A DNA stretch of 64,000 nucleotides. Origin: a virus. The DNA is taken from IMG/VR virus record IMGVR_UViG_3300036818_000105, positions 60,492 to 124,491 of that record. One strand, written 5' to 3'. Under the pieces are notes generated by a model. The model was not told the origin of the DNA and made no database searches. It was given only the letters and a program-made list of their open reading frames with translations. How positions within the stretch are numbered: position 1 is the first letter of the stretch; every line of letters starts with the position of its first letter. This document shows positions 1 through 64,000 of this stretch, piece after piece. The position numbers were made by a program, and so were the translations under genes.

Positions 1-207
1 AAGGACCCTGAGGCCGGCGACTTCGTCACGCTGTCCGGCCGGATCGTCAGCGTCAACAGGGGCACGGCGCTGGTAGAGGTCTACCGCTCCGACCCGGTTG
101 GCCTGCGCGTCCCGGTGCAGTGCGGGGCACTGGAGCACGTTGAGCCGGTTGCGGACGCTGACCGTCCCGCCGAGCGCGTGCCGCTAAGTTCCATGGACTG
201 GGAGTAG
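1..207 (+). CDS. Partial hypothetical protein (5' truncated)
   Basis: Frame 1 is open from base 1 (KDPEAGDFVTLSGRIVSV...) to TAG at 205-207; GC3-rich codons. Confidence 0.55.
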   Translation, partial: KDPEAGDFVTLSGRIVSVNRGTALVEVYRSDPVGLRVPVQCGALEHVEPVADADRPAERVPLSSMDWE

Positions 208-210
208 CCG

Positions 211-2205
211 ATGACCGTCACTGCCCGGCCTAAGCCCGTGATTGCGGCCCCTGTCGCCCCGCCTCCGGCCCCGCCCCGCCGCCGCGGCATGACCCCGCTG
301 ACCCCGATGCGGGTGCAAACCGCGAAGTCGATGAGCAGGCTCGCCGACCACCTGCAGAAGGACAGCCCGGACCTGCCCGCGCACCAGCACCTGCGCGACG
401 CGGCGAGGACTCTCCGGGCCGGGAACGAGGAGGCGTCGCAGCGGCACCTGCGCGCGGCCATGTTCTCCCTCACCCCGCAGAGCTTGATGCGGAACGGCCA
501 GCACACCGACGACGCGCACCTCGCGGCACGGCAGGCCATGCACGGGCTTCACCGGCATCTCCTGCTGGTGAAGGACATCAGCGATGTCGCGGCGAGGAAC
601 CAGGCGGCTATCCGGCGGGACTCCTACGACGACGACTCCTCCTCCCCGCCCCCCCTGACCTCCCCGGTGCGAGCCGGCCCGAACGCGGGGTACGGTCCCG
701 GTGCGCTGGCGCAGAAGCCGGCCGTCCGGCAGCCACCGGGGAACCAGGCGCTGAACGCCCCGGCGAGGGCGGGAACAGGAAAGCCGGACCCCAACGTTGC
801 CGACCCGGTCGGGCCGCAGCCGAGGGGATCGAAGCAGTTCGCGTACGGGTGGGATGACCTGTCGGCAGTTGTGGAGCTGGCGAGCCGCCCGAAAGTCACT
901 GAGCTGAGCGCCGCTTCCCGTCTCAAGGCACATGACACCGCGTCGGCTACCGCGCACCGGACCGCGTCCGAGCACGCGAAGATGGACGAGGCGCGCAACG
1001 CGCACGGCGAGTTCGCCAAGGTCGGCGTAGCGGACCTCGTGCTGCACCATGACGGCACGGTGGGAAGCAAGAAGACCAAGGCCGCGATCGGCAGCCTGGC
1101 CCATGAGGACGGTAAGTGGGCCGCGACCCACGCTGACGGGACCGTCACTAAGCACGCCACCAAGCAGGCCGCCCTCGCGGCGATAGTCACCCGCCACAAC
1201 AAGGCCGGCAAGGCGGCGGCGATCGCGGCCCCGGGGAAGCCTGCAACGGCCGCCGTCCCTCCTGACTCGCACCCGGCCGGCGATCTCGCCGCGCCGGGCA
1301 AGCCAGCCGCGGCGAAGGCGGGGCCGGCACCGCAGGCACCCGCCCCGGCGGCCGCGAAGGTGCCCATCGTGCACGCGGCCGACCTCACTGTCCACAAGGA
1401 CGGGTCGGTTACCAGCAAGAAAACCGGCGCCCAGGTCGGCGCGATCAGCAAGGCCGGGGCGGGTTACAGCGCCACGCACGCTGACGGCACGGTCACCCAG
1501 CACGCGACGAAGGTCGCTGCCGTCAAGGCCGTCGTGACCAGCCACAACAAGGCGGCCAAGGGCGCGGCAGCCGGGAATGCCGGCGCCTCCTCGCTAAAGC
1601 CGAAGCCGTCAGCCCCGGCAGCGGCGGCAAAGGCCGCCGCCGCGCAGCCGCCGCAGCCGAAGCTGTCCCAGGCGGAGAAGCGGCGGCTCACCGGTATCTG
1701 GTCCGTCTCGTACCGGTACTCAGGCAAGTCGGGCGGGGCAGGCAAGGAAGGCCAGGATTTCACTGACGAACTGCACCGGCTGCTGTCCACGAACAAGCCG
1801 CCGGACGTATGCGGGAAGGGCTGCCAGGAAGCGCACAAGTTCCTGTCCATGGTCGACCAGGATGCCACCGTGCAGCACAAGGAACTGCGGCGCGGCATCA
1901 CGCTGGACGCCGCGGACGCGAAGCGGATGTTCACCCCGGGCAAGACCATGGACATGCCAGCCGCGTCATGGACAACCAAGGCCTCTACCGCAGTGCAGTT
2001 CTCGAAAGGCGACGCGGGGCCGGGAAAAACGAAGGTCATCCTGCACACGGCGCCGCCGGCGAAAGGCCTGGACATAGCCGGCATGTCGAATTACCCGACG
2101 GAAGCCGAAGTGGTCACCGGCGGCCGGTACTCGGTGGACTCGGTGAAGACCGTGAAGGGAGTCATGCACGTGTACGTGACCCAGGGGGACTTCAGTGCTC
2201 ACTAA
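211..2205 (+). CDS. Head-associated multidomain protein with C-terminal ADP-ribosyltransferase (R-S-E, VIP2/Alt-like) domain
   Basis: C-terminus has LRRG...ASWTT...AVQFS...GLDIAGMSNYPTEAEVV (R, S-x-T, E-x-E); duplicated ~59-aa HADGTVT domain; located in the head module. Confidence 0.75.
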   Translation: MTVTARPKPVIAAPVAPPPAPPRRRGMTPLTPMRVQTAKSMSRLADHLQKDSPDLPAHQHLRDAARTLRAGNEEASQRHLRAAMFSLTPQSLMRNGQHTDDAHLAARQAMHGLHRHLLLVKDISDVAARNQAAIRRDSYDDDSSSPPPLTSPVRAGPNAGYGPGALAQKPAVRQPPGNQALNAPARAGTGKPDPNVADPVGPQPRGSKQFAYGWDDLSAVVELASRPKVTELSAASRLKAHDTASATAHRTASEHAKMDEARNAHGEFAKVGVADLVLHHDGTVGSKKTKAAIGSLAHEDGKWAATHADGTVTKHATKQAALAAIVTRHNKAGKAAAIAAPGKPATAAVPPDSHPAGDLAAPGKPAAAKAGPAPQAPAPAAAKVPIVHAADLTVHKDGSVTSKKTGAQVGAISKAGAGYSATHADGTVTQHATKVAAVKAVVTSHNKAAKGAAAGNAGASSLKPKPSAPAAAAKAAAAQPPQPKLSQAEKRRLTGIWSVSYRYSGKSGGAGKEGQDFTDELHRLLSTNKPPDVCGKGCQEAHKFLSMVDQDATVQHKELRRGITLDAADAKRMFTPGKTMDMPAASWTTKASTAVQFSKGDAGPGKTKVILHTAPPAKGLDIAGMSNYPTEAEVVTGGRYSVDSVKTVKGVMHVYVTQGDFSAH

Positions 2206-3715
2206 ATCAGGACTGCCCGGCTGGTTCCCGGAGGACTTCAAGACCGACCCGGCACTGCTGGCGGCGTTCGAGGACGACGCAGAGTGGCACGCGACGGGCA
2301 GGAAGCAGGACGGCCACGCGCATGCCCGCACCTGGGATGAGCTCGCCGCCGTCATCGAGCTGTCGGCCAGGACGGCCGCACTTGAGGTGACCCCGGCCCC
2401 GTACGGCAAGCCAGGCGGCAAGGGCCTGTATGACGTGAAGGGGCTCAGTCACACCCCTTACTTCGAGCAGGTCGTCAAGGCGCTGCGCGGGCGCGGCATG
2501 GACAAGGGCAAGGCCTCAGCGGTCGCGTACGGGGCGCTGCGGAAGTGGGCGGCGGGCGGCGGCAAGGTCCATCCCGAAGTCCGCGCTGCGGCCACCGCCG
2601 CACTGGCCGGGGAGAAGGCGATCGGCGCGTCCGCTAAGGCGGTCCACGGGCACGCCAACCGGCCGCGCCGTGTCATTGACCTCGACTGGGCGGCGTGGGA
2701 CGCCGGCCACGGCGAGGCGTCGGTTAAAGCCCACGACACGGCCAGCGCCACGGCGAGCAGGGACGCGAAGGCGAAGATGGCGGCGGACCACCTCCACGCG
2801 GCAGCGGACCAGGCGGACCGGAAGTTCCCGTCCGCCAGCGCGGGCAGCGACATCCACGCGGCCGCCGACTCGTTCTCCGCCGGCGACGCGCAGGGGGCGC
2901 ACCAGCACCTCGCCGACGCCCGCTCGAAGCTGAGGGGCGCGAGCGAGGCCAAGGGAAAGGTCCCCGGCCGCGATCCCGTCGCCAATGACTTCAGCGGCCT
3001 CGACAGCACCCTGAAGCAGGGCCAGGGCCAGGCGCAGATGATGGCCCAGCAGCAGGATGACGACGCGAAGGCGGCAGCGAAGATGGCGAAGAAGGCGGCG
3101 AGGGCGCAGAACCACGCGGTGACGTGGGCTGACGTGGCGAGGGTGGTCGAGCTGGCCGCTAACCCGGCCCAGCCCAGGGTTGCCTCCGGGAGCACAGGGG
3201 CGGGGCAGTTCACGTCCGGGGCCAGCACCGCCCCGGCGGCCGCGCCGCCCCCGGCCGGCGGGAAGAGCGTCGCCAGCCAGACGGCCAGCGCCACCGCCAA
3301 GGCGACGATCGCCAAGAAGGCGCAGCAGAAGGCGGCGCTGATGAAGACGGCGGCGCAGGCCCGTGCTAAGGCCGACGCCCTCGAAGCGCAGATGCACACG
3401 CTGAAGCAGGAACTGGCGAGCGCGTCCGGGGCGACGTCCAGCGGCCAGTCCGGCAGCACCACGTCCGCCGGCAGTTCCACGACCAGTTCCGGCGCCTCCA
3501 CCACGGCGAGCACCGCCCCTGCCACGGCCAGTACGGCGGCGGCGACTCCTGCGGCGAGCACGACGGCTGCCGCCCCGGCAGCCAGCACGAGCACCCCGGC
3601 GCTGACGACAGCCCAGACCGCGCAGATCACCGCCCAGATCGGCCAGCTCACCACGCAGATCCAGGCGTACCAGAAGGTGATCCAGCAGGCGACTGCGCAA
3701 GCGGCGAAGCTGTAG
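2195..3715 (+). CDS. Ala-rich head-associated protein
   Basis: Overlaps the upstream stop; shares KAHDTASATA, W-x-D/E-x4-V/I-E-L motifs and a helical HQHL domain with 211..2205. Confidence 0.7.
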   Translation: MLTKSGLPGWFPEDFKTDPALLAAFEDDAEWHATGRKQDGHAHARTWDELAAVIELSARTAALEVTPAPYGKPGGKGLYDVKGLSHTPYFEQVVKALRGRGMDKGKASAVAYGALRKWAAGGGKVHPEVRAAATAALAGEKAIGASAKAVHGHANRPRRVIDLDWAAWDAGHGEASVKAHDTASATASRDAKAKMAADHLHAAADQADRKFPSASAGSDIHAAADSFSAGDAQGAHQHLADARSKLRGASEAKGKVPGRDPVANDFSGLDSTLKQGQGQAQMMAQQQDDDAKAAAKMAKKAARAQNHAVTWADVARVVELAANPAQPRVASGSTGAGQFTSGASTAPAAAPPPAGGKSVASQTASATAKATIAKKAQQKAALMKTAAQARAKADALEAQMHTLKQELASASGATSSGQSGSTTSAGSSTTSSGASTTASTAPATASTAAATPAASTTAAAPAASTSTPALTTAQTAQITAQIGQLTTQIQAYQKVIQQATAQAAKL

Positions 3716-3736
3716 CGACACCGATATGCTCGGGTA

Positions 3737-3955
3737 ATGGCCGGCATCGAGGCGAACAGCGACGAGCGCTACCCGTACGTCTGGGTCAAGTTCCGGGATG
3801 ACCCCGCCGCCCCGTACTCGTCTATGTTCGGTGACGGCAGGACGTTCAAGCCGAACGTGGAGCTGACCGCTGAGGAAGAGTCGGACCTGAAGGACTTGCG
3901 CGACCGCTGGGAAGCGTGGCAGGGCAGGCTCCGGGTGATGCTGGGAGAAGACTGA
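3737..3955 (+). CDS. Hypothetical protein, probably leaderless
   Basis: -10 TATGCT at 3725-3730, 6 nt before the ATG. Confidence 0.6.
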   Translation: MAGIEANSDERYPYVWVKFRDDPAAPYSSMFGDGRTFKPNVELTAEEESDLKDLRDRWEAWQGRLRVMLGED

Positions 3956-4575
3956 TGATGAGCGGCGAGGACAAGGTCCGGGAGGCCAGGCTCCGGCGCG
4001 TTGCCGACCGAAGGGGCCTGCGGCTAGTCAGGTCCCGCCGCCGCGACCCCGGCGCGCTCACCTACGGGCGCTACTTCGTGCAGGCGCAAGACGGGCGCGT
4101 TCCGGACGGCTACCAGACCGTCCGGGGCTTCACCCTCGACGAGGCAGAGGAACGGCTGGCGATGGCCGTCACGGCCGGCGAGATCGAACGGCGAGGCGAG
4201 TACGCGCCAGAGCGCCCGTTCCCGCCCGAGAGCACGGGCGGCGGCCGACAGCGCGGCTACGGCTACGGCTACTCCGCTGCCCGCAAGGCCGGGGAACTGG
4301 ACCCCGAGTGGGTGATGGCGGGCGTTGACGTCCCGGCCGGGAAGCGGCTGTACGCGAGCAGGGAGCTGAAGGGCTCGGCGTTCGCGGTGGCCGTGGACGA
4401 GAACTGGAACGGCGACGGCTGGCACCTCACTACGACCATGTGCCGGATGCTGGTGGTCACCAAGCCCACCTACGCGGAGTGCCTGGCTGAGCTGATGACG
4501 ATCTGGCAGAACTGGGACAACGCGGGCCGGGAACTGCCCGCCGCGAGCTCGGGTAACGGAAGGGCGCTGTCGTGA
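3955..4575 (+). CDS. Hypothetical protein
   Basis: TGATG coupling to the upstream gene; good codon bias. Confidence 0.6.
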   Translation: MMSGEDKVREARLRRVADRRGLRLVRSRRRDPGALTYGRYFVQAQDGRVPDGYQTVRGFTLDEAEERLAMAVTAGEIERRGEYAPERPFPPESTGGGRQRGYGYGYSAARKAGELDPEWVMAGVDVPAGKRLYASRELKGSAFAVAVDENWNGDGWHLTTTMCRMLVVTKPTYAECLAELMTIWQNWDNAGRELPAASSGNGRALS

Positions 4576-4718
4576 CCTTGCACATGGCACCCGTCAAGCG
4601 GTCCCGGCTGCCCAGGTGGATCGGCCGCCTCATCGCCCGCTGGCAGCTGCGCAACTGGCACTACACCGGCGTTGTGGAGGACGACCCGTACGAGAATGAC
4701 GGGGAAGGCGACGGATGA
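4572..4718 (+). CDS. Small hypothetical protein (48 aa)
   Basis: GTGA overlap at the start and ATGA overlap at the end; fills the gap exactly. Confidence 0.45.
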   Translation: MTLHMAPVKRSRLPRWIGRLIARWQLRNWHYTGVVEDDPYENDGEGDG

Positions 4719-5470
4719 CGATCACAGAGCAGGTGCTTGACCTCGCCGAACCGGCGGATGACGCTGGCGATTCCAGCGGCGCGGACCTGGCGTCGGCAAC
4801 AGTCAGCCCGGCGGCGATGAAGTCGCCCGGCCTTCCCGTCCCGGACGACCCGGCGGCGATCTCCATCTTCACCGCGCACCGGGTTGACGAGGTGCTCCAC
4901 AAGCTCTCTCACGCCGCCGAGCGGATGAAGGCTTCCCGCTCCGCTTCCGGGGACCTGCGGAAGTACCACGCCTCCCTCCTCGCCGGGCACCTGCAGTCAG
5001 CCCTGAAGGCCGGGCATGACCTGGTGGCGAACATCCGCGAGCACTACCCGGACGAGGCTAAGGAACTGGACGCGGTCGGGGAGTCGGTAGGTCTGGCGAA
5101 GGCGGTCAGTTCCGAAGCTAAGGCGGCCACGACCGCGCACCTCCTCGAGACGACGCTGCACGAGCTGACTCACGGCGCCCGGCACGCCCTGCAGATGACG
5201 GAGGACACGCCGGAGGACGAGCAGGAGTTCAACGCCGACCACGCGGAGAAGCACCTCGGCGGGGCGGTGGAGCACGCGGGGAAGCTTGAGGAGCACTTCA
5301 AGGACAATTACCCGGACGTGGCGGGGTGGCTGAACGGGCTCACCGAGGTCACCGAGGACGCTGAGGAGAGCGACGGGGACGCCGAGCACGCCCGGTACAG
5401 CAAGGCCGGCGGCGGGACGATCGCGGCGCAGCTGGCGAACGCGGGGACGATCGGCGGGCAGCTGCTCTAG
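4715..5470 (+). CDS. His/Glu-rich helical protein with internal duplication
   Basis: Two AH...LH.L.H...HL..A...H/NYPD repeats. Confidence 0.7.
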   Translation: MTITEQVLDLAEPADDAGDSSGADLASATVSPAAMKSPGLPVPDDPAAISIFTAHRVDEVLHKLSHAAERMKASRSASGDLRKYHASLLAGHLQSALKAGHDLVANIREHYPDEAKELDAVGESVGLAKAVSSEAKAATTAHLLETTLHELTHGARHALQMTEDTPEDEQEFNADHAEKHLGGAVEHAGKLEEHFKDNYPDVAGWLNGLTEVTEDAEESDGDAEHARYSKAGGGTIAAQLANAGTIGGQLL

Positions 5471-5509
5471 CTGCCCGCATTTCGGGTGGCCCCGACCCGC
5501 ATGCTCCGG

Positions 5510-5515
5510 TATCGT
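5510..5515 (+). promoter_or_regulatory. Putative -10 element for the Y RNA/rsr cassette
   Basis: TATCGT about 12 nt upstream of the first Y RNA stem. Confidence 0.4.
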
Positions 5516-5526
5516 CTGGGGCAGCA

Positions 5527-5601
5527 CCTCTCCCGAAGTGCTGGCGCCGGTTCCTTCTCTTGCGTTGAAAACGACCCGCCGCCGATCCGTTGTCGGGAGG
5601 G
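5527..5601 (+). ncRNA. Short Y RNA lacking the tRNA module
   Basis: Terminal stem CTCTCCCGA/TCGGGAGGG; shares CCCGAAGTGC..GGC.CCGG and CCGA..CGTT.TCGGG with the adjacent YrlA; directly upstream of Ro60. Confidence 0.75.
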
Positions 5602-5615
5602 ATCAACTTCATGAC

Positions 5616-5763
5616 GGCGTGCCCGAAGTGCAGGCACCGGCTACTTCTTGGGAACTGAGAGTTGCGGGTTCAAATCCCGTCCGGACGGCCATGCCGCCCG
5701 GTGGCGCAACCTGGTAGCGCATCAGTACGAAAATGCCGGCACCGACTCGTTATCGGGCACGCC
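5616..5763 (+). ncRNA. yrlA: YrlA-type Y RNA with circularly permuted tRNA-like domain
   Basis: 11-bp terminal stem GGCGTGCCCGA/TCGGGCACGCC; T-arm GCGGG-TTCAAAT-CCCGT (5664-5680), closed acceptor-like stem (5681-5701), D-arm GCGC-AACCTGGTA-GCGC (5704-5720), ACTGA/TCAGT stem; adjacent to a TROVE gene. Confidence 0.9.
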
Positions 5764-5804
5764 AGTCGTGAAGTCAGGCCCTCCCCCTCACGTGAGGGGT
5801 TGAG

Positions 5805-7469
5805 ATGAGCAAGAACAACCGGGGAACCGTCCTCGCGGCCGTATCTAGCCCGGTCGCCAGCGAGGCTCGCCCGTCAGCGTCTACCGCTCTCGGCGCGCCG
5901 GGGTACGCCCGCGACGTGCAGTCAGAGCTGTTCCTTCTCGCCGCGTGCAACCTGCCCGGCGAGAAGGCGTTCCACGAGGGCACCGACGAGCGGGTGAAGC
6001 GGTTCCGTGACCTGGTGCGCGAGGCCTCGGCGGTCAGCCCGGACTGGACCGCCGCCCTGCTCCCGTACCTGCGCGGCCCCGGTAACCTGCGGCTCGCGCC
6101 CGTGGAGGCGGCGGCCGAGTACGCGTGGGCGCGGCGGGACGAGGCGGGAACGGGCCGCGAGGTCAGTAACCCGCCCAAGGCAACCGTCCGGCAGGTTGTC
6201 AACTCAGTGCTTCAGCGCGCCGACGAGCCCGGCGAGATCATCGCCTACTGGCTGGCCCGCTACGGCCGGAAGATGCCGATCGGCTTCAAGCGCGGTGTCG
6301 CCGACGCGGTACTGCGCCTCTACACCGAATGGTCGCTCCTGAAGTACGACACCCGCGAGGCCGCGGTGCGCTTCGGTGACGTGATCGAGCTGGTGCAGCC
6401 GCGGTACGTCAGCAAGGAGTACGGGACCTGGCGGGACGCCCTCTACAAGCACGCGATCGAGCGGCGCCACAACCGGGACAACCCGATCCCTGAGCCGCTG
6501 GCGATGATCCGGGCGAACGCGGCGCTGAACGCGGCGGCGGCCACCGACCCGAGGGTGCTGCTCGACACGGAGCGGCTGCTGGCCGCTGGGATGACGTGGC
6601 AGAACGCGCTGTCCATGGCGGGCGACAAGGTCGACAAGGGCAAGCTGTGGTCAGCCCTGGCCCCGATCATGGGCTACGACGCGCTGCGGAAGAACCTCCG
6701 CAACTTCGACCAGTCCGGCATGCCGGACGAGGTGGCCGAGGCGGTCGCGGCGCGGCTGTGCGACCCGGAGCAGGTGGCGAAGTCGCGCCTCTTCCCGTTC
6801 CGGTTCCTGTCCGCCTACCGCGCGGCCCCCTCGCTGCGGTGGGCGTACCCGCTGGAGAAGGCATTGAACGCGTCACTGTCGAACGTCCCCGCACTCAAGG
6901 GGCGGACGCTCGTGCTCGTGGACCGCTCGCCGTCGATGTGGGACCAGAAGTTCAGCGAGCACTCCGACATGCCGTGGGCGGACGCCGCGGCCTTGTTCGG
7001 CGCGGCGATCGCGCTGCGGGCCGAGCAGGCGGACCTCGTGGAGTTCTGGGGGATGTCGCGGCCGGTGCCGTTCCAGGCGGCCGACTCGGTGCTGAAGCTC
7101 ACGGAGCGGTTCAGCTTCCAGCCCGCGCCGGGCGGGACCGACATCCCCTCGGCGGTCGTCGCCCACCTGCGGCCCGATCACGCGCGGGTGGTCATCGTCA
7201 CCGACGAGCAGACGCAGGCCGGCTACCTGCCGTCGAACATGCGCTACCAGGGCGGCAGGCCCCCGATGCTGATTGACGACCTGGTGCCGAAGTCCAAGCC
7301 GCTCTACATGTGGAACTTCGGCGGTTACAAGCACGGCGCGGCGCCGTCCGGGACGGGAAACCGGGTCACGCTCGGCGGCTTGTCGGACTCCGCCTTCCGC
7401 CTTATCCCCATGCTTGAGGCGGGACGTGAATGCGACTGGAACGCCCTCTTCGGCGTCACTGCGGACTAA
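5805..7469 (+). CDS. rsr: Ro60/TROVE domain RNA-binding protein (Rsr) with C-terminal VWA domain
   Basis: SELFLLA, RADEPGE..AYW, KRGVADA, LLKYD, ALRKNLRNFD, KSRLFPFRFLSAY, VLVDRSPSM (MIDAS), GGTD, VIVTDEQ. Confidence 0.93.
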   Translation: MSKNNRGTVLAAVSSPVASEARPSASTALGAPGYARDVQSELFLLAACNLPGEKAFHEGTDERVKRFRDLVREASAVSPDWTAALLPYLRGPGNLRLAPVEAAAEYAWARRDEAGTGREVSNPPKATVRQVVNSVLQRADEPGEIIAYWLARYGRKMPIGFKRGVADAVLRLYTEWSLLKYDTREAAVRFGDVIELVQPRYVSKEYGTWRDALYKHAIERRHNRDNPIPEPLAMIRANAALNAAAATDPRVLLDTERLLAAGMTWQNALSMAGDKVDKGKLWSALAPIMGYDALRKNLRNFDQSGMPDEVAEAVAARLCDPEQVAKSRLFPFRFLSAYRAAPSLRWAYPLEKALNASLSNVPALKGRTLVLVDRSPSMWDQKFSEHSDMPWADAAALFGAAIALRAEQADLVEFWGMSRPVPFQAADSVLKLTERFSFQPAPGGTDIPSAVVAHLRPDHARVVIVTDEQTQAGYLPSNMRYQGGRPPMLIDDLVPKSKPLYMWNFGGYKHGAAPSGTGNRVTLGGLSDSAFRLIPMLEAGRECDWNALFGVTAD

Positions 7470-7489
7470 AGGGCCCGCGCGCAAGAAGG

Positions 7490-7547
7490 GCAAGCCCCGG
7501 ATGCCCGGCCCCGTAAGAGGGCCGGGCATCCGGGGCTTTTGCTTTTG
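7490..7547 (+). terminator. Intrinsic terminator after rsr
   Basis: AAGCCCCGGATGCCCGGCCCC / GGGGCCGGGCATCCGGGGCTT followed by a T-rich tail. Confidence 0.85.
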
Positions 7548-7602
7548 AGCGGGGACCGGCACGGCAGGGGCTGCGTGTGCCGGACCCCGCCAGAAATCCT
7601 AG

Positions 7603-7649
7603 TGCACGTGCATCCGCTCCGTGCATCTGCACGTGCATGAGGCTATGCT
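7603..7649 (+). promoter_or_regulatory. Putative late promoter/operator, copy 1
   Basis: TGCACGTGCAT-N7-GTGCATCTGCACGTGCATGAG-N2-TATGCT; same architecture at 31360-31406. Confidence 0.7.
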
Positions 7650-7689
7650 TGCCGCTAGGCAGGGGTGCCAGCCGTTTGAGAGGACGGAC

Positions 7690-8655
7690 GTGGGCACATC
7701 CCTGGACTTCGCCGCACCCAAGCTCGGCAGCGGCACCCGGTTCAAGAAGCTGTCCGCGACCCTCGCCGCCCGCGGCGCCCACGACCCCGACGCCCTCGCG
7801 GCCTACATCGGCCGGAAGAAGTACGGCTCGGGCATGGGCAAGCTCTCCCACCACAAGTCCCTCGCCGGCGACGACCTCGGCATCTACCTGTCCGAGACCA
7901 CGAAGGACGACCAGGGCAAGACCCTGACCTGCCCGGAGTGCAACTACTCCGGCCCCGCGAACCGCTTCGGTGCCTCCGGCGCGTCCCTCCAGAGCGCCCC
8001 CGGTGACCTCCGCACCCCCGCGCCCGGCACCGGCGGAGTCCGCAAGGGCGTGCCGCTGACGGTCAAGTCCGGCGCCGCCCACGCCCTCGCCAACGGCACC
8101 CGCGGCGCGGTCGAGCTCGCCACCGGCACGGCCCGCCGCCCCATCCGCGGCCCCATGGACGTGCTCGCCTCCCGCGCGGAGGACGGTGTCGCGGTCCTCA
8201 GGCACCGCAACGGCGGCGCGACGATCGCCACCCTCCGCAAGACCGACGGCGGCAAGTGGGTCGCCAACGTCAACGGCCGTGACCTCGAGCCCCGCGACCA
8301 CCAGCGCACCGCCCTCATGGAAGCGGTAGGCCAGTGGAACGGGTCCATCAGGGGCGCCGTCCGCCCGCAGGAGGCCCCTCTCCAGCACGAGCCCGTGCAG
8401 ACGCCGCTGATGGCCGAGTACGGCATCCCCGCGATGCGCTCCGCCGCGTTCGCCACCCCGACCACGGGAGCGGGCGACGGGCCGAGGATGACCAGCGCTG
8501 ACGGCGGGGGCACCGACGAGAACGGCCTGACCGCCAAGGGCCAGGGCATCTACAAGAAGCTGCTCGCCAAGGGCTTCCCCCAGGCCAGGGCGCTGAGCTT
8601 CGCGAAGAACAGCCAGAAGACGAAGGCCGGCACGTTCGGCAAGGTCGCGGCCTGA
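7690..8655 (+). CDS. Head-module hypothetical protein (CxxC)
   Basis: GTG start after GAGGA; DPDALAAYIGRKKYG motif; upstream of the protease. Confidence 0.7.
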   Translation: MGTSLDFAAPKLGSGTRFKKLSATLAARGAHDPDALAAYIGRKKYGSGMGKLSHHKSLAGDDLGIYLSETTKDDQGKTLTCPECNYSGPANRFGASGASLQSAPGDLRTPAPGTGGVRKGVPLTVKSGAAHALANGTRGAVELATGTARRPIRGPMDVLASRAEDGVAVLRHRNGGATIATLRKTDGGKWVANVNGRDLEPRDHQRTALMEAVGQWNGSIRGAVRPQEAPLQHEPVQTPLMAEYGIPAMRSAAFATPTTGAGDGPRMTSADGGGTDENGLTAKGQGIYKKLLAKGFPQARALSFAKNSQKTKAGTFGKVAA

Positions 8656-8930
8656 TGACCACGCTCACGCACACCTTCACGCGGACCCACATCGTCATCA
8701 CGCCCGCGAACCCCTTCCTCGCCTGCCGGACGTGCCGTAAGCGCGTCGAGGCGTTCCACGATGACGAGTGCGGCTGCGATGAGAGCGGCGGCCCGCTGCT
8801 CCTGATGCCGTGCTTCCACCGCGGCGAGTACGACGACCTGTGCCCGTCATGGAGCCCGGTCGACGGCTGCACCTGCCGGGAAGTGCTCGGCCGCGTCCCG
8901 CACCCGGCAGAACTGCCGAGGACCGCCTGA
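8655..8930 (+). CDS. Cys-rich small hypothetical protein
   Basis: TGATG coupling; several Cys pairs. Confidence 0.5.
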   Translation: MTTLTHTFTRTHIVITPANPFLACRTCRKRVEAFHDDECGCDESGGPLLLMPCFHRGEYDDLCPSWSPVDGCTCREVLGRVPHPAELPRTA

Positions 8931-8931
8931 C

Positions 8932-10212
8932 ATGACCCTCGCCGTCCTGACCCCGTTCTCGACCGCTGGCGCGGTAGAGCTCGGCAACCGCGTGTGGCGC
9001 AAGAAAGTGCTGCCGGTCGGCGACGTCGAGTACAAGGGCCGCACCCTGCACTTCAACCGCGACTACCTCGGCAAGCTCGTCACCGCGTTCCAGAACCGCG
9101 CCTACGACCAGGTGCCGTTTCAGCTCGCTGACGCGCAGAACACCCACACCAACGACCCGGAGCGCACTCGCGGCGAGATCGAGTCGATGGAGCTCGGCGA
9201 CGACGGCCTGTACATCACGGCCCGGCTCACGCCCGAGGGCGAGGCGGTCCTGTCCGCCAACCCGAAGCTCGGCGTGAGCGCCCGGATCGTCGAGGGCTAC
9301 GACCGCAGCGACGGCAGGCACTTCCCGGCCGCCGTCCAGCACGTCCTGGGCACCCTTGACCCCCGCATCCCCGGCCTCGGCGCGTGGACGGCGATTGAGG
9401 CGGCGTCCCCGCAGCCCGACCAGGTGATCGACCTGTCCGGCTTCTCATTCTCCGGCGGGGAGACTGACGGCTCCCTGACGGACCCCGCTCCCAACGGCCA
9501 AAGGACGGACGGCATGGCGGATCTGAATGCCCTGAACGACGAGCAGAAGGCCCGGCTCGCGAAGCTCCTGTCCCTGCCCGACGACGCCCTCGACGCCCTC
9601 GCGAACGGCGGCATGGTGATGACCCCCGACGAGCTGGAGGCCCTCACCGCCCCCGACGCCGGAGACGACGACGCGGACGGCGAGGACGCGCTTGCCGCCG
9701 AGATCGACGCGATGACCGACGAGGAGCTCGCCGGGCTGGAAGCCGAGTTCGAGACCGAGACCGAGGGCGAGACCCCGGGTTACGCGCCAGAGGGGGAGCC
9801 CGTGGCTGCAGGACTGTCCGCCGAGGCCCAGTTCAGTATCGACCTCGCCAACGCCAGGGCGGACGAGACCGCCCGGGAGCTGGCCGTCGTCACCGCGCGG
9901 CTGCGCGAGGAGGACTACCAGGCGGAGCGGCGCCGCCTCGCGGATACCGGGGTGCCCCCGTACATCACGGAACTGGCGAGGCCGCTCCTTGAGGGCGCCG
10001 GCCACGCGGTGGAGCTGAGTAACGGCAAGACGGTCGACGCCGGGGCGATCATGCGCCGGGTCCTGACCGAGTACGCCCGCCAGGCCCGCCTCCTCGACCT
10101 CGACGTCGAGCTCGGCAGCCCGATGGACGAGCCGGAAGAGGCCGTCACCGAGCAGCAGGCCCAGTCCCGTCAGGACACCGTCAGCAAGTTCAAGTCGATG
10201 ACCGGCCTCTGA
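8932..10212 (+). CDS. Mu gpI-like prohead protease / scaffold
   Basis: N-terminal protease-like domain (H in THTNDP, GLY, GVSARI, HVLGTLDPRIPGL) plus acidic helical scaffold tail; precedes decoration and capsid genes. Confidence 0.8.
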   Translation: MTLAVLTPFSTAGAVELGNRVWRKKVLPVGDVEYKGRTLHFNRDYLGKLVTAFQNRAYDQVPFQLADAQNTHTNDPERTRGEIESMELGDDGLYITARLTPEGEAVLSANPKLGVSARIVEGYDRSDGRHFPAAVQHVLGTLDPRIPGLGAWTAIEAASPQPDQVIDLSGFSFSGGETDGSLTDPAPNGQRTDGMADLNALNDEQKARLAKLLSLPDDALDALANGGMVMTPDELEALTAPDAGDDDADGEDALAAEIDAMTDEELAGLEAEFETETEGETPGYAPEGEPVAAGLSAEAQFSIDLANARADETARELAVVTARLREEDYQAERRRLADTGVPPYITELARPLLEGAGHAVELSNGKTVDAGAIMRRVLTEYARQARLLDLDVELGSPMDEPEEAVTEQQAQSRQDTVSKFKSMTGL

Positions 10213-10248
10213 CCGCCGTGTCCCGCTATGTAGGAAAGGTGGCCTGAC

Positions 10249-10746
10249 ATGACCGCGGTTCTGCCGCATTACACCCGGGGGCCGGCGAACTACCAGGTCT
10301 CCACGCTGGTCTACGGCGGCCAGTTCGTGATGCCGACCACCCAGTCGTACGGGACCACCGACCTGACCGTCAAGGTGGCCACCTCCGCGACCGTCTACTC
10401 GCTTGGCGTCGCCGGCACCGACGCCAACGTGATCACCACCCAGACCGGCGCGGCCAACAGCTACGGCCAGCCGCTGATCGACATCTCGGTGCTGACCGAC
10501 TACGCGGCCGTCTACGCGGGCGGCTGGGACATCTGGTGCTGGTACGTCGGCCAGGCGTACTGCGGCCAGAAGCTCATCATCGGCGCGACCGGCGGGGCGG
10601 TCACCGGGGCCGGCGCAGGCCCGGCCGCCGACCAGGTGGTGGGCACCTGCACCCAGCCCGGCGGCGTGTCCAGCGCGATGCTCACCCAGCAGATCGGCGG
10701 CTCAGGGTCGGCGGTCTACTACCTCGGCCGCGTCCGGGTCTTCTGA
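10249..10746 (+). CDS. Capsid decoration/cement protein
   Basis: Between scaffold and MCP; LGVA..DA and GQKL..GA.G.V...VVG pattern. Confidence 0.7.
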   Translation: MTAVLPHYTRGPANYQVSTLVYGGQFVMPTTQSYGTTDLTVKVATSATVYSLGVAGTDANVITTQTGAANSYGQPLIDISVLTDYAAVYAGGWDIWCWYVGQAYCGQKLIIGATGGAVTGAGAGPAADQVVGTCTQPGGVSSAMLTQQIGGSGSAVYYLGRVRVF

Positions 10747-10760
10747 GAAGGGACTGACAG

Positions 10761-11672
10761 ATGCCCACTGGCGCGAGAGGCTACAGCGACTCCCCGCGGC
10801 TTACCGTATCCGAGCTGCTCAAGGACCCGCTTGTCATCCCGGCGCTGATCCTCGACATCACGCAGAACGAGTTCATCATGGACTCCGTCCTGCGGATGGG
10901 CGGGGCGGCCCCCTCCGGCGCCGTGCGGTACTCGGAGAGCACCCCGCTGTACGCGGACGACTTCCCCGAGATCCGGCCCGAGTTCGGCGAGGTGCCGGTC
11001 GTCCCGACCTCGATCGGCGTGCCCCGCGTGGTGTTCTCCCACGAGCGGGCCATGGCGATCATGGTGTCCGACGAGATGCGCCGCCGTCAGGCGATTGACC
11101 CGGTAACCCGGCAGTTGCTGCAGGTCAAGAACACGATGGTCTACTCGTGGAACACCGCTTTCTACTCGGCGGTGGTCGCGAACGCGTCCATTCAGACGCT
11201 TGCCGTCGCGAACCCGTGGGCGTCCGCCGCGGCGACGACCCGCGCGGACATCGCGCAAGCGGTCTACCTGGTCGAGAACGCGAACATCGTCTCGCCGTCG
11301 GGCGTGACGCAGTGGCTGGGCTTCGAAGCCGACACGATGATCATCAACCACGGCACGAAGAACACGCTGCTGCAGTCGAGCACCTTCGCGGCGCCGTACA
11401 TCGGCGACATCGCGAGCGAGAACCTGCAGTACACCGGCGTGCTGCCGAACAAGATCTTCAACCTCGACGTGCTCGTCTCACGGCAGGTGCCCGCGGGCAA
11501 CGCGATCGTCATGCAGCGGCACCGCTGCGGCGGCTATGCCGATGAGCTGCCCTTTATAGCCGGACCTTTGTACCGGTCCGAGGAGCGCAAAGTCTGGCGC
11601 AGTGACACACAGCGATCTTCTGCGATTTTTCTGGACCAACCGTTGGCCATAGCGTTGCTGAGTGGCGTCTAA
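10761..11672 (+). CDS. Major capsid protein
   Basis: 303 aa; GAVRY.E, EFGEVP, VSDEMRRR, C-terminal LDQPLA..LSGV; synteny. Confidence 0.85.
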   Translation: MPTGARGYSDSPRLTVSELLKDPLVIPALILDITQNEFIMDSVLRMGGAAPSGAVRYSESTPLYADDFPEIRPEFGEVPVVPTSIGVPRVVFSHERAMAIMVSDEMRRRQAIDPVTRQLLQVKNTMVYSWNTAFYSAVVANASIQTLAVANPWASAAATTRADIAQAVYLVENANIVSPSGVTQWLGFEADTMIINHGTKNTLLQSSTFAAPYIGDIASENLQYTGVLPNKIFNLDVLVSRQVPAGNAIVMQRHRCGGYADELPFIAGPLYRSEERKVWRSDTQRSSAIFLDQPLAIALLSGV

Positions 11673-11706
11673 ATTCGAATACATATACGAATACGGAGCG
11701 TAACAA

Positions 11707-12273
11707 ATGGCGCAAGCCGTAGCCGACGAGCAGGCCCGTCCGCTCACCGAGGACGAGAAGAAGGTCCTCCGTGACCTGATGACCCGGGAGAACGCCTGGG
11801 CGGGCCCGGCGACCCGGGTCGGCGAGCCCTACATGGCCCTGGTCAACTTGTCCGTCCCCCGCCGGGGCGACAAGGACCGCAACAGCGACCTCGTCATGGC
11901 CGGGGAGACGGTCTACCTGACGGCCGAGGAAGCGCGGGCGTTCAACCGGCACGGCAGCCGCGACGGCCGGCAGGTCAGCGTGCTGCAGAAGCTGTCCGGG
12001 CCTGACGGCTCCCGTGAGGCGCCGCCGCGGGTCCCGCCGCGCGCCGTGTCGGGGCGCCTGTTCCGGCCGCCGGTGCCGGAGCCGGGCGACGTCGCCCCGC
12101 GCCCGGACCCGCCGGAAAGCTCGGCTATCCAGGTCATCGAGGACGGCCGCGCGCCGGAGGCCGAGGGTGCCATGACCGCGGACCCGTCCGAGATGGCTGA
12201 CCAGCTGCGCTCCGCGGCGGCGCCTGACGCCCTCGACCTTCCCCCGTCCCGTAGCCGGTCAAGGTCGCGGTAG
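11707..12273 (+). CDS. Hypothetical protein after capsid
   Basis: SD GGAG; coding bias. Confidence 0.65.
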   Translation: MAQAVADEQARPLTEDEKKVLRDLMTRENAWAGPATRVGEPYMALVNLSVPRRGDKDRNSDLVMAGETVYLTAEEARAFNRHGSRDGRQVSVLQKLSGPDGSREAPPRVPPRAVSGRLFRPPVPEPGDVAPRPDPPESSAIQVIEDGRAPEAEGAMTADPSEMADQLRSAAAPDALDLPPSRSRSRSR

Positions 12274-12276
12274 CCG

Positions 12277-12915
12277 ATGCCGACGACCACCTACACGCCG
12301 GCGACGGTCCAGCCAGCAGAGGTACCCCAGCTCAGGTGCCCCCGCTGCTGGTTTCCCGCGCCCATGGTCCCGGTCGCGGCGCTGACGTTCCGCTGCAACC
12401 GGTGCGAGTGGCCGTTCACGCTGGCCGCGCCGGCCCTGGCCGCTGCCCCGGCCTTCCCTGCCGCCACGGTCGCGGTAACGAACCCGTACGCCACGCCGGT
12501 CGCAGCGGCGATCACGGCGAACGGGGCGACGATCACCAACGTCAGCGTCAATGCCGTCACAGCGGGCACCGCCGCGGGCACGTACGTCATCCCCGCGGGC
12601 GGGACGATCTCGTGCGCGTACACGGTGGCGACGCCGACGTGGACGTGGGCGCTTCCGGCCATCAGCGCGGGGGTGGCCGCGGGCGGGACGGCGCTGCCGT
12701 TCGCCTCCGGCGGCACGAGCTTCGCGCAGGGCCAGGTGCTCATCGTCGACCCGTCCGGCACCAGCGACGTCGTGGTCGTCACCGGCACCCCCACGGCTAC
12801 GTCCGTGCCGGTGAACGCGCTGAACTCCGCGCACCTGTCCGGCGTGCAGGTGACCGTCGCCCAGGTCGCCCCGGCGCACTCCAGCGTCCAGGTAGTCCCG
12901 CAGGCCAGCTACTAG
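12277..12915 (+). CDS. Virion structural protein: Zn ribbon plus beta-domain paralog
   Basis: CPRC/CNRC, then a PA.PA..V.VTN...Y...P.W.W domain. Confidence 0.65.
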   Translation: MPTTTYTPATVQPAEVPQLRCPRCWFPAPMVPVAALTFRCNRCEWPFTLAAPALAAAPAFPAATVAVTNPYATPVAAAITANGATITNVSVNAVTAGTAAGTYVIPAGGTISCAYTVATPTWTWALPAISAGVAAGGTALPFASGGTSFAQGQVLIVDPSGTSDVVVVTGTPTATSVPVNALNSAHLSGVQVTVAQVAPAHSSVQVVPQASY

Positions 12916-12936
12916 CAGCGAAGGGAAGGTGACCTC

Positions 12937-13470
12937 ATGGCGACGCTCAGCCGGTACGTGCTGACCGCCGATGTCACGATGCCCTGGCCCGCTACCTGGT
13001 CGGAGATCATCCAGGGCCAGGCGAACAGCCCGGTGGTCACTCCCGCCGTGCCTGGCACCACGGTCGCGGTGACCAACGGCAACCCGCTCCCGGTGCTGGT
13101 CTCGGTCACGGGCGGCACGGTCACGCTGGTGCAGGTCGGCAGCGCCACGGTCGCGACCTCCTCGCCGGCGACAGCGGTGGTCGAGCCGGGCGGTTCGATC
13201 ACTCTCACCTACTCGGCCGCGCCCGCCTGGGCATGGGCGACCGCGCAGCTCCCGCACTCCGGCTCCTCGTCCATGACCGCCGCCGTGTCCGCCACCGCCC
13301 CGGCAGGCGGGCAGGCCGGCATCATCCCGGAGTTCACCTGGTTCGCCGGGCAGCCGCTGGTCCTGGACCCGGACGGCCAGCTGTACGCGGCGCTGAGCGG
13401 CAGCCTGCGCGAGTGGACCGACGGCACCGACAACGTCTCGCATTACGGCCTGAGCAACTTATGGGAGTGA
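12937..13470 (+). CDS. Virion structural protein, beta-domain paralog
   Basis: PAVPGTTVAVTN...LTYSAAPAWAW. Confidence 0.65.
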   Translation: MATLSRYVLTADVTMPWPATWSEIIQGQANSPVVTPAVPGTTVAVTNGNPLPVLVSVTGGTVTLVQVGSATVATSSPATAVVEPGGSITLTYSAAPAWAWATAQLPHSGSSSMTAAVSATAPAGGQAGIIPEFTWFAGQPLVLDPDGQLYAALSGSLREWTDGTDNVSHYGLSNLWE

Positions 13471-13474
13471 CGCC

Positions 13475-14080
13475 ATGATCACCCAGCCCGCGGTTCCGGC
13501 CACCGGGACGGCCAGCACTAACACGGTCACGAATAACACCGGGAACACGGCGTACGTGACGATCAGCGCCAACGGCGCGACCATGAGCAACTACTACGTC
13601 AACGGCACGTCGGTGGCCACGACCGCGTCGATTTACACGGCCACGCTCACCCCCGGCAGCTACATCAGCCTCGCCTACACCGTCGCGGTCCCCGTCTGGT
13701 ACTGGTCGCCGTTCACCCCGGCCGTCCCCGCCTCCGGCACCCCCGTGGCGAACCCGACCGGGCAGGACGTCAGCGTCGTCCTGCTCGGCGGCACCGTCAC
13801 CCACGTCACCGTCAACGGCACCGACCGGGCCACCTCCAGCCCGGCGAACGTGATGCTGCCAGCCGGGGAGAGCGTCACCCTGACCTACTCCGGCGCACCG
13901 GTGTGGGCGTGGATGAACTTCCTTGACCTGGCCACGGGCGACAGCCTCGGCACCGCCTACGCGCAGGCGGACACCATCCTCGCCACGGGAGCCTCCGGCT
14001 ACAACCCGGCCAGCGCCCTGCCGTACGCGCAGCACGCGGCGACCGGCGAGTCCGGCTTCGGAACCGGGGTCAGCAACTGA
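13475..14080 (+). CDS. Virion structural protein with two beta-domain copies
   Basis: Two PAVPA...Y...PVW.W repeats. Confidence 0.65.
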   Translation: MITQPAVPATGTASTNTVTNNTGNTAYVTISANGATMSNYYVNGTSVATTASIYTATLTPGSYISLAYTVAVPVWYWSPFTPAVPASGTPVANPTGQDVSVVLLGGTVTHVTVNGTDRATSSPANVMLPAGESVTLTYSGAPVWAWMNFLDLATGDSLGTAYAQADTILATGASGYNPASALPYAQHAATGESGFGTGVSN

Positions 14081-14304
14081 TGTCCCAGTACCCGCGCCGC
14101 GTGCTGTCTGACGTTGATGTCGCCTGGGACCCGCACGCCAACGGCGCCGGGCGGGCCACGTTCACCAGGCACGGCACCGTCGTCGACATCGAGCCCGGCT
14201 CCGTGCTTGAGGCTGCCTACGGCGACGAGAACCTGTCCGGCGTCATCCCCGTCAGCCAGCGCGGTAACGAGAGCTGCCTTTCCCGCGCGGCACAGAGCAA
14301 CTGA
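14080..14304 (+). CDS. Small hypothetical protein (paralog of 14316..14600)
   Basis: DV..AWD...G..VD..PGS.LEAA.G motif. Confidence 0.6.
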   Translation: MSQYPRRVLSDVDVAWDPHANGAGRATFTRHGTVVDIEPGSVLEAAYGDENLSGVIPVSQRGNESCLSRAAQSN

Positions 14305-14315
14305 GGGGGCAACTG

Positions 14316-14600
14316 ATGGCAGGCAACCCGCGCACTGTGACTGCGGACGTTGTGTTCACCTGGGATGGCGTATCCCAGCGGCTGCCTCGCGGCCAGGCCA
14401 TCGACGTGACGCCGGGAAGCGCACTAGAAGCCGCCATCGGACGTGACCGGCTCGTCCCGCTCGGCCTCACCTCCGCACTGCCGCCGGTAGAGCCGCCAGC
14501 GCGTAAGCCGCAGCAGGAGGAGCCCCCTGCCGCCCCGCCCAAGGCTGCCGCGGCGAAGAAGCAGGATGCCGGAACCGACGGCAAGGACGGTGCCCCGTGA
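14316..14600 (+). CDS. Small hypothetical protein
   Basis: DV.FTWD...GQAIDVTPGSALEAAIG motif. Confidence 0.6.
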   Translation: MAGNPRTVTADVVFTWDGVSQRLPRGQAIDVTPGSALEAAIGRDRLVPLGLTSALPPVEPPARKPQQEEPPAAPPKAAAAKKQDAGTDGKDGAP

Positions 14601-14797
14601 CCGCCCCGTCCCAGCAGCAGCCGCCCCCGGTGGTCGTCACGCCGTTCTCGCTGCGCCGCATCCTGCTCGTCGTCGGCGCCGTCCTGTTCGCCCTCGCCGC
14701 GTTCTCGGCCGGGGGTGACGCGCTCGGGCACGTTCCCGCCTGGTCGTGGGCGTTCGGCGCGCTCGGTGCCTGGTGCTCGTCCGGGGCGGTCCCGTGA
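14597..14797 (+). CDS. Small two-TM membrane protein
   Basis: Two hydrophobic segments; GTGA overlaps at both ends. Confidence 0.55.
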   Translation: MTAPSQQQPPPVVVTPFSLRRILLVVGAVLFALAAFSAGGDALGHVPAWSWAFGALGAWCSSGAVP

Positions 14798-15339
14798 CCG
14801 CGCCCGCGGCCTCCGGCACCCTCTACGCCACGGTCGAGGACCTGCGCGCCGTCATGTCCGGCACCGACTCCGGCGCCGGCACCGCCGCGAAGCTCACCAC
14901 TGAGCAGCTCGAGCTTGCCCTGTACTCGGCCTCCAACCGCGTCTCGGTGTACGCCGGGAACGTCTACGACAGCTCCACCCCGCAAGCCGTACCGCCCGCG
15001 ATCCTGCACGACCTGACGCTTGACCTCGCGCGCTTCTGGGCTGCCGTCACGTACCTGAAGTTCAAAGAGATCCCGCAAACGAGCCCCATCTACATCGCCT
15101 ACCAGAGTGCGATGACGATGCTCAACGCGGTCCGAGCCGGGACGATCCTGCTCGACCCGGTGACGGCACCGGGCATCGGGTCTGAGACGGGCGTGATTAT
15201 CAATCGCGTCCCGCCCGTGTTCACTGGCCGTGATTCGAACACGCATATTGACCCGATCACCGGCACCCTTGAGAGCGATTCCCCCTTCTGGACCGCTCGC
15301 ACTGGCGGGCTGGTTGACGGGGGGGCGATCTACCAGTGA
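14794..15339 (+). CDS. Head-tail adaptor (Mu gp36-like)
   Basis: YATVEDL...AL..AS..V..Y, VPPAIL..LT.DLA...YQSAM..L..VRAG. Confidence 0.75.
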   Translation: MTAPAASGTLYATVEDLRAVMSGTDSGAGTAAKLTTEQLELALYSASNRVSVYAGNVYDSSTPQAVPPAILHDLTLDLARFWAAVTYLKFKEIPQTSPIYIAYQSAMTMLNAVRAGTILLDPVTAPGIGSETGVIINRVPPVFTGRDSNTHIDPITGTLESDSPFWTARTGGLVDGGAIYQ

Positions 15340-15842
15340 CCGGAACCTTCAGCGAGCACATCGACGAGCTGCGGAAGATGGTCGGATCCGGCCAGAAACT
15401 CACTGGGTCGGTCGTAGTCGATCAAATTTACGCACATTTCCAGAGTGAACGGCTCGACCTGCACCACCCTCGTGGCGGCGGCCCGAAATTCCTCGAGCGC
15501 CCGCTCATGGACGGCTACCGCGACTACCTGAGCGACTACGCCCGCACGGTGCTCACCGACGGCGGCCAGCCGGCGATGAAGCGGTCAATGGAGCACCTCT
15601 CCGACCAGGTCGAGCTGACCGCGCCGGTTGAGTTCAGCGACCTGCGCCGCTCCGGTCACCCGTCGGTGACGCTCGGCGGCCGGACGGTCTACGACCGGGC
15701 ACCCAAGGTCGCGCGGCTGACCACCGAGGAACTGAAGGCCAGGGGCCGGGCGCGCATAGGCGAGCTGATCGCGGCCGGGCTGCCGTGGTTCTTCACGCGC
15801 CACGGCAAGGTCATCCGGGTGCCCGGCAAGGGCGGGCGGTGA
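15336..15842 (+). CDS. Neck / tail-completion protein (HK97 gp10-like)
   Basis: YAH.Q.E.LDLHHPRGG.PKFLERPL and APVE..DLRRS motifs. Confidence 0.65.
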   Translation: MTGTFSEHIDELRKMVGSGQKLTGSVVVDQIYAHFQSERLDLHHPRGGGPKFLERPLMDGYRDYLSDYARTVLTDGGQPAMKRSMEHLSDQVELTAPVEFSDLRRSGHPSVTLGGRTVYDRAPKVARLTTEELKARGRARIGELIAAGLPWFFTRHGKVIRVPGKGGR

Positions 15843-15846
15843 GCGC

Positions 15847-16281
15847 ATGACCACTCCCCTTGCCATCACCACGCCGCGCACCCGGATCGCCATCGACTGG
15901 CTGACCCTGGCGGGCTGGGACGTCACCCAGGAGAGCGGCTACCCGCTCCTGCCGGGCCCGGAGATCGTCGACGAGCCCGACAAGGCGGTGTTCCTCACCC
16001 CGTCCGGCGGTCCGGGCTACACGACCGAGGAAGCCGGGACGGACGCCTGGAACGTGCAGGCGCGGCTCCGGGGAGCGGCCGACGACCCCCTCGGCGCGCA
16101 GGCGGCGGCGCAGCTCCTGGACTACGTGATCCTGCACGGCCCGCGCCGGGTGACGGTCTGCGGCGTGCCGGTCCTGAACGTGCAGCGCCTCGGCTCGCCC
16201 CCCACGTCGCTTCCCCTTGACCCCAGCGACCGCCGGTTCGAGTACACGGCCACCTATGTCATCACAACCGGAGGCAGCTGA
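15847..16281 (+). CDS. Tail terminator
   Basis: EPDKAV.LT..GGPG, VQ.R.RG, D...RFEYTATY pattern. Confidence 0.7.
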   Translation: MTTPLAITTPRTRIAIDWLTLAGWDVTQESGYPLLPGPEIVDEPDKAVFLTPSGGPGYTTEEAGTDAWNVQARLRGAADDPLGAQAAAQLLDYVILHGPRRVTVCGVPVLNVQRLGSPPTSLPLDPSDRRFEYTATYVITTGGS

Positions 16282-16790
16282 TGTCCGGAGGACTGCTCAC
16301 CACGCCGCTGGTCCCGGTGAACTTCAGCCAGGCGGCGCTCGCCGGCACGTTCTGGGGCACCGGCGGCAGTGCTCCTCCTTCCAGCGGCATCGACCAGGCC
16401 GGGGCGGGAGGGGCCACCTTCGGCACGGCCTGGAGCACCACCTACAACGTGGTGCTGGTGCCGAACCTGTCCGGCAACACGGTCCTCTGGTACTACTGCG
16501 GCACCGCGGCGGCCGGCATCGCGCAGGTGCTTGTCGGGGGGGCGCTAGCCGGGCAGGTGCTGCCCGCGTCCACGGCGCAGACGATCGCCGCGAACTCCTC
16601 CGGCTGGCTCGGCCCCTTCAGCCCCGCCACGTACAACGTCCGGACGGCGAACCCGGTGCCGACCGGGATCGCCGGGTCACCGGCCATCGCGTCCTGGCCC
16701 GCCGCCGCCGCGAACTGCTTCGCCGTGGCGTTCACCACCGTCACCGACCTGTACGTCCGCGCGTACACGTTCTCGAACGTCCAGCCCTAA
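16281..16790 (+). CDS. Hypothetical virion protein
   Basis: TGATG coupling; SD GGAGG. Confidence 0.6.
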   Translation: MSGGLLTTPLVPVNFSQAALAGTFWGTGGSAPPSSGIDQAGAGGATFGTAWSTTYNVVLVPNLSGNTVLWYYCGTAAAGIAQVLVGGALAGQVLPASTAQTIAANSSGWLGPFSPATYNVRTANPVPTGIAGSPAIASWPAAAANCFAVAFTTVTDLYVRAYTFSNVQP

Positions 16791-16798
16791 GGAGGCCA

Positions 16799-17095
16799 GT
16801 GCCCGTGACAGAGCAGCCAGCCACCGCGCCTTCGCCCGGCAAGCAGCCGCCGCCTCCCGCCGCGCCCGGCGACCCGCAGGACCGCGTCGACAAGCTCCGC
16901 GCGCAGCTCACCGAGGCCGAGGCGGCGCTCCCGGCCGAACCCGGAACGGTCCGCCTGCGGGTCATGAAACCGCACGACAGCTTCACCGTCGCCGGGGTCA
17001 CCGTCGGCAAGGACCCGACCAGCGTCCCCTCGTGGGCCGTCACGCGGCTGATGTCCGCGGCGGCCGGCGCGGGCGTTGCCCTCACCGTGGAGTAA
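16799..17095 (+). CDS. Hypothetical protein
   Basis: AAGGAGG followed by in-frame GTG at 16799. Confidence 0.6.
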   Translation: MPVTEQPATAPSPGKQPPPPAAPGDPQDRVDKLRAQLTEAEAALPAEPGTVRLRVMKPHDSFTVAGVTVGKDPTSVPSWAVTRLMSAAAGAGVALTVE

Positions 17096-17099
17096 GAAA

Positions 17100-17594
17100 G
17101 TGCAGACTAAGCGCCGGATCGCGATATTCGCGGTAGCGGGCACGCTTCTCGCGGGCGCCGCGGGAGTAGGCGCCGGAACCGCGATGGCATCCATTCCAGA
17201 CTCGTCGGGGACTATTCACGGGTGCTATCAGACCTCCGATCCCGGCGAAGGCCAGCTTTTTGTAATCGACTCCGATAACGGCGGTGCCTGCTCTAGCGGT
17301 CAAACCACCCTGAGCTGGGCGTCTAGCGCTACCGCGGGGCCGTCCGGCCTGGATGTCACGGTCGTCCAGGCTGTCGGCACGAGCACGAATCTCGCGGAAG
17401 CCACATGTCCTTCCAGTCATCCCTACCTTCTCGGAGGCGGGGGAAGCGTGACCTCTGGATTCGGAAACCTCGAGACATACCCGAGCCCAGGGTCCGGCGA
17501 GGAATCGGCAAGCAATCCCGGCTCGTGGATAGCCGCGATCTATAGCCCTAGCGGGTCAGCGACGGTGGACGCGAATGCCATCTGCGCCAAGTAG
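17100..17594 (+). CDS. Secreted-type protein with signal peptide (moron-like)
   Basis: KRR + hydrophobic stretch + AMA cleavage site; IPDS.G.IHGCY; lower GC3 than neighbours. Confidence 0.6.
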   Translation: MQTKRRIAIFAVAGTLLAGAAGVGAGTAMASIPDSSGTIHGCYQTSDPGEGQLFVIDSDNGGACSSGQTTLSWASSATAGPSGLDVTVVQAVGTSTNLAEATCPSSHPYLLGGGGSVTSGFGNLETYPSPGSGEESASNPGSWIAAIYSPSGSATVDANAICAK

Positions 17595-17619
17595 CAAAAG
17601 GGAAGGGGCTGGCTGAGTT

Positions 17620-18240
17620 ATGACCGGCACGCTTACTTACGCGCCGCCCGCCTACGGGACGACGGACGTCCTGTACGGGACGGGGATCCTGTTCACCGCG
17701 CCTAACCCCTCGCCCGGCACCGGGGCCACGGTGCCGGGCGACGCCAGCCTCGGCGTCGGGTCCGCGTGGCTCGGGCTCGGGTGGAGCTACGTCGGCTCGA
17801 CCGAGGCCGGGGTCACGCAGACCTACAACCCCACGATCCAGAACATCTCGATCGAGGAGCAGCCGACTCCCGTCGGCGTCGCGGTGTCCACGGCGACCCT
17901 GCAGTTCACCACGAACCTCAGCGAGGAAACGCTGGCGAACATCAACCTCGCCTACGGCAACAGCGGGGCGATCGCCACCACCGCCGCGGGAGCAGGGCAG
18001 CCGGGCAAGAGCGTGCTCACCCTGTCGACCACCTTCGCGACGCTGACGGCCGCGCTGGTCGCCCAGAACGAGTACGGGTACGCCACCGTGCTCTACATCC
18101 CCGTGGTCGTCTCCGCCGGGCAGGTGCAGACCGCGTTCCGCAGGGCGGCGCAGCAGCGGCTTTACCCGCTGACCCTCTCGGCGATCTGCCCGTTTGACGA
18201 CATCTCGTTCACCGAGCTCACCGCCCCGGCCACCAGCTAA
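17620..18240 (+). CDS. Major tail tube protein
   Basis: W.YVG.TE.GV..TY.P, EEQ.TPV, LSE.TL.N motifs; synteny. Confidence 0.85.
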   Translation: MTGTLTYAPPAYGTTDVLYGTGILFTAPNPSPGTGATVPGDASLGVGSAWLGLGWSYVGSTEAGVTQTYNPTIQNISIEEQPTPVGVAVSTATLQFTTNLSEETLANINLAYGNSGAIATTAAGAGQPGKSVLTLSTTFATLTAALVAQNEYGYATVLYIPVVVSAGQVQTAFRRAAQQRLYPLTLSAICPFDDISFTELTAPATS

Positions 18241-18265
18241 CCCCAGAAGTCAGGAGAGTGAAGGC

Positions 18266-18715
18266 TTGGCCAAGTTCAACGCGGCCGGCGTTGTCGAGGG
18301 CCTCGACTACGAGTTCGAGGCGTTCGTGCCCGGCTGCAACGGCACCATCAGGGAACCGACCGACACCCAGATCACGGCGTTCCTCACCGAGCGGCAGAAG
18401 ATCAACGCGGAGGCCCGCCGGCAGATCGAGGCGGCCGGGAAGGCGATCGAGGCGGCCGGGGAGTCCGGCAACCCGGAAGAGGCCATCGCCGCCCTCGACG
18501 ACACCGAGGCCGCCCTGGAGATGCACCGGCGGACGGCGGACGCCTACGCGGCGCTGTGCTCCGGCGCCCCGTCGGCGGCCGACATCCTCCGGCTCCCGAT
18601 GCGGATCCGCGTCCTGTTCTACGCCTGGCTCAGCAAAGAGGTGATGAACCCGGAAGCCGTGCCCGGCGGTGGGAGCTCGCAGGTGAAGACCCTGCGGTCC
18701 GTAGCCGCCGGGTAA
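18266..18715 (+). CDS. Tail assembly chaperone (G-like)
   Basis: TTG start; GTIREPTD..I, CSGAPS..IL.LP.R....F..WL; between tail tube and TMP. Confidence 0.75.
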   Translation: MAKFNAAGVVEGLDYEFEAFVPGCNGTIREPTDTQITAFLTERQKINAEARRQIEAAGKAIEAAGESGNPEEAIAALDDTEAALEMHRRTADAYAALCSGAPSAADILRLPMRIRVLFYAWLSKEVMNPEAVPGGGSSQVKTLRSVAAG

Positions 18716-18972
18716 TCCTCTACGCCGTCCGCAAGTACCTGCAGATCTGGCCGGACGAGTGGGCGGACCTGTCGTGGGACCTGAGGGAGATGTACCTGGA
18801 CGGCCTGAGCGAGGACGAGAGCGTGCCGTTCCGCCTTGAGCGGCGGGCGGTCCCGGCGGCCGGGGCCGGCGGCCCGAAGGTCCGCAAGGTGGCCGGCGGC
18901 GCGGACGTGATCGACATCGGCGCGATGATCGCCGACCTGGAGGCCAACCCGGCGGCGCGCAGGCGCCAGTAG
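18650..18972 (+). CDS. Tail assembly chaperone -1 frameshift extension (GT-like)
   Basis: Overlapping -1 frame ORF without a good start (LYAVRKYL..WPDEW.DLSW). Confidence 0.65.
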
Positions 18973-18987
18973 AGGGAGGTGTGAGCG

Positions 18988-21900
18988 GTGGCCTTTGACG
19001 CGGGTGCCATCGAGGCGCGCCTCACCGTTGACACCTCGGCCGCCGACCGGGACCTCGACACGTTCGAGGCCAGGGTCAGGGCGCTTGAGGGCGACCACAG
19101 GGTCAAGATCACCGCCGACCTGGACACCTCGTCCCTCGGCCGTGCCCGGCAGATGTTCGCGGACCTGGACAACAGCATCTCCAAGGACGCGATGAACCGC
19201 CTGCGGTCAAGCCCGCAGGGATCGGTCCTCGGGGCGCTCAACGCCCTGTTCAGCCCGCACCCGGTGACGGGTGCCCCCTCGGCGCAGCAGGCGGCGAGCC
19301 AGGGCCTGCTGGGGCAGATGGTCGGCGACCAGGGCTCGGGCGGCACGCTGGCGCCCGGCACCAGCAACGGCGCGGGCGAGAACACCAGCGGGAGCAGCAG
19401 CGGCAACCTGGGCGGCGTCCTTAACCAGGCGCAGAACGAGTCCACCACCGACGACGTCCGCCAGGTGCTGCAGGGCAACGGGCCCGCCGACACCTCCACG
19501 ACCGACGACATCCGCCAGGTGCTGGAAGGCAGCACGCCGGGGAACCTCGCCACCACCGACGACATCCGGCAGGTGCTGGAGGGCAGCACGCCGGGGAACC
19601 TGTCCACCACCGACGACATCAAGCAGGTGCTGGAGGGCGCCAGCCCGTCCGACGTCACCACCACCGACAAGGTCAACCAGGAGCTTGCCGGGACGGGCCC
19701 GAAGGACACCACGACCACCGACGTCATCAAGCAGGAGCTCGAGGGCAACGGGCCGAAGGACAGCAGCACCACCGACACCGTCAAGGAGAAGCTGGACCCG
19801 TCATCGGCCGCCAAGACCGAGGCGGACGCCAAGGCCAGCGGCGGCCGGGCGGGAACCGGCTGGGGGTCGGCGTTCAGCTCGAGCGTCGGCGGGATCCTGT
19901 CCGGCCTGTTCGGCGGCGGCGGGGGCGGAGGGGAAGGCGGCGGAGGGGGCGGGGAGGACTCCAGCTTCCTCGACGAGGGCCTGCTCGGCGGGATCGGCCC
20001 CGGCATCCTCGGCATCAGCACCCTGAAGGCATCGCTTACCGGGCTGGTCAGCGCGGCCGTCGCCGCCCTGCCCGCGCTCGGCGGGGTCGCGGCCGGGCTG
20101 ACCGCGGTCGCCGGGGGCGCGGCGCTGCTGTTCACCAGCAACAGCCAGCTCAAGGCGCAGGCGTCGTCCCTGCTGGACAGCCTGAAGAGCGAGTTCACCG
20201 CCGCGGCCGCCCCGATGATCAAGCCGCTGCAGGACGCCCTGACGTCCCTGGGGCAGACGTTCAAGTCGGTCGGTCCCGAGGTCGGCCAGATCTTCTCCGC
20301 CGCCGCCCCGCTGATCATGCCGCTGACCGCCGGGCTGGAAGGGCTGGTCACCGGGCTGCTGCCGGGGCTGCTGACCATCCTGAAGTCCGTAGCGCCCGCT
20401 ATGGACGTGTTTGACCAGTTTATCGCGGACGTCGGCAAGGACCTGGGCGTCATGTTCGCCGACTTCGCGCCCGCCGTCGCCGACAGCTCAGTGATACTCA
20501 AGGCGCTGCTCGGCGTCGTGACCGGGCTGTTCCCCGTCCTCGGCGAGCTGGGGTCCACCCTGACCGGGGTGCTCGGGCCGGCCTTCACCGCCTTCGCCGG
20601 GGCCATCGGGGCACTGATGCCCTTTTTGTCCGGAATCGCCCAGATCGTCGGCCAGTTCGCGGGCGCGGTCCTCGAAGACCTCGGCGGCGCGCTGCAGCTC
20701 GTCGCCAGCCTCCTGAAAACAGTTTCGCCCGCCTTCGACACCCTGGCCACAACGCTCGGCAACGTGTTCAGCACCCTCGAGTCCAAGGGCGGGTTCGCGC
20801 AGCTCGGCGACGTCCTCGAAGGGCTGGCCGCCCCGCTCGGCAACCTCGTCACGTCCCTGGTCACCGGCCTCGCGCCCGCGATACCTCCCCTCCTGACCCT
20901 GTTCTCCGATTTCGTCAACGTGGCGTCGTCCGTCGCCGTCACGGTCCTGTCGGCGCTGATCCCGCCGCTGACCCAGCTCGCGGCCACCGCGCTCGGCGCG
21001 CTGGTCGCGGTCCTTCCCGTCGTGGTCCCGCTGGTCACCAGCCTCCTGACCTCCTTCACCACCGACGCGGGCAACGCCATCGTCACCATCGGCACCGCCG
21101 TGCTCAACCTTGCACAGGTGTCACTCGACGCGCTGCTCCAGGCCGCCCAGCCGCTCATTCCCGTCATCCTCGACCTGGTCACCGCCTTCACGCCGCTGCT
21201 CAACGTCCTGACCTCGGCCACGGCCAGCACCATCGCCGCCCTGGCCAGCGCCCTGGCGGCCATCGTCACCGCCATCCCGTCCGGGGTGCTGACCGGCGTG
21301 TCGGTGGCCGTGCTCGGGATCGTCGGCGGGTTCAAGCTGTGGGGGACCGCCGTCGCCGGGGTCAGCTCGGCGCTGAAAGCCCTTGACGTCACCTCCGCGG
21401 TCTCCGGCATCGCCAGCCTGTCGGGGGAGATCGGCGCGTTCGCAGCCGCCGCCGAGGGCGCCACCCTGGCGGAGAAGGGCATGCTCGCGGGCGAGCTGCT
21501 GATGGAGGCGGCCACCCCGTTCGGCTGGGTAGTGGCGGGCGGCGTGGCCCTGGTCGGCCTGGTCGCCCTGCTGCGCCAGACGACGGACGCCGCGCAGTCG
21601 GTGACGACCCAGTTCGCGCAGCAGGACGACGCCACCGGCTACAACATCTCCGGCTACCAGAAGCTCGCCCTCCAGCTGGAGATCCTGTCCGGCCAGTACC
21701 AGAAGCTGAACGCCGCCCAGTACGCCAGCGACCCGGAGTACGCGTCCACCGTCGCGAACCAGCTGTCCGCCGCCGCGCAGGCGGCCGCGGCAACGGCGGA
21801 AACGCTGCAGGCACGGCTCACCAGCCTCTCGCAGGGCCTCGGGGTGTCGCAGACCGTGATCGAGCAGTGGGCGAGCGCGGCAGGGGTCAGTGCCACCAAG

Positions 21901-23649
21901 TTCGCCAGCAGCGGCGAGAACGTGCAAGACCTGACCGACAAGATCGTCACCTACGTCAACAAGAACGCCTCCGCCGTCACCTCCACGGCGTCCCTGGCCA
22001 CCAACATCGACATCTTCGGCAACGACGTGTTCAGCGCTACCACCCAGCTCGACGCGTTCAACGGCATCTGGAACACGCTCGTGGGCAACCTGCTGACCAA
22101 GCAGATGGCGGTCAGCCAGTCGGCGTCCGCGTTCCAGTCCCTGCAGGCGTCGATCAAGCAGAACGGGACGGCGTCCACCGCGACAGCGCAGAGCTTCCAG
22201 GCGTACATCGAGCAGATCGGCAGCTCGGTATCGACGCTGCTCAAGCAGGGCACCTCGATCGGGTCAGTCAACAGCTACCTCCAGGGCCAGATCAGCAACC
22301 TCAAGACCCTCGGTCCGCTCAACAAGTCCCAGCAGGCCGACCTCAACGGGCTCATCGCCGTGCAGGCCAGCCTCGCCAACAGCACCAAGGGCCTGTCCGC
22401 CAACCAGCTCACCTACATCAGCCAGGTCGAAGGCCACGTCATCCCCGACCTGCAGAAGATGCACGCCGACACGCCGCTGGTCAACACCGACATCGCCAAC
22501 CTGGCCAACTCGATCGCCCAGACCGGGACCAAGAGCGCCAGCACCGAGTCCGACCGGGCACAGCTGATCAAGGACCTGGAGAGCGCCGGGGCCACCGCCC
22601 AGCAGGCCACCACCCTCGTCAACGGCCTGACCACCTCCCTCGGCAAGGTCCCCAAGAGCGTCACCTCCGGCGTCGCCGTCCGCCTGTCCGGGTCGGGCTC
22701 GGTCACTGCCGTTGTCACCGCCCCCGGCGTCGCCGCCGTCCAGGGCGGCGGGCAGATGGTCCTGGAAACAGCCGCCGCCGGCGGTTACGTCAGCGGGCCC
22801 GGCGGCCCCACCGACGACGTCATCCCCGCGTTGCTGTCCAACGGCGAGTACGTCATCCAGGCCAGCTCGGTCGACAAGTACGGCAAGGGGTTCCTCGACG
22901 AGCTCAACGCCCAGCGGTTCGCCTCCGGCGGCATCGCCGACCTCAGCGCGGCGGCCAGCTTCGCCGACAGCCAGGCCAACGCGTTCACCAGCTCGGACAG
23001 CCAGGCGTTCGTCAAGAGCCTCGTCGCTGCCTACGAGGCCGCGGCCAAGGCGGCAGCGGCCAAGGCGGCGGCGAACCTGAAGCCGACCGGGTCCGGGGCC
23101 ACCGTCGAGGCACTGATGCAGTCCATGGCCGCGAGCGTCGGGTGGACCGGGGCCGAGTGGACGGCCCTGGCGGAAGTCGAGGCACGTGAAGCCGGGTTCT
23201 CGCTCACGGCAACCAACCCCAGCAGCGGCGCCTACGGGCTCGCGCAGTTTATCGACGGGCCCTCAGAATACGCGCAATACGGCGGCAATTCAACAACTGC
23301 GGCGGGCCAAATTACCGCAATGCTGAATTATATATCCAGTCGCTACGGCGATCCAATTGCGGCCGAAGCGCACGAAGTCGAATACGGCTGGTATGACAAT
23401 GGCGGCTACCTAAAGCCCGGTTACACCCTGGCCTACAACGGCACCGGCAGGCCCGAGCCGGTTACCCCCGCCGGCGCGGGCGGGGCGTCGATCAGCGACC
23501 TCTCCGCCCGCCTCGACCAGCTCCACGCCGACATGCGGGAGATGGTCAGCGTCACGCGGCAGGTCCCCGCCGGCGTGGGCCAGCATGTCGGCAGCGCAAT
23601 CAACGGAGCCGCGCAGAACGCCTCATTCCGGTCACGGTACCCGCGATGA
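18988..23649 (+). CDS. Tape measure protein with C-terminal SLT-like lytic transglycosylase domain
   Basis: 1553 aa; FDAG.IEARL start, amphipathic repeats, GPGGPTDD.IPALLSNGEYVI, REAGF...NPSSGAYGLAQF...YISSRYGDP. Confidence 0.92.
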   Translation: MAFDAGAIEARLTVDTSAADRDLDTFEARVRALEGDHRVKITADLDTSSLGRARQMFADLDNSISKDAMNRLRSSPQGSVLGALNALFSPHPVTGAPSAQQAASQGLLGQMVGDQGSGGTLAPGTSNGAGENTSGSSSGNLGGVLNQAQNESTTDDVRQVLQGNGPADTSTTDDIRQVLEGSTPGNLATTDDIRQVLEGSTPGNLSTTDDIKQVLEGASPSDVTTTDKVNQELAGTGPKDTTTTDVIKQELEGNGPKDSSTTDTVKEKLDPSSAAKTEADAKASGGRAGTGWGSAFSSSVGGILSGLFGGGGGGGEGGGGGGEDSSFLDEGLLGGIGPGILGISTLKASLTGLVSAAVAALPALGGVAAGLTAVAGGAALLFTSNSQLKAQASSLLDSLKSEFTAAAAPMIKPLQDALTSLGQTFKSVGPEVGQIFSAAAPLIMPLTAGLEGLVTGLLPGLLTILKSVAPAMDVFDQFIADVGKDLGVMFADFAPAVADSSVILKALLGVVTGLFPVLGELGSTLTGVLGPAFTAFAGAIGALMPFLSGIAQIVGQFAGAVLEDLGGALQLVASLLKTVSPAFDTLATTLGNVFSTLESKGGFAQLGDVLEGLAAPLGNLVTSLVTGLAPAIPPLLTLFSDFVNVASSVAVTVLSALIPPLTQLAATALGALVAVLPVVVPLVTSLLTSFTTDAGNAIVTIGTAVLNLAQVSLDALLQAAQPLIPVILDLVTAFTPLLNVLTSATASTIAALASALAAIVTAIPSGVLTGVSVAVLGIVGGFKLWGTAVAGVSSALKALDVTSAVSGIASLSGEIGAFAAAAEGATLAEKGMLAGELLMEAATPFGWVVAGGVALVGLVALLRQTTDAAQSVTTQFAQQDDATGYNISGYQKLALQLEILSGQYQKLNAAQYASDPEYASTVANQLSAAAQAAAATAETLQARLTSLSQGLGVSQTVIEQWASAAGVSATKFASSGENVQDLTDKIVTYVNKNASAVTSTASLATNIDIFGNDVFSATTQLDAFNGIWNTLVGNLLTKQMAVSQSASAFQSLQASIKQNGTASTATAQSFQAYIEQIGSSVSTLLKQGTSIGSVNSYLQGQISNLKTLGPLNKSQQADLNGLIAVQASLANSTKGLSANQLTYISQVEGHVIPDLQKMHADTPLVNTDIANLANSIAQTGTKSASTESDRAQLIKDLESAGATAQQATTLVNGLTTSLGKVPKSVTSGVAVRLSGSGSVTAVVTAPGVAAVQGGGQMVLETAAAGGYVSGPGGPTDDVIPALLSNGEYVIQASSVDKYGKGFLDELNAQRFASGGIADLSAAASFADSQANAFTSSDSQAFVKSLVAAYEAAAKAAAAKAAANLKPTGSGATVEALMQSMAASVGWTGAEWTALAEVEAREAGFSLTATNPSSGAYGLAQFIDGPSEYAQYGGNSTTAAGQITAMLNYISSRYGDPIAAEAHEVEYGWYDNGGYLKPGYTLAYNGTGRPEPVTPAGAGGASISDLSARLDQLHADMREMVSVTRQVPAGVGQHVGSAINGAAQNASFRSRYPR
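19441..19790 (+). repeat. About 6 tandem 60-nt repeats in the TMP N-terminus
   Basis: (S/T)TTDD(I/V)RQVLEG..P 20-aa unit. Confidence 0.85.
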
Positions 23650-23742
23650 CGCTGAGCCCAGGTCCTACCGCCAATCGCTTGATACATACTTACCTGCCCA
23701 TTCTAGCGGATTCGCTAGCAATTTCGGCTGTCACCGGGCGAG

Positions 23743-26700
23743 GTGACGGCTGAAATGTACGATTCCCTAGTGCTCGGCAATGTTGTTGAATTGCTGAACA
23801 ATAAGGCAGTCTCGACCAACCCCGCGTGCCCGGGCGCGATCTTCATGCTTCAGCCGGGCAGCGATCCCGGCGCGCCGCAGCCGACGACTGACTTCGTGGC
23901 GAGCCTGCTGCTCGACGGCGAACGCCCGTTCGGGAGACGTGCGAGCAATCGCACCATCAAGCTCCCGATTTGGATTACGGCACCGAACAGGCAAATTCTA
24001 GCCGCCGCTCGCGAAGTCCTCCAGCAAGTGATTGACCAGGACTATTACACAATTACATGGACCCGCGACCCAAGTAACGGCAATCCCGGCAATGTCGCGC
24101 TGCCCTTGATTTACGATTGCTTCCGCGCCGAGCCCAGCGTCCCGGTCTTTAATTCCCTCTTCGAGAAAGAAATTCTCGGCACGCAGATCGAGCTCACCAT
24201 CCCGGCGCTGCCCTACGGCCGGTCTGACACGCAGACTCAGGTGAGCTTCGCCGCCCCGGTCCCGGCCAACCCGCCTGTCCCGCCGCCGCCGACGTCGGTG
24301 GTGCTGGACAACTTCAGCTCGATCTCGTCGGTGCAGTGCTTCCAGAGCACCCAGTGCGTCGTCGGCCCGTACACGGCGTGCTGGGACCCGGACAGGTTCG
24401 GTGACCCGGGCGGGCAGGAGACCTCGTTCAGCTACGGGTCGGCGTTCGCTTCCCCGCTGAACCTGACGGACATGACGTCGCTCCAGTGCTGGCTCGGCCT
24501 GGGCAGCCGTTACTACGCGAACCTGGAGTTCCACGGCAAGACCCACGGCGTGTCGGTCTACATGACCCTGACCGATACCAGCGGGAACACGCTTTCCTTC
24601 TCGCGCGGGAACCTCCTCGTGCCGGTGTCGAACTCCGCGCAGGCCCCGGTGTTCTCCCGCCTCACCATCCCGGTCCCGCAGACGAGCTCCACATTCAACT
24701 ACGCGTCGGTTGCTTCCTACTCGCTTGAGATCATCAACCGGCAGGACCGGGTCCGGCGCCTGTCCTGGGTCACCGCCTACCTTGACGCCCTGACCGCCTA
24801 CCCGGGCAGCCAGTACGTGAGCCCGGTCGTGCGGGGCGCGATCTACACGCTCTACGGGGTGGCGGGGACGGCCAGGGCACCGGTGTCGATGTCGTTCCAG
24901 CAGGCGGCCTCCCCGGGCTCGTCGACGACGGTCACGGCCACGGGGCCGGGCACCTACACGGTCCCGGCGAACACCGCCTACCTCAAGGCGGAGTGCTGGG
25001 GTGGCGGCGGCGCGGGCGCGGGCATGACCGCGGCGGGAGTCGGCGCCGGAGGGGGCGGCAGCGAGCACGCGGCCGAGACCGTGTTCCCGGCCTCGGCCGG
25101 CCAGGTCATCCCCTACGCGGTCGGCCCGGGGGCGGCCGCCGGGGCATCACCGAACGGCGGCCAGGCGACGTTCTTCGGCCCGGCGCCGGGCGGGACGCTG
25201 CAGGTCACCGCGAACGGCGGCGGGTCGGTCGCCACGAACGGCACCACGGCCGGCCTCGGGGGGGCGGGGTCGCTCAACTCGGTTGAGTACCCGGGAGGGG
25301 CCGGGCGGTCCAACCCGGCCGGCACGTACGGGGGAGGGGGCGGTTCCTCGGCCGGGACGGCGTCGGCGGGCAATACCCCGATGGGCTCCGGGTCGGTGCT
25401 GTTCACCGCCGCCGGCACCTACTCGGGGTCCGGGTCCGGGTGGCTGTGCCCGGCGGGCGTCTTCCAGGTGCTCGCGGAGTGCTGGGGGGCGGGCGGCGGC
25501 GGCGCGAGCGGCAGCAACTCCGGCAACGGCGCGGGCGGCGGCGGCGGGGAGTACCGCAACGCCTTCGTCTCCGTCACGCCCGGCACCTACTACACGGTCG
25601 TGGTCGGGGCGGGAGGCTCGGGCGGGTCGTCTACCGGGAACGGCTCAGCGGGCGGCCTGAGCAGCTTCGCGGGCAACGGCTACACGGTCACCGCGCACGC
25701 GGGAGGCGGCGGCCAGGACACCGGCTACGGCGGGCAGGGCGGCGGCGGGTCGGGGGGGACGGGCACCACCGGGCACAACGGCGGGTCCGGCGGCAACTCC
25801 TACCCTTACACCGGCGGCGGCGGGTCCTCAGCGGGCCCGGACGCCCAGGGCAACTCCGGCGGGAGCCCCGGAGGGGCGATCGCCCCGGCGCAGGGCGGCA
25901 GCGGCGGCAGCGGGTCCGGCGCCCAGAACGGCTCGGGGCAGGCAGGGGCGGCGCCCGGCGGCGGCGGGGGCGGCTCGTACAACAGCGCCTACCCGGGCGG
26001 GGCGGGCGCGGCAGGCCAGGTCCGGATCACCTACCCGGCGACGACCGGCGCGCCGACGGCGGCGGGCGGGACCGCGGTCAGCGGCGGGGGCGCAGGCGGG
26101 GCGGGCGGCGCCGCGGCCGGGTCAGCCGGGTCGGCGGGGTCGGCCCCCGGCGGGGGCGGCGGCGGGGCTGACTCCTCGGGCAGCACGCTCGCGGGCGGGG
26201 CAGGCGGCAACGGGCAGATCCGGATCACCCCGTACGTGCCGAGCGCGTTCAGGTCCCTGATCGTCCACCGGCCGCCGCTGGGGACGCTGAAGACGTTCCA
26301 GCCGATGGTGTCCGTGGGAGGCGGCGGGGACCCGCCGGACGGGACCCACCAGTACACCATGCCGCAGCCTGTGACCGGCGTGAACGCCGACTTCGGCGGG
26401 ACGTACACGGTCTACCTGGTCAACGACACGTGGAGCGGCGGGAGCAGTTCCTCGACCGCCAGGACGATCACCGTGACCGTGACCCAGTACGAGTACGCGG
26501 GCGGTCCGGGCTACTCCGTCAGCACGCTTCCCGTCTCCGTGGCGCCGAACCAGGTCAGCAACGGGATCGTCACCGCGGGCGTGCTCACGCTCCCGGTCAA
26601 GGCGGTCGCGCCGGACAACCTCGGCGGCTACTACACGGTGTCCGTCACGGACTCCAACACGTCGGACCGGTTCTTCGACTGCATCTTCCTCGACACCATG

Positions 26701-26979
26701 GGCCAGACGGTCGTGATCAACGAGCCGAGCAGCGGATACGAAACGTATTACATAGATGCCCCTGATCCCAACGTGTCCCTGGGCCGGATCATGGGCAGCC
26801 AGAACGGCCGCCCTAACGCGATCAGCGTGATGGACAACACCCCGTACATCTCCGGCGGGCCGCTCTACGTCGAGCCCGCTGACGGGGACAACCAATTGCT
26901 CGTCTATTCCGCCGACGCCTCTGCGCCCAGCGTGTCCCTGAGTTATTACGCGGCGTACTACTTCGATCGCTATGAGTGA
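23743..26979 (+). CDS. Distal tail / minor tail protein with inserted glycine-rich domains
   Basis: N-terminal DGERP.GRRASNRTIKLP (Dit-like); two ECWG(G/A)GG Gly-rich blocks. Confidence 0.75.
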   Translation: MTAEMYDSLVLGNVVELLNNKAVSTNPACPGAIFMLQPGSDPGAPQPTTDFVASLLLDGERPFGRRASNRTIKLPIWITAPNRQILAAAREVLQQVIDQDYYTITWTRDPSNGNPGNVALPLIYDCFRAEPSVPVFNSLFEKEILGTQIELTIPALPYGRSDTQTQVSFAAPVPANPPVPPPPTSVVLDNFSSISSVQCFQSTQCVVGPYTACWDPDRFGDPGGQETSFSYGSAFASPLNLTDMTSLQCWLGLGSRYYANLEFHGKTHGVSVYMTLTDTSGNTLSFSRGNLLVPVSNSAQAPVFSRLTIPVPQTSSTFNYASVASYSLEIINRQDRVRRLSWVTAYLDALTAYPGSQYVSPVVRGAIYTLYGVAGTARAPVSMSFQQAASPGSSTTVTATGPGTYTVPANTAYLKAECWGGGGAGAGMTAAGVGAGGGGSEHAAETVFPASAGQVIPYAVGPGAAAGASPNGGQATFFGPAPGGTLQVTANGGGSVATNGTTAGLGGAGSLNSVEYPGGAGRSNPAGTYGGGGGSSAGTASAGNTPMGSGSVLFTAAGTYSGSGSGWLCPAGVFQVLAECWGAGGGGASGSNSGNGAGGGGGEYRNAFVSVTPGTYYTVVVGAGGSGGSSTGNGSAGGLSSFAGNGYTVTAHAGGGGQDTGYGGQGGGGSGGTGTTGHNGGSGGNSYPYTGGGGSSAGPDAQGNSGGSPGGAIAPAQGGSGGSGSGAQNGSGQAGAAPGGGGGGSYNSAYPGGAGAAGQVRITYPATTGAPTAAGGTAVSGGGAGGAGGAAAGSAGSAGSAPGGGGGGADSSGSTLAGGAGGNGQIRITPYVPSAFRSLIVHRPPLGTLKTFQPMVSVGGGGDPPDGTHQYTMPQPVTGVNADFGGTYTVYLVNDTWSGGSSSSTARTITVTVTQYEYAGGPGYSVSTLPVSVAPNQVSNGIVTAGVLTLPVKAVAPDNLGGYYTVSVTDSNTSDRFFDCIFLDTMGQTVVINEPSSGYETYYIDAPDPNVSLGRIMGSQNGRPNAISVMDNTPYISGGPLYVEPADGDNQLLVYSADASAPSVSLSYYAAYYFDRYE

Positions 26980-26988
26980 CGGGACGCG

Positions 26989-27786
26989 GTGATGAGGAAA
27001 CTGGCCCTGCTCGGGATCGCCCTGCTCGCCGCTTACGTCGGCACGCGGGCGCTGAGGCGCAACGCCGAGGTCATCCAGCTGGTGTGCGCGCTGATCGGCA
27101 TGACCGCCACCGCCAGCCTGGCGAACACCCCCAAGGCGCGCTCGGTCGAGGACCGGCTCAACTCCCTGGTACCCGTCGTCTTCCCCAACACCGGCGGCAC
27201 GGTCAACGGCTCCATGACGGTCACCGGGAACCACACCGTCAGCGGCAACTCCGTGGTCGGCGGGCAGATCAACGGGTCCGGCGGGGCCCTGGAGAACAGC
27301 AGCGGCATCCACTCCAGCGGGGTCATCGAGGCCGATAACGGCATCAGCACCTCCGTGGTCACCGCGAGCAGCGGCAGCACGAACGAGTTCTCCGGCGCCA
27401 TTCACTCCAGCGGCACCGTCGAGGCCGACAACGGCATCAGCACCGGGGGAAGCGTCAGCGCCAGCGGGGGCGGCACCAACGAGTTCAGCGGCGGGATCCA
27501 CACCGGCGGGGACTCGGTGACCGACGGGGACCACACCGTCGGCGGCACCCTGACGGTCAACGGCGGCTCCACGGCCGAGATCAACCCGAGCGTGCACATC
27601 GGCGGCAACCTCGTGGTCGACGGCAGCATCAGCGGCAGCGGGTCCGGGGGCGTAACGGGAGGCCAGGCCGGGGTGTCGACCGTCTCCGCCGCGCCCAGCA
27701 GCTACAGCCAGTCGACCATGACCACGTACGCCTCGGCGATCAACGGGATCATCGCCCGGCTCGAGTCGTCCGGGCTCATCGGCTAG
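26989..27786 (+). CDS. Minor tail / fibre-like protein with beta repeats
   Basis: Repeats of NEFSG.IHSSG.VEADNGIST; C-terminal AINGIIARLESSGLI. Confidence 0.65.
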   Translation: MMRKLALLGIALLAAYVGTRALRRNAEVIQLVCALIGMTATASLANTPKARSVEDRLNSLVPVVFPNTGGTVNGSMTVTGNHTVSGNSVVGGQINGSGGALENSSGIHSSGVIEADNGISTSVVTASSGSTNEFSGAIHSSGTVEADNGISTGGSVSASGGGTNEFSGGIHTGGDSVTDGDHTVGGTLTVNGGSTAEINPSVHIGGNLVVDGSISGSGSGGVTGGQAGVSTVSAAPSSYSQSTMTTYASAINGIIARLESSGLIG

Positions 27787-27804
27787 GCGAGGTGACGTGA
27801 CGCC

Positions 27805-30060
27805 GTGTCCTTCACCGCCGTAGGCAGCAACCCGCCCACCACCTCGACCACGTCCAACTCGTTCTCCCTGGCCCCGCACGCCGCCGGCGACTTCATCCTG
27901 CTTGGCGTCCTCGCCGGGTTCACCACGGGCAGCGCCGCCGACTACGCCACCTCGGTCAGCAGCAGCAACGGCAACGTCACCTGGTCCGTCCTCGTCGCCC
28001 ACACCGCGTTCGGCACGGGCGGCACCGGCGCGCAGACGGTCTTCATCGGCAAGGTCAACAGCACCACCAGCGGCACCCAGACGATCGGGTTCAACGCGGG
28101 CAGCCCGACCTGCCGCATCGCCTGGCAGGAGTTCAGCAACACCCTCGGGTACAGCGCCGTCACCCTCGACGGGTCCCCCGGCACCATAGACGTCGGGTCG
28201 AGCGCCCGCTTCCCCTCGCTCACGCCCGGCCACGGCAGCGGCGAGCTGTACTGGGGCTACCTCTGGGACAACGGCACCGCCGCCGCGGGCAGCACCTCCG
28301 GGTACTCGTACTACTTCGACGCCAACGGCAACCCGATGGCCGTCAACACGGCCTGCGGGACGGGCGCGCAGGCCCCCAACCTCGGGGACACCGGCGACGG
28401 CGTCGCCGGCATAGCCGTCCTGCTCTACGAGGCGGTCACCACCGTCAGCGGCGCTGCCGCCCTGTCCGGGTCGGGCACGCTCGGGGCGGGCGGGCGCGTG
28501 GCGGTGCCGGGCGCGGCCACGCTGGCGGGCGCCGGCTCCCTCGGGGCCTCCCCGGCTGTCGCCATACCGGGGTCCGTGACCCTGCTCGGCACAGGGTCCC
28601 TGACCGCCGGGGGAAACGTCTCCGCGCCAGGGCAGGCGTCCGCCAGCCTGTTCGGGAGCGGGTCGCTGTCCGCGGCTGGCTATGCCGGCTGGCAGCCCGC
28701 TGTCACCCTGTCCGGCACGGGCACTATCGGCGCGCAGTACACGGGGGTCACCCTCCAGGGCGTTACCCTCGCCGGGGCCGGCGCGCTCACCGCCGGCGGG
28801 TCGGCAGGGCTCAAGTTCACCTCAGGGCTGGCCGGGGCCGGGTTCCTGTCCATCCCGCAGGTCAGCGGCGGCCTGGTCCCCGGCGTCGGCGGGGCGGCCG
28901 CGCCGCAGGCGCTGCCCGGGTCAAGCCAGGTCGCCGTCGCGCCGCAGGGATCGGGCAACTGGCAGTGGCTCGGCACGCTCGGGCAGGTCACCGCCCTGAC
29001 CTACAGCTACGTGTGCCCCGGCGGGTGCGACCAGCTCACCATGACGATCATGGTCCCGGCCGCCTACCGGACGCAGCTGTTCAACCCCGGGTGGCAGGTG
29101 AAAGTCATCCGCGGGGGGCACCGGGTCTGGTACGGGAAGCTAGACGAGCCGCAGCCGTCAGCCAGCGGCTGGACGCTGACCGCGGTCGGGGCCGGGAACC
29201 TCTCGCAGAACTTCGTCGCCTACTATTCCGTGGACGACGTGTGGCCCGAAGACGAGCCCGATGAGATCATCAACCGGGCGATCAGCCGGGGACTCCCGTG
29301 GGTCAACCCAGGGCTCAACAGCGGGCCGTACGCCTCGCAGTACTGGATGGGGCAGGCCACCGACCCCGGCTCGCAGAACGTCTCGGCGTTCCTGAACTTG
29401 ATCTGCACGCGCGGCGGCCTGCTGTGGTACGTCAACAGCCAGCCGGGCGGGAGCTACGGCGGGAACAACCTGTCCGTCTTCCCGCTGCCCACCGTGCCGA
29501 ACCGGCTGCTGGTGTGCACGACCCCCGTGGCGCGGACGCTCGGCGGCTACGTGAACACGTTGTTCATAAGGTACGAATCGGTCGCTGACAACACAACGAC
29601 CAACGTGGCCGCCTCATATGACGTCGTGACCGCGATTAACTCTCAGTCGGTGACCGCTCACGGAACGCTAGAGTCGTACCTGGATCTAAGCGACGCCGGC
29701 CAGTTGTCCTCCGCAGCCGCCCAAGCTGTCGGCAATTCCATACTGAGCATCTACGAGGCCGCCAGCTTCGCCGGGCCGTTCACTGTCTCCTACGGACAGC
29801 TGCTCAACATGGGCGGCCAGCCAGTGGATATCGCCTGTGACCAGGCCGGTTCTATGGTGAAGTTGGTTCTAACCGACTTTGCGTACGGCGGATCGGTCAC
29901 ACCGAACATTCCCGTCGCATTCATCGTAGGGAGCTACGCATATGACGACTTCGCCCAAACTGCGACAATTACTCCGTATCAGTCCCTGAACGAAAGTCTT
30001 AGCGGGTTGCTCTCCATGACGAGCACCGTCATGACTCCACTCACCGTGGCTTCCACCTAG
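27805..30060 (+). CDS. Minor tail protein (beta domain + LSGSG repeats + hub-like domain)
   Basis: A.L.G.G.L repeats; YSYVCPGGC...VWYG.LDEP hub-like motif. Confidence 0.7.
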   Translation: MSFTAVGSNPPTTSTTSNSFSLAPHAAGDFILLGVLAGFTTGSAADYATSVSSSNGNVTWSVLVAHTAFGTGGTGAQTVFIGKVNSTTSGTQTIGFNAGSPTCRIAWQEFSNTLGYSAVTLDGSPGTIDVGSSARFPSLTPGHGSGELYWGYLWDNGTAAAGSTSGYSYYFDANGNPMAVNTACGTGAQAPNLGDTGDGVAGIAVLLYEAVTTVSGAAALSGSGTLGAGGRVAVPGAATLAGAGSLGASPAVAIPGSVTLLGTGSLTAGGNVSAPGQASASLFGSGSLSAAGYAGWQPAVTLSGTGTIGAQYTGVTLQGVTLAGAGALTAGGSAGLKFTSGLAGAGFLSIPQVSGGLVPGVGGAAAPQALPGSSQVAVAPQGSGNWQWLGTLGQVTALTYSYVCPGGCDQLTMTIMVPAAYRTQLFNPGWQVKVIRGGHRVWYGKLDEPQPSASGWTLTAVGAGNLSQNFVAYYSVDDVWPEDEPDEIINRAISRGLPWVNPGLNSGPYASQYWMGQATDPGSQNVSAFLNLICTRGGLLWYVNSQPGGSYGGNNLSVFPLPTVPNRLLVCTTPVARTLGGYVNTLFIRYESVADNTTTNVAASYDVVTAINSQSVTAHGTLESYLDLSDAGQLSSAAAQAVGNSILSIYEAASFAGPFTVSYGQLLNMGGQPVDIACDQAGSMVKLVLTDFAYGGSVTPNIPVAFIVGSYAYDDFAQTATITPYQSLNESLSGLLSMTSTVMTPLTVAST

Positions 30061-31010
30061 AAGAGCCTGCCATCCTGCTGCTCCTGCAGCCGCTTGCGAT
30101 CCTTTGCCCGGCCGCACTTCCTGCTGCAGTAGAAGCTTCTCCCGATCGTCTTAGACTGGTACTCGCCCCCGCAGACGGTGCAGGTGCGGGTTTCAGGCTC
30201 GCGGCGGTTCCATGTCTCAGCCACAATGGCGCTCATTGCCTGCCTGTGCTCAGGTGTCCCCCAGCCGCTCTCCTCGGCGTGCCACGCGTCCAGCACGGCC
30301 TGCGGAGGGCCGGGGTCGAAGTTGGTGAACGCGAACTCGCCGTACGCCTCCCGGGCGGCCAGGTCGTATGCGTAGGCGGCGCTAAGCTCGCTGGAGAAGA
30401 CGCCAAGATGGCGGTTGCCGAGGTGCGCGATCCAGCGGCCGCTCGCCTTGACCAGCGCAACGCCCTTGTACTGCGAGATGCCGCTTTGCCTCATCCGGCG
30501 GTTTGCCGCGTTCTGCGCCGGCGTGGCCAGCCTGAGGTTTGATCGACGATTGTCGATTCCGTTGCCGTTGACGTGGTCCACCCACGGCTGACCCATGATC
30601 AGGACGTGCATCAGGAGAGTTGGCGCCTTGCCGCCGTGGTCGCGACGCGACAGCGAGGTAAGCGCGTACGGCCCGGACACATGATGCCCGTTCTTCCACA
30701 CCTCGCGGACGTTCCAGCGGTACGGGGCGACTAGCTCGAAATCTTCCTCGTCGATCAGGGCCACCCGGCCCGCGGCGACCTTGCCGTACAGGGGTATCTC
30801 GCCGCGGTCCGCCGAGGCGAGGTTGATCTCCCAGCGCCAGCAGCCGCACGACTTCGTGTGCCCCGAACGCAGCTTCGCGAGATCGACGACTTTCTGCTTG
30901 CTGCATTCACACCGGCACAGCATCGCCCGGCGGCCCCCGGCGGTGGTCGTCTCCTCGATCACCGTCAGCCGCCCGAAGACGGTGCCGGGCGGGACGTCTA
31001 TGCTTCGCAT
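30057..31010 (-). CDS. Free-standing HNH-AP2 homing endonuclease
   Basis: FGRLTV..CRCEC..LRSGHTKSCGC; VDHVNGNGIDNRRSNLR; SQYKGV...W.A...HLG.F...AA.AYD.AA. Confidence 0.88.
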   Translation of the reverse strand: MRSIDVPPGTVFGRLTVIEETTTAGGRRAMLCRCECSKQKVVDLAKLRSGHTKSCGCWRWEINLASADRGEIPLYGKVAAGRVALIDEEDFELVAPYRWNVREVWKNGHHVSGPYALTSLSRRDHGGKAPTLLMHVLIMGQPWVDHVNGNGIDNRRSNLRLATPAQNAANRRMRQSGISQYKGVALVKASGRWIAHLGNRHLGVFSSELSAAYAYDLAAREAYGEFAFTNFDPGPPQAVLDAWHAEESGWGTPEHRQAMSAIVAETWNRREPETRTCTVCGGEYQSKTIGRSFYCSRKCGRAKDRKRLQEQQDGRLF

Positions 31011-31359
31011 GTCGGACCTGTCTCTCCAGTTTCAGGTTCGGCCAAAGCCCCGGGGCGTCGCTAGCGCTCGCGGGGCACTTGCGCACATTCTATCGGATTC
31101 ACCCTTAATTGCTGCCGTTTTGTGTCGTGGTGTCAGCAAAAAGCGCCATTGCTCAGGCTTGGGCCTCGACAAATCTGGTAACGGTGAGTATTGTCACGTA
31201 TGCGGGAAGTAAACAACTCCCCGTAACCTCAGAAGGTCTCCGAAAACCTCGGTTCCGTCTGATGCCTGGTTACAGAGGCGGTGCACCGGAGCGGCCCCCG
31301 GTCACCGCCTCACTCATGCCCGGGGTAAGCGGGGGTGCCGGCTCCCCCGAAGATCGTGA

Positions 31360-31406
31360 TGCACGTGCATTCGCAGCGTGCATCTGCACGTGCATGAGAC
31401 TAACCT
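31360..31406 (+). promoter_or_regulatory. Putative late promoter/operator, copy 2
   Basis: TGCACGTGCAT-N7-GTGCATCTGCACGTGCATGAG-N2-TAACCT, with ATG 6 nt later. Confidence 0.7.
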
Positions 31407-31412
31407 GAGGGA

Positions 31413-31688
31413 ATGCGGGTTGGTTGCAAGCAATGTGGCGCGGTCATCGACCTGCCCTCCGGCGCCGACCCCCACGCGACCACCTGGTGCGGGTGCTGCA
31501 CGGCCAGGCACCACCACGGCGAGGCAGCAGCGGCGTGCGGGCCGCACGTCCACGACGGCCCGTGCTGGAACCCGCCCGTCGCCGGCATCCCCCTCGAACT
31601 CCAGCCGGGCGTTGTCCCTGTCCGCCCGGCAGGCTGCACCGTCTGCCGCCCGGTCGCCCATTACGCGGTCGCCGGGAGCCCGTCTTGA
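31413..31688 (+). CDS. Small Cys/His-rich (Zn-binding) protein
   Basis: CKQC, CGCC..HHH, CTVC. Confidence 0.6.
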   Translation: MRVGCKQCGAVIDLPSGADPHATTWCGCCTARHHHGEAAAACGPHVHDGPCWNPPVAGIPLELQPGVVPVRPAGCTVCRPVAHYAVAGSPS

Positions 31689-32158
31689 CCACCTACGGGA
31701 TGACCGACCAGAACCGGGTCAACAGCCTGCTTCAGGCCCTGTTCTCGTCAACAAGTACAGGTGGCGGACTTACGCCGGAGGCAGGCAGCGGCGGGGGCTC
31801 AGGGTTCGCGATCAGCCCGCCGTACCACCTGCGGCTGATGACGACGGTCGGCTCGAACACGGCCTACGGCACCGAGGCGAACGGCTCGAACTGCCCCGGT
31901 TACACGGTGCTCGGCGCGACGCTCGGCACCCAGTTCTGCGCGGCCCCCTCGGCGGGCGCGCAGTCGAATACCAACCAGGTCCTCTGGAACGCGACCGGCA
32001 CCTGGGCGACGGTCGGCGGGCTTGAGGTCTGGGACAACGCCGCCACGCCGCTCCGGTGGCTGCAGGGCCCCCTGTCCAGCCCGATTACCGGCGCGGTCAA
32101 CGGCGACTCGATCATCGTGGCGGCCGGCGCGCTGACCCTGAACGCCGGCTCGTGGTGA
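31685..32158 (+). CDS. Tail fibre-associated protein (paralog A)
   Basis: G.EA.G...GY...ATGTW..V.G.EVWD.A...GD.....G.L motif; paralog of 32736..33221. Confidence 0.7.
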   Translation: MTTYGMTDQNRVNSLLQALFSSTSTGGGLTPEAGSGGGSGFAISPPYHLRLMTTVGSNTAYGTEANGSNCPGYTVLGATLGTQFCAAPSAGAQSNTNQVLWNATGTWATVGGLEVWDNAATPLRWLQGPLSSPITGAVNGDSIIVAAGALTLNAGSW

Positions 32159-32189
32159 GCGGCAGGGACCAGGAAAGAAAGGGAACCGA

Positions 32190-32411
32190 GTGATCCACGT
32201 TGCTTGCCAGAACTGCGGCACGTTCGACATCGCGGGGCCGGGTCACCCGGCCGTCACCTACGACACTGAGAAGCAGCAGCACGTGCTGACCGACCGGACG
32301 GCGCTCCGCCACTCGCACGCGGACGACTGCCAGCCGGGCGAGGACGGGAACTACCCGCTGCACTTCACGTTCATGGCGCCGGTCGGCGCGCAGCCGGCAA
32401 CGGGAGGATGA
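32190..32411 (+). CDS. Small CxxC protein
   Basis: CQNC...HSH..DC; SD GGGA. Confidence 0.55.
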   Translation: MIHVACQNCGTFDIAGPGHPAVTYDTEKQQHVLTDRTALRHSHADDCQPGEDGNYPLHFTFMAPVGAQPATGG

Positions 32412-32412
32412 C

Positions 32413-32715
32413 ATGGGGACCATTAGCCATTACGGCGTACTCACAAACGGCGTGCCGCCATCAACGACATACCTCACCAGTAACGACGGCTACCTGCATG
32501 TCTGGAACTACGGGCCTGAGGCGCTGTTCGCGAATTACACGAGCGCAGCCAGCCCTTCAGTGCCCACGGACGGCATCCCCGTGCCTGCCGGGGAGTGGGT
32601 CATCCTGCCCGCAGACGCGTACGGCGCTGGCCAGCGCCTGGCGTTTGGGGTCACGGTAGACAGCTACCCCGGAGGCGGAACGGACTGGCAAGGCATGCAC
32701 ATATGGGTTACCTGA
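32413..32715 (+). CDS. Hypothetical protein
   Basis: SD GGAGG; beta-rich. Confidence 0.55.
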   Translation: MGTISHYGVLTNGVPPSTTYLTSNDGYLHVWNYGPEALFANYTSAASPSVPTDGIPVPAGEWVILPADAYGAGQRLAFGVTVDSYPGGGTDWQGMHIWVT

Positions 32716-32735
32716 GTCAGGAGCGGACTAGATAA

Positions 32736-33221
32736 ATGCCAACCTCGGGAATGACCGACCAGACACTGGTCAACAAGATCCTGTCCGCCCTGTTCACGAG
32801 CAGTACGACGTTCACCATCACGCCCGGCACCGGCGGCGGGTCCGCGTTCACGATCACCCCGCCGTTCCGCCTGCACCTGTTCTCCACGACCGGGACCGAG
32901 ACGGCGACGGGCACCGAGAACGTTGCGGGAACGAGCCCCGGTTACACCAGCGGTTACCCCTCGGGCGGCATCAGCCTCGGCTCCAGCGCGTTCGGCTCCT
33001 TCTCCTCCGGTGCCAGCTCGAACGGCACCCTCGTGTCGTGGACGGCGACCGGCACGTGGACGCTCGGCGTCGCGGGGATCGAGGTGTGGGACTCGGCGGC
33101 CACCGCGATCCGCTACCTGTGGGGGCCACTGAACACCGGAATCGGGGCGAGCGTGGTCGTATCGGGCGACACTGTCTCCTTCGCCATCGGTGCCGTCACA
33201 GTGTCCGGAGCCGCGTGGTAG
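32736..33221 (+). CDS. Tail fibre-associated protein (paralog B)
   Basis: GMTDQ..VN..L.ALF..., ATGTW..GIEVWD. Confidence 0.7.
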   Translation: MPTSGMTDQTLVNKILSALFTSSTTFTITPGTGGGSAFTITPPFRLHLFSTTGTETATGTENVAGTSPGYTSGYPSGGISLGSSAFGSFSSGASSNGTLVSWTATGTWTLGVAGIEVWDSAATAIRYLWGPLNTGIGASVVVSGDTVSFAIGAVTVSGAAW

Positions 33222-33260
33222 GCCCCTGACCTGCTCTTACCGGATGACGGGCAGGACGCG

Positions 33261-35633
33261 ATGACGACCTACCGGCTGTTCCCGTCCGCGAACGGGCCCT
33301 CGGCCGCCACCAGCTTCAGCGGCGCGTTCGGCCCGGGAGTCAAGTTCAAGGTCACCAGCGGCGGCCTGTGGCTGAACGGCTTCTGGTGGTGGGTGTGCAG
33401 TACCGGCGGCCAGTCGGCGAGCGCGCAGAAGTTCGCCCTCTGGCAGGTGTACGGGAGCGCGGCGGGCCTCATCGTGCCAGGCGCGTCGGTGACCTCGGGG
33501 GCGCTGTCCGCCGGGTGGAACTACGTCGCCCTCGCAACCCCGGTCGCCCTCACCGCAGGGGCCACCTACCAGGCGGTGACGGCCTTCAGCGGCGCGTTCC
33601 CGCTGACCAGCAGCCAGTTCGCCAGCGGCGGCACCTACGCGGCGGGGATCGTGAACGGCCCGCTGACCGCGTTCAGCGACGGCACCGGGTCCAACCCCGA
33701 CCCCTACAGCAACAGCCAGTGCACGTACCAGACGGCGTCCACGGACCCGGCGGTCACCTTCGCCAGCAACGCCGACGCCGGGTACAACGGCTGGCTCGAC
33801 GTCCAGGTCTCCGACACCGCGCCCTCGGGTGCGAGCTACCGGATCTGGCCTGACCTCCCCGACGTCCTCGTCGGCGTGAGCAGTGACACGACCGGCTACC
33901 TGCTCGCCACCGAGTTCTCCCTGTCGGCCGCCTGCGCGCTGGACCGGATCTGGCACTACTCGCCGTCCGGCGCCGCGTCCCTGCCGACCCGCTGCAGCAT
34001 CTGGAACGTCTCCACGACGACGGAGGTCAGCGGGGCGGGCAACACCTCCCCGACGTGGCTGCTGCCCGGCGGCGCCAGCGCCTCGGCCGGGGGCGGGTGG
34101 GTGTACTGCGACTACACCTCCGCCGGGGTGAGCCTGTCCGCCAGCACGAGCTACAAGGTCGCCACCTACCACGCCAGCGGGTCGGAGTGGATGGCGGTCA
34201 CCCCGTCCTACTGGTCGACCGGGGCAGGCGGGCCCGGGATCACCAACGGCGTCATCACCGCGCCCGACAGCGCGTCTGCTACTCCAGGCCAGGGGTCCTA
34301 CGAGACCACCTGGTCCTACCCGGGCCTGTTCATCACGGGCGGGGAGAACTACTGGGTTGACGTCGAGGTCACCCCGTCAGGCGGGGGAACGGCCAGCGGC
34401 GCGGCGTCGCTTTCCGGGTCGGGCGCCCTCACCGCGGGCGCGGCCGTCACCCAGCCGGCGGCAGCGTCCTTGTCCGGGTCGGGAACGGTCGGGGCGACGC
34501 CGGCGCTGAAGCTCGCCTCCGGTGCGTCCCTGTCCGGGACGGGGACGCTGGGGGCCGCGGGGACCCCGGCCGTTCCCGCCTCCGCCGCCCTCGCCGGCAC
34601 CGGGCAGGTTACCGCCGCCGCCGCCCTGAAGCTCGCCTCCGGCGCCGCCCTCGCCGGGTCAGGGTCGCTTGCCGCCGCCGCGATCGCCGTCCAGCCTGCC
34701 GCCGCCTCCCTCGCAGGCTCCGGATCGCTCGGGGCCTCGGTGTCCGTCGTCCTCGCCAGCGCCGCGGTACTGTCCGGCGCGGGGACGCTGACCGCCGCCG
34801 GGACCGTCTCCGGGCTCACCTCAGGCGCCGCCGCCCTGTCCGGCTCAGGGACGCTCGCGGCCGCCGCCTCCCCCGTGCTGCTGCAGGCGGTCACGCTCTC
34901 GGGCTCGGGGGCGGTAACGGCTGCGGGCGTGGTCACCGTGACGTGCGGGGCGGCCCTCGGCGGCACCGGGACCCTGCTGGCCGCTGCCCTCGTGACAGCT
35001 CCCGCGTCGGCCGCCCTGTCCGGGCAGGGGGCGGTCTCGGCCGCCGCGTCGTCCGCCGGCCCGGCGAGTGCCGCGCTTTCCGGTTCCGGGTCGGTGACGG
35101 CCGGGGCGTCCCTCGCCTTCACGGTGGCCGTGTCCCTCGCCGGTTCCGGCGTGCTCACCGTGTCCGCGCAGGTCCTCACGCCCGTCAGCGAGCCGCCGGT
35201 TACCTGGCTCGCGCAGCCTGCCGCGCCCCGCTGGCGCTGCGGCCCGTCACTACCCAGATGGAGGGTTTCCGTGACCTTGTTCAGCCCGGTATCGGCGCTG
35301 TCCCTGGAGTGCGTCAACGTCACCTGGTTCTCTGACCTGGACGGGACGTCCGTTGACCCGACGGGGCAGGCGGAGAACCAGCCGGCGCTCCCGGTGTACC
35401 TCGCGTTCCCGCCCACCAGCGGGACCTACACCGCGCCAGCCCAGCCTGTGACGTGGTTCACGGCGTCGTGGCTGCTCGGCGGGACGGGCACCGGGTACAT
35501 AGCGCAGGCGCTAGTCGGGCCCGGCGGCGGGGTCGTCACGCTCTCGGCCGGGCAGCAGTACGACGTCTGGGGGAAAGTGACAGGCAGCCCGGAGGCTCCC
35601 GAGAAGTTCGCCGGGGTGCTCGCCGTGTACTGA
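33261..35633 (+). CDS. Tail fibre / receptor-binding protein with two DUF4082-like domains and ASLSGSG repeats
   Basis: GVKF.V...GWNYV.L.TPV.L..G..Y and NYWVDVEV motifs; ~20-aa repeats. Confidence 0.72.
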   Translation: MTTYRLFPSANGPSAATSFSGAFGPGVKFKVTSGGLWLNGFWWWVCSTGGQSASAQKFALWQVYGSAAGLIVPGASVTSGALSAGWNYVALATPVALTAGATYQAVTAFSGAFPLTSSQFASGGTYAAGIVNGPLTAFSDGTGSNPDPYSNSQCTYQTASTDPAVTFASNADAGYNGWLDVQVSDTAPSGASYRIWPDLPDVLVGVSSDTTGYLLATEFSLSAACALDRIWHYSPSGAASLPTRCSIWNVSTTTEVSGAGNTSPTWLLPGGASASAGGGWVYCDYTSAGVSLSASTSYKVATYHASGSEWMAVTPSYWSTGAGGPGITNGVITAPDSASATPGQGSYETTWSYPGLFITGGENYWVDVEVTPSGGGTASGAASLSGSGALTAGAAVTQPAAASLSGSGTVGATPALKLASGASLSGTGTLGAAGTPAVPASAALAGTGQVTAAAALKLASGAALAGSGSLAAAAIAVQPAAASLAGSGSLGASVSVVLASAAVLSGAGTLTAAGTVSGLTSGAAALSGSGTLAAAASPVLLQAVTLSGSGAVTAAGVVTVTCGAALGGTGTLLAAALVTAPASAALSGQGAVSAAASSAGPASAALSGSGSVTAGASLAFTVAVSLAGSGVLTVSAQVLTPVSEPPVTWLAQPAAPRWRCGPSLPRWRVSVTLFSPVSALSLECVNVTWFSDLDGTSVDPTGQAENQPALPVYLAFPPTSGTYTAPAQPVTWFTASWLLGGTGTGYIAQALVGPGGGVVTLSAGQQYDVWGKVTGSPEAPEKFAGVLAVY

Positions 35634-35689
35634 GGCAGCGTTCCCTGTATGCTCTCGCTCATAGCCGCCGGGGATACGGCTAGCTTTAC

Positions 35690-35736
35690 CGCGCCACCCC
35701 CGTCCTGGTCCTGCCAGGCGGGGGCGGCGCGTCTTC
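35690..35736 (+). terminator. Terminator hairpin at the end of the late operon (possibly bidirectional)
   Basis: CGCGCC.CCCCG..CTGG / CCAGGCGGGGGCGGCGCG then TCTT; between convergent genes. Confidence 0.55.
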
Positions 35737-35748
35737 GCGTTCCGGGGG

Positions 35749-36315
35749 TTACCTGGCCGGCCTCGCCGCGAGCTCCACCCCGAGCAAGCTCATGACCAGC
35801 CGGTCAAGCGCCTCCGGGATGATCCCCGCGAAGTCGGCCCGCCCTGGCCTGGGGTAGGAGACTGACCGCTGCACCTCAGCCTCGCCCCTCGCCTGCATCG
35901 CCGAGTACGTGATCCCGGCCCGGTCGACGGCGTACATGCAGCGGGACTCCACCCGGTCGGGGTGCACGTGCAGCCGCCGCGCCCTCGACGCCGCGGTCAC
36001 CTCGCGCTCCCGGTCGGTGCCGGGCTTCCCGCCGGCCACCGCCCACGCCTCGCACCGGAACGCGGCCCCGTGCAGGCCCTCCGGCGCCGCCGACCGCAGT
36101 AGCCCGGAGAACTCCCCGGCACCGTCGGCAAGCCGTGCGAGCACGCGGGGGGGGGCGTCTATCCCCCATATGGCATCCGGCACGGGAACCTGCCTGGCGT
36201 GGCACTCGCCGGCCTTCAGGTACAGGAAGTACAGGGCCGGGGCCTCGTCCCACCCGGCGCGGCCCTCGACCTCGGCAACCAGGGCGCCCATCACCCGGTC
36301 GGCTACGCGTCCCAT
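35749..36315 (-). CDS. Hypothetical protein
   Basis: ATG after GGAGG; WDEAP.LY, HPDRVESR..YAVDR.G. Confidence 0.65.
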   Translation of the reverse strand: MGRVADRVMGALVAEVEGRAGWDEAPALYFLYLKAGECHARQVPVPDAIWGIDAPPRVLARLADGAGEFSGLLRSAAPEGLHGAAFRCEAWAVAGGKPGTDREREVTAASRARRLHVHPDRVESRCMYAVDRAGITYSAMQARGEAEVQRSVSYPRPGRADFAGIIPEALDRLVMSLLGVELAARPAR

Positions 36316-36433
36316 CAGACCTCCATGATCCTTGGCGCGTCCGGGGACGGGTCGCCGGGCCCCACGTCGCGCCAGTCGCGGCGCTCCCCGCCCTCCGGCT
36401 CCCAGCCGACGCCGTGAGTGCCCCAGTGCAGGC

Positions 36434-36679
36434 TCATCCGCCTGCCCCCGGGGGAAGCACGCGCCCGCCCCGCGCCGCACTCATCCTCTTACCGTCCCGG
36501 CGCTTCTCGAGCAGCGCGAGTACCTCGTCCTCACGGAACCTGCGGTGCCCGCCGGGAGTCCAGGAGGGCGTCAGCAGCCCCGCGTTAGCCCACCGGGTGA
36601 CCGTCCTCGGGCACACCCTGAGCAGGGCGTACGTCTCGCCGGGGGTGAGGAGCCGGTCGATCACCGGGCGCGCGGTCAC
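36434..36679 (-). CDS. BldC/excisionase-like MerR-type HTH protein
   Basis: LLTPGE...RV.PRTVTRWA.AG.L....TPGGHRRFRE.EV.ALL. Confidence 0.8.
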   Translation of the reverse strand: MTARPVIDRLLTPGETYALLRVCPRTVTRWANAGLLTPSWTPGGHRRFREDEVLALLEKRRDGKRMSAARGGRVLPPGAGG

Positions 36680-37056
36680 GTTCCCGCCCCGCCCTCGCCG
36701 CCCAGCAGCGCCCGGACGTCCTCCTCCCGGAACCGCCGTCCGCCGCCCGGCAGCCGGACCGGGGCCAGCTTCCCCCGGTCAGACCACCGGACGAGGGTCT
36801 TCACGTCCCTGCCGAGCAGCCGGGCAGCCTCCCCGATCCGGAGCATCTTCCCCGGTGCCAGGGCCCGCACCTCAGACTCCCGGTACTTACGCCACCCGCT
36901 GCCCCCGGGACGGGCCGACCAGACCTTTCCCCCGTCAGCCCAGCGGGCGAGTGTCCGGGGCTCGACCTGGGCGATCGCCGCGGCCTCAGTCAGGCTCAGG
37001 AGGCGGTCCTCCTCTGCGGGTGCCTCAGCTACGCCGGCCTCGGTCTGGGCGCTCAC
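36676..37056 (-). CDS. Tandem double BldC/Xis-like HTH protein
   Basis: Two repeats of L...EAA.....TL.RW...GK.....PGG..R.(Y/F)RE..VRAL. Confidence 0.78.
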   Translation of the reverse strand: MSAQTEAGVAEAPAEEDRLLSLTEAAAIAQVEPRTLARWADGGKVWSARPGGSGWRKYRESEVRALAPGKMLRIGEAARLLGRDVKTLVRWSDRGKLAPVRLPGGGRRFREEDVRALLGGEGGAGT

Positions 37057-37289
37057 GCGGCCGACTTCCCGCCCGTGCTCGCGGGCGACTCCGGGAGCGC
37101 CCTGAACCAGCGGATCACCTCGGGCCACTCGTAGCGGGCCTCCCTGCCGACGATCCGGTATTTCGGCCCCTTGCCCTGCGAGCGCCAGTTGGCCAGGGTC
37201 TTCTCCGCCTGCTTCAGGTACTTCGCGACTTCGGCCGGGGTGGCGAGGGACTCGTGCCCCTCCTCCGCGCCGGCTTCCCCTGCGGTCAT
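37053..37289 (-). CDS. Excisionase/Cro-like HTH protein
   Basis: TPAEVAKYL.....TLANWRSQGKGPKY..VG...RY; divergent from the repressor. Confidence 0.8.
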   Translation of the reverse strand: MTAGEAGAEEGHESLATPAEVAKYLKQAEKTLANWRSQGKGPKYRIVGREARYEWPEVIRWFRALPESPASTGGKSAA

Positions 37290-37401
37290 CCGTCCTCCCG
37301 TTCCTTCGATTATGGAAGGATAGCTTCGGAAATGGAAAGTATGTATCGGGATCATACGGGAAGAGTTGCGGCCTTGTCGACCTGGATGCTTTACTGCCGT
37401 C

Positions 37402-38070
37402 ATGGCAGCACGAGTAATGGAGCCGGGCCCGAGCAGCCGCCGCGCCGCGGCGAACCTCCGGCGCATCCGGCAAGAGCGCGGGCTCTCCTACGCGGAGCTC
37501 GCCCGGCGGCTGGCGAAGACCGGGCACCCCATCCTCGACACGGGCCTCCTCAAGATCGAGAAGGGGGAAAGGCGCATCGACGTAGACGACCTCGCCGCCC
37601 TGGCCGTCGCCCTTGACGTGACGCCCAACCGGCTGCTGCTGCCCGAGATGGACATCGAGCACGCGGCGGACCCGGCCCGGCTCACGCCCTCCGTGCAGGA
37701 GACTCCCCCGGCACTCTGGGCGTGGGCGACCGGGGAGGCGCCGCTCGGCCAGTCGCCCGCCACGGCTGCCGCGGAAAGCGATGAGCGGGCCCGGGAGGTC
37801 GTTTTCAGCCGGGAGAACAGGCCGCACCGCTGGGCGGTGCCGCCGCCTCCCCGCACGGCCGGGCAGAGCGTGACCCTGACGGGCCTGGCCGCGCTCGTCG
37901 CCGACGCGTTCCGGCAGGGGATCAGCACCGACGGGATCCGCTCGGCGGTCGAGGGCGGAATCGTCGCGGCCCTCTCCTCATTCGCGCCCGCGAGCGGGGC
38001 AACCAAGATAGAGGTCACCAGCGACGGCAAGGTCACCGTGCGGCTGAACTACGCAGGGGAGGCCGGGTGA
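37402..38070 (+). CDS. XRE-family immunity repressor
   Basis: NLRRIRQERGLSYAELA...KIEKGERRIDVDDL.ALA.ALDV.PN.LL; coupled to the integrase. Confidence 0.85.
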   Translation: MAARVMEPGPSSRRAAANLRRIRQERGLSYAELARRLAKTGHPILDTGLLKIEKGERRIDVDDLAALAVALDVTPNRLLLPEMDIEHAADPARLTPSVQETPPALWAWATGEAPLGQSPATAAAESDERAREVVFSRENRPHRWAVPPPPRTAGQSVTLTGLAALVADAFRQGISTDGIRSAVEGGIVAALSSFAPASGATKIEVTSDGKVTVRLNYAGEAG

Positions 38071-39401
38071 CGATCTACGACAGGTGGCACAAGTCCCACC
38101 CCGGGCCGGACGAGGAAGAGTGCCGCAGGCACCGGATGGTCCCGGCCGCCCAGCACCTCCGGGGCGACCGCTGGCAGGTCCGCTGGCGCGACCTGAACGG
38201 GAAGCAGAAGAAGAAGAACTTCGCCAAGAAGGAGGGCGGCAACCCTGACCTCCACGCGGACGCGTTCGAGGCGAAGATCGCGGCCGAGCTCGACGCGGGG
38301 ACCTACGCCGACCCCAGGAGCGGCGACTCGACGTTCGAGGAGTACGCCGAGGCGTGGCGCGCGGCCCGGACCCACGGCGAGACGACCAGCGTCGGCGTGG
38401 AGTACCAGTTCCGGCTCCACGTTTACGCCGACCCGGGCAACCCTGGCCGCACCAGGCGCCACGGCGGCCCGGCGCTCGGGCACAACAAGCTCCGGGACCT
38501 GGCCAGGCGCCCGAGCCTGTGCCAGAACTGGATCGCCGGCATGAAGCTGATGGACTCCACCAAGGTCAAGGTGATCGACCACGTCTCGGAGGTCTTCGCC
38601 GCCGCCGTGGAGGACGGCTTCATCCCGCGCAACCCGCTTCACGCCAAGTCCGTCAGCCGCCCCAAGGCACCCAGGCGGGAGCCGGACCTGCTGACGCTCC
38701 CCGAGCTAGAGGCGCTGTCGCTCGCGCTGCGCCACATGCCCGGCTGCAAGGACGGCTGCGACCAGTGCGGCCCGTCGCGGTACGAGGTACTGCCCTACCT
38801 CGGCGCGGCGACCGGCGAGCGCCAGGGCGAGATGTTCGCGATCGACGCGGACAAGGACATCGACTTCCTGCGCAAGACGCTCCACGTCCGGCGGCAGGTG
38901 AAGATCATCCACGGGAAGCAGGTCTTCGCGCCGATCAAGAACGACAAGGTCCACTCCGTTCCGCTGACGGACGAGGACTGCGTGATGCTGTCGGAGTACA
39001 TACGGGCCTACCCTCCGGAGAAGGTGACGCTCCCCTGGGTCAGGGCCGGCGGCGGCCCGGTGACGTTCACGCTGCTGCTGTCGCGCGGCCCGGGGCTGCC
39101 GATGCACCGCAAGATGGTCAACGGCCGGTGGAAGGCGGCCCTGCGCCGCGCGGGCATCGCCGCGGACCGCTATCACATGATGCACATCACGCGCCACATA
39201 TTCGTGTCCGCGTGCCTGTCGGCCGGGATCAGCGTCCGGGCGGTCGCGGAGTTCATCGGCGACACCGAGGTAACCGTCCAGGCGACCTACTCGCACATGA
39301 TGCCGGACGACCGCGACCGCGCCCGGAGGGCCAAGGGGCAGTTCTTCGCCCGCCCGGACGAGGGGCACTTGAGTGCGCCTCATCTTTCAAAAGTGCCCTA
39401 G
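38067..39401 (+). CDS. int: Tyrosine integrase
   Basis: TGERQGE (R), IKND (K), HITRH, G..VRAVAEFIGD, TYSH (Y). Confidence 0.92.
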   Translation: MTIYDRWHKSHPGPDEEECRRHRMVPAAQHLRGDRWQVRWRDLNGKQKKKNFAKKEGGNPDLHADAFEAKIAAELDAGTYADPRSGDSTFEEYAEAWRAARTHGETTSVGVEYQFRLHVYADPGNPGRTRRHGGPALGHNKLRDLARRPSLCQNWIAGMKLMDSTKVKVIDHVSEVFAAAVEDGFIPRNPLHAKSVSRPKAPRREPDLLTLPELEALSLALRHMPGCKDGCDQCGPSRYEVLPYLGAATGERQGEMFAIDADKDIDFLRKTLHVRRQVKIIHGKQVFAPIKNDKVHSVPLTDEDCVMLSEYIRAYPPEKVTLPWVRAGGGPVTFTLLLSRGPGLPMHRKMVNGRWKAALRRAGIAADRYHMMHITRHIFVSACLSAGISVRAVAEFIGDTEVTVQATYSHMMPDDRDRARRAKGQFFARPDEGHLSAPHLSKVP

Positions 39402-39708
39402 ATGTGCCCTCCGGGCACCTTCGGGAGCCGTGAGGGACCTCCGGGACGGGACGGGAAGGCTATCCGGTCAGCCGAGCTCCAGGCCAACGGGGCAGGTCAC
39501 GCCGGTGCTGTGATCCGGGCAGTAGCCGTGCGGGACCTTGTAGAGGTACTGCTGGTGGTAGTCCTCGGCGAAGTAGCACCAGCCGGGGAGCCTTGCTGGT
39601 CGCGCTCTCGGGTGAGGCGTATGACCTGGTCAAAGGCTTAAAGATCTTTCCCGGCCCTTCCCGATCGACAATGACTCTTCCCGACCTCATGTGACCCAGA
39701 TGTGCCCT
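39391..39708. other. attP region with arm-type repeats
   Basis: AAGTGCCCTAGATGTGCCCT (39391-39410) and ATGTGACCCAGATGTGCCCT (39689-39708) flank a host-gene fragment just after int. Confidence 0.75.
39468..39575 (-). pseudogene. msrA: 3' fragment of methionine sulfoxide reductase A carried in attP
   Basis: Translates as [35 protein letters not shown], the conserved MsrA C-terminus. Confidence 0.88.
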
Positions 39709-39871
39709 CGCCTGCCCCCCGGGCGGACGGGGCGGCCTTGGGGCGGGTCGGCTCCCGCCGCGCCTCGCCATGAAGCGGCGGCTGTACACGCGCAGCGCGG
39801 CGCGCTATCGCCGCCTCCCGGCGACGGTCGACTACGCTCGCTAGCCCGCAAGGACAGCCGGCACCGGTCAG

Positions 39872-40126
39872 TCAGAACGGCATGTCGCCCGGCGCCGGCT
39901 CCCCGTACTTCTCCCTCGCCGCGTCCGCGCTCGTCCCGGTCGCCTCGCCGATCGACTCCCAGCCGATGCCGAGCATCCGCGCGTAACGGACGATGGCCAG
40001 CTCCCGCCCGTCAAGCTCGGCGCGGGCCGCCGGTATCCCGCGCACAAGGGTCATGTGCCGCTCCCGCTCGCGCGCGACGAGCTCAGCGTCCTCGTCGGCA
40101 AAGTAGAAGTCCCCGCAACGGCCCAT
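39872..40126 (-). CDS. Small HTH-like protein
   Basis: VRYARMLGIGWESIGEATGTS..AAREKYG. Confidence 0.6.
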   Translation of the reverse strand: MGRCGDFYFADEDAELVARERERHMTLVRGIPAARAELDGRELAIVRYARMLGIGWESIGEATGTSADAAREKYGEPAPGDMPF

Positions 40127-40193
40127 GCCTCATGCTAGCCGCGTCATGCGAACTAGCGTGAGTAGTGAGCATGTGCCCCGCTACGCTTGTCCC

Positions 40194-40364
40194 GTGACCA
40201 CCGAGCTGCTTGTCCCGGCCTCCGCCGTGGCGGACCTCCGCATGATCCCCCTGTCGGAGATGCCAGCCCTGGGCCTTGACGACCTGGGAAGGATGATCGA
40301 GAGGGTGCTGCCGTACGATACCAGTCTCCGGGTCCGGGAGCGGACGTTCCAGTCGTCGATTTAG
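40194..40364 (+). CDS. FxSxx-COOH (FxsA-like) RiPP precursor peptide, leaderless
   Basis: DL..IPLSEM......L...IERVL leader and C-terminal FQSSI*; -10 TACGCT 6 nt before the GTG. Confidence 0.72.
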   Translation: MTTELLVPASAVADLRMIPLSEMPALGLDDLGRMIERVLPYDTSLRVRERTFQSSI

Positions 40365-40445
40365 AGGGTCAGGAACCCGTCACGGTGACGGATTGAATCC
40401 GCCTTTCCCTCACAGGCTCACCGGGCCGCAGCTCCCAGCTAACTC

Positions 40446-40712
40446 CTAGTCCGGCCGGGACTTGAAGCTGACGGCCGGGGCGACGCGGAGCCTCCCCGTC
40501 ATCGCGAGGGCGACCAGGCCGTCGACCCAGTTCCCCTCACCGATGACCTCAACGCCGAGAATGGTTCCGTCCGCGCCGGTGTCGACCCAGATGCTCTCGG
40601 TTGCCTCGATCGTGCGGGCGACGCTGCCGTCCGGTATGCCGCCGGGGGCGAGGATGGCGTAGCTTGCCCCGGCCCCGGGGTCATGCTCGGCGCCGGGGTA
40701 GCTGACGTTCAT
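40446..40712 (-). CDS. DUF2283-like protein
   Basis: HDP.A.ASY..L...VARTIE....WVD..ADG.ILGVEVI; ORF is open further upstream. Confidence 0.6.
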   Translation of the reverse strand: MNVSYPGAEHDPGAGASYAILAPGGIPDGSVARTIEATESIWVDTGADGTILGVEVIGEGNWVDGLVALAMTGRLRVAPAVSFKSRPD

Positions 40713-41023
40713 GAAGACGAGCCTAGGGCGCGAGTTGACAGGGTGGCAGATGAAGGTGCACCGCTCGCCGCACGACGGCGACCCGTTGCACCCGTGCTCG
40801 CAGTCGCTCAGGTCGTAGAGCGGGCCGAGGGTGGCGAGGTGCTCGAGGTCGGGCTCCGGGTGCAGTTCCCCGTCGATCTCCGCAGCGAGCTCGCGGGCCT
40901 CGAGGCGCTTCGCCTTCCGCGTGCCGACCGATCCGCCTCCGGAGCAGTCCGGGCCGGGAGGGAGTCCCGAACGGGTACCGGGACAGCAACCCGGCGTTTG
41001 GTAACGGCCGAGGAGACGGGCCA

Positions 41024-41194
41024 TCAGTCATCGCCCCACTGGCCGACGTCGTGGCGGCTGATGCGCTTTCCCTTCCGCGAGGGGAAGGCCTTGCGCGCCG
41101 GGTAGGGCATCCGCTCGGCGTCGCCGTTGCCCGCGATCTTGTGGGGCTTGCACATCGGGCAGCCCTTCCAGCGGCGGTTGCTCGTGCGCGCCAT
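41024..41194 (-). CDS. Small basic CxxCKPHK protein
   Basis: GGAGG + ATG; GCPMCKPHK..GN. Confidence 0.6.
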   Translation of the reverse strand: MARTSNRRWKGCPMCKPHKIAGNGDAERMPYPARKAFPSRKGKRISRHDVGQWGDD

Positions 41195-41329
41195 CGGTAC
41201 CTCCCGGAAGCGTTTTACCCGGCGGCCTCGCGCCTCTCCGTCGCGGTGGATCGGGTCCGTCCCCGTCGGCGGGGCACTCGAGGCCGCCTTGAGCGCCCGA
41301 TCGGTTGCTGACGTCAAGATTATCGCCGA

Positions 41330-41583
41330 AGAGAAGCGGAACCCGGCCGTCTCGAAGTCGGCCGGGTTCCGTTAAAGCCGGCCCATGCGTCCGGCACTGC
41401 CGGCTTGCAAGCCAGGCTGTCAACCGCGACCAGCGTACACCGGGGGCGCGGTGCCGGGCCAGAGTCAACCGGCCCGGCACCCGCCTGATGCGGCGGGGAG
41501 GCAGGGGCCGACTTCTGAGCTGTCGGCGCTCCGGCGGTGCCGTAGTCCCACCCCTGAAAACGTCTCCCCTAACGGGAATCCTG
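41330..41583 (-). ncRNA. Candidate structured ncRNA of about 250 nt
   Basis: -10 TAGGCT (41590-41595), multiple GC stems, terminator, no credible ORF. Confidence 0.45.
41337..41371 (-). terminator. Intrinsic terminator
   Basis: CGGAACCCGGCCG/CGGCCGGGTTCCG 13-bp stem followed by CTTCTCTT on the minus strand. Confidence 0.7.
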
Positions 41584-41619
41584 CGGGCTAGCCTAGCGCG
41601 TCTCGCGTGAAGCGATTCA

Positions 41620-41874
41620 CTACACGCTGCACGCACCTTCCGGCCGAGCGGGGGGAATGAGCCGCCAGTACACGGACTGCACGTCGGGCAGCCTGATCCG
41701 CTCGGCTTCACCGCGGTTCTCCATACGGCGGAGCATCCGGTAGACGGCCGGGTCGTAGCGGCGGCTGACGCGCTCGGCGACAGTGAGCGTCGGAACCGGG
41801 AGCGGGTACTCAAGGACCAGGACGGCACGGACGAGGGCGGCTATGCGCATGCTGGCGGCCGTCAGTGCGGCCAT
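41620..41874 (-). CDS. Small wHTH-like protein
   Basis: VYRMLRRME.RGE.ER.......VYWRL. Confidence 0.55.
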   Translation of the reverse strand: MAALTAASMRIAALVRAVLVLEYPLPVPTLTVAERVSRRYDPAVYRMLRRMENRGEAERIRLPDVQSVYWRLIPPARPEGACSV

Positions 41875-42170
41875 GATGCGTCCTCGCCCAGGGGTGGCAT
41901 CCGGATAACCGCGTGCTCGCGGTCGCCGTGCGCCAGGGCTTCCCAGTCCACCCGCGCGCCGGGCTTGTCCGCCTCCGCGTGCGCCCGCTCGTAGCTGTCG
42001 CGGCCGAGGTACCACAGCGGGCACCCCTTCCCGTCATCGCGGAAGCGGATGCCCTCGCGGTGCTCGAACGTGAAGGAGTAGCTCATGTGCCGGGGCGCGC
42101 CGTCAGGGTCGACCCGGTCGGCGAGGCAGCGGAGCCACCAGGCGAGGCGCTTACTCGCAGCCCGGGTCAT
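41862..42170 (-). CDS. Hypothetical protein
   Basis: Coupled overlaps in the leftward operon. Confidence 0.55.
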   Translation of the reverse strand: MTRAASKRLAWWLRCLADRVDPDGAPRHMSYSFTFEHREGIRFRDDGKGCPLWYLGRDSYERAHAEADKPGARVDWEALAHGDREHAVIRMPPLGEDASWPH

Positions 42171-42445
42171 CTGCCGACCTCGCGTGCCAGCCATGCGCGC
42201 CCGGCGCCCGTGATCTTCCACGTGAGCATGGGCCCCCCGTGGCCGTGCTGGCTTACCTTGCCGGACACTTCGACTTTCCCCGGCGCCTCCAGCCGGCGCA
42301 GCATTTGCAGGGCTTTCTTGCGGGGGGCGGTTACCGCGAGAGGCCCCGTGAAGCATGCCTCCGCGACCTCGGCCGTGGACATGCTGCCCGGCGCGCTCGC
42401 AAGGGCGCGCAGTACCGGCAGCTCGCGGTTGATGCGGACGGTCAC
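42167..42445 (-). CDS. Winged-helix protein
   Basis: MSTAEVA...L.RLE..G.V...WKIT.AGR. Confidence 0.6.
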   Translation of the reverse strand: MTVRINRELPVLRALASAPGSMSTAEVAEACFTGPLAVTAPRKKALQMLRRLEAPGKVEVSGKVSQHGHGGPMLTWKITGAGRAWLAREVGR

Positions 42446-42801
42446 GATGCCCGCCCTTCCCGTTCAACCTGCCCGGTCCACGGCAGGTGCAGGCCGTCAC
42501 CTTCCTTGCGCGGGATTACGTGCCAGTGCAAATGGAAAACAGATTGCGTGGCCCAGCTCCCGGCCGAGGTGATCAGGTTGAAGTCATCGAGTTCCATCAG
42601 CCCGGCGAGCACCGCGGCGAACGCGGCAGCCTTTCCGGTAGCCGCAGGCGAGATCGAGGCGGTGGCAACGTGCCTGCGCGGGACCACGAGGAAGTGGCCC
42701 GGCGTTACCGGGTGGAGCGGCCGGAACGCCACGTTGTAGCGGTCGTCGTAGTCGTACTCGCCGCGCTCGACCCGGCCGCAGAACACGCAGTCGTCAGCCA
42801 C
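42442..42801 (-). CDS. HIT family nucleotide hydrolase
   Basis: DCVFC, P.TPGHFLVVPRRH, ATQSVFHLHWHVIPR. Confidence 0.9.
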   Translation of the reverse strand: MADDCVFCGRVERGEYDYDDRYNVAFRPLHPVTPGHFLVVPRRHVATASISPAATGKAAAFAAVLAGLMELDDFNLITSAGSWATQSVFHLHWHVIPRKEGDGLHLPWTGQVEREGRAS

Positions 42802-43186
42802 GGTCCCCCCTCATCATCTCGCTCACCCTTTGCATCCTGTAGACCTCCAGGCCGTGCGCGGCCATCCACGCGGCAGCCTCAGCCTCGCGGCCCTCCGGCA
42901 GGTACACCGACATGCGCCACAGGTCGTGGCCCTCGTGGTCCTCAAGCCTTCCGTCCTCGCCGGCCACGCCGAAGTCCGCGCGCCCGGCCAGGGCAAGCAG
43001 CTCAGTGAGCGGGATGCCGTAGGCCGCGCCGAGCCGGATCAGCACCGTGAGGCCGGGGTTCCGGATCGCGCCCGTCTCCACCTGCGAGACGTGCGCGTTC
43101 GGGACTCCCGATTGCCGCCCGGCCTTACGGAGCGTCCAGCCCTTCGCCTTGCGGGCGGCCTTCAGGCGGGGGCCTAGGTCAGTCAT
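42794..43186 (-). CDS. XRE HTH protein
   Basis: LKAARKAKGWTL...SQVETG.IRNPG. Confidence 0.75.
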   Translation of the reverse strand: MTDLGPRLKAARKAKGWTLRKAGRQSGVPNAHVSQVETGAIRNPGLTVLIRLGAAYGIPLTELLALAGRADFGVAGEDGRLEDHEGHDLWRMSVYLPEGREAEAAAWMAAHGLEVYRMQRVSEMMRGDRG

Positions 43187-43667
43187 GCCATTCCCCCGGC
43201 GGCCGCGTCTCGCCCCGCAGCCAGAACAGGGCCGGGTCGGTCGCAATCCGCCGCTCCAGCCCGTCCGGCACGTCAGCCGGGTAAATCGCGTCCAGCAGCT
43301 CCGCCGCCACGGCCCGCGCCTGGTCGACCCACGGTTCCGGGAGGCCCGGGGTGCCGGCATGGTCGCAGCCGGTGCACGAGCACGGGGCGTTGCAGTACTT
43401 ACAGGTCTTGCGGCAGGCGCCGTGCTCCTCGTGGAAGCAGGCCGTCGACACGTAGGCGTGCGGCGGCGCAGGCGCGGTCCCGGTCATCTCCGTCACCTTC
43501 CGTTCGGCGCACGGTTCTGCGAGGTGCGCCGGCCCGAGCTCAGGGTCTCCGGTAAAAGCATGGCACCTGGAGCAGTAGCGGTGAGCGATGTCCTCGGGGT
43601 GGCTTGAGGTCGCACCGCAGCAGGGGCAGGTGAAGGCGGCCCGCGTCGCGTCCGTCATGCCCGTCAT
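43179..43667 (-). CDS. Cys-rich Zn-finger protein
   Basis: CPCC, YCSRCH, YVSTACFH..H..C...CKYC..PC.C. Confidence 0.6.
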   Translation of the reverse strand: MTGMTDATRAAFTCPCCGATSSHPEDIAHRYCSRCHAFTGDPELGPAHLAEPCAERKVTEMTGTAPAPPHAYVSTACFHEEHGACRKTCKYCNAPCSCTGCDHAGTPGLPEPWVDQARAVAAELLDAIYPADVPDGLERRIATDPALFWLRGETRPPGEWHD

Positions 43668-43745
43668 TCTCCCGCCTCCCCGGCGATCTCCGTTGCGTAG
43701 TACGCCGGCATCGGCTCAGGCCCGATGATCACGGCCGCCGCGCCC

Positions 43746-44255
43746 TCAGCGATTCCCATCGTCCGGCCTCGTCTCTCCCGTTGGGGGATCGTCCGCCAGC
43801 CTCCACGGCCCGGCCGGGACCTCGGGCGTGCGGACGATCAGCTCAGCGCCGAACTCGGCCCGGTTCTCCCTCAAGCTCGCGACCACGGTACGGGCGTCTT
43901 CCTCGCTAGGACGGGGGACCTCGTTGACGCCGCCGATCTCGAAGCGGACGCCCCACTCGATCGCGGCGCTGTCGCCAACCTGGATCCAGATTCCGGGCGC
44001 GATCTCGCAGCGCCCGCCCTCGGCCCTGGCCATCTTCGCGGCGGTTCGCGGGGCAATGCCGGCACCAACCAGCCTCCCTATCAGGACAGCCACCTGTCGT
44101 TCCCCTGCGTCCCAGACCCGGTACCGGCCACCCTGCCGCCACGAGCAGCGCAGCAGGCCCTCGCGCGTCCAGAAATCGAGCTGGCGGTAGGTGATGCCGG
44201 CCTCGGCGGTCAGCTCGGGCGCGGCGATGACGTGCTCGTCGTCAGCCTCAGGCAT
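43746..44255 (-). CDS. MerR-family HTH protein
   Basis: AGITYRQLDFWTREGLL. Confidence 0.75.
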   Translation of the reverse strand: MPEADDEHVIAAPELTAEAGITYRQLDFWTREGLLRCSWRQGGRYRVWDAGERQVAVLIGRLVGAGIAPRTAAKMARAEGGRCEIAPGIWIQVGDSAAIEWGVRFEIGGVNEVPRPSEEDARTVVASLRENRAEFGAELIVRTPEVPAGPWRLADDPPTGETRPDDGNR

Positions 44256-44535
44256 CGGGGGCCTCCGGGGTGAGCCGGGCAGCCCGGCGGATGATCCCCG
44301 CCAGCACCGCGCAGGTAGCCGGCTCCGAGTACGCCACCCCCGCGAGGACCCGCTCGTCGTACGCGCCCAGTTCCACGCCGGCCGCCTCGCACGCCGCCAT
44401 GAGCACGGCGAGGTTGTGGGGCCGCATCTTGCCGGGCCCGGGGTCGGCATCGAAGGCGGCGTAAACGGCGCGGACGGCAGGCGAGTTGCCGGCGGAGCGC
44501 TCCGATTCGAAGGGGCCGTACTCGTTATCGTCCAC
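44248..44535 (-). CDS. Hypothetical protein
   Basis: AGVELGAYDERVL motif; coupled overlaps. Confidence 0.6.
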   Translation of the reverse strand: MDDNEYGPFESERSAGNSPAVRAVYAAFDADPGPGKMRPHNLAVLMAACEAAGVELGAYDERVLAGVAYSEPATCAVLAGIIRRAARLTPEAPDA

Positions 44536-45040
44536 CAGAAACCTCCTGCCCCAGTCCGTGCAGCCAGTCGCGGGCCGTGGCCGCATGCTTTTCGGTAAGC
44601 CCCTCGCCCTCGTCCACGCGGACGACGAGGTGCGGCTGTTCGCCCGCAAGCGGGGCTGTAACCTCGGCCGCGTCGGGCTCGTCGTCGAACCACACGAACG
44701 GCCGCCCGGCGGTCCACGGGACGATCCCGTTCGCCTTGTGCGGGAAGTCCGCCACGGGCGCTACCGGCAGCCTGGGCAAGCCGAGCAGCGGGCCGACGAC
44801 AAGGTTCGCGTACTCTTCCCAGGTCGTTCCCCAGGCAAGCTCCGCGCCGGTCTCCCGTGCCAGCCGTGACAGCAGAGGGCCGCTAGCCGGGTTGAAGAAC
44901 AGGCGGAAGGTCCCGACGCCGAGTTCCACGCGCCTTTGCTGCCAGCCCTCGTGGAAGCAGAGGCGGCGGCGTTCCTTCGAGGTCGCGATGACGTTCAGCA
45001 CGCCGTCGACGTCGACGAGGATCAGGGGACGGTCAGGCAT
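44525..45040 (-). CDS. HAD-superfamily phosphatase (Swiss-army-knife RNA-repair-like HAD)
   Basis: LVDVDGVLN, W.TTWE..AN, PFVWFDDE, V....GLT. Confidence 0.82.
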   Translation of the reverse strand: MPDRPLILVDVDGVLNVIATSKERRRLCFHEGWQQRRVELGVGTFRLFFNPASGPLLSRLARETGAELAWGTTWEEYANLVVGPLLGLPRLPVAPVADFPHKANGIVPWTAGRPFVWFDDEPDAAEVTAPLAGEQPHLVVRVDEGEGLTEKHAATARDWLHGLGQEVSGGR

Positions 45041-45371
45041 CGTTCGCCTCCGGGGTGAGCCGGGCAGCCTCAGCGGGCAGGCCCAGCAGGATCGTCACGC
45101 AAGCGCGCCCCTTGGACGTGAGCGTGTAGCCGAACCGCAGGTGCTCCGCGGATCCCTCGTGCCGCTCCCGGTCTGCCCAGCCGAGCCGCTCAAGCCTCGC
45201 CAGGACGACGCAGACGGCTCCCGGGCCGGCCTGGGCCAGTTGCGACAGCGGGTAGCCGGAGAGGCCGTCTGCGGCGAGCAGGGCGACCATGATGCGCTTG
45301 TGGGCGCGGGGGACCCGGGGCCTGCCGTACAGGCGGCGGTTGCGGTCGCGGGCGGTCTCAGGCACCGTCAT
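45033..45371 (-). CDS. PadR-like winged-helix protein
   Basis: SGYPL......G.V...LARLE..GW...YTLTSKG. Confidence 0.7.
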   Translation of the reverse strand: MTVPETARDRNRRLYGRPRVPRAHKRIMVALLAADGLSGYPLSQLAQAGPGAVCVVLARLERLGWADRERHEGSAEHLRFGYTLTSKGRACVTILLGLPAEAARLTPEANDA

Positions 45372-45609
45372 CCTCCCGGATCAGCCCGCACTCGACGGCC
45401 GCGCGGAGCCAGTTGCGCGCCTCAAGGGCCGCCGTCTCCTGGTCTTCCTCGTTAAGCTCACCCCAGCCGGGGATGTAGCCCGTGCGCTCCGCGATCCGCT
45501 GGCGGGCCTGCGCGAGGAGAAGAGACTGGCCGCGCTCCCGCTGGCTCGCGTACTCGACTATGACGCCGGTACCGGGCAGGCGGACACGGACCTTGCCGTC
45601 GTCAGCCAC
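45358..45609 (-). CDS. Hypothetical protein
   Basis: Coupled overlaps. Confidence 0.55.
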   Translation of the reverse strand: MADDGKVRVRLPGTGVIVEYASQRERGQSLLLAQARQRIAERTGYIPGWGELNEEDQETAALEARNWLRAAVECGLIREDDGA

Positions 45610-46054
45610 CGTAGAACTCCTCTCTGATCATCCGTGCCTGCTCAATCGTCGACTGGCGGATCTCGACCGGCGCGCGGTGCCCGTGAGGGTCCACATGGTC
45701 GATGTCGTCCTGCATGTGGTCGACGTGCAGGACGCAGCGCTCCACGCTCTCGTCCGGGTGGACCATCGGCTTGGGGCAGCGGAGCGGCGAGTCCCTGGCG
45801 ACGGGCACCTGCCGGGCAAGCCTCGTGACCTCAGCCTGCGCCACCGCGATGGCGTCGCGTACGGCGTCGCAGGCATCAATGGCATCGGTGAGCTGCTTCT
45901 GGGCGCGGGCGAGCCATGCCGCGCTCTCGGAGGGCACGGGCTTCGACACCTCAACGGCGAGGATGATCAGCGTGTCGTCCAGGATGTTGGCCAGGTCATG
46001 CTTGCGGTCACACGCAGCGCGGGCTGCGTCTCTAGCCGGCCTCACGTCAGGCAT
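45602..46054 (-). CDS. Hypothetical protein
   Basis: Coupled overlaps. Confidence 0.55.
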   Translation of the reverse strand: MPDVRPARDAARAACDRKHDLANILDDTLIILAVEVSKPVPSESAAWLARAQKQLTDAIDACDAVRDAIAVAQAEVTRLARQVPVARDSPLRCPKPMVHPDESVERCVLHVDHMQDDIDHVDPHGHRAPVEIRQSTIEQARMIREEFYGG

Positions 46055-46451
46055 CGGCCGCCCCCTTCCCGGTCAGTGCGGCAAGGATCGCCTCGTACTC
46101 GCCACAGGGGAATATGACGCCTTCCCCGTCCTCGTTGAGGCAGGCAGTACAGATGACCGCAGTCGGCTTGTCCCTGCACCGCCAGGATCCGTCGTCGTCC
46201 TCGAAGTGCGCGTCCCCGTCGTAATCCGGTCCGTGAGCGCATCCGGGGCTGCCGTTGAGGCACATCACCAGCCCGTACAGCTGGACGGGGCGGTGGGACT
46301 TCAGGGCTGCCTCAAGGGCCTTCAGGAGCCGCCGCACGTCGCCCTCGGCCACGTCATGCTCGATGGTGTACTCCGTGTAGGTGGCCAGGTCGAGCAACCT
46401 GGGGTAGTCCTCGACGTGAGTGAGGACCGTGCGCAGGAGCTTCGCGTTCAC
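46047..46451 (-). CDS. Hypothetical Cys-containing protein
   Basis: Coupled overlaps; CTAC...FPC. Confidence 0.55.
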   Translation of the reverse strand: MNAKLLRTVLTHVEDYPRLLDLATYTEYTIEHDVAEGDVRRLLKALEAALKSHRPVQLYGLVMCLNGSPGCAHGPDYDGDAHFEDDDGSWRCRDKPTAVICTACLNEDGEGVIFPCGEYEAILAALTGKGAADA

Positions 46452-46717
46452 TGCGGCTCGCCTCCTGCTGCCGCGCGGGCGGCCGACATGCGAATGAGAC
46501 CGGTGGCCATGTCCTGCGCCCGGTTGAACGCGCGCCAGTCCGACGGGCGGTGCGCGGTCTTCTCCGGCACCTGCGCGATGCCGTTAAGGTGGTCGGCGAG
46601 GTTACCCCAGAACAGCCAGTCCTCTTCCGTGACCCAGTGCTCGCGGCGGATCAGCCCCTCGGCATACCGGATCTTAGCGACGGGATTGAGTTCTTCGGGG
46701 TCCATCTCACTGCTCAT
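46448..46717 (-). CDS. Hypothetical protein
   Basis: SD GGAGG. Confidence 0.55.
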   Translation of the reverse strand: MSSEMDPEELNPVAKIRYAEGLIRREHWVTEEDWLFWGNLADHLNGIAQVPEKTAHRPSDWRAFNRAQDMATGLIRMSAARAAAGGEPQ

Positions 46718-46729
46718 CTGCTGCCTCCG

Positions 46730-46930
46730 TCAGTTGATCTGTGCTGTCGTCTGTTGTGTGCCGTACAGCCCGGAGTCAAGCGCCTGCCTGGTCGGGCACG
46801 GCCAGGTCTTCCGGCACTCCCCGCACTTGCCGTCAGCGGGGGCGTGGAGCTTGTCCACCGCGGTCGCCGCCCGCTGGAACCGCTCCGATCCCTTGATCAG
46901 GGCGTCGACCATGGTCACGAGGGCGCTCAC
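46730..46930 (-). CDS. Small Zn-binding protein
   Basis: LH...CGEC..TWPCPT motif. Confidence 0.6.
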   Translation of the reverse strand: MSALVTMVDALIKGSERFQRAATAVDKLHAPADGKCGECRKTWPCPTRQALDSGLYGTQQTTAQIN

Positions 46931-47346
46931 CCCGCGTCTTCCTCGCCGGGGACGACGACGGGGATCACCTGCGCATGCGGCGCGACGATCGCGAACTCCG
47001 TCATCGGGTCGATGCGGGTGTGGTCGCCCTCGTGCAGCGGCTCCACTTCCCGCGTCTCCCCGTACACGGCGACCTGCTCCGCGAGCCAGGAGTCAACGGC
47101 CCGCCTCGCGCTCTCCGGGCTCCCGTCGCCGAACTCTTCCGGTACTGTCACCCCGGCGAGGTCGGGATGCTGGGCGAGCAGCGGGCCCCTGCACTCGTCC
47201 ATGGCGCGCGGCAGCTGGTGGGTGAACAGATTGTCTCCCGTCATCCAGTTGAGGATGTCGTAGACGCCCTCAACGTGGCGCGGGGAGACAAGGCGGCCTG
47301 TGGTGACGGTCAGGATGTCGCCCAGGTGGAACGTCTTCGTGGTCAC
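46927..47346 (-). CDS. Phage hypothetical protein
   Basis: FHLGDIL.VTTGRLVS...LFTHQLPR. Confidence 0.65.
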   Translation of the reverse strand: MTTKTFHLGDILTVTTGRLVSPRHVEGVYDILNWMTGDNLFTHQLPRAMDECRGPLLAQHPDLAGVTVPEEFGDGSPESARRAVDSWLAEQVAVYGETREVEPLHEGDHTRIDPMTEFAIVAPHAQVIPVVVPGEEDAG

Positions 47347-47801
47347 TTCTTCTCTCCTCCTGCCGCCGTGGCGGCTCCCTCGGCGATGTCCAGCCGGATA
47401 CAGGCGTCCACGCCGGCCATGACCGTCCGCACGGCATCCCGGACGGCGCGGGCGATGATCTCGCTGCCCGCGCCCTGCGAGCCGAGCCCTGCGACCTTGG
47501 CGGCCTCTTCGGCGACCTGCTTCTCCAGTGCCGCACGGGCCTGCGGTGCCGTGGTCGCGCTCGCGGGGCGGGCCTGCCCTGCCCGGTCAAGGAAGCCGCC
47601 GGGACCGTAGAACCGCTCGTAGTCGGCCTTGTAGGTGCGCTGCGACATGTCGTTCCGCCACCGGAGGCCCGACAGGCAGTTGCCGCACGTCACCTCATCG
47701 AGGTCGGCGGTGAGCCTTTCCGGGGGAACGGCCGGCAGGTTGCAGGCGCTCGGTCCCGGCTCGCCGCCGGGGTTGTAGTGGACGGCAGGCGTCATGCTCA
47801 T
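47343..47801 (-). CDS. Hypothetical protein (VTCxxC)
   Basis: Coupled overlaps. Confidence 0.55.
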   Translation of the reverse strand: MSMTPAVHYNPGGEPGPSACNLPAVPPERLTADLDEVTCGNCLSGLRWRNDMSQRTYKADYERFYGPGGFLDRAGQARPASATTAPQARAALEKQVAEEAAKVAGLGSQGAGSEIIARAVRDAVRTVMAGVDACIRLDIAEGAATAAGGEKK

Positions 47802-48169
47802 GCGTTCCCTCCTCCAGCCGCCGGGGCGGCTCCCTCGTTCCAGGTCAGTTCAAAGTCGAGCAGCCCGAGCGCGGCAGCCCCGGCCACCTCCGTGACGTCT
47901 TCCGAGTCGCCCGCGTCAAGGGCGGCCGTCCACCCCGCTACCTCTTCGGGCGTCTCGGCGTGCCACCAGCGGAACGGCGCGTGCTTCTCGTGCGCGGTGA
48001 TCACGTCCACGTCGACGGAGACGGCCACCGCGTCCGGGCCGATCGCGTCAGCGATGGCGAGGGCAGCGGCGCACCCCGTCAGGCTCGCCTGCTTGCCGCG
48101 GATGACGTGCTCTGGGGCGACATGGACGTAAGTGGTGTCGCGGGGCCACGGGGGCAGGGGCCCGGTCAT
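47798..48169 (-). CDS. Hypothetical protein
   Basis: Coupled overlaps. Confidence 0.55.
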   Translation of the reverse strand: MTGPLPPWPRDTTYVHVAPEHVIRGKQASLTGCAAALAIADAIGPDAVAVSVDVDVITAHEKHAPFRWWHAETPEEVAGWTAALDAGDSEDVTEVAGAAALGLLDFELTWNEGAAPAAGGGNA

Positions 48170-48354
48170 CGCTCGCCTGCTATCAGCGTGAGGTCTTCCG
48201 GGTACGTCGCCATGACGCCCCGGACGCCGGGGTACTGGACGAACACGTAAACCGTGCTCGCTGCGGCGATCGTCCCGTGCTCCGGCTCGCTGCCAGCCGG
48301 GTGATAGGTCACGGCCTTGCCGACGTGCTCGCGGGCCTCGTCAAGCGTCATCAT
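48166..48354 (-). CDS. Small SH3-like hypothetical protein
   Basis: VG..V.Y...E.G.I.....YVFVQY....AT.PEDL. Confidence 0.6.
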   Translation of the reverse strand: MMTLDEAREHVGKAVTYHPAGSEPEHGTIAAASTVYVFVQYPGVRGVMATYPEDLTLIAGER

Positions 48355-48607
48355 TACCCGCCGCCTCCTTTTCGTCCGCCGCGTGCCATTCCCGTACCTC
48401 GCGGAGGGTGCCGAGCACGGACAGGTGCCGGGTGACGTCCGCCGCCCGCTCGGCGGGGGTGCCCGTGTCGTCCCCGTCGCCGAGTCCGCCATTGACCCGC
48501 TTGCGCAGGAACGCGACCTCGCCCTCGATGTCGTCCAGGGCGGCCAGCGCGCGCCGCCGGGCCACCTTGTCGGCGTTGGCGTGCTCGCGGTTGGGGTAGC
48601 CGGTCAC
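48341..48607 (-). CDS. Hypothetical protein
   Basis: Coupled overlaps. Confidence 0.5.
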   Translation of the reverse strand: MTGYPNREHANADKVARRRALAALDDIEGEVAFLRKRVNGGLGDGDDTGTPAERAADVTRHLSVLGTLREVREWHAADEKEAAGNDDA

Positions 48608-48960
48608 AGTGCCGCCTCTCCCAGGTAGGCGCGGGCAATGGCGAGGGCACCGTTCCAGTCGGGCACCGCGAAGTCCTGATCACAGCTACGCCCCGCGAAA
48701 GTGCTCAGCCAGTCTGCGACGGCGAGGGCAACGAGGGGACTCATGCCTGCGATGTGCTCGGCGTCGGCGTGGTCGGCTTTCCATTCCTTGCGCCCGCTGA
48801 ACGAGACGTGCTTGCGGTCGCGCAGGCGCCCGTCGTTGATGACCGAGCACCCTTCGGAGCCCATGCACATCTGGTGCCAGGGTCCGGGAGACGCAGCCTG
48901 CGCCCTCTCGCGCATCAGGGCAGCGGCCCGGCGGATCTGGCCCTCGGGAGACTCAGCCAT
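48604..48960 (-). CDS. Ead/Ea22-like phage protein
   Basis: A.AASPGPW...DAEHIA..SP.VALAVADWL. Confidence 0.6.
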   Translation of the reverse strand: MAESPEGQIRRAAALMRERAQAASPGPWHQMCMGSEGCSVINDGRLRDRKHVSFSGRKEWKADHADAEHIAGMSPLVALAVADWLSTFAGRSCDQDFAVPDWNGALAIARAYLGEAAL

Positions 48961-48961
48961 G

Positions 48962-49207
48962 TCAGCCCTCCGTCCCTGCGGCCTGTACCGCCTCGGCAGG
49001 CTTGTGCTCGGGGCAGTAGTCCCTGTCGTACCGCCACCCTAGGTTGCTGCGCACGTGCGTCCAGCCCGCCTTCGCGGCCCGCTTGCGGAGGGCCGCGCGG
49101 GTCTCGCCGGACGTGGGAGGGATGCCCTCTTCGCCGTCGAAGAACTGGAAGCAGTCGCGGGGGTAATTGCAGGTCAGCTGGCACCTGCGGAACTCGAAGG
49201 CGGTCAC
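48962..49207 (-). CDS. Small Cys protein
   Basis: C....C...GW...DYCPEH. Confidence 0.55.
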   Translation of the reverse strand: MTAFEFRRCQLTCNYPRDCFQFFDGEEGIPPTSGETRAALRKRAAKAGWTHVRSNLGWRYDRDYCPEHKPAEAVQAAGTEG

Positions 49208-49431
49208 GGGGTCACCTGCCCCGGCGTCACCGCGCGGGCGACAGCCTCGGCGCGACGCTCGGCCTCAGCCCACGCCCTGGCGAACTGCTCGCGCTGCTCG
49301 GCGTTGAAGCGCAGCATCACGCAGTTCGGGTCGACAGACAGTCCCACCCGGTCGCCGACAACGCCCAGCGTCCACGTCTTGCCGTAGGCGTCCACGCCGC
49401 CATCGACCCGGCCTTGCAAGTCACTTGCCAC
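49204..49431 (-). CDS. Hypothetical protein
   Basis: Coupled overlaps. Confidence 0.5.
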   Translation of the reverse strand: MASDLQGRVDGGVDAYGKTWTLGVVGDRVGLSVDPNCVMLRFNAEQREQFARAWAEAERRAEAVARAVTPGQVTP

Positions 49432-49618
49432 CTGGCACCTTCCACGGGTCCCCGTCCGACGCGCGCGTGACCACAGTCGCCTTCTCGCCTGTCATCAGGG
49501 ACACGGCACTCCCGTTGACGAACGCCGCATAATCCTGCGCCCAGCCCTTGCCCGTCTTGACCTTGAACTCCTCCGCCTTCCGGCCTGGAACCTCAAGGCG
49601 GACGCCCCATTCAGCCAT
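49421..49618 (-). CDS. Hypothetical protein
   Basis: SD AGGAG. Confidence 0.5.
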   Translation of the reverse strand: MAEWGVRLEVPGRKAEEFKVKTGKGWAQDYAAFVNGSAVSLMTGEKATVVTRASDGDPWKVPGGK

Positions 49619-49630
49619 TGCCTTCTCCTT

Positions 49631-49939
49631 TCAGCATCGCGGGCACCGCTTGTCCCGCTCGTTCTCGTGCCCGCCGCGCCCGTGCGCCTGGATTCGCTCC
49701 ACGTCGGCCAGTGCCTGACCGGAGGCGACATAGGCGCGGCAGTCGGTCAGGGTTCCCACATGCGAGTCCGCGACGATCCCAGTCGGCCGGTGCGTCACCG
49801 ACCACGGCGTTCCCGGCTCGTCCTCGCGGGTGAGGTCCCAGGTCTTGTCCTTCGTGGTCGCCGACCAGCACTCGCGGCGGCCGCCACGGGACAGGAGCAT
49901 CGTCTTGTCGACGGGGGCGAGGGGGACGGCAGTCTTCAT
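49631..49939 (-). CDS. Hypothetical protein
   Basis: Coupled overlap. Confidence 0.5.
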   Translation of the reverse strand: MKTAVPLAPVDKTMLLSRGGRRECWSATTKDKTWDLTREDEPGTPWSVTHRPTGIVADSHVGTLTDCRAYVASGQALADVERIQAHGRGGHENERDKRCPRC

Positions 49940-50268
49940 CGTCGGCTCTCTTCGTTCTTGGCCCGGACGATGAGCGGCCCGAAGAGGCCGCCCGTCCCGC
50001 GCTCGACCGCGTAGCCTGCTGCCTCGATCGCCTCGGCGTAGCGGGCCTGCTCCCTTACCTGCCGCTCAACAGTGGCGTCCGTGATCATGAAGCTGTTGCC
50101 GTCCTCGTGGTACACGGCGACGGTCCCGTCAGTACGGCCGCCGACGACGTAGCCCCGGGTGCGGCTGCTGAACCCCCGGACGCGCGTCGCGTTGCGCGCG
50201 GAGCGCCCGAATCCGGCTTTGCGCAAGAGCGCGGAGATGCCCTGCGGGGTCGGCTTAGTCTGTGTCAC
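49936..50268 (-). CDS. Hypothetical protein
   Basis: GTGA overlap; SD GGAG. Confidence 0.55.
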   Translation of the reverse strand: MTQTKPTPQGISALLRKAGFGRSARNATRVRGFSSRTRGYVVGGRTDGTVAVYHEDGNSFMITDATVERQVREQARYAEAIEAAGYAVERGTGGLFGPLIVRAKNEESRR

Positions 50269-50540
50269 GGCCGGACTCCCCTCGTCACACTGCCCGCCGA
50301 GACGTGCACCAGCCGGTGCAGCCCGTCCGCCTCCCGCCGCCAGAGCCTCAGGCCGCCGCAGCCGCACGGGCACGGGCCGTCGGCGATCCAGCAGCCGTGG
50401 TCCTTCAGGCTGCTCCCGAGGTAGGTCACCGGGGTTCCGGGGCCGATAGCGGCGGGGACAGCGACGGCGGCGGCGGTTGCCCTGCGAAGGGCGGGGACCT
50501 GGGGGATGTCCTGCGTGGGGGCGTAGCCGGGGTGCGTCAC
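50265..50540 (-). CDS. Hypothetical protein
   Basis: PGTPVTY.GS...CPCGC. Confidence 0.5.
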   Translation of the reverse strand: MTHPGYAPTQDIPQVPALRRATAAAVAVPAAIGPGTPVTYLGSSLKDHGCWIADGPCPCGCGGLRLWRREADGLHRLVHVSAGSVTRGVRP

Positions 50541-50542
50541 GG

Positions 50543-50761
50543 TCAGCGTCCCTCGGCGTCGTACCAGGGTGAGATCTCGGCCCGCGCGTCATCGAGGGCG
50601 ACCCGCAGGCCGTCAGGGCAGTCGTCGCACTCCTGGAGCGCGACCATGGCCGCGACGAACCGCTCCGCCTTGGCGTAGGTGATCTTCTTCGGCGCTGGCA
50701 GGCGCGTGGCCCGTGCCGACGCCCTCGCGCGCTTCAGCCCGTCGCCCATCTTGACTCCCAT
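50543..50761 (-). CDS. Hypothetical protein, first gene after the leftward promoter
   Basis: Downstream of TTGACA-17-TACTGT. Confidence 0.5.
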   Translation of the reverse strand: MGVKMGDGLKRARASARATRLPAPKKITYAKAERFVAAMVALQECDDCPDGLRVALDDARAEISPWYDAEGR

Positions 50762-50775
50762 CGTCAACTAATATC

Positions 50776-50827
50776 GCGAACAAGATTGACAGTAGTCCGG
50801 TCTGGTAGTCGTGTCAACTTTGTTCGC
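50776..50827. promoter_or_regulatory. Leftward sigma70-type promoter inside an inverted-repeat operator
   Basis: GCGAACAAGATTGACA / TGTCAACTTTGTTCGC; minus-strand TTGACA (50817-50812), 17 nt, TACTGT (50794-50789). Confidence 0.65.
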
Positions 50828-50853
50828 AACCTGAGTTGTGTAATCATGAGTGC

Positions 50854-51072
50854 ATGGACACAGACGAGCCCAGCAACCGGGACCGCCGCCTTGAGCAACT
50901 GCGCGGCGACCTCGACAAGGCACATGCCGCGCTGATGGACGCGATCCGGGAAGACCTCGCCCAGGGCGCAACCCCGTCGCGGATTGCCCGGCACGCCGGA
51001 TGGACTCGCGAGTACATCGGGAAGATCCGTGACGGAAAAGCCGGGGGGCCGCTTCGCCGCCGGTCACGCTGA
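50854..51072 (+). CDS. Small HTH regulator
   Basis: AIRE.LA.G.TPS.IARHAGWTREYI.KIRD. Confidence 0.7.
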   Translation: MDTDEPSNRDRRLEQLRGDLDKAHAALMDAIREDLAQGATPSRIARHAGWTREYIGKIRDGKAGGPLRRRSR

Positions 51073-51319
51073 CTACCAGGGGCCTTTCAGTTCGACCCGC
51101 TCGCGCAGGTCCCTCCGAAGCTCCCCCGAGCGTCCGCCCCGCGACCTCTTCCTCGCCGCCCTCGCGGGCACGCCGGCCAGTGAGGGCGGGGTACAGGTAA
51201 GCCCGCCATCCCCTGAACTCGGCGGGGCAGATCCCCGCCCGCTTCCCGCCGACAAGGATGTCCGCCGAGCCGATGTTGTAGCCCGTCACCGCCAGGCGGG
51301 CAGGCTTGCCGCCGCTCAC
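51073..51319 (-). pseudogene. Hypothetical gene with a +1 frameshift at a G5 run (or an assembly error)
   Basis: The N-terminal frame joins the ELRRDLRERVELKGPW* frame if one base of 51123-51127 is removed. Confidence 0.45.
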
Positions 51320-51510
51320 CGGACCGCCCCCGCCCGGCGGAGGCGGCTCTCGAAGTTGCGGAGGCCCCGCCAGTCCGACGGGGTGGAACTCGTGACCGCC
51401 ACCAGGCGCCCGCGCTTGTCCCGCACGTGCCAGTGGCTTGACTTCCGCCCCCTGGAGACCGAGTAGCCGTCGCGGCGGAGCCTGCGTATCAGTGCGTCGA
51501 GGTCGTTCAC
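51316..51510 (-). CDS. HicA-like (dsRBD-fold) protein
   Basis: GYSV....SSHW.V...G..V...STPSD.R...N....LRRAG. Confidence 0.65.
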   Translation of the reverse strand: MNDLDALIRRLRRDGYSVSRGRKSSHWHVRDKRGRLVAVTSSTPSDWRGLRNFESRLRRAGAVR

Positions 51511-51770
51511 GCCGCCGCCTTCCCGCGCCCTGGCCTGACCATCCCGGCCATGTGCCCGTACGCCTCACTGACTCCCGCGGCCGCCTCGGCGAGCCGCTGA
51601 CGGCCGAGCGAGCGCGACAGGACGCGCCCGGCGATGCGCTCGTCCGCGGCCTCCTCCGCGTAGGCGTCAGCGAGGGCGAGAAGCGCGTCAACCACCCCGG
51701 GCACCGTGCCCGCGGGCATGCGGTGCCAGAGTGCGCCCTCGAGCTCCTCGCGGGCCTCCCCGGCGCTCAT
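51507..51770 (-). CDS. Hypothetical protein
   Basis: Coupled overlaps. Confidence 0.5.
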   Translation of the reverse strand: MSAGEAREELEGALWHRMPAGTVPGVVDALLALADAYAEEAADERIAGRVLSRSLGRQRLAEAAAGVSEAYGHMAGMVRPGRGKAAA

Positions 51771-52066
51771 GCCGCCCGCCCGGCCTCAAGCCTCACGGCC
51801 CGCTTCTTCGCCCGCATCCGCTGGTTCACCGCGGCGGCAACCGAGATGCAGGCGTTCAGGTGCCCGGCGGCGAGCCCGCACGTCGACCGGGCCTGCGGCA
51901 GCCACCTCGCGCACGACGGGTGGCGCCCGCCGAGAAGAGCGGCGGCGTGCTCCTCGGCCACGACGGCGAGCCTGTCCGCCAGGTCCCGGTCGCGGTCCGG
52001 CAGCAGGGCGGCCATGGCGTCCCTCAACTGCTCACCGGTCACGGCGGGGATGCGGGTTCCCCTCAT
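51767..52066 (-). CDS. Hypothetical protein
   Basis: Coupled overlaps. Confidence 0.5.
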   Translation of the reverse strand: MRGTRIPAVTGEQLRDAMAALLPDRDRDLADRLAVVAEEHAAALLGGRHPSCARWLPQARSTCGLAAGHLNACISVAAAVNQRMRAKKRAVRLEAGRAA

Positions 52067-52329
52067 GGCGCGCCGCCAGTCAGCCGCGCCTTCTCTGCCA
52101 GCCCGAGTTCCCGCGCCCGTTCCCGCGTCTCGCCCCGGAGCAGGGCGGAGACCTCGGCCTCGAAGAACCGGTAGTGACCGCCGCCGGGGTTCCTCGTCGA
52201 CACCAGCCCCCTCGAGACGGCCCAGCCGGTGACAGTCGGCGGGGAGACCTGGAACAGCGCGGCCACCTCCCCGGTAGTCAGCAGCCTGACGTCCCCGCGG
52301 ATGATCGAGACCCGCTCGCGGGCGCTCAT
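52063..52329 (-). CDS. BldC-like HTH protein
   Basis: LLTTGEVAALFQVSPPTVTGWA...RNPGGGHYRF.E.EV.ALL. Confidence 0.75.
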   Translation of the reverse strand: MSARERVSIIRGDVRLLTTGEVAALFQVSPPTVTGWAVSRGLVSTRNPGGGHYRFFEAEVSALLRGETRERARELGLAEKARLTGGAP

Positions 52330-52682
52330 GACCCGCCCCCGTCAAGGGCCCGCAGGACACTGCCCGCGAGGTCCCGCGCGACCTTGAACATGAGGATGTC
52401 GCTGTCCCCGTACTGAGCGAGGAACGCGCCGATCCCCTCGCGGGCGCCTGCGATCTTCGCCTCGGCGTCGTCGGCGCGCGCCCGCTGGGAGGCGAGCCCG
52501 GCGTCGATCACCCGGGCGATCCTGTCCCCGAGGGCGGCAAGCTCGGCTTCCGCTTTTTCGGCCCGCCCCCGTTCGAAGGCGACCGCGTCCTGCGCCCGCT
52601 CCAGCAGCGGCCCGTACACGGCGGGCCCGCCTCCGTCCGGTGCCGGACTGGCCGGGGCGGGAGCAGCCTCAGTCCCGGCCAT
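52326..52682 (-). CDS. Coiled-coil hypothetical protein
   Basis: Coupled overlaps. Confidence 0.5.
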   Translation of the reverse strand: MAGTEAAPAPASPAPDGGGPAVYGPLLERAQDAVAFERGRAEKAEAELAALGDRIARVIDAGLASQRARADDAEAKIAGAREGIGAFLAQYGDSDILMFKVARDLAGSVLRALDGGGS

Positions 52683-53445
52683 CGGGCACCCCGATCCCGG
52701 CGGCCTCACGGAGGCCAGCAGCACAGCGTCGGTAGGCCCGCCCGCTGATGCTGCCGTCCCTCTGGACCGTGCTCTTGTCGGCCAGCAGGGCGTCTGCCTC
52801 CCACTGGGTGGCGAGGGCGGCCAGTTCGGACGGCGGCTGCGGATCGCCCGTCAGGCGCGAGTCAATCGCGGTGAGCAGCTGCACGGCGAGGTCGTGCGGG
52901 CGCGCGGGCGTCACGAGCCACATGCCGTCCCCAGCGTCAGAGTGTTCCGCCTGGTCGACGTCGACCAGGATTTGCCTGCCGGCGAACGCGGCAGCAAGGG
53001 ACCTGACGGTAACGGGCGCGGGCTGGGGCGTGACGCCGAGCGCGGTGTCGGTGAGGATCTCGCGGAGCTGGCGGGCGGTGACGGCCGACGCGTGGGCCGC
53101 GCCCATGTCGAACTCCGAGTCGGTGTTGCGGCAGCGCTCCACGGTGTCGTCCAGGCTGGCCACGAGGGCGCAGAGCCTGACCTTGACCCGCGCGAACTCG
53201 TCGGCGCGCGCGCCCCGCTGGCTGCTCTCGCGGCTCGTCTCCTGGAGGACCGTCTTCATGGCGTCGAGCTGCTCACGGACGTCGCCGGGCGCGGGCTGCG
53301 GCTGCTGCGCGGCGATGGCGTCGAATCCGCCCCGGACCGTTCCCGGCAGGTCTTCCCACTTCCCGGCCGGCACGTTGCAGACGATCTCAGGGACTGCGGC
53401 CCGCCACACCTCGTACACCGCCTGCCCTGGCGTCGCGGCGGTCAC
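52669..53445 (-). CDS. Hypothetical protein
   Basis: TPGQA.YE.W motif; coupled overlaps. Confidence 0.55.
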   Translation of the reverse strand: MTAATPGQAVYEVWRAAVPEIVCNVPAGKWEDLPGTVRGGFDAIAAQQPQPAPGDVREQLDAMKTVLQETSRESSQRGARADEFARVKVRLCALVASLDDTVERCRNTDSEFDMGAAHASAVTARQLREILTDTALGVTPQPAPVTVRSLAAAFAGRQILVDVDQAEHSDAGDGMWLVTPARPHDLAVQLLTAIDSRLTGDPQPPSELAALATQWEADALLADKSTVQRDGSISGRAYRRCAAGLREAAGIGVPDGRD

Positions 53446-53819
53446 GACGTCGCCTCGCTGACAGCGTCGTCCCAGTCGCCCTCGTGCAACTGGGACGACG
53501 GGCCGCTGCCGTCGTCGTCAAGGTCGGGGTCGTCCTCGGCCGCGATCTCGTCGGCTTCCCGGTCCTCGGCTTCGGCGGCGAGCCGCTCCCGGCCCGCGTC
53601 AGTGAGCCGGTACTCATCGTCCGGCAGCGTGAGTTCCGCCGCCGTAACGACGGCATCGGCGACGGCCCTCCACCTCACCCGTTCCTCTTCGGCGATGAAC
53701 CGCCACTCGACTGCCGCCGCGTCCGCCCCAAGCTCGTAGTGGACGGCGTAGGCGGCGATCGCCGGGAGGTCAGGTGACGTGCTTGCGAGCGCCTCCAGGC
53801 CTGTCGCTCCGGCGGTCAC
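53442..53819 (-). CDS. Acidic hypothetical protein
   Basis: GGAGG + GTG. Confidence 0.55.
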   Translation of the reverse strand: MTAGATGLEALASTSPDLPAIAAYAVHYELGADAAAVEWRFIAEEERVRWRAVADAVVTAAELTLPDDEYRLTDAGRERLAAEAEDREADEIAAEDDPDLDDDGSGPSSQLHEGDWDDAVSEATS

Positions 53820-54457
53820 GATTCCTCCCTGGTCCGCTCGAGCCACTCGTCCCCGGTCTCGGTCCCGTTCCACTGGTCCTCCGGCTCGTTGTCGTCCGCG
53901 TCGGGAATGGCGGCCAGGACGCGTTCTTTCACGGCCTCGAGGTCGCCGCGCGAGACGTCGACCCACATGGCGTACAGGTCCCGCATGGCGTACAGGTCCC
54001 GCGCCTGGCGGGTGACGACCATGCCGAGTGTCTGCGCGGCCCGCCGGACCCTGGCGAGCTCGGCCCGGGCGTCTGCCGCCTCGGACCGGGCCGAGGACTG
54101 CGCGGCGTCCTGCCCGGTCATCGCCAGCACGACCGCGATGAACACGCGGTCCTTGACCCGCTGGTGCTCCGGCAGGTCCCGGTAGGGAACCATGCACGGA
54201 TGCGTTTTCAGGCGCGAGTCTTTCCGCGGACCGTGCTTCCAGCCTTGCGCTTGCCTGCTGCGGACCCACGTCTCGTGCAGTTCCCCCGGCGTCGCGCCGT
54301 CGCGGATCGCGCGGATCCCGGCGACGGTAACCGCGTGGGCCTCCGCGTCCCCGGCATCCCCGGGAAGGGACGGGGCCGGGTCGCCGTGCAGCGCCTGGAG
54401 CTCGGCGTTAGCGGCCCAGGCGACGGCGGCGACCTCCTCGTCGGTGTAGGCGGTCAC
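53816..54457 (-). CDS. RyR (ryanodine receptor repeat) domain protein
   Basis: LHETWV..R.AQGW.HGP.KD...KTHPCMVPY.DLP..QR.KD..F. Confidence 0.85.
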   Translation of the reverse strand: MTAYTDEEVAAVAWAANAELQALHGDPAPSLPGDAGDAEAHAVTVAGIRAIRDGATPGELHETWVRSRQAQGWKHGPRKDSRLKTHPCMVPYRDLPEHQRVKDRVFIAVVLAMTGQDAAQSSARSEAADARAELARVRRAAQTLGMVVTRQARDLYAMRDLYAMWVDVSRGDLEAVKERVLAAIPDADDNEPEDQWNGTETGDEWLERTREES

Positions 54458-54687
54458 GACCCGCCCCCCGCGGTCCTCGCCGTGAACTCGGCCCACGCCC
54501 GGGCGGGGAATGCGAGAGCGCCCCCGCCGCGGTCGGCGGTGTCACGGACCAGGACGACGGCGGGACCGTTGCCGGCTTCCACGCAGTTGCCGGCGGCCAC
54601 GCTGCGGGAGGACTTGCGCCAGTCCTCGCCTACCTCCACGCAGTTGCCGTTGTAGGAACTCCGGGAGGACTTCCGCCAGCCGCTCAT
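54454..54687 (-). CDS. DUF397 (BldB-like) protein with duplicated N-terminal motif
   Basis: WRKSSRS...GNCVE twice; VLVRDT...L.F....W.EF. Confidence 0.88.
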   Translation of the reverse strand: MSGWRKSSRSSYNGNCVEVGEDWRKSSRSVAAGNCVEAGNGPAVVLVRDTADRGGGALAFPARAWAEFTARTAGGGS

Positions 54688-54899
54688 TCACCGCTCCTTC
54701 CGAAGTCGTCGAACTCGCCGTTCCGCACCCCGCCGGCGAAGGCGTGCCACTCGTCCGGGGTGAATTCCAGGATCGGGCCGTGCGGGTACCGGGAGTTGCG
54801 GACGGCCACGGTGCCGCCAGGCAGCAGCATGACCTCAACGCAGTTGCCGTTAGCGAAACTCAGCGAGCTCCTGACCCATTTCGGGCTGTCTTGCGCCAT
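54684..54899 (-). CDS. DUF397 (BldB-like) protein
   Basis: WVRSSLSFANGNCVEV...VAVRNSR.P.GP.L.FT..EW.AF..GV..GEFD. Confidence 0.9.
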   Translation of the reverse strand: MAQDSPKWVRSSLSFANGNCVEVMLLPGGTVAVRNSRYPHGPILEFTPDEWHAFAGGVRNGEFDDFGRSGE

Positions 54900-54919
54900 T
54901 TCGTTTTCCTTTCAGGGAC

Positions 54920-54970
54920 CGGGCCCCGCACGCGTCCCGCCCGGGGGAACGGGGCGCGTGCGGGGGTCTC
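54920..54970 (-). terminator. Hairpin between the VWA and DUF397 genes
   Basis: CCCCGCACGCGTCCCG / CGGGGCGCGTGCGGGG stem. Confidence 0.45.
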
Positions 54971-54979
54971 GGGGGGTTG

Positions 54980-55783
54980 CTACGACTGGGACGGCACGAC
55001 GGCGATCGCCATGTCCTCGGACACCTCGGCCGGGTTGGCGACGCCCGCGAAGTAGTACGCGTGGACCCACGGGTGGTCCTTGGCGAGGCTGGCGTACTGC
55101 TGGTAGGCCGCCTGCCCGCCGCCGCCCTCCTCGCCGATGATGGCGACCGCCCACACCTCGTCCCACTCGCCGTGGACGCCGTAACCGCCCTGGCCGGCCG
55201 TGGCCTGCGCGAGGTAGGACTGGAACGCGCGGGCATCGGACAGCGCCCCGTCCGTCCACACGACGCGGGCGCGGACCGGCCGCTCGCCGCGCGGTGCCTC
55301 GTTCTCCCCGCCGGGGCCGAACTCGTCCGTGAAGTGGGCGTCCCCGGCCCTGATCGCGGCCATGATCTCGGTGCCGCCCTGCGGCTTGCCGCCCTTGAAG
55401 TAGGCGCCCTTGAACGCGTCCATCTTCCGCTGCCAGTTGGAGCTGTTCAGGTCCCCGTCGTCGTCGCCCTTGCCCATCGGCTGGAAGACGTTGCTGAACG
55501 GGTAGAAGTACACGCCCCCGTCGTCGTCGCTGCCGTCGGCCTGCTCATCGGCCGCCTGCGAGTCGAGGTCCTCGAAGGGCGCGATGAACTGGCGGGCGGC
55601 CTCCTCCTGGATGTCCCAGGTGCAGACGGCGGGGTTGCTGTCCCACGGCCAGCCCTCGGACTCCGAGCAGTCCAGGTAGCATTCCGGCTCGACCTCGCGC
55701 GTGCCGGTGTTGAGCGGGACGATCTCCTCGCGCCGCGTGCGGCTCGGGCCGCCGGTCGCGGCCTCGGTCCTGACGATCTGCAT
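54980..55783 (-). CDS. Stand-alone VWA-domain protein
   Basis: DCSES (DxSxS MIDAS), FSN, GGT.I, VWTDG. Confidence 0.6.
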   Translation of the reverse strand: MQIVRTEAATGGPSRTRREEIVPLNTGTREVEPECYLDCSESEGWPWDSNPAVCTWDIQEEAARQFIAPFEDLDSQAADEQADGSDDDGGVYFYPFSNVFQPMGKGDDDGDLNSSNWQRKMDAFKGAYFKGGKPQGGTEIMAAIRAGDAHFTDEFGPGGENEAPRGERPVRARVVWTDGALSDARAFQSYLAQATAGQGGYGVHGEWDEVWAVAIIGEEGGGGQAAYQQYASLAKDHPWVHAYYFAGVANPAEVSEDMAIAVVPSQS

Positions 55784-55853
55784 TTCGTTCCCTTCGCAGT
55801 CCAGGGGCGGCCCTCATGCCGCTCCCGGGGGTCTATGGGGCAGGGCGGGGCGC

Positions 55854-56267
55854 CTAGTCGTTGTCCTCGGTGAGCACCGGCTGCCCGCCGGTCACCCTCG
55901 CGATCTGCGGCGGCACTGCCCCGTCATGGGTGGCTGACCACGCTGCCGCGTAGTCCCCTGCACGGAGGGCGGCGATCGCCCCGGCGACGTGCCCGGCGGG
56001 CGGAGGGCGCTCGGCCGCCTTGCTCGTGATCCCACGGGCGAAGTCCCAGAGCTCGCGGGGCCTCGTCGGCGGGGTCTCCTGGCGGAAGGCGATGCCCATC
56101 AGGCGAAGGGCGAGCTTGTCCCACTCCAGCCCGGCTGTCTTCGCGGCGTGGATCGAGTTCCAGACCTCCTCGCGGGTCCAGTCGAGGCGGGTGTCGCAGG
56201 CGAAGTTCAGGAGGCCGCGGGCGCTCTCCTGCCACTGGGGCGGGGACTCGTCGTCCGGGTCGGTCAC
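55854..56267 (-). CDS. Hypothetical protein
   Basis: GGAGG + GTG overlap. Confidence 0.55.
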   Translation of the reverse strand: MTDPDDESPPQWQESARGLLNFACDTRLDWTREEVWNSIHAAKTAGLEWDKLALRLMGIAFRQETPPTRPRELWDFARGITSKAAERPPPAGHVAGAIAALRAGDYAAAWSATHDGAVPPQIARVTGGQPVLTEDND

Positions 56268-57037
56268 GACACCTCCCGAAGTTTCCGACGTACGGGACGC
56301 CCCGCCGCCACGTCGGCTTCTGCTTCCAGGCGAGCGGCAATTGCGGCTTCTTTTGCCTCAAACAAACCCAGGTATGTGCACTTGCGGTTGACCATGATCT
56401 GAGCGCGCCAAGGCTTGGGGGCCGATATCGACGGCTGGTAGACCACTCCGCGAACGCCGGAGGTGTTGTTGCGGCGGAGCGGCATCGGCGCGTCCGGGTC
56501 TACTTGCCGGGCCGCTTCGAGTTCGTCCCGCTGGCACAGTTCCGGCCTGGCCGCGTAGGCATACGCGCCTTGCGCTTCCAGGGCTACGGCGACGTAGGCG
56601 GCAGCAGCCTCTTCCTCGGAGCTAAAGATGCCGAGATAACGGTTCTTGCCGTCGACCTTTATGCACGCCTGCCATTTCCGGCGCTGCTTGTGCCAGGTGA
56701 CCCCCTTGTACTGCGACGAGTGGCCAGTCTGTGAACGCCGGTTGTACCCGTTCTGGACGGTGGTTGCCAGCCGAAGGTTCGCCCGTCGATTGTCTAGGCC
56801 GTCCCCGTTGGCGTGGTCTGTGATGGGATGGCCCGTGATGAGCTTGTGCATGAGAACGCTCGTCTTGCGGCCACCTTGCCGGGTTGCTGCTGCGGCGTAC
56901 GGGCCGTCAACGCGCCCGCCCGGGCGCTGAACTTCCCAGGCGTGCCAGCGGTAGCGCGATACCAGTTCATAGTCGGCGTCATCAATCAGGGCCACTCGGT
57001 CCGCAGCCCTCTTGCCGTGCAAGGGGATGGCTATCAC
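56264..57037 (-). CDS. HNH endonuclease with two AP2-like domains
   Basis: DHANGDGLDNRRANLR; SQYKGV.W...WQA.I; NTSGVRGV...W.AQI...LG.F. Confidence 0.88.
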   Translation of the reverse strand: MIAIPLHGKRAADRVALIDDADYELVSRYRWHAWEVQRPGGRVDGPYAAAATRQGGRKTSVLMHKLITGHPITDHANGDGLDNRRANLRLATTVQNGYNRRSQTGHSSQYKGVTWHKQRRKWQACIKVDGKNRYLGIFSSEEEAAAAYVAVALEAQGAYAYAARPELCQRDELEAARQVDPDAPMPLRRNNTSGVRGVVYQPSISAPKPWRAQIMVNRKCTYLGLFEAKEAAIAARLEAEADVAAGRPVRRKLREVS

Positions 57038-58314
57038 GAGGCAGTCGCCTCCCCGATTCCATCGAACAGGGAGCCCTGGCCTTCAGGGACCGGCGGGGGC
57101 TTGGGAACGCACATCGCCTTAGCGCGCTCTGCGGGGTCGCTGGCGCGCCAGCGGGCAAGGCGGCAGTAGTCGGCCGAGCGGTCGATGCCTATCCCGATGC
57201 GGCCATACGCGGACGCCACGAGCGCGGTTGTTCCCGTTCCTGAAAACGGGTCGACGACGATGGCCGGGCGCGTCGGGGCGTCAGGCTGCGGGCAGGCGCA
57301 GGCGTAGCCGGTGATGGCGGCCAGGCGTGTCGCGGATGACCCGTACGGCAAGGCGCTGTCGCGGCGGTTGTTGCCGGGATTCCGGTCAGCCCGGCTACCG
57401 GGCCGGTCATGCGACAGACGCGGCCTGTCCAGTCGGGCATATCCTGCCGTCTCGGTGACCGGCCGCCGTCCCTCGCCGCACTCCGCGCAGATCCCGGACG
57501 GCGACCAGCCGAGGATGACCCGTCGCGGGAGTTCCATCGGGAACGCGGCGAAGTGATCCACGCCGAGGTGCGCGGGGACGGACAGCGGCTGCGACGGGAT
57601 CTCCCAGACGGAGCCGGGCAGCTTGCCGAGGGGATGTCCGTCCACGCCTGCCTCGTCGCGCCGGGCCGTCGACCATGCCTGCCTGAGCTGCCCCTGCCTC
57701 GGCGTAAGGTCTTCGGGGCGACCGCCCGGTCGACGCTGCGGGCGCATGGTGTGCGGTTCGCGGATCTCGTCAACCGCCGCGAAGTAGCGGGACTGCTTCG
57801 TGAAGTGGAACACCTGCTCGTGCGAGCGGCGCACGCGGTCGGTGACGCTCTCGGGGAGGCCGTTCGGCTTGTCCCAGACGACCTCCGCCCGCAGGATCAG
57901 GCCGAGGTCGTCGACGCAGCCGAGCGCGTACCGCCACGGCAGGCCAATGAGGGACTTGGGCCGTACGCCGGTATCTGCGGGGCCTTTGCGCCGCGGCCTC
58001 TCCGGGCGGCTCGCCAGGCGCCCCTCCGTGCCCGCGGAGTGGCCAGGTCCACTGCGCTCGGCGTACTTGTCGCCGAGGTTGACGAACAGTGACCCCTCGG
58101 GCTTCAGCACGCGCAGCCATTCCCGCGTGCAGTCCAGCAGCGCCGCGACGTACTCGCGAGGCGTCTCCTCGCTGCCGATCTGCCCGTCGTAGTGCCCGCC
58201 GTTGTCGGAATACGACCGCAGGCCCCAGTACGGCGGCGACGTGACGATCAGGTCCACGCTCTCGTCCGCCACCGGCAGGCTCGCCGCGTCCCCCCGCAGG
58301 ATGACCACGCTCAC
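57034..58314 (-). CDS. DNA methyltransferase (N4-C/N6-A, beta class)
   Basis: VDLIVTSPPYW, RVLKPEGS, HFAAFP, DPFSGTGTT. Confidence 0.92.
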   Translation of the reverse strand: MSVVILRGDAASLPVADESVDLIVTSPPYWGLRSYSDNGGHYDGQIGSEETPREYVAALLDCTREWLRVLKPEGSLFVNLGDKYAERSGPGHSAGTEGRLASRPERPRRKGPADTGVRPKSLIGLPWRYALGCVDDLGLILRAEVVWDKPNGLPESVTDRVRRSHEQVFHFTKQSRYFAAVDEIREPHTMRPQRRPGGRPEDLTPRQGQLRQAWSTARRDEAGVDGHPLGKLPGSVWEIPSQPLSVPAHLGVDHFAAFPMELPRRVILGWSPSGICAECGEGRRPVTETAGYARLDRPRLSHDRPGSRADRNPGNNRRDSALPYGSSATRLAAITGYACACPQPDAPTRPAIVVDPFSGTGTTALVASAYGRIGIGIDRSADYCRLARWRASDPAERAKAMCVPKPPPVPEGQGSLFDGIGEATAS

Positions 58315-58619
58315 CGGCCCGCCTCCGGCCCCTTCGCGTCGCACGCCTGGCAGGCGAAGCCGGCAGGCGGCGAGTCAAGGCACTGCCCGCACGACACCGG
58401 GGCGACCAGTTCCGACAGCGGCTTCCCGAACGCGGCGGCAACCTTGTCCGCCGTCGCGAGGGTCGTGTTGCCGCCCCGTTCGATCCGGCGGATCATGGAC
58501 AGGCTCATCCCGGACCGGGAGGCCGTGTCCTCCCGTGACCACCCGTTCTCCGCCCGCAGGTCCCGCACCCGGCGGGCGAAGGCGACGGTCACGGAGACGG
58601 GCTTAGCGGGGGCGGTCAC
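58311..58619 (-). CDS. XRE HTH protein with C-terminal Zn finger
   Basis: VRDLRAENGWS...IRRIERG; CGQC...CQAC. Confidence 0.75.
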   Translation of the reverse strand: MTAPAKPVSVTVAFARRVRDLRAENGWSREDTASRSGMSLSMIRRIERGGNTTLATADKVAAAFGKPLSELVAPVSCGQCLDSPPAGFACQACDAKGPEAGR

Positions 58620-58830
58620 CGGGACTCCCCTTCGCGCCGAGCCCGGCCCTGGCGAGCTGCCGCCGGGCGTTGCGGGGACCGTGGCCGTACCGCTGCGGGG
58701 TTGCCCCCGTGATCACGGCCTCGCCGCTGGGCGGGGACCAGCGCAGGTGACCCTTTCCGGTCACGGATATCGTCCAGCCCTGCGCCCGCGCCATGCGGGC
58801 GGCCGGTCTCAGGTGCTTGGGAATCTTCAA
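58603..58830 (-). CDS. HicA-like protein
   Basis: GGGAGG + TTG; QGW.I..T.KGHL.W..P.G..V....TP......RN....L.RAGL. Confidence 0.65.
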   Translation of the reverse strand: MKIPKHLRPAARMARAQGWTISVTGKGHLRWSPPSGEAVITGATPQRYGHGPRNARRQLARAGLGAKGSPGDRPR

Positions 58831-58847
58831 GGAATGCCTCCCTGTGG

Positions 58848-59420
58848 TTAGCGGGCACTGGCGGCCTCCTCGGCTAGGCGGTCGGCATGCTCCACGATGG
58901 TTTCCTTGAAAATCCCGAGCAGCTCCACCTGGCGCATGCCGCCCCAGACGAACGGGATCGAGAAGCCCGGCAGGTGGACTACCCATGGCCGCTCCCTGCT
59001 GCCGATGATCGTGAGATCCGGGGCGCGTTCGCCGTACCGCCAGAAGACGAGATCGGTGCTTGAGTCTGGCTCGCAGCGCTGCGCCGGGAGCATGCGCGCC
59101 AGGAGCCCGTCAACGCGGCCTAGCACGTCACCCGCATCCTCACCCTTGCGAGGTGCGAGCATCTGCGTAGGCTTGAGTTCGATCAGGTGCATGCCGCCGT
59201 CGGGGCGGTTCGTCTCGTCAACGCGGAAGTCTGCGAGCCACTGGCCCCGCTCGTCAGCGAAGCACTCGGGCTCGTACTCCCACTTGTGACCGGTTCTGTC
59301 GAGAGAGCCGGCATAGTCAGCCTCAAGGCGTGACCGCATGCGAATGCCCTTGTAAAGCGTCGGGCGGCCCTTCATGTAGTTCGCGCCCGGGGCCTTATTG
59401 GGCGGCGTCTTAGCGGGCAC
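58848..59420 (-). CDS. PD-(D/E)xK-type nuclease-like protein
   Basis: PT.YKGIRMRSRLEA..A..LD..G..WEYEP..F, L.DF, IELKP. Confidence 0.75.
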   Translation of the reverse strand: MPAKTPPNKAPGANYMKGRPTLYKGIRMRSRLEADYAGSLDRTGHKWEYEPECFADERGQWLADFRVDETNRPDGGMHLIELKPTQMLAPRKGEDAGDVLGRVDGLLARMLPAQRCEPDSSTDLVFWRYGERAPDLTIIGSRERPWVVHLPGFSIPFVWGGMRQVELLGIFKETIVEHADRLAEEAASAR

Positions 59421-59730
59421 TTGCGGCCTTCCTCGGGGAGGCGGAACGAACCTGGCGGCGAAGAGGGCGTCTAAGCTGCTCGACGGGGGCAACAGGCTCG
59501 GTGACTGCCGGGCATGCAACCGCGTGCTGCCGGTACAGGTACTCGCCATCGCGGACGTGCCCGGACTTGCCGACAGGGCGGCAGCGAGGCGTGCGGGTGA
59601 TGTCCCATGCGACCGACCACGGGCCGTCCTCGAAGGCCGCATCAAACGCGATCACCTCGCCGGTGACGGCAAGCGCAAACAGCACGCGGCCCTTGCAGTC
59701 GCGGCAGCGGCCGAATCCGGGAACGGTCAT
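59410..59730 (-). CDS. Zn-binding hypothetical protein
   Basis: CRDC...H...C. Confidence 0.55.
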   Translation of the reverse strand: MTVPGFGRCRDCKGRVLFALAVTGEVIAFDAAFEDGPWSVAWDITRTPRCRPVGKSGHVRDGEYLYRQHAVACPAVTEPVAPVEQLRRPLRRQVRSASPRKAASAR

Positions 59731-60662
59731 GCTGACCTCGCTTGGGCGTCGGGGTGGCACTTCGGGCACTTGCGGGTCCCGGCCTGGCCGAACTCGTCAA
59801 GCAGGAACCGGGTTCGCTCATGGCACTTCCCGCACCACTTCGGCCGGGCTGCCACCTGGCCGCCTGGCCGGCACTTGCGCTCGGCGGCCGGCCACCACGG
59901 GCCGTCCTGTCCGAGGCGGCCGGGGTGCTGCGACTCCGGGTCGCGGGCCATGAGCGCGTACGCCTCGCAGACGACGGGCCAGGGCCTCTCGCGGGCCGAC
60001 GGGTCGTCAAGCGCGCGGCGGATGCTCCTGCTCGACCAGTCCTGCCGGAATGCCCGGATGGACTCAACGAGCGCGGTTACGGCGGCAGGTGTTCTCTCCG
60101 TGAAATCCCCCTCCTCCACGGGGTCCGTCGGAAGCCCGAGCGCGACCAGTGATCCGAGGCTGGGGGGTAGGGGGGTTCCTCCGGTTTTAAAATCCCTAAC
60201 TCCCATATAAGGAGCAGGGTCCGGAAAACCCGGACCCTTCAGGGGGTCAAACCCGGACCCTTCAGTCACAGAACCCGGACCCTTCGCGGAGCTGAAGCAT
60301 CCGGATTCCCCGGACCCTTCATCAGGGTTATCCACAGGGTGCGCGTCTGGGTCTCCGGGCCGCGCGGCCTCCGTGGCAGGGTCGAATGAGGCGATGGCGT
60401 AGACGGCCTTTACGCCGTTCCGCCCGCGCTCTAGGCGCTCGAGGGCGCCCTTGGAGACGAGGGAAGCGAACACCGCGTACCTCTCGCTCCGCCCGAGGCG
60501 CAGCCGGGCGATGATCTCCGGGTTGTCCTCGATGCCAGGGGGAAGCTCCCGCGTCGCGTCGATCGCGGACGCGGCGAGCACGATGAGCGAGTAGCGCTCG
60601 CGCCAGGTGAGGCCGCCGGGTGCGTGGCGGCTGGTGGACTCCATGACGAGGCGGATGCCCAT
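59727..60662 (-). CDS. Replication initiator (lambda O-like organisation)
   Basis: N-terminal wHTH, central iteron-encoded linker, C-terminal WCGKC..R.R...CPKCHP. Confidence 0.75.
   Translation of the reverse strand: MGIRLVMESTSRHAPGGLTWRERYSLIVLAASAIDATRELPPGIEDNPEIIARLRLGRSERYAVFASLVSKGALERLERGRNGVKAVYAIASFDPATEAARPGDPDAHPVDNPDEGSGESGCFSSAKGPGSVTEGSGFDPLKGPGFPDPAPYMGVRDFKTGGTPLPPSLGSLVALGLPTDPVEEGDFTERTPAAVTALVESIRAFRQDWSSRSIRRALDDPSARERPWPVVCEAYALMARDPESQHPGRLGQDGPWWPAAERKCRPGGQVAARPKWCGKCHERTRFLLDEFGQAGTRKCPKCHPDAQARSA
60185..60336. other. Putative origin of replication
   Basis: Four CCCGGACCCTTC iterons (in 60228-60240, 60251-60263, 60273-60285, 60308-60320), AT-rich 60185-60210, DnaA box TTATCCACA at 60328-60336. 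Confidence 0.75.
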
Positions 60663-61020
60663 GTCAGCGTCCCGCCGCGGCGGGACAAGGCGCAGGTGCG
60701 TGCAGCGTGGTTCCTGAGCGGGTCGCCACGGGCTAAGCGGATTTCTGCGCGGGGCCGGGGGTCTTGCACTAGACACCTTCGATCGGTCCACGGGGGTCAC
60801 TAAGGCGAACGGGGGATGGCACATTGCCGTCACGGTGCCCCCCTCTCGATCGGCGGGCAGTCACCGGGAAGCCCCAGGGGTCGCAGCGGAACCCACGCGG
60901 CCCCGGACGCGCAGAGCGGCACCACGACGGGGGTTTCCGGCCCCGCCGTCCACAGCGGGCGCAGGGCCACGCCGAGGGTATGGGCGACCGCGACCGCTAC
61001 GGATAGGAGAAAGGCGCTCA

Positions 61021-61392
61021 CTAGGCCGGGGAACCCTTCTCCCGGTGCGCCCTCGCGGACCCAAGCCCGGCGTGCAGCGCCCGCGCGAACTCGTCAGCGT
61101 CGGCGCCGAGAAGCTGCCCCTGAACCCTGGCGCCGCCCCCGCTGACGGTGAACCACGCGTAGAAGCTGTCAAGGACGGCGGCAAGCTCTGCCACGGTCCA
61201 CGGCGCGGCGGCCGGCCCGGGCGCGGCGAGGTCGCGGGCGGCCCGCATGCCGGCTTCGAACGCCTCGGCCATGCCCTCGCAGTCGTCCGGGTGCGTGCTG
61301 TAGGCGTTGGCTTCCATCCAGCCACGCCACTCGGCATGGTCCTGCTCGGCCTGCGGGTCGCGCTCCGGTCGCTCCGGCGTCGGCGCGCTCAC
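61021..61392 (-). CDS. Hypothetical protein
   Basis: GTGA overlap. Confidence 0.55.
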   Translation of the reverse strand: MSAPTPERPERDPQAEQDHAEWRGWMEANAYSTHPDDCEGMAEAFEAGMRAARDLAAPGPAAAPWTVAELAAVLDSFYAWFTVSGGGARVQGQLLGADADEFARALHAGLGSARAHREKGSPA

Positions 61393-61601
61393 CACGCGTT
61401 CACCTCGATGGGACCGGACCCGGCCGACGGCTGGCCTGAGCACGGCTTGATCGGCCCGTCTCCCGCACGGGCAACCACCTCGTAGACGTGGCACCGGACG
61501 CAGCGGAACAGGTCGGTGTGCGACTCGTAATGGAACTCGTGGCCGCCGTAGGGATCATCGGGCTGTGCCGCTGCCCGTCCCGGCGTCTTCTCTTCGCTCA
61601 T
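61389..61601 (-). CDS. Small hypothetical protein (CxxC)
   Basis: SD GAGGG + ATG; divergent from the RHH gene. Confidence 0.55.
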   Translation of the reverse strand: MSEEKTPGRAAAQPDDPYGGHEFHYESHTDLFRCVRCHVYEVVARAGDGPIKPCSGQPSAGSGPIEVNAW

Positions 61602-61621
61602 GCATTCGTCCCTCAGATGGG

Positions 61622-61668
61622 TTGCGGTGTACGTACACCAAGGTATCGTTGGTGTACGTACACCGCAA
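61622..61668. promoter_or_regulatory. Operator: perfect 20-bp inverted repeat built from GGTGTACGTACACC palindromes
   Basis: TTGCGGTGTACGTACACCAA-N7-TTGGTGTACGTACACCGCAA. Confidence 0.8.
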
Positions 61669-61714
61669 GGGAGTCGCATTGAAAACTGTCCGTACACCCG
61701 GCACACTTGACCGC

Positions 61715-61900
61715 GTGCCCAACCATCCGAAGACACAGCACCGCTCGGTGCGCATCGAGGATGACGACTGGGCCGACGCCGACACGGCGACTAAGCGCAT
61801 GAGTACCGACCGCGCCAAGGTCATCAACCAGCTTCTGCGCTGGTACCTGAGGCGGCCGGGGGTGACTCTCCCCGAGCGACCGCCGCGCCGCGAGTCCTGA
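61715..61900 (+). CDS. Ribbon-helix-helix regulator
   Basis: PN.PKT..RSVRI.DD.W.......DRA.VI.QLLRWY. Confidence 0.75.
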   Translation: MPNHPKTQHRSVRIEDDDWADADTATKRMSTDRAKVINQLLRWYLRRPGVTLPERPPRRES

Positions 61901-61902
61901 CC

Positions 61903-62106
61903 TCACCGGACGGCCCCGCCGGCCAGGACCCACGCCCACCCGACCAGCGCCCACGCTCCCAGGCTGAGGGACACCCCGAGGACAAGGAACACGGCACCGG
62001 GAAGGTCCGGGCGCCTGTGCCGCATGACGGCCGCCTTCACCGCTCCCGCCGCCGACAGCGCGGTCAGCGCGATGACGACGCAGAGGCCGCTGCCGCCGGG
62101 GCTCAC
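61903..62106 (-). CDS. Small membrane protein
   Basis: Two hydrophobic segments. Confidence 0.5.
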   Translation of the reverse strand: MSPGGSGLCVVIALTALSAAGAVKAAVMRHRRPDLPGAVFLVLGVSLSLGAWALVGWAWVLAGGAVR

Positions 62107-62537
62107 GCCGGCCTCCGCTCGTGCCGCGTCTGCGGCAGCGCGTCAAGCAGGCCCTCAAGGCTCACCCTGTCGCGGATGGCGTCAAGCTCCTCGTCACTCC
62201 ACCCGGCGCGCACCTCCCGGACCGACAGCGCGCACCACCCGGCCATCAGGACCGTCATCACCCCGGCGGCCACCGAGGCGGCTGGCAGCCCGGAGACGGC
62301 ACCGAGAACCGACGCGGTGGCGCTTACCGTCGTCACCAGCCACCCCGCGTGCAGGAACCAGCCCGACAGCACCGGGGGACGGGGGAACCGCTCTGTCATT
62401 GACCTCAGCCTCTCCCGGGCGCAATCCCACGCGGTCAGTACCGCGGCGCGCGCCCTGCCGGAGTTCACCAGGACGATCCCGGCCGCCCAGGCGGCGACCG
62501 CCCCGGCCTCCGCCGCGGTCTCAGCCATGGCGCTCAC
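62103..62537 (-). CDS. Membrane protein
   Basis: Three hydrophobic segments; GTGA overlaps. Confidence 0.5.
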   Translation of the reverse strand: MSAMAETAAEAGAVAAWAAGIVLVNSGRARAAVLTAWDCARERLRSMTERFPRPPVLSGWFLHAGWLVTTVSATASVLGAVSGLPAASVAAGVMTVLMAGWCALSVREVRAGWSDEELDAIRDRVSLEGLLDALPQTRHERRPA

Positions 62538-62679
62538 CGGGAGTACCCTTTCCGGCCGCCGGCGCACCAGCAGCCCCCGCCGGGAGTCCCGGGGTAGCTG
62601 TCCGAGCACAGATGGGGGGCGTCCCCGGTGAGCGCGGAGGCGAGGCGGTGCCACAGGTCGGCGAGGGCGGCGAGGCGGG

Positions 62680-63186
62680 TCACAGCGCACCCCCGGCAAC
62701 GGGAACGGTCGCGGTGCGCCTGGCTTGCCGCCGGGGCTTGCGGGCAGCGGACGGGAACAACCCGAGCTGCCCGTCCTCGGCTGGCGCAGGCTCAGCGGCG
62801 ACAGGCCCGTCGGCGCCCGGGGCCGGCCTGCTGCCGCGCCGTCCCCTCTCAGCCTCAAGCCACCGCTCGACGTCCTGCGGCCGGTGCCGGAAGTCGGGGC
62901 ACCCGCAAGGGCACGGGCTCGGCCGGTACTCGTGCGTGACCGGGCCCCTGGGCCAGCAGTGCACGTGCGACGGGCACCCGCAGGCGCACACCTCCCCGGC
63001 TTCCTCCGGTGCCGCGAACGCCTTCAGCTCGCACACCTCAAGGTGGCCGGGGGTCATGGTGGTGTCATGCACCCACGGGTACCCGCCGTAGTCGGGGTCG
63101 GCGGAGTCTGCGAGCCAGGGGCCGTCACCGAGCCAGGCGAACACGCCGCGATCGTGCGGGCAGCGGCCTCTCGTGCAAAAGCTCAC
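62680..63186 (-). CDS. Cys/His-rich hypothetical protein
   Basis: CACGCP...H...C.CGCPDF. Confidence 0.55.
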   Translation of the reverse strand: MSFCTRGRCPHDRGVFAWLGDGPWLADSADPDYGGYPWVHDTTMTPGHLEVCELKAFAAPEEAGEVCACGCPSHVHCWPRGPVTHEYRPSPCPCGCPDFRHRPQDVERWLEAERGRRGSRPAPGADGPVAAEPAPAEDGQLGLFPSAARKPRRQARRTATVPVAGGAL

Positions 63187-63668
63187 GACGCGACCTCCTC
63201 GTCCGCTACTTCCAGCGCGTCTCTCCGGCCGGACCTGCGGATCAGGGAGTCAGCCGAGCGGCACGGCCCTGTCTTGTGCGGCTTGCGCGCGCAGACCCTC
63301 ACCCCGCCGCCCCTGCGGGCCGTCATCCGCTTCCCGCAAAGCTCTTCCGCTGCCGCCGCGTCTCGTGCCGCCCTGTCCTTGCGGGCGGCCTCAAGGCACG
63401 CCTCGCAGGGCTTCTCGCGGTCCCGGTAATGACGCCTCGCGCCTGAGGGCGTGCCGCACCCGGCGGTCCGCGACCGTCCCGGCCTCGCGGGCGCGGTGTC
63501 GGGCATCGAGGCGAGGCGCTGCAACGGCGTCTTGGGAAGGCCCGGGTTCGCGAGTACCTTCTCCGGGCGGCCGCGCGAGGGACGGCCGGAAGTCGCGCCG
63601 TAGACGTAGGGAATGAACTCCGCGCTGTCCGCGAGGCTGCCGGGGCCGAATGCTTTTACGGTCGCCAC
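63183..63668 (-). CDS. Zn-binding phage protein
   Basis: CGT.SG.RRH....EKPCEAC motif. Confidence 0.6.
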   Translation of the reverse strand: MATVKAFGPGSLADSAEFIPYVYGATSGRPSRGRPEKVLANPGLPKTPLQRLASMPDTAPARPGRSRTAGCGTPSGARRHYRDREKPCEACLEAARKDRAARDAAAAEELCGKRMTARRGGGVRVCARKPHKTGPCRSADSLIRRSGRRDALEVADEEVAS

Positions 63669-64000
63669 CGCGGCCTCCCGCCCGGCGCGGCGCACGCCCA
63701 GAAGTGACCGGCGGCATCCCCGAGGAAGCCGCAATCAGGGCAGGCGGGCAGGCGGCCGGGCGGGGTCGCCCGGCTCGCGCCGTCCGCCGCAAGGGCCTCG
63801 AGGGTGGTTCCCAGTACCCGCGCCAGTGCCTCAGCACGTGCTACGGGGATGCGCTGCGCCGCGCTCTCGAACAGGCTCATCGATGACTGAGGGACCCCGG
63901 CCCTCGCGGCGGCCGTTGTCAGCGGCAGGCCCGCGCCCTCCCGGAGCCTCCTGGCGTTCCGCGCGACGTTCCGGGTCTGCTCCCATGACAGCAGCGCCCC
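63656..64000 (-). CDS. XRE HTH protein (5' truncated)
   Basis: Open to the window end: NARRLREGAGL...SMSLFES...LARVLGTT. Confidence 0.7.
   Translation of the reverse strand, partial: GALLSWEQTRNVARNARRLREGAGLPLTTAAARAGVPQSSMSLFESAAQRIPVARAEALARVLGTTLEALAADGASRATPPGRLPACPDCGFLGDAAGHFWACAAPGGRPRWRP

Follow-up and report, generated by a model that had tools for sequence, protein, structure and literature searches.

A phage-borne Ro60 and two-Y-RNA cassette whose tRNA-like module is absent from some sister loci

Composition of the cassette

Positions 5510-7547 of the window (the whole 64,000-nucleotide stretch analysed here, from the genome of a soil phage) hold one compact unit made of a Ro60 gene and two Y RNAs. 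Its elements follow one another in the order -10-like hexamer, RNA1, RNA2, hairpin with the ribosome-binding site (RBS), Ro60/Rsr gene and 20-bp terminator. The original prediction described a phage Ro60 cassette with one tRNA-mimicking and one stem-only Y RNA, and family searches, folding, a covariance model and comparative data bear it out. The elements that it named (a -10, shared stem motifs, a TROVE gene and a terminator) are all present where it put them or close by. The cassette is a bacterial RNA-quality-control unit of an already known type and adds no new kind of element. Phage-borne Ro60 with Y RNAs has been published (Chen et al. 2014, PMC4201824; phiLo, 2025, PMC12135203), and the pairing of a tRNA-like with a hairpin Y RNA, together with the decoy idea, is also in print (Hughes et al. 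2020, PMC7790460). Mycobacteriophage Giles, offered earlier as a precedent, does not figure among the 22 phages in Table S2 of Chen et al. 2014. Megablast of positions 5400-7600 against cultured phages returned no match. When public sequencing runs were searched for the cassette sequence, the share of sampled cassette words in soil and other metagenomes was at most 0.13, and no RNA run was listed as containing it.

The gene at 5805-7469 (+ strand) encodes a Ro60/Rsr orthologue of 554 aa with a TROVE domain (a HEAT-repeat ring) and a von Willebrand A (vWA) domain. Its designation as a TROVE gene agrees with matches to Pfam PF05731 (E 5.1e-12, 46.1 bits against a cut-off of 23) and to PHROG 850, annotated as 'RNA-binding protein' (E 1.6e-38, residues 25-541). 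A sequence search of the PDB returned the Ro60 of phage phiLo (9KOP/9L5Y, E 6.4e-21). The AlphaFold model of the protein (pLDDT 82.3, pTM 0.78) gave full-length Foldseek matches to 9KOP, 1YVP and 2NVO with TM values of 0.60-0.74, and the top 12 Foldseek matches are all Ro60 structures aligned along their full length (9KOP, 9L5Y, 1YVP, 2NVO, 9NEN-9NFA, 1YVR and 2I91; E 1.6e-19 to 5.7e-12). The MIDAS motif of the vWA domain is intact (D373-x-S375-x-S377, G444-T445-D446, T466-D467), and its residues are invariant in 20 relatives. The segments DRSPS (373-377), GGTD (443-446) and TDEQT (466-470) align to DVSGS, GGT and TDEQT of phiLo Ro60. The RNA region has a GC3 of 0.58-0.64, compared with 0.93 in the Ro reading frame.

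The cassette is bounded on its left by a hairpin at 5454-5478 (+) that spans the stop codon of the 251-aa gene upstream, with arms GCGGGCAGC and GCTGCCCGC followed by ATTT. Judged from its sequence, this hairpin may terminate the upstream transcription unit; the terminator scan did not call it, its T run being too short. Both arms are paired in spurious Rfam alignments. The putative -10 corresponds to TATCGT at 5510-5515 (+), a hexamer of the actinobacterial TANNNT type. Sister loci (6 of 6) and more distant loci (7 of 10) have such a hexamer 9-16 nt 5' of their first Y RNA, and the sequence farther 5' shows no conservation among loci. A promoter scan based on the E. coli-type consensus found no site in 4600-8000. 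Transcription likely starts near 5522-5524, as predicted from the hexamer.

A leader hairpin (5781-5804, +) precedes the Ro gene, and GAGGGG in its 3' arm (5794-5799) is likely the RBS. Hairpins with a purine-rich 3' arm, 1-16 nt 5' of the Ro start, are predicted in all 17 phage and cellular loci, although their sequences differ. The right edge is formed by an intrinsic terminator (7492-7547, +), which the terminator scan resolves as the strong signal anticipated earlier. Its stem-loop (7492-7538) has 20 pairs, 16 of them G-C, and a 7-nt loop, and is followed by the T-rich tail TTGCTTTTGA. Long G+C-rich hairpins also occur 3' of the Ro stop codon in L003, L002, L012, L009 and L005. A phage moron is an autonomous cargo unit in the late-gene region, with its own promoter and terminator. 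With regard to such autonomy, the terminator of the cassette is clear, and its putative promoter consists of the conserved TANNNT hexamer, with no site in the consensus scan.

The two Y RNAs and the tRNA-like module

RNA1 (5523-5601, +) is a short Y RNA of the YrlB/Yrn2 type by its fold and by the RNAalifold consensus of five sister copies. The basal helix pairs 5528-5536 with 5593-5601, the CGAA motif occupies 5532-5541, the upper helix pairs about 5543-5550 with 5576-5583, and a pyrimidine-rich apical region spans 5551-5575. Fold and consensus show these two shared helices and the apex and nothing else, in line with the predicted stem-only RNA with a pyrimidine loop. The first 19 nt are invariant among relatives. 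Nucleotide identity to relatives is 0.70-0.94 in RNA1 and 0.72-0.88 in the Ro reading frame, whereas the 87 nt just 5' of the -10 hexamer show 0.59-0.71. Because its sequence is almost invariant, covariation in RNA1 alone is weak, with compensatory change in 3 of 22 predicted pairs and in none of those in the two main helices.

RNA2 (5606-5774, +; core 5613-5761) is a YrlA-type Y RNA with an extended basal stem, a CGAA motif at 5622-5631 and a 3' motif at 5748-5757. The stem recognised at the outset is present but longer than first described, as 5606-5626 pairs with 5753-5774 in 21 pairs with one bulged A. Duplex folding gives a basal stem of about 17-22 pairs, with compensatory changes, in 6 of 6 sister loci; a single unpaired base in the 3' strand is found in four of the six, and mismatches occur in L002 and L007. 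The minimum-free-energy z-score of RNA2 is -2.41. Its 3' end lies 31 nt 5' of the Ro start codon on the same strand, within the few kb that Chen et al. 2014 take as a criterion. Both RNAs follow the promoter and precede the Ro start on a single predicted transcript whose RBS is covered by a hairpin, an arrangement that would also suit a leader in which RNA1 and RNA2 only control Ro protein synthesis and are not stable trans-acting RNAs. This explanation is very unlikely, since the homologous RNAs of Mycobacterium smegmatis, in the same position, are processed from one precursor and bound by Rsr (PMC4201824), RNA2 is a YrlA homologue, and its 21-pair basal stem resembles a release site.

The stem motifs noticed as common to both RNAs are found in each of them. 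CCCGAAGTGC is found on the + strand at 5532 and 5622, and an unrelated third copy lies at 59757 (-), which gives three matches against 0.37 expected, a number reached in 0 of 100 shuffles. CGTTRTCGGG occurs at 5588 and 5748 only (two matches where 0.39 are expected, a count attained in 7 of 100 shuffles). Set against the GNCGAAN0-1G motif of the YrlA 5' end, both RNAs read CCCGAAG, so that CGAA and the next G are present and the leading G is a C. A covariance model built from RNA1 alone (R1) finds RNA2 at 5613-5761 (37.8 bits, E 1.2e-6). Over the whole 124-kb genome the two RNAs are the only strong matches of R1, which also detects Y RNAs 5' of the Ro genes in most relatives. In a 33-row alignment that was fitted to the model and therefore favours pairing, the shared helices covary, with 94.4% of cells paired and compensatory change in 12 of 16 pairs. 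None of 500 shuffles reached the observed values of pairing or compensation, and pairing in slid controls does not exceed 52.6% of cells. Both RNAs of a locus carry the same variant of the Ro-binding motif in 20 of 20 loci. A single origin of the CCCGAAGUGC motif type, the 5' motif of the phage, was considered on the Ro tree and set aside, as a 23-row tree places the type in one clade (99/97) and a 26-row tree splits it into two groups; one clade is not rejected by the AU test (p 0.385).

Such conservation bears on whether the cassette could be decaying passenger DNA, acquired by chance from a host chromosome and functionless in the phage. The architecture, identical to that of cellular rsr loci, is what such an origin would leave behind. 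Even so, this explanation is scarcely credible. The reading frame is intact, with its high GC3 and its MIDAS and TROVE residues kept, and RNA1 exceeds the 87 nt upstream of the hexamer in identity. The protein and both RNAs are retained in nine same-motif loci with compensatory helix changes, and frameshifts or loss of pairing in most relatives were not seen.

The apical part of RNA2 is a tRNA-like module (5655-5725, +), closed in the Rfam RF02553 alignment by a helix of 5655-5659 with 5721-5725. It comprises a T arm (5664-5680, loop UUCAAAU), a closed acceptor-like stem-loop (5681-5701; nine pairs with one A.C mismatch, loop CAU) followed by U G, and a D arm (5704-5720) with GG in its loop. 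The permuted order of T arm, closed acceptor-like stem and D arm, already remarked upon in the original prediction, is that of the Rfam YrlA consensus, and the whole model (1-114) is aligned. The match to YrlA (RF02553) at 5637-5742 has an E of 5.5e-6 in a 501-nt search and 3.2e-7 per genome. The proposed search with YrlA covariance models recovers RNA2 in this way at 35 bits, a score below the gathering score of 69 bits, and at gathering level Rfam has no match over the whole 64-kb window. YrlA-like RNAs beside the actinobacterial and actinophage Ro genes examined all score 25-49 bits, so the gathering cut-off excludes this entire lineage. ARAGORN found no tRNA in the window or in the whole 124-kb genome. 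Standard annotation, with the Rfam cut-off and tRNA finders, overlooks both RNAs in this lineage. YrlA-like matches 5' of Ro on the same strand were found in L003, L005, L009, L012, L014, L016-L023, L049 and L051, as well as in the cultured phages Alone3, Kela and VanLee. An encoded G-CCA in the acceptor loop of RNA2 was discarded as probably due to chance; it recurs only in the 89% relative L003, and the loops of L005, L009 and L012 differ.

Four of the nine sister cassettes (L002, L004, L007 and L059) lack the tRNA-like module and five have it, which is the modest novelty of this set. In these four, Ro, the two Y RNAs and their shared motifs are retained, and a search of the complete 127.8-kb genome carrying L004 with the YrlA model gave nothing at E <= 1. 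What every copy retains is the Ro-binding helices together with the YUMCUUC stretch; the tRNA-like core is not among these parts. With a like protein family, Ro-binding motif and short RNA, the nine cassettes amount to a natural experiment on the module. Its absence from four of them suggests that the tRNA-like part is optional and disfavours tRNA mimicry as the core function.

These comparisons weigh on the proposal that the cassette serves mainly as a tRNA decoy, with Ro-held RNA2 tying up tRNA-cleaving defence nucleases or further host proteins that bind tRNA during infection. The well-formed T arm, D arm and 9-pair acceptor-like stem would serve such a role in a phage without tRNA genes of its own, and Hughes et al. 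[quoted passage not shown] With the module missing from four sister cassettes, no YrlA-model match at E <= 1 in the complete genome with L004, and universal parts that are the Ro-binding helices and YUMCUUC rather than the tRNA-like core, a decoy is improbable. Chen et al. 2014 left the purpose of the tRNA-like domain explicitly open (PMC4201824).

Genomic setting and mobility

The cassette was placed earlier in the head operon; it does lie in the head-gene block, at the boundary of two transcription units and not inside one operon. To its right, 7550-7689 (+) is a native intergenic region of that block, outside the cassette, with a hairpin, CTAG, two TGCACGTGCA repeats and TATGCT. These elements also precede the homologous gene in the cassette-less relatives L029, L033, L035, L036 and L038. 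The real start of the next head gene is probably GTG 7690; tblastn matches of L029 and L035 start at residues 27 and 24 of the downstream 344-aa ORF. The sequences flanking the cassette in the window are shared by L003/L039 only. No Ro is present at this site in L029, L035, L036, L037 and L038, whose major capsid protein is 91-98% identical. L038 and L004 belong to one contig, on which about 60 kb separate the cassette from the head block. In the region of the cassette site, L038 has a Mom-like gene, and L035 and L037 have a protein with an ADP-ribosyltransferase domain. The cassette is thus present or absent at one site among syntenic relatives, the pattern used as a criterion for morons.

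The genes just 5' of the cassette (664, 506, 72, 219 and 251 aa) gave nothing at E <= 0.001 in Pfam and PHROGs. In a protein atlas, the 506-aa neighbour had no usable match, and the only lead for the 664-aa neighbour was to ADP-ribosyltransferase clusters (score 0.90). A pattern search of genome contigs for the motif pair returned nine matches, of which two are real loci (L049 and L051); L048, L050 and L052-L056 were rejected as chance matches, with no Y-like fold and no nearby Ro.

The phage genome of 124 kb has an integrase and no tRNA genes, and its temperate signs include a tyrosine integrase, repressor-like HTH proteins and a Gp3-like directionality factor. These features are compatible with lysogenic conversion, in which the cassette, expressed from the prophage, would give the lysogen the tolerance to UV, oxidative stress or stationary phase that has been reported for bacterial Rsr, and would have no lytic role. 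The cassette has its own host-type -10 hexamer and terminator inside the late-gene region and is absent here in close relatives, and its promoter, RNAs and leader are built like chromosomal rsr loci. Rsr is known to aid survival after UV and in stationary phase (PMC12135203). On the other hand, the downstream neighbour has its own promoter-like region, which obscures the timing of any read-through, and many Ro phages in public collections are large, carry Ro in tRNA arrays and show no sign of lysogeny in the stretches examined. Lysogenic conversion is a possible role, although we would not expect it to be the correct one.

Proposed working and known systems

On balance, we favour the reading that the cassette is a complete Ro60/Y RNA ribonucleoprotein locus, probably from a high-G+C actinobacterium, that is now a moron-like movable unit with its own promoter and terminator. 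For this unit we infer the transcript ends, processing, Ro binding, effector and benefit to phage or lysogen. A single transcript would start about 7 nt past the -10 hexamer and end at the terminator. Cleavage would release RNA1 (about 75-80 nt) and RNA2 (about 150-170 nt) from the Ro mRNA, with the 21-bp basal stem of RNA2 as the probable cutting site. Ro would bind the conserved CGAA-containing internal loop and the helix common to both RNAs. Through the conserved single-stranded YUMCUUC stretch and the apical module, the particle would be anchored to a host effector, for which PNPase, a 3'-5' exonuclease, is the most likely candidate, leading to directed decay or quality control of structured RNA. 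Profile scans of the 132 called ORFs of the phage found no PNPase, RtcB, RNA ligase or CCA-adding enzyme, which argues that the effector must be a host protein. Tethering of PNPase is the model in print both for bacterial Ro60/Y RNA (PMC4201824) and for phiLo (PMC12135203).

A further and more tentative idea is that the Y RNA consists of a fixed chassis and an exchangeable apical cartridge, so that Ro-Y particles would not depend on tRNA mimicry to work, with the tRNA-like module as an add-on. The chassis would comprise the basal stem, the CGAA loop, the upper helix and the YUMCUUC stretch. Within one phage-borne lineage, the cartridge would be a full tRNA mimic, an unrelated hairpin or nothing, and the tRNA-like add-on would be chosen by the particular tRNA-directed enzymes or defences of the host. 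If this idea holds, the presence/absence series makes the role of the tRNA-like domain directly testable. Such a handle matters in a field where the role of Ro60/Y RNA particles in bacteria and phages is poorly understood, though their structures are well described. As both RNAs of each locus share one motif variant, it may also be that the phage Ro and its Y RNAs form a private pair insulated from the host Ro system.

Among known systems, the rsr-yrlBA-rtcBA locus of Salmonella Typhimurium, of the RF02553 seed lineage, has the same YrlA design, with a Ro-binding stem, T arm, closed acceptor-like stem and D arm, paired with a shorter YrlB. Its Y RNAs lie downstream of rsr, whereas those of the phage lie upstream, no RtcB or RtcA was found in the phage, and RNA2 scores half the gathering cut-off of that lineage's model. 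Bxz1-like phages, phage G and CcrColossus are tRNA-rich lytic phages. CcrColossus has 279,967 bp and phage G has coordinates above 400 kb, in contrast to the 124-kb cassette phage with its integrase and no tRNA gene. Ro60-adjacent Y RNAs have been reported in 254 bacteria and 22 phages (PMC4201824), the latter, in Table S2, including Bxz1-like mycobacteriophages (cluster C1), Bacillus phage G and Caulobacter phage CcrColossus. For these three, Table S2 gives Ro60 with a YrlA-like RNA 159-2062 nt away on the same strand, and a second, stem-only Y RNA is not listed in that table (PMC4201824). The cassette shows that rsr loci can also be stand-alone cargo of a tRNA-less phage with an integrase.

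In Thermus phage phiLo, as in the cassette, Ro60 is accompanied by two upstream RNAs with CGAA motifs, Yrl1 and Yrl2 (PMC12135203). Its Ro60 is the best PDB match to the phage protein by sequence and by fold (TM 0.63/0.74), despite an identity of about 24% and a host of a different phylum. In phiLo, both of these Y-like RNAs are bound by Ro60, which also complexes with host PNPase; the RNAs are characterised as Y RNAs of stem-bulge-stem form, and the paper does not use the term 'tRNA-like' (PMC12135203).

The rsr locus of M. smegmatis resembles the cassette in being of the actinobacterial type with two Y RNAs, one tRNA-like and one simpler, upstream on the same strand (PMC4201824). Every species studied is described as having two or more Y RNAs, of which one resembles a tRNA and another is a hairpin whose loop is rich in pyrimidines (PMC4201824). 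The M. smegmatis RNAs are made from one precursor, which in the cassette is predicted, and their acceptor-like stem has 7 pairs, compared with 9 including one mismatch in RNA2 (PMC4201824). The 5' motif is CCCGAAGUGC in the phage-borne locus and CCCGGUGCG(A/C)AGG in the M. smegmatis type. YrlB of M. smegmatis and the first Y RNAs of Streptosporangiales keep a T arm, which phage RNA1 has lost.

The cassette is also like the chromosomal rsr loci L016-L025 of Streptosporangium, Nonomuraea, Planotetraspora, Actinomadura and Actinophytocola. Their Ro proteins are 54-59% identical to that of the phage, both RNAs carry the CCCGGUGCG(A/C)AGG / GAUCUCGGG motif pair, and the first Y RNA retains its T arm. 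The order of elements is identical and several spacers are conserved. In the Streptosporangiales, Actinomadura and Actinophytocola loci as in the cassette, a -10 is followed by the first Y RNA, a ACAACTTCAG spacer, YrlA, a complementary CTGAAG, a Shine-Dalgarno hairpin and ATG. Because its architecture equals that of the Streptosporangiales chromosomal loci, the cassette looks like a captured host locus, and whole rsr loci, promoter and leader included, appear to move between actinobacterial chromosomes and phages.

Layout of the cassette and its protein product

The source record is a complete virus genome of 124,491 bp with 127-bp terminal repeats and 70.7% G+C, of which the window forms the second half (60492–124491). 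The Ro60/Y RNA cassette is a 2.1-kb unit. On its left, a 251-aa gene ends with its stop codon at 5470; on its right, from about 7550, a conserved intergenic region leads into the capsid genes. Every part of the cassette lies on the + strand: a TATCGT hexamer (5510–5515), the short RNA1 (5523–5601), the YrlA-type RNA2 (5606–5774), a hairpin containing the likely ribosome-binding site (5781–5804), a Ro ORF of 554 codons (5805–7469), and a terminator (7492–7547) in which a T-rich tail follows a stem of 20 pairs. The RNA1/RNA2 region is judged non-coding because its GC3 is 0.58–0.64 whichever of the three frames is read, compared with 0.93 for the Ro ORF.

Profile searches place the ORF product in Pfam TROVE (E 5e-12) and PHROG 850 (E 1.6e-38). 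The closest solved structure by sequence is Ro60 of Thermus phage phiLo (9KOP/9L5Y; E 6.4e-21), whose von Willebrand A MIDAS residues align with those of the window protein and are invariant across an alignment of 20 relatives. An AlphaFold model built from this alignment (pLDDT 82.3, pTM 0.78) can be superposed along its entire length on the Ro60 proteins of phiLo, Xenopus, Deinococcus, and humans (TM 0.59–0.74, E 1.6e-19 to 5.7e-12). Sequence matches and predicted fold thus identify the product as a Ro60/Rsr orthologue.

The two Y RNAs and the optional tRNA-like module

RNA2 carries a T arm, a closed acceptor-like stem, and a D arm, in the permuted order characteristic of the YrlA family. 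The covariance-model search that had been proposed as a check gave a divided answer: the whole Rfam YrlA model aligns at 5637–5742 (35 bits, E 5.5e-6), but the score is half of the curated cut-off of 69, which is why a default Rfam search is silent. Such scores are typical of the lineage, as the YrlA-like RNAs adjoining Ro in related phages, Streptosporangiales chromosomes, and cultured actinophages all reach 25–49 bits. The loop of the acceptor-like stem-loop (5681–5701; 7-nt 3' strand, G, CCA, U GC, 7-nt 5' strand) encodes a discriminator and CCA. This feature is common to the window and its relative L003 only, and is probably due to chance.

RNA1 lacks any tRNA-like part. A covariance model derived from five RNA1 copies only (16 pairs) matches RNA2 of the window end to end (37.8 bits, E 1.2e-6), and it also picks up Y RNAs that precede Ro in most relatives. 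Elsewhere in the complete phage genome it has no match of note, the next best ones scoring 16.8 and 15.4 bits. The shared design starts with a basal helix and a conserved internal loop (5' CCCGA-AGUGCW-GG, 3' GAYYCGUUR-UCGGG), followed by an upper helix of 7–9 pairs, a conserved single-stranded YUMCUUC, and a variable apical part. A 33-row alignment, biased towards pairing because its rows were fitted to the model, has 94.4% of its cells paired and compensatory changes at 12 of 16 pairs. None of 500 shuffles reached these values, and sliding the partner columns lowered pairing to 39–53%. Independent duplex folds of the RNA2 flanks in six sister loci gave basal stems of about 17–22 pairs that differ in sequence with compensating changes; four have one unpaired 3'-strand base, and L002 and L007 have mismatches instead. 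In RNA1 alone, covariation was not seen in the main helices, since this RNA is too conserved.

Nine loci have the window's variant of the Ro-binding motif, and five of them (the window, L003, L012, L049, and L051) carry a tRNA-like RNA2. Another hairpin or almost nothing replaces it in L002, L004, L007, and L059, and the complete genome holding L004 contains no YrlA-model match at E <= 1. The constant parts are Ro, the two helices, the internal loop, and the YUMCUUC stretch; the more distant loci L005 and L009 carry two or three tRNA-like Y RNAs each. On this comparison of sequences, the module is optional in these cassettes, a presence/absence pattern for which no report was found among the open-access papers searched.

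This variation bears on function. In the published model, a Y RNA is held by Ro at its conserved helix and loop and tethers the protein to PNPase for decay of structured RNA (PMC4201824, PMC12135203, PMC7790460). Here, one transcript would start from the conserved -10 hexamer, a 21-pair stem would mark the release point of RNA2, both RNAs would be bound by Ro, and a host exonuclease would be recruited. A search of public sequencing runs turned up no RNA run containing the sequence. Alternatively, RNA2 could act through its tRNA likeness as a decoy against tRNA-directed nucleases, an idea of anticodon-nuclease inhibition that derives from Hughes et al. 2020 (PMC7790460). That reading is weakened by the four sister cassettes that do without the module.

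Genomic setting and mobility

Genes for the major capsid protein (PHROG 1650, E 1.7e-67), adaptor, connector, tape measure, and tail follow the cassette, and the gene for a Mu-type portal (54086–55492 on the whole genome) is located 5 kb before the start of the window. The predicted placement within the head operon holds for the neighbourhood, but the cassette lies where two transcription units meet. The region past its terminator, with a hairpin, CTAG, TGCACGTGCA repeats, and TATGCT, is also conserved in relatives that lack the cassette, which sets the cassette end at about 7547. Only one relative, L003/L039, has the cassette at the same place (Ro 89% identical). Five others (L029, L035, L036, L037, and L038) share the head genes, with capsid proteins about 91–95% identical, and lack Ro in the stretch before the homologous head gene; that stretch is filled by other genes, among them a Mom-like one in L038. 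Together with L004, L038 belongs to a single 127.8-kb contig, whose Ro cassette lies about 60 kb from the head block. The open-access papers searched yielded no account of Ro cassettes as movable cargo in head-gene regions.

The TGCACGTGCA(T) repeats, in two or three copies with CTAG before and a TATGCT-type hexamer after, precede the first capsid-block gene in the window (7600–7650) and in L029, L033, L035, L036, L038, and L039, with or without a Ro cassette. The region looks like a predicted operator and promoter for the head genes. For the 344-aa ORF (7621–8655), GTG 7690 is the probable start codon. GAGAGGA stands six bases before it, and sequence matching L029 and L035 sets in at residues 27 and 24, respectively. 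The major capsid protein (10761–11672) is 91–99% identical among L029–L039, and neighbouring head proteins only 47–86%. For a 664-aa head-region protein (211–2205), the only atlas lead is to ADP-ribosyltransferase clusters (score 0.90). A 747-aa protein of L037 (2207–4447; PF03496, E 4e-13) is 72% identical to its residues 23–232, and a 338-aa head-region protein of L035 (476–1489; PF03496, E 1e-13) has no tblastn match to it.

Temperate-type genes include a tyrosine integrase adjoining an HTH gene (38067–39401), HTH proteins, and a Gp3-like directionality factor. Expression from a prophage is plausible, given an apparently autonomous unit and these signs of lysogeny. No tRNA gene was found in the 124,491-bp genome, and no PNPase, RtcB, RNA ligase, or CCA-adding enzyme among 132 scanned ORFs, called by a simple GC3 filter that may miss genes. 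Whole-genome coordinates 45868–46200 encode an Acb2/Tad1-hairpin-domain protein, 48050–50818 a 922-aa protein with a LAGLIDADG domain, and 52468–53658, just before the portal gene, a TnpB/OrfB_IS605 gene.

Kinship with cellular rsr loci

The Ro-binding motif exists in two variants, CCCGAAGUGC/CGUURUCGG(G/C) in nine loci and CCCGGUGCG/GAUCUCGGG in 11, and all RNAs of a locus share one variant in each of the 20 loci where at least two Y RNAs could be read. In the Ro tree, CCCGAAGUGC-type loci form one clade with 23 rows (99/97) and two groups with 26 rows; an AU test does not reject one clade (p 0.385). Co-evolution of Ro with its Y RNAs is possible.

Several loci extend this picture. On L005, a second viral contig, the Ro locus groups with chromosomal Ro of Nonomuraea (L018, L023; 100/98) and comes with two complete tRNA-like Y RNAs whose motif is of the cellular type; it is thus a separate rsr capture by a phage or prophage. 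L051, a 96.7-kb contig in a MAG labelled Acholeplasmataceae, carries a complete cassette of the window's motif type; it is probably mis-binned, since its composition (67% G+C over the 5-kb stretch examined) does not fit that label. In the cultured phages VanLee, Alone3, and Kela, YrlA-like matches of 33–47 bits that carry no annotation lie upstream of Ro-like genes (L028 2579–2655 and 2744–2807; L026 6436–6550; L027 2031–2101); one of these matches, in VanLee, overlaps an annotated tRNA-Arg(tct) at 2704–2775. In six of nine cellular rsr loci examined (L016, L017, L020, L021, L022, and L025; about 1470–1500 in each), the hairpin loop over the ribosome-binding site reads CGGUGCG. This word is identical to the Ro-binding motif of their Y RNAs and is missing from the window's hairpin; the loop may hence be a candidate site for rsr autoregulation by its own protein.

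Protein families, fold, covariance model, and comparative loci agree on a phage Ro60 cassette with two Y RNAs; the original identification was correct, and the system is of a known kind. Chen et al. 2014 (PMC4201824) count 254 bacteria and 22 phages in which a YrlA-like RNA neighbours Ro60. Their Table S2 gives 20 Bxz1-like mycobacteriophages, Bacillus phage G, and CcrColossus; mycobacteriophage Giles, cited earlier as precedent, is absent from it. The 2025 phiLo paper (PMC12135203) describes a phage Ro60 that binds two upstream Y-like RNAs and host PNPase. The present cassette adds comparative value and no new mechanism.

The closest cellular Ro proteins (54–59% identity) come from Streptosporangium, Nonomuraea, Planotetraspora, Actinomadura, and Actinophytocola, whose rsr loci run from a TANNNT hexamer through a first Y RNA, ACAACTTCAG, and a full YrlA to a complementary CTGAAG, a hairpin over the ribosome-binding site, and ATG. 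Their first Y RNA retains a T arm as its only tRNA-like part, whereas phage RNA1 has none. The order of parts is otherwise that of the phage cassette, and even the spacers are similar, so the phage unit looks like a whole captured rsr locus.

Follow-up and report, generated by a model that had tools for sequence, protein, structure and literature searches.

A free-standing gene for an FxsA-like precursor peptide in the lysogeny region of a temperate soil phage

The window analysed in this work, a stretch of 64,000 nucleotides to which all positions below refer, comprises bases 60492-124491 of the virus record IMGVR_UViG_3300036818_000105. This record is 124,491 bp long and rated 100% complete; it has direct terminal repeats, and an exact repeat of 127 bp was confirmed at its ends. 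With genes for a tape measure protein, a capsid protein (PF25209), a tyrosine integrase and an XRE-type helix-turn-helix (HTH) protein, the replicon is a temperate soil actinobacterial phage. Its lineage is poorly sampled; a blastn search with 8 kb around the peptide gene described below against deposited phages returned four matches, each covering 1% of the query. The plus-strand block of the window encodes a 554-aa protein with a TROVE (Ro60-like) domain (5805-7466, plus strand; PF05731, E 5e-12) and, upstream of the capsid gene (289-3712 and 7621-10209, plus strand), four proteins of 638, 506, 344 and 426 aa that have no Pfam match; those of 638, 506 and 426 aa have no PHROGs match either. 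Just downstream of the tape-measure gene, a gene for an HNH endonuclease (30060-31010, minus strand) runs counter to the plus-strand genes around it, and an N6/N4 DNA methylase gene (57037-58314, minus strand) is part of the minus-strand block.

The lysogeny region contains a repressor-like HTH gene (37417-38067) near the gene for the tyrosine integrase (38067-39401, plus strand; phrog_1 integrase, E 5.8e-40). Just after the integrase gene, 100 non-coding bp (39480-39579, minus strand) form an attP-like fragment with the last ~34 codons of msrA. This conserved stretch was also considered as an RNA gene, an assignment that was rejected since the segment is the 3' end of msrA, and a tRNA scan and an Rfam search around the peptide gene and the att-like loci of the hosts found nothing. 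The presence of the msrA 3' end at the integrase indicates that the phage was captured in its excised form and that it should integrate at the 3' end of the host msrA gene; upon integration, the attP sequence likely rebuilds this end. Next comes an 84-aa HTH-like gene (39872-40126, minus strand; phrog_686 HTH E 0.0075, Myb-like E 0.11), possibly encoding an excisionase or a small regulator. It is divergent from the peptide gene and separated from it by 67 bp. On the other side, the peptide gene is convergent with a minus-strand block (40446-63695), the last gene of which encodes a 192-aa protein (40446-41024, minus strand) with a weak match to DUF2283 (E 0.1).

The peptide gene itself occupies positions 40194-40364 of the plus strand: It starts with the GTG at 40194, encodes 56 amino acids with the C-terminal end FQSSI and stops with the TAG at 40364. 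Its GC contents by codon position (0.65/0.44/0.88) follow a coding-type pattern and resemble those of the neighbouring genes. An upstream extension to the ATG at 40125 gave values of 0.61/0.61/0.57 and was rejected as not coding-like. Moreover, the 56-aa form was chosen by a simple GC-frame gene caller, which called 217 genes in the genome, and the N-terminus is common to this peptide and three of its four short homologues, i. e. those of 54-56 aa. A preliminary description of this DNA, made from the sequence alone, had announced a 56-aa ORF with the end FQSSI, oriented against the early operon. The ORF is indeed present where it had been placed and runs against the minus-strand block; the start coordinate given at the time, 40182, is the first base of a hexamer TACGCT and not the start codon.

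This hexamer (40182-40187, plus strand), read from the sequence as a -10-like TANNNT element, ends 6 nt before the GTG. No Shine-Dalgarno sequence lies between the hexamer and the start codon, so that a leaderless transcript is possible. TACGCT recurs with identical spacing in a second phage fragment, L059, and TAGGAT stands at the same alignment columns in a third, L008 (see below). A scan of the surroundings of the peptide gene for the sigma-70 consensus found no promoter. The -10 element of its own that had been proposed for the gene is a candidate, with a TANNNT hexamer in all three phages. A short hairpin with a 6-bp stem follows the stop codon (40377-40391, plus strand) and is a weak terminator candidate: a scan for consensus terminators at the peptide gene found none, and the hairpins after the stop codons of the three phage copies fold no better than shuffled sequences (z -1.15 for the window, -1.59 and +0.65). 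Viewed as a moron, the gene has a -10-like hexamer that is kept in three phages amid varying neighbours, and the promoter and terminator scans as well as the folding gave blank results. No RNA sequencing run is listed as containing the phage, and one soil DNA run contains it with a small share.

The peptide is a homologue of the FxsA precursors, judged by the comparison of their sequences. Positions 1-44 of the FxSxx-COOH precursor model TIGR04268 align end to end on residues 13-56, the alignment ending at the stop codon. The score, 17.7 bits (E 0.003), is under the curated cut-off of 28 bits. The model match that the preliminary description had called for was thus obtained in its extent but not in its score. 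A sub-threshold score does not exclude homology in this family, because peptides encoded directly upstream of fxsB also fail: that of the cellular locus L004 reaches 24.7 bits, and that of L007 has no match at all. The peptide of the phage fragment L008 scores 25.4 bits. A phmmer search of 1.84 billion representative proteins gave 11 matches at E values up to 0.001. Four of them are peptides of 54-59 aa, which share 54-60% identity with the phage peptide along their entire length (E 3e-7 to 5e-4); the TIGR04268 cut-off of 28 bits is passed by three of them, at 33.7-36.4 bits. The peptide of locus L002, which adjoins fxsB, is 66% identical to the phage peptide. A word-index protein search matched only the window peptide itself.

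An alignment of ten sequences has 11 invariant columns (A13, D14, L15, P19, L20, L26, R37, P40, F52, Q53 and S54), and all of them are kept in the window peptide. They include the conserved leader motif A13-D-L-x-x-I-P-L20 (40230-40253, plus strand), which is also engaged in the docking model described below, and the core tail F52-Q-S-S-I56 with its free C-terminus (40347-40361, plus strand), in which F52, Q53 and S54 are invariant. The tail FQSSI is directly followed by TAG, as is typical of FxSxx peptides; on its own, an F-x-S-x-x-stop tail is not significant, as it occurs in 4 of the 1779 open frames of at least 40 aa in this genome. The idea of an FxsA-like leader joined to a terminal FQSSI is borne out by the homology, which extends over the whole leader and core. 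The F-Q-S of the core corresponds to the aromatic-X-X motif expected for a cyclophane; triceptides are defined by a radical SAM enzyme that makes an aromatic-to-C-beta cross-link on such a motif (PMC11499958, accessible text). A signal sequence is not apparent in the peptide. The window copy deviates from the family by a glutamate at the nearly invariant G36, a methionine at D18 and a charged RVRERT stretch before the core. It is the most diverged copy, with a branch length of 0.72 as compared to a median of 0.21, and its divergence and sub-threshold score could reflect relaxed constraint.

Compared to the members of TIGR04268, which are encoded in the fxsA-fxsB(H)-fxsC-fxsT clusters of Actinomycetota, the phage peptide belongs to the same length class, shares the leader ADL..IPL...LG.D.LGR.I.RVLP and the free C-terminus F-Q-S-S-I, and is 54-66% identical to cluster-encoded members. 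Unlike them, it is carried by a phage, is substituted at G36 and D18 and remains below the cut-off of the model, and no gene for a maturase, a TIR protein or a ParA-TPR protein accompanies it anywhere in the replicon. SjiA (NF040585, FXSXX-COOH cyclophane-modified RiPP) belongs to the same superfamily: two close relatives of the window peptide, P0008 and the L002 peptide, have weak C-terminal matches to this model, which at 18-22 bits are far under the 75 bits of its cut-off. The window peptide itself is not matched, and the subfamily is a different one.

In cells, this peptide subtype is part of a cluster. Of the 15 non-phage loci, all have fxsB directly downstream of the peptide gene (8/8 in genomes, 7/7 in metagenomes), and fxsC (TIR-like) and then fxsT (ParA-TPR) follow wherever the flanks allow, in agreement with the textbook arrangement that the preliminary description had invoked. 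The eight loci in species-representative genomes (L002-L007, L031 and L033) are all from Actinomycetota; in each of them fxsB starts 15-35 bp after the stop codon of the peptide gene, and in L003 fxsB is broken. In L004, the peptide gene is followed by genes for FxsB (TIGR04269, 552 bits) fused to an HExxH domain (TIGR04267, 79 bits), the TIR-like FxsC (NF040588, 209 bits) and the Fxs TPR protein, which has 1302 aa and a KGGVGR ParA-like ATPase domain (NF040586, 1012 bits). According to gene calling, the remaining genome loci have the same order. Counted over all metagenome loci, fxsB is directly downstream in seven of eight, and two with long flanks also carry fxsC. In L006 (14132-18129), the ParA-TPR gene seems to be fragmented, with an 82-aa N-terminal piece followed by unrelated short ORFs in the gene calls; it is intact in L005, a near-identical locus in another genome.

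It is common for genomes of this group to have more than one fxs locus, with peptides of other subtypes (tails such as ...AFNSSI); some of the copies are broken. In the probable host group (contigs C51, C39 and C31 of genome G001; G041; G033; contig C5 of G003), there are up to 7 FxsB matches per genome, several of them split or with stop codons, and each intact locus that was inspected has its own peptide subtype. Such gain, diversification and decay of loci is a pattern typical of conflict systems. According to the accessible text of a review (PMC10114670), FxsB forms a cyclophane on its precursor. In a preprint of 2026 (10.64898/2026.10.19.760177), as far as its text is accessible, FxsC is assigned an active TIR domain, and FxsT a ParA domain joined to a TIR domain that is inactive. 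The two are predicted to form a TIR-ParA apoptosis system directed against viruses, and the FxsAB peptide is proposed to be either an alarm signal or an antiviral molecule; a role as a diffusible signal is raised as well. The same text still terms FxsC and FxsT functionally uncharacterised, the antiviral role being a prediction.

The phage gene stands alone. The preliminary description had found no maturase and no fxsC or TPR genes in the window and had reckoned with an fxsB elsewhere in the phage; the absence extends to the whole 124,491-bp genome, which contains neither fxsB (TIGR04269) nor a Radical_SAM domain (PF04055), and neither FxsC (NF040588) nor the Fxs TPR protein (NF040586). As a positive control, the fxsB search succeeded in 5/5 cellular genomes. 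For FxsC, the NF040588 search matched 0/14 control genomes, which makes the blank result weak by itself, even though this model gives 209 bits on L004. Thus, the phage gene has no fxsB next to it and no fxsC and fxsT in the same locus.

The orphan gene is retained in related phages. Two more copies without fxsB downstream were found, L008 and L059, which lie amid different neighbouring genes. L008 is an 18-kb viral fragment, 14% complete, that is mosaically colinear with the window (blastn blocks of 69-88% identity). Its 59-aa copy corresponds in relative position to that of the window, with minus-strand genes following it and a different integrase preceding it; a 259-aa gene between the integrase and the peptide gene of L008 (8909-9688 of that fragment, plus strand) is absent from the window. 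L059 is a metagenome contig of 1.9 kb; next to its 54-aa copy, on the downstream side, lies a convergent gene, the product of which is 84% identical to that of an L008 gene. The phage copies number three in all, and those of L008 and L059 are on fragments that could hold fxsB elsewhere. The downstream neighbour of the peptide gene is different in all three phages, and what is conserved among them at the nucleotide level is the ORF together with the -10-like hexamer, which precedes its start by 6-7 nt.

The peptide gene is under purifying selection, as estimated from pairwise comparisons: dN/dS between phage copies is 0.30-0.68, i. e. below 1 in all three pairs, with 0.68 for the window and L008; phage-cell pairs have a median of 0.31, and cell-cell pairs one of 0.35. 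The GC content at third codon positions (by coordinates) is 0.88-0.92 in the phage copies and 0.75-0.90 in the cellular copies, which is no clear difference. In a tree of 14 peptides, the longest of the phage branches is that of the window copy, and the data speak neither for nor against a single origin of the phage copies (p-AU 0.50). Known cellular loci escaped a strict GC-codon DNA pattern, which was then relaxed; 2.9 million viral contigs, scanned twice with relaxed patterns and twice by alignment, gave no copies beyond two viral records. This number is a lower bound, since the relaxed pattern has a fixed spacer of 31 codons and misses copies with other spacers as well as other FxsA subfamilies. 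Three non-actinobacterial matches to the relaxed pattern and seven matches to the strict one were taken as chance; L024, which was inspected, is not an FxsA. No homologue was detected by tblastn in 50,697 deposited phage genomes, where one noise match appeared at E 9, or in 72,556 plasmids.

Several observations bear on the host. The msrA fragment of the phage is 94% identical to the msrA 3' end of genome G038, 93% to those of G002 and G033 and 92% to that of G001, none of the tested genomes having an exact match. The closest cellular fxsA genes are in G001 and G002, whose msrA 3' ends are 92-93% identical to the phage fragment. The FxsB relatives of these two genomes are labelled Trebonia sp. 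at NCBI. Among 61 relatives of G002, of which 3 are flagged unpublished, 25 have an FxsB over the cut-off. A search of five Fxs-carrying genomes found no relative of the phage capsid. Relatives of the capsid (88-95% identity) are on contigs binned to Actinospica, Mycobacterium, Streptosporangiaceae and Kineosporiaceae, so that no consistent host emerges from these four actinobacterial groups. A peptide alignment in four genomes with capsid relatives found nothing among the 150 first-look candidates scored per genome.

Does a cellular FxsB still recognise the phage peptide? A model of the complex of the FxsB-HExxH protein of L002 with the phage peptide, built from family alignments of 53 rows for the enzyme and 10 rows for the peptide, reached an ipSAE of 0.81 (median of three runs), whereas the best of 3 controls reached 0.00. 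The ipSAE mark used here is reached by 58 of 80 solved complexes and by 2 of 110 mismatched pairs, counts that are only rough as they rest on self-supplied alignments. The partner has a pLDDT of 63 or more, and 79% or more of the contacts are common to the runs. In the model, leader residues 7-35 and 37-40 are placed on FxsB residues 405-472 and nearby segments, a region in which Pfam has no named domain; L15 and L20 make the contacts with the lowest predicted error, and the F-Q-S of the core is not among the confidently placed residues. The model supports binding of the phage leader to FxsB-HExxH, in a test that is known to be passed by close cousins of a true partner as well.

What we have is a genuine, selected, free-standing fxsA precursor gene in the lysogeny region of a phage. 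The account that we prefer for it is that a host enzyme binds or matures its product, which thereby modulates the Fxs system of the host; taken as a whole, we rate this account a little short of an even chance. The peptide would have kept the leader that is recognised by the FxsB-HExxH maturase. In an Fxs-carrying host, this enzyme would bind the phage peptide and probably modify F52-Q-S54, and the phage could thus control the supply of a peptide that is genetically coupled to the module of FxsC (TIR) and FxsT (ParA-TPR). As to the outcome, we favour silencing over arming: the peptide itself, or its competition with the FxsA of the host, would keep the suicide or alarm module silent during infection or induction, much like a phage-encoded antitoxin or decoy. 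Arming fits the position of the gene about as well. In its most specific form, the idea is possible though rather unlikely: in uninfected cells, the peptide derived from the FxsA of the host would be coupled to the suicide module of FxsC and FxsT, whereas in infected or induced cells the phage FxsA would be made from a promoter that escapes the shut-off of the host, FxsB-HExxH would mature it or be occupied by it, and the module would stay silent.

The logic proposed here has precedents. Pseudo-ToxI of phage phiTE and Dmd of T4 are phage-encoded antitoxin or decoy copies of components of host immunity, and by analogy the present phage might carry, of an abortive-infection module of its host, no more than the small part that neutralises or regulates it. 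In contrast to these cases, the phage part would be a RiPP precursor that needs an enzyme of the host, and an antitoxin role of FxsA is a hypothesis only. Temperate phages are also reported to carry complete bacteriocin or RiPP gene clusters with their enzymes (bioRxiv 10.1101/2020.10.01.322628, accessible text); with these the present case shares natural-product genes on a temperate phage, but here the precursor is alone. The preliminary description had imagined that the peptide works as a mimic or decoy towards a host Fxs system that takes part in phage conflict. This is plausible, and it has become more so because the gene is retained in three phages amid varying neighbours and is under purifying selection, because the docking model of its peptide passes the controls, and because the preprint mentioned above makes an independent prediction that FxsC and FxsT are an antiviral suicide module. 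A role to the benefit of the lysogen fits the data nearly as well.

Such a benefit could arise by lysogenic conversion: an extra or variant FxsA from the prophage, matured by the FxsB of the host, would arm or prime the Fxs system of the lysogen against other phages, or yield a variant signal or antibiotic peptide to the benefit of both host and prophage. The gene lies in the lysogeny region beside the integrase, attP and the repressor-like HTH gene (37417-38067), and a self-contained unit convergent with the lytic-side block is the usual layout of extra genes that are expressed in lysogens. The homology, the signature of selection and the docking apply equally to this scenario, and the antiviral or alarm peptide suggested in the accessible text of the preprint (10.64898/2026.10.19.760177) suits it. 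However, a host with its own fxsA upstream of fxsB seemingly gains little from a second precursor, and the window copy has diverged at otherwise conserved positions, and we regard this possibility as doubtful.

A different use of a matured peptide would be signalling between phages or lysogens. Small phage peptides in this role are exemplified by AimP of the arbitrium system of Bacillus phages, which undergoes secretion and cutting and acts together with a receptor, AimR, from the phage itself. By comparison, the FxsA-like peptide would be matured and exported by the host to give a diffusible peptide that reports infection or the density of lysogens. A small peptide gene in a lysis-lysogeny region is what the two have in common, and a diffusible role is among those considered for Fxs peptides in the preprint (10.64898/2026.10.19.760177, accessible text). 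Yet, no candidate for a phage-encoded receptor was recognised beside the window peptide, the neighbouring genes differ in all three phages, the peptide lacks a signal sequence, and AimP is cut rather than cross-linked. We consider signalling improbable.

It would be just as surprising if the gene were a mere hitch-hiker, a captured fragment of host DNA that is now functionless and slowly decaying. Its rarity (at least two viral records in 2.9 million contigs, with narrow patterns), the sub-threshold score and long branch of the window copy and the dN/dS of 0.68 between this copy and L008 would agree with decay. Against this stand a frame that is intact in three phages with replaced flanks, the preservation of all 11 invariant columns and dN/dS values below 1 in every phage pair. 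Moreover, the gene is not flanking host DNA that was picked up at excision, because attP derives from msrA and not from an fxs locus.

Finally, the peptide might have been re-used as a small phage protein unrelated to Fxs, for example one that binds TPR proteins or another host target in its unmodified form. Seven of the 11 phmmer matches are long TPR-repeat proteins, which match residues 25-53 two to six times each (residues 25-49 correspond to 40266-40340). These matches rest on E36, Y41 and D42, where the window peptide differs from the other nine aligned FxsA peptides; the single stretches are weak (15-28 bits), a repeated target inflates the summed score, no match of the peptide to a Pfam TPR model appears at E values up to 1, and L008 and L059 do not have these three residues. 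The matches are probably chance inflated by the repeats, and a function of this kind has little to recommend it. The host partner FxsT is itself a TPR protein.

Returning to an FxsA precursor that acts on the Fxs system of the host, what we describe is a known peptide family in a new context, and a search of full-text literature found no paper describing a phage-borne orphan FxsA precursor. The orphan gene hints that phages tap into the Fxs system or disarm it. A phage lineage that carries the precursor gene alone is an independent natural pointer to a role of the peptide in phage-host conflict or lysogeny. If the peptide indeed depends on the maturation by a host enzyme, such RiPP precursors would be a new kind of phage accessory gene. 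Should it moreover act as an antitoxin or decoy, it would be the first case of a RiPP precursor from a phage that takes over a maturase of the host, and it would provide the first natural evidence for an involvement of the Fxs peptide system in antiviral immunity.
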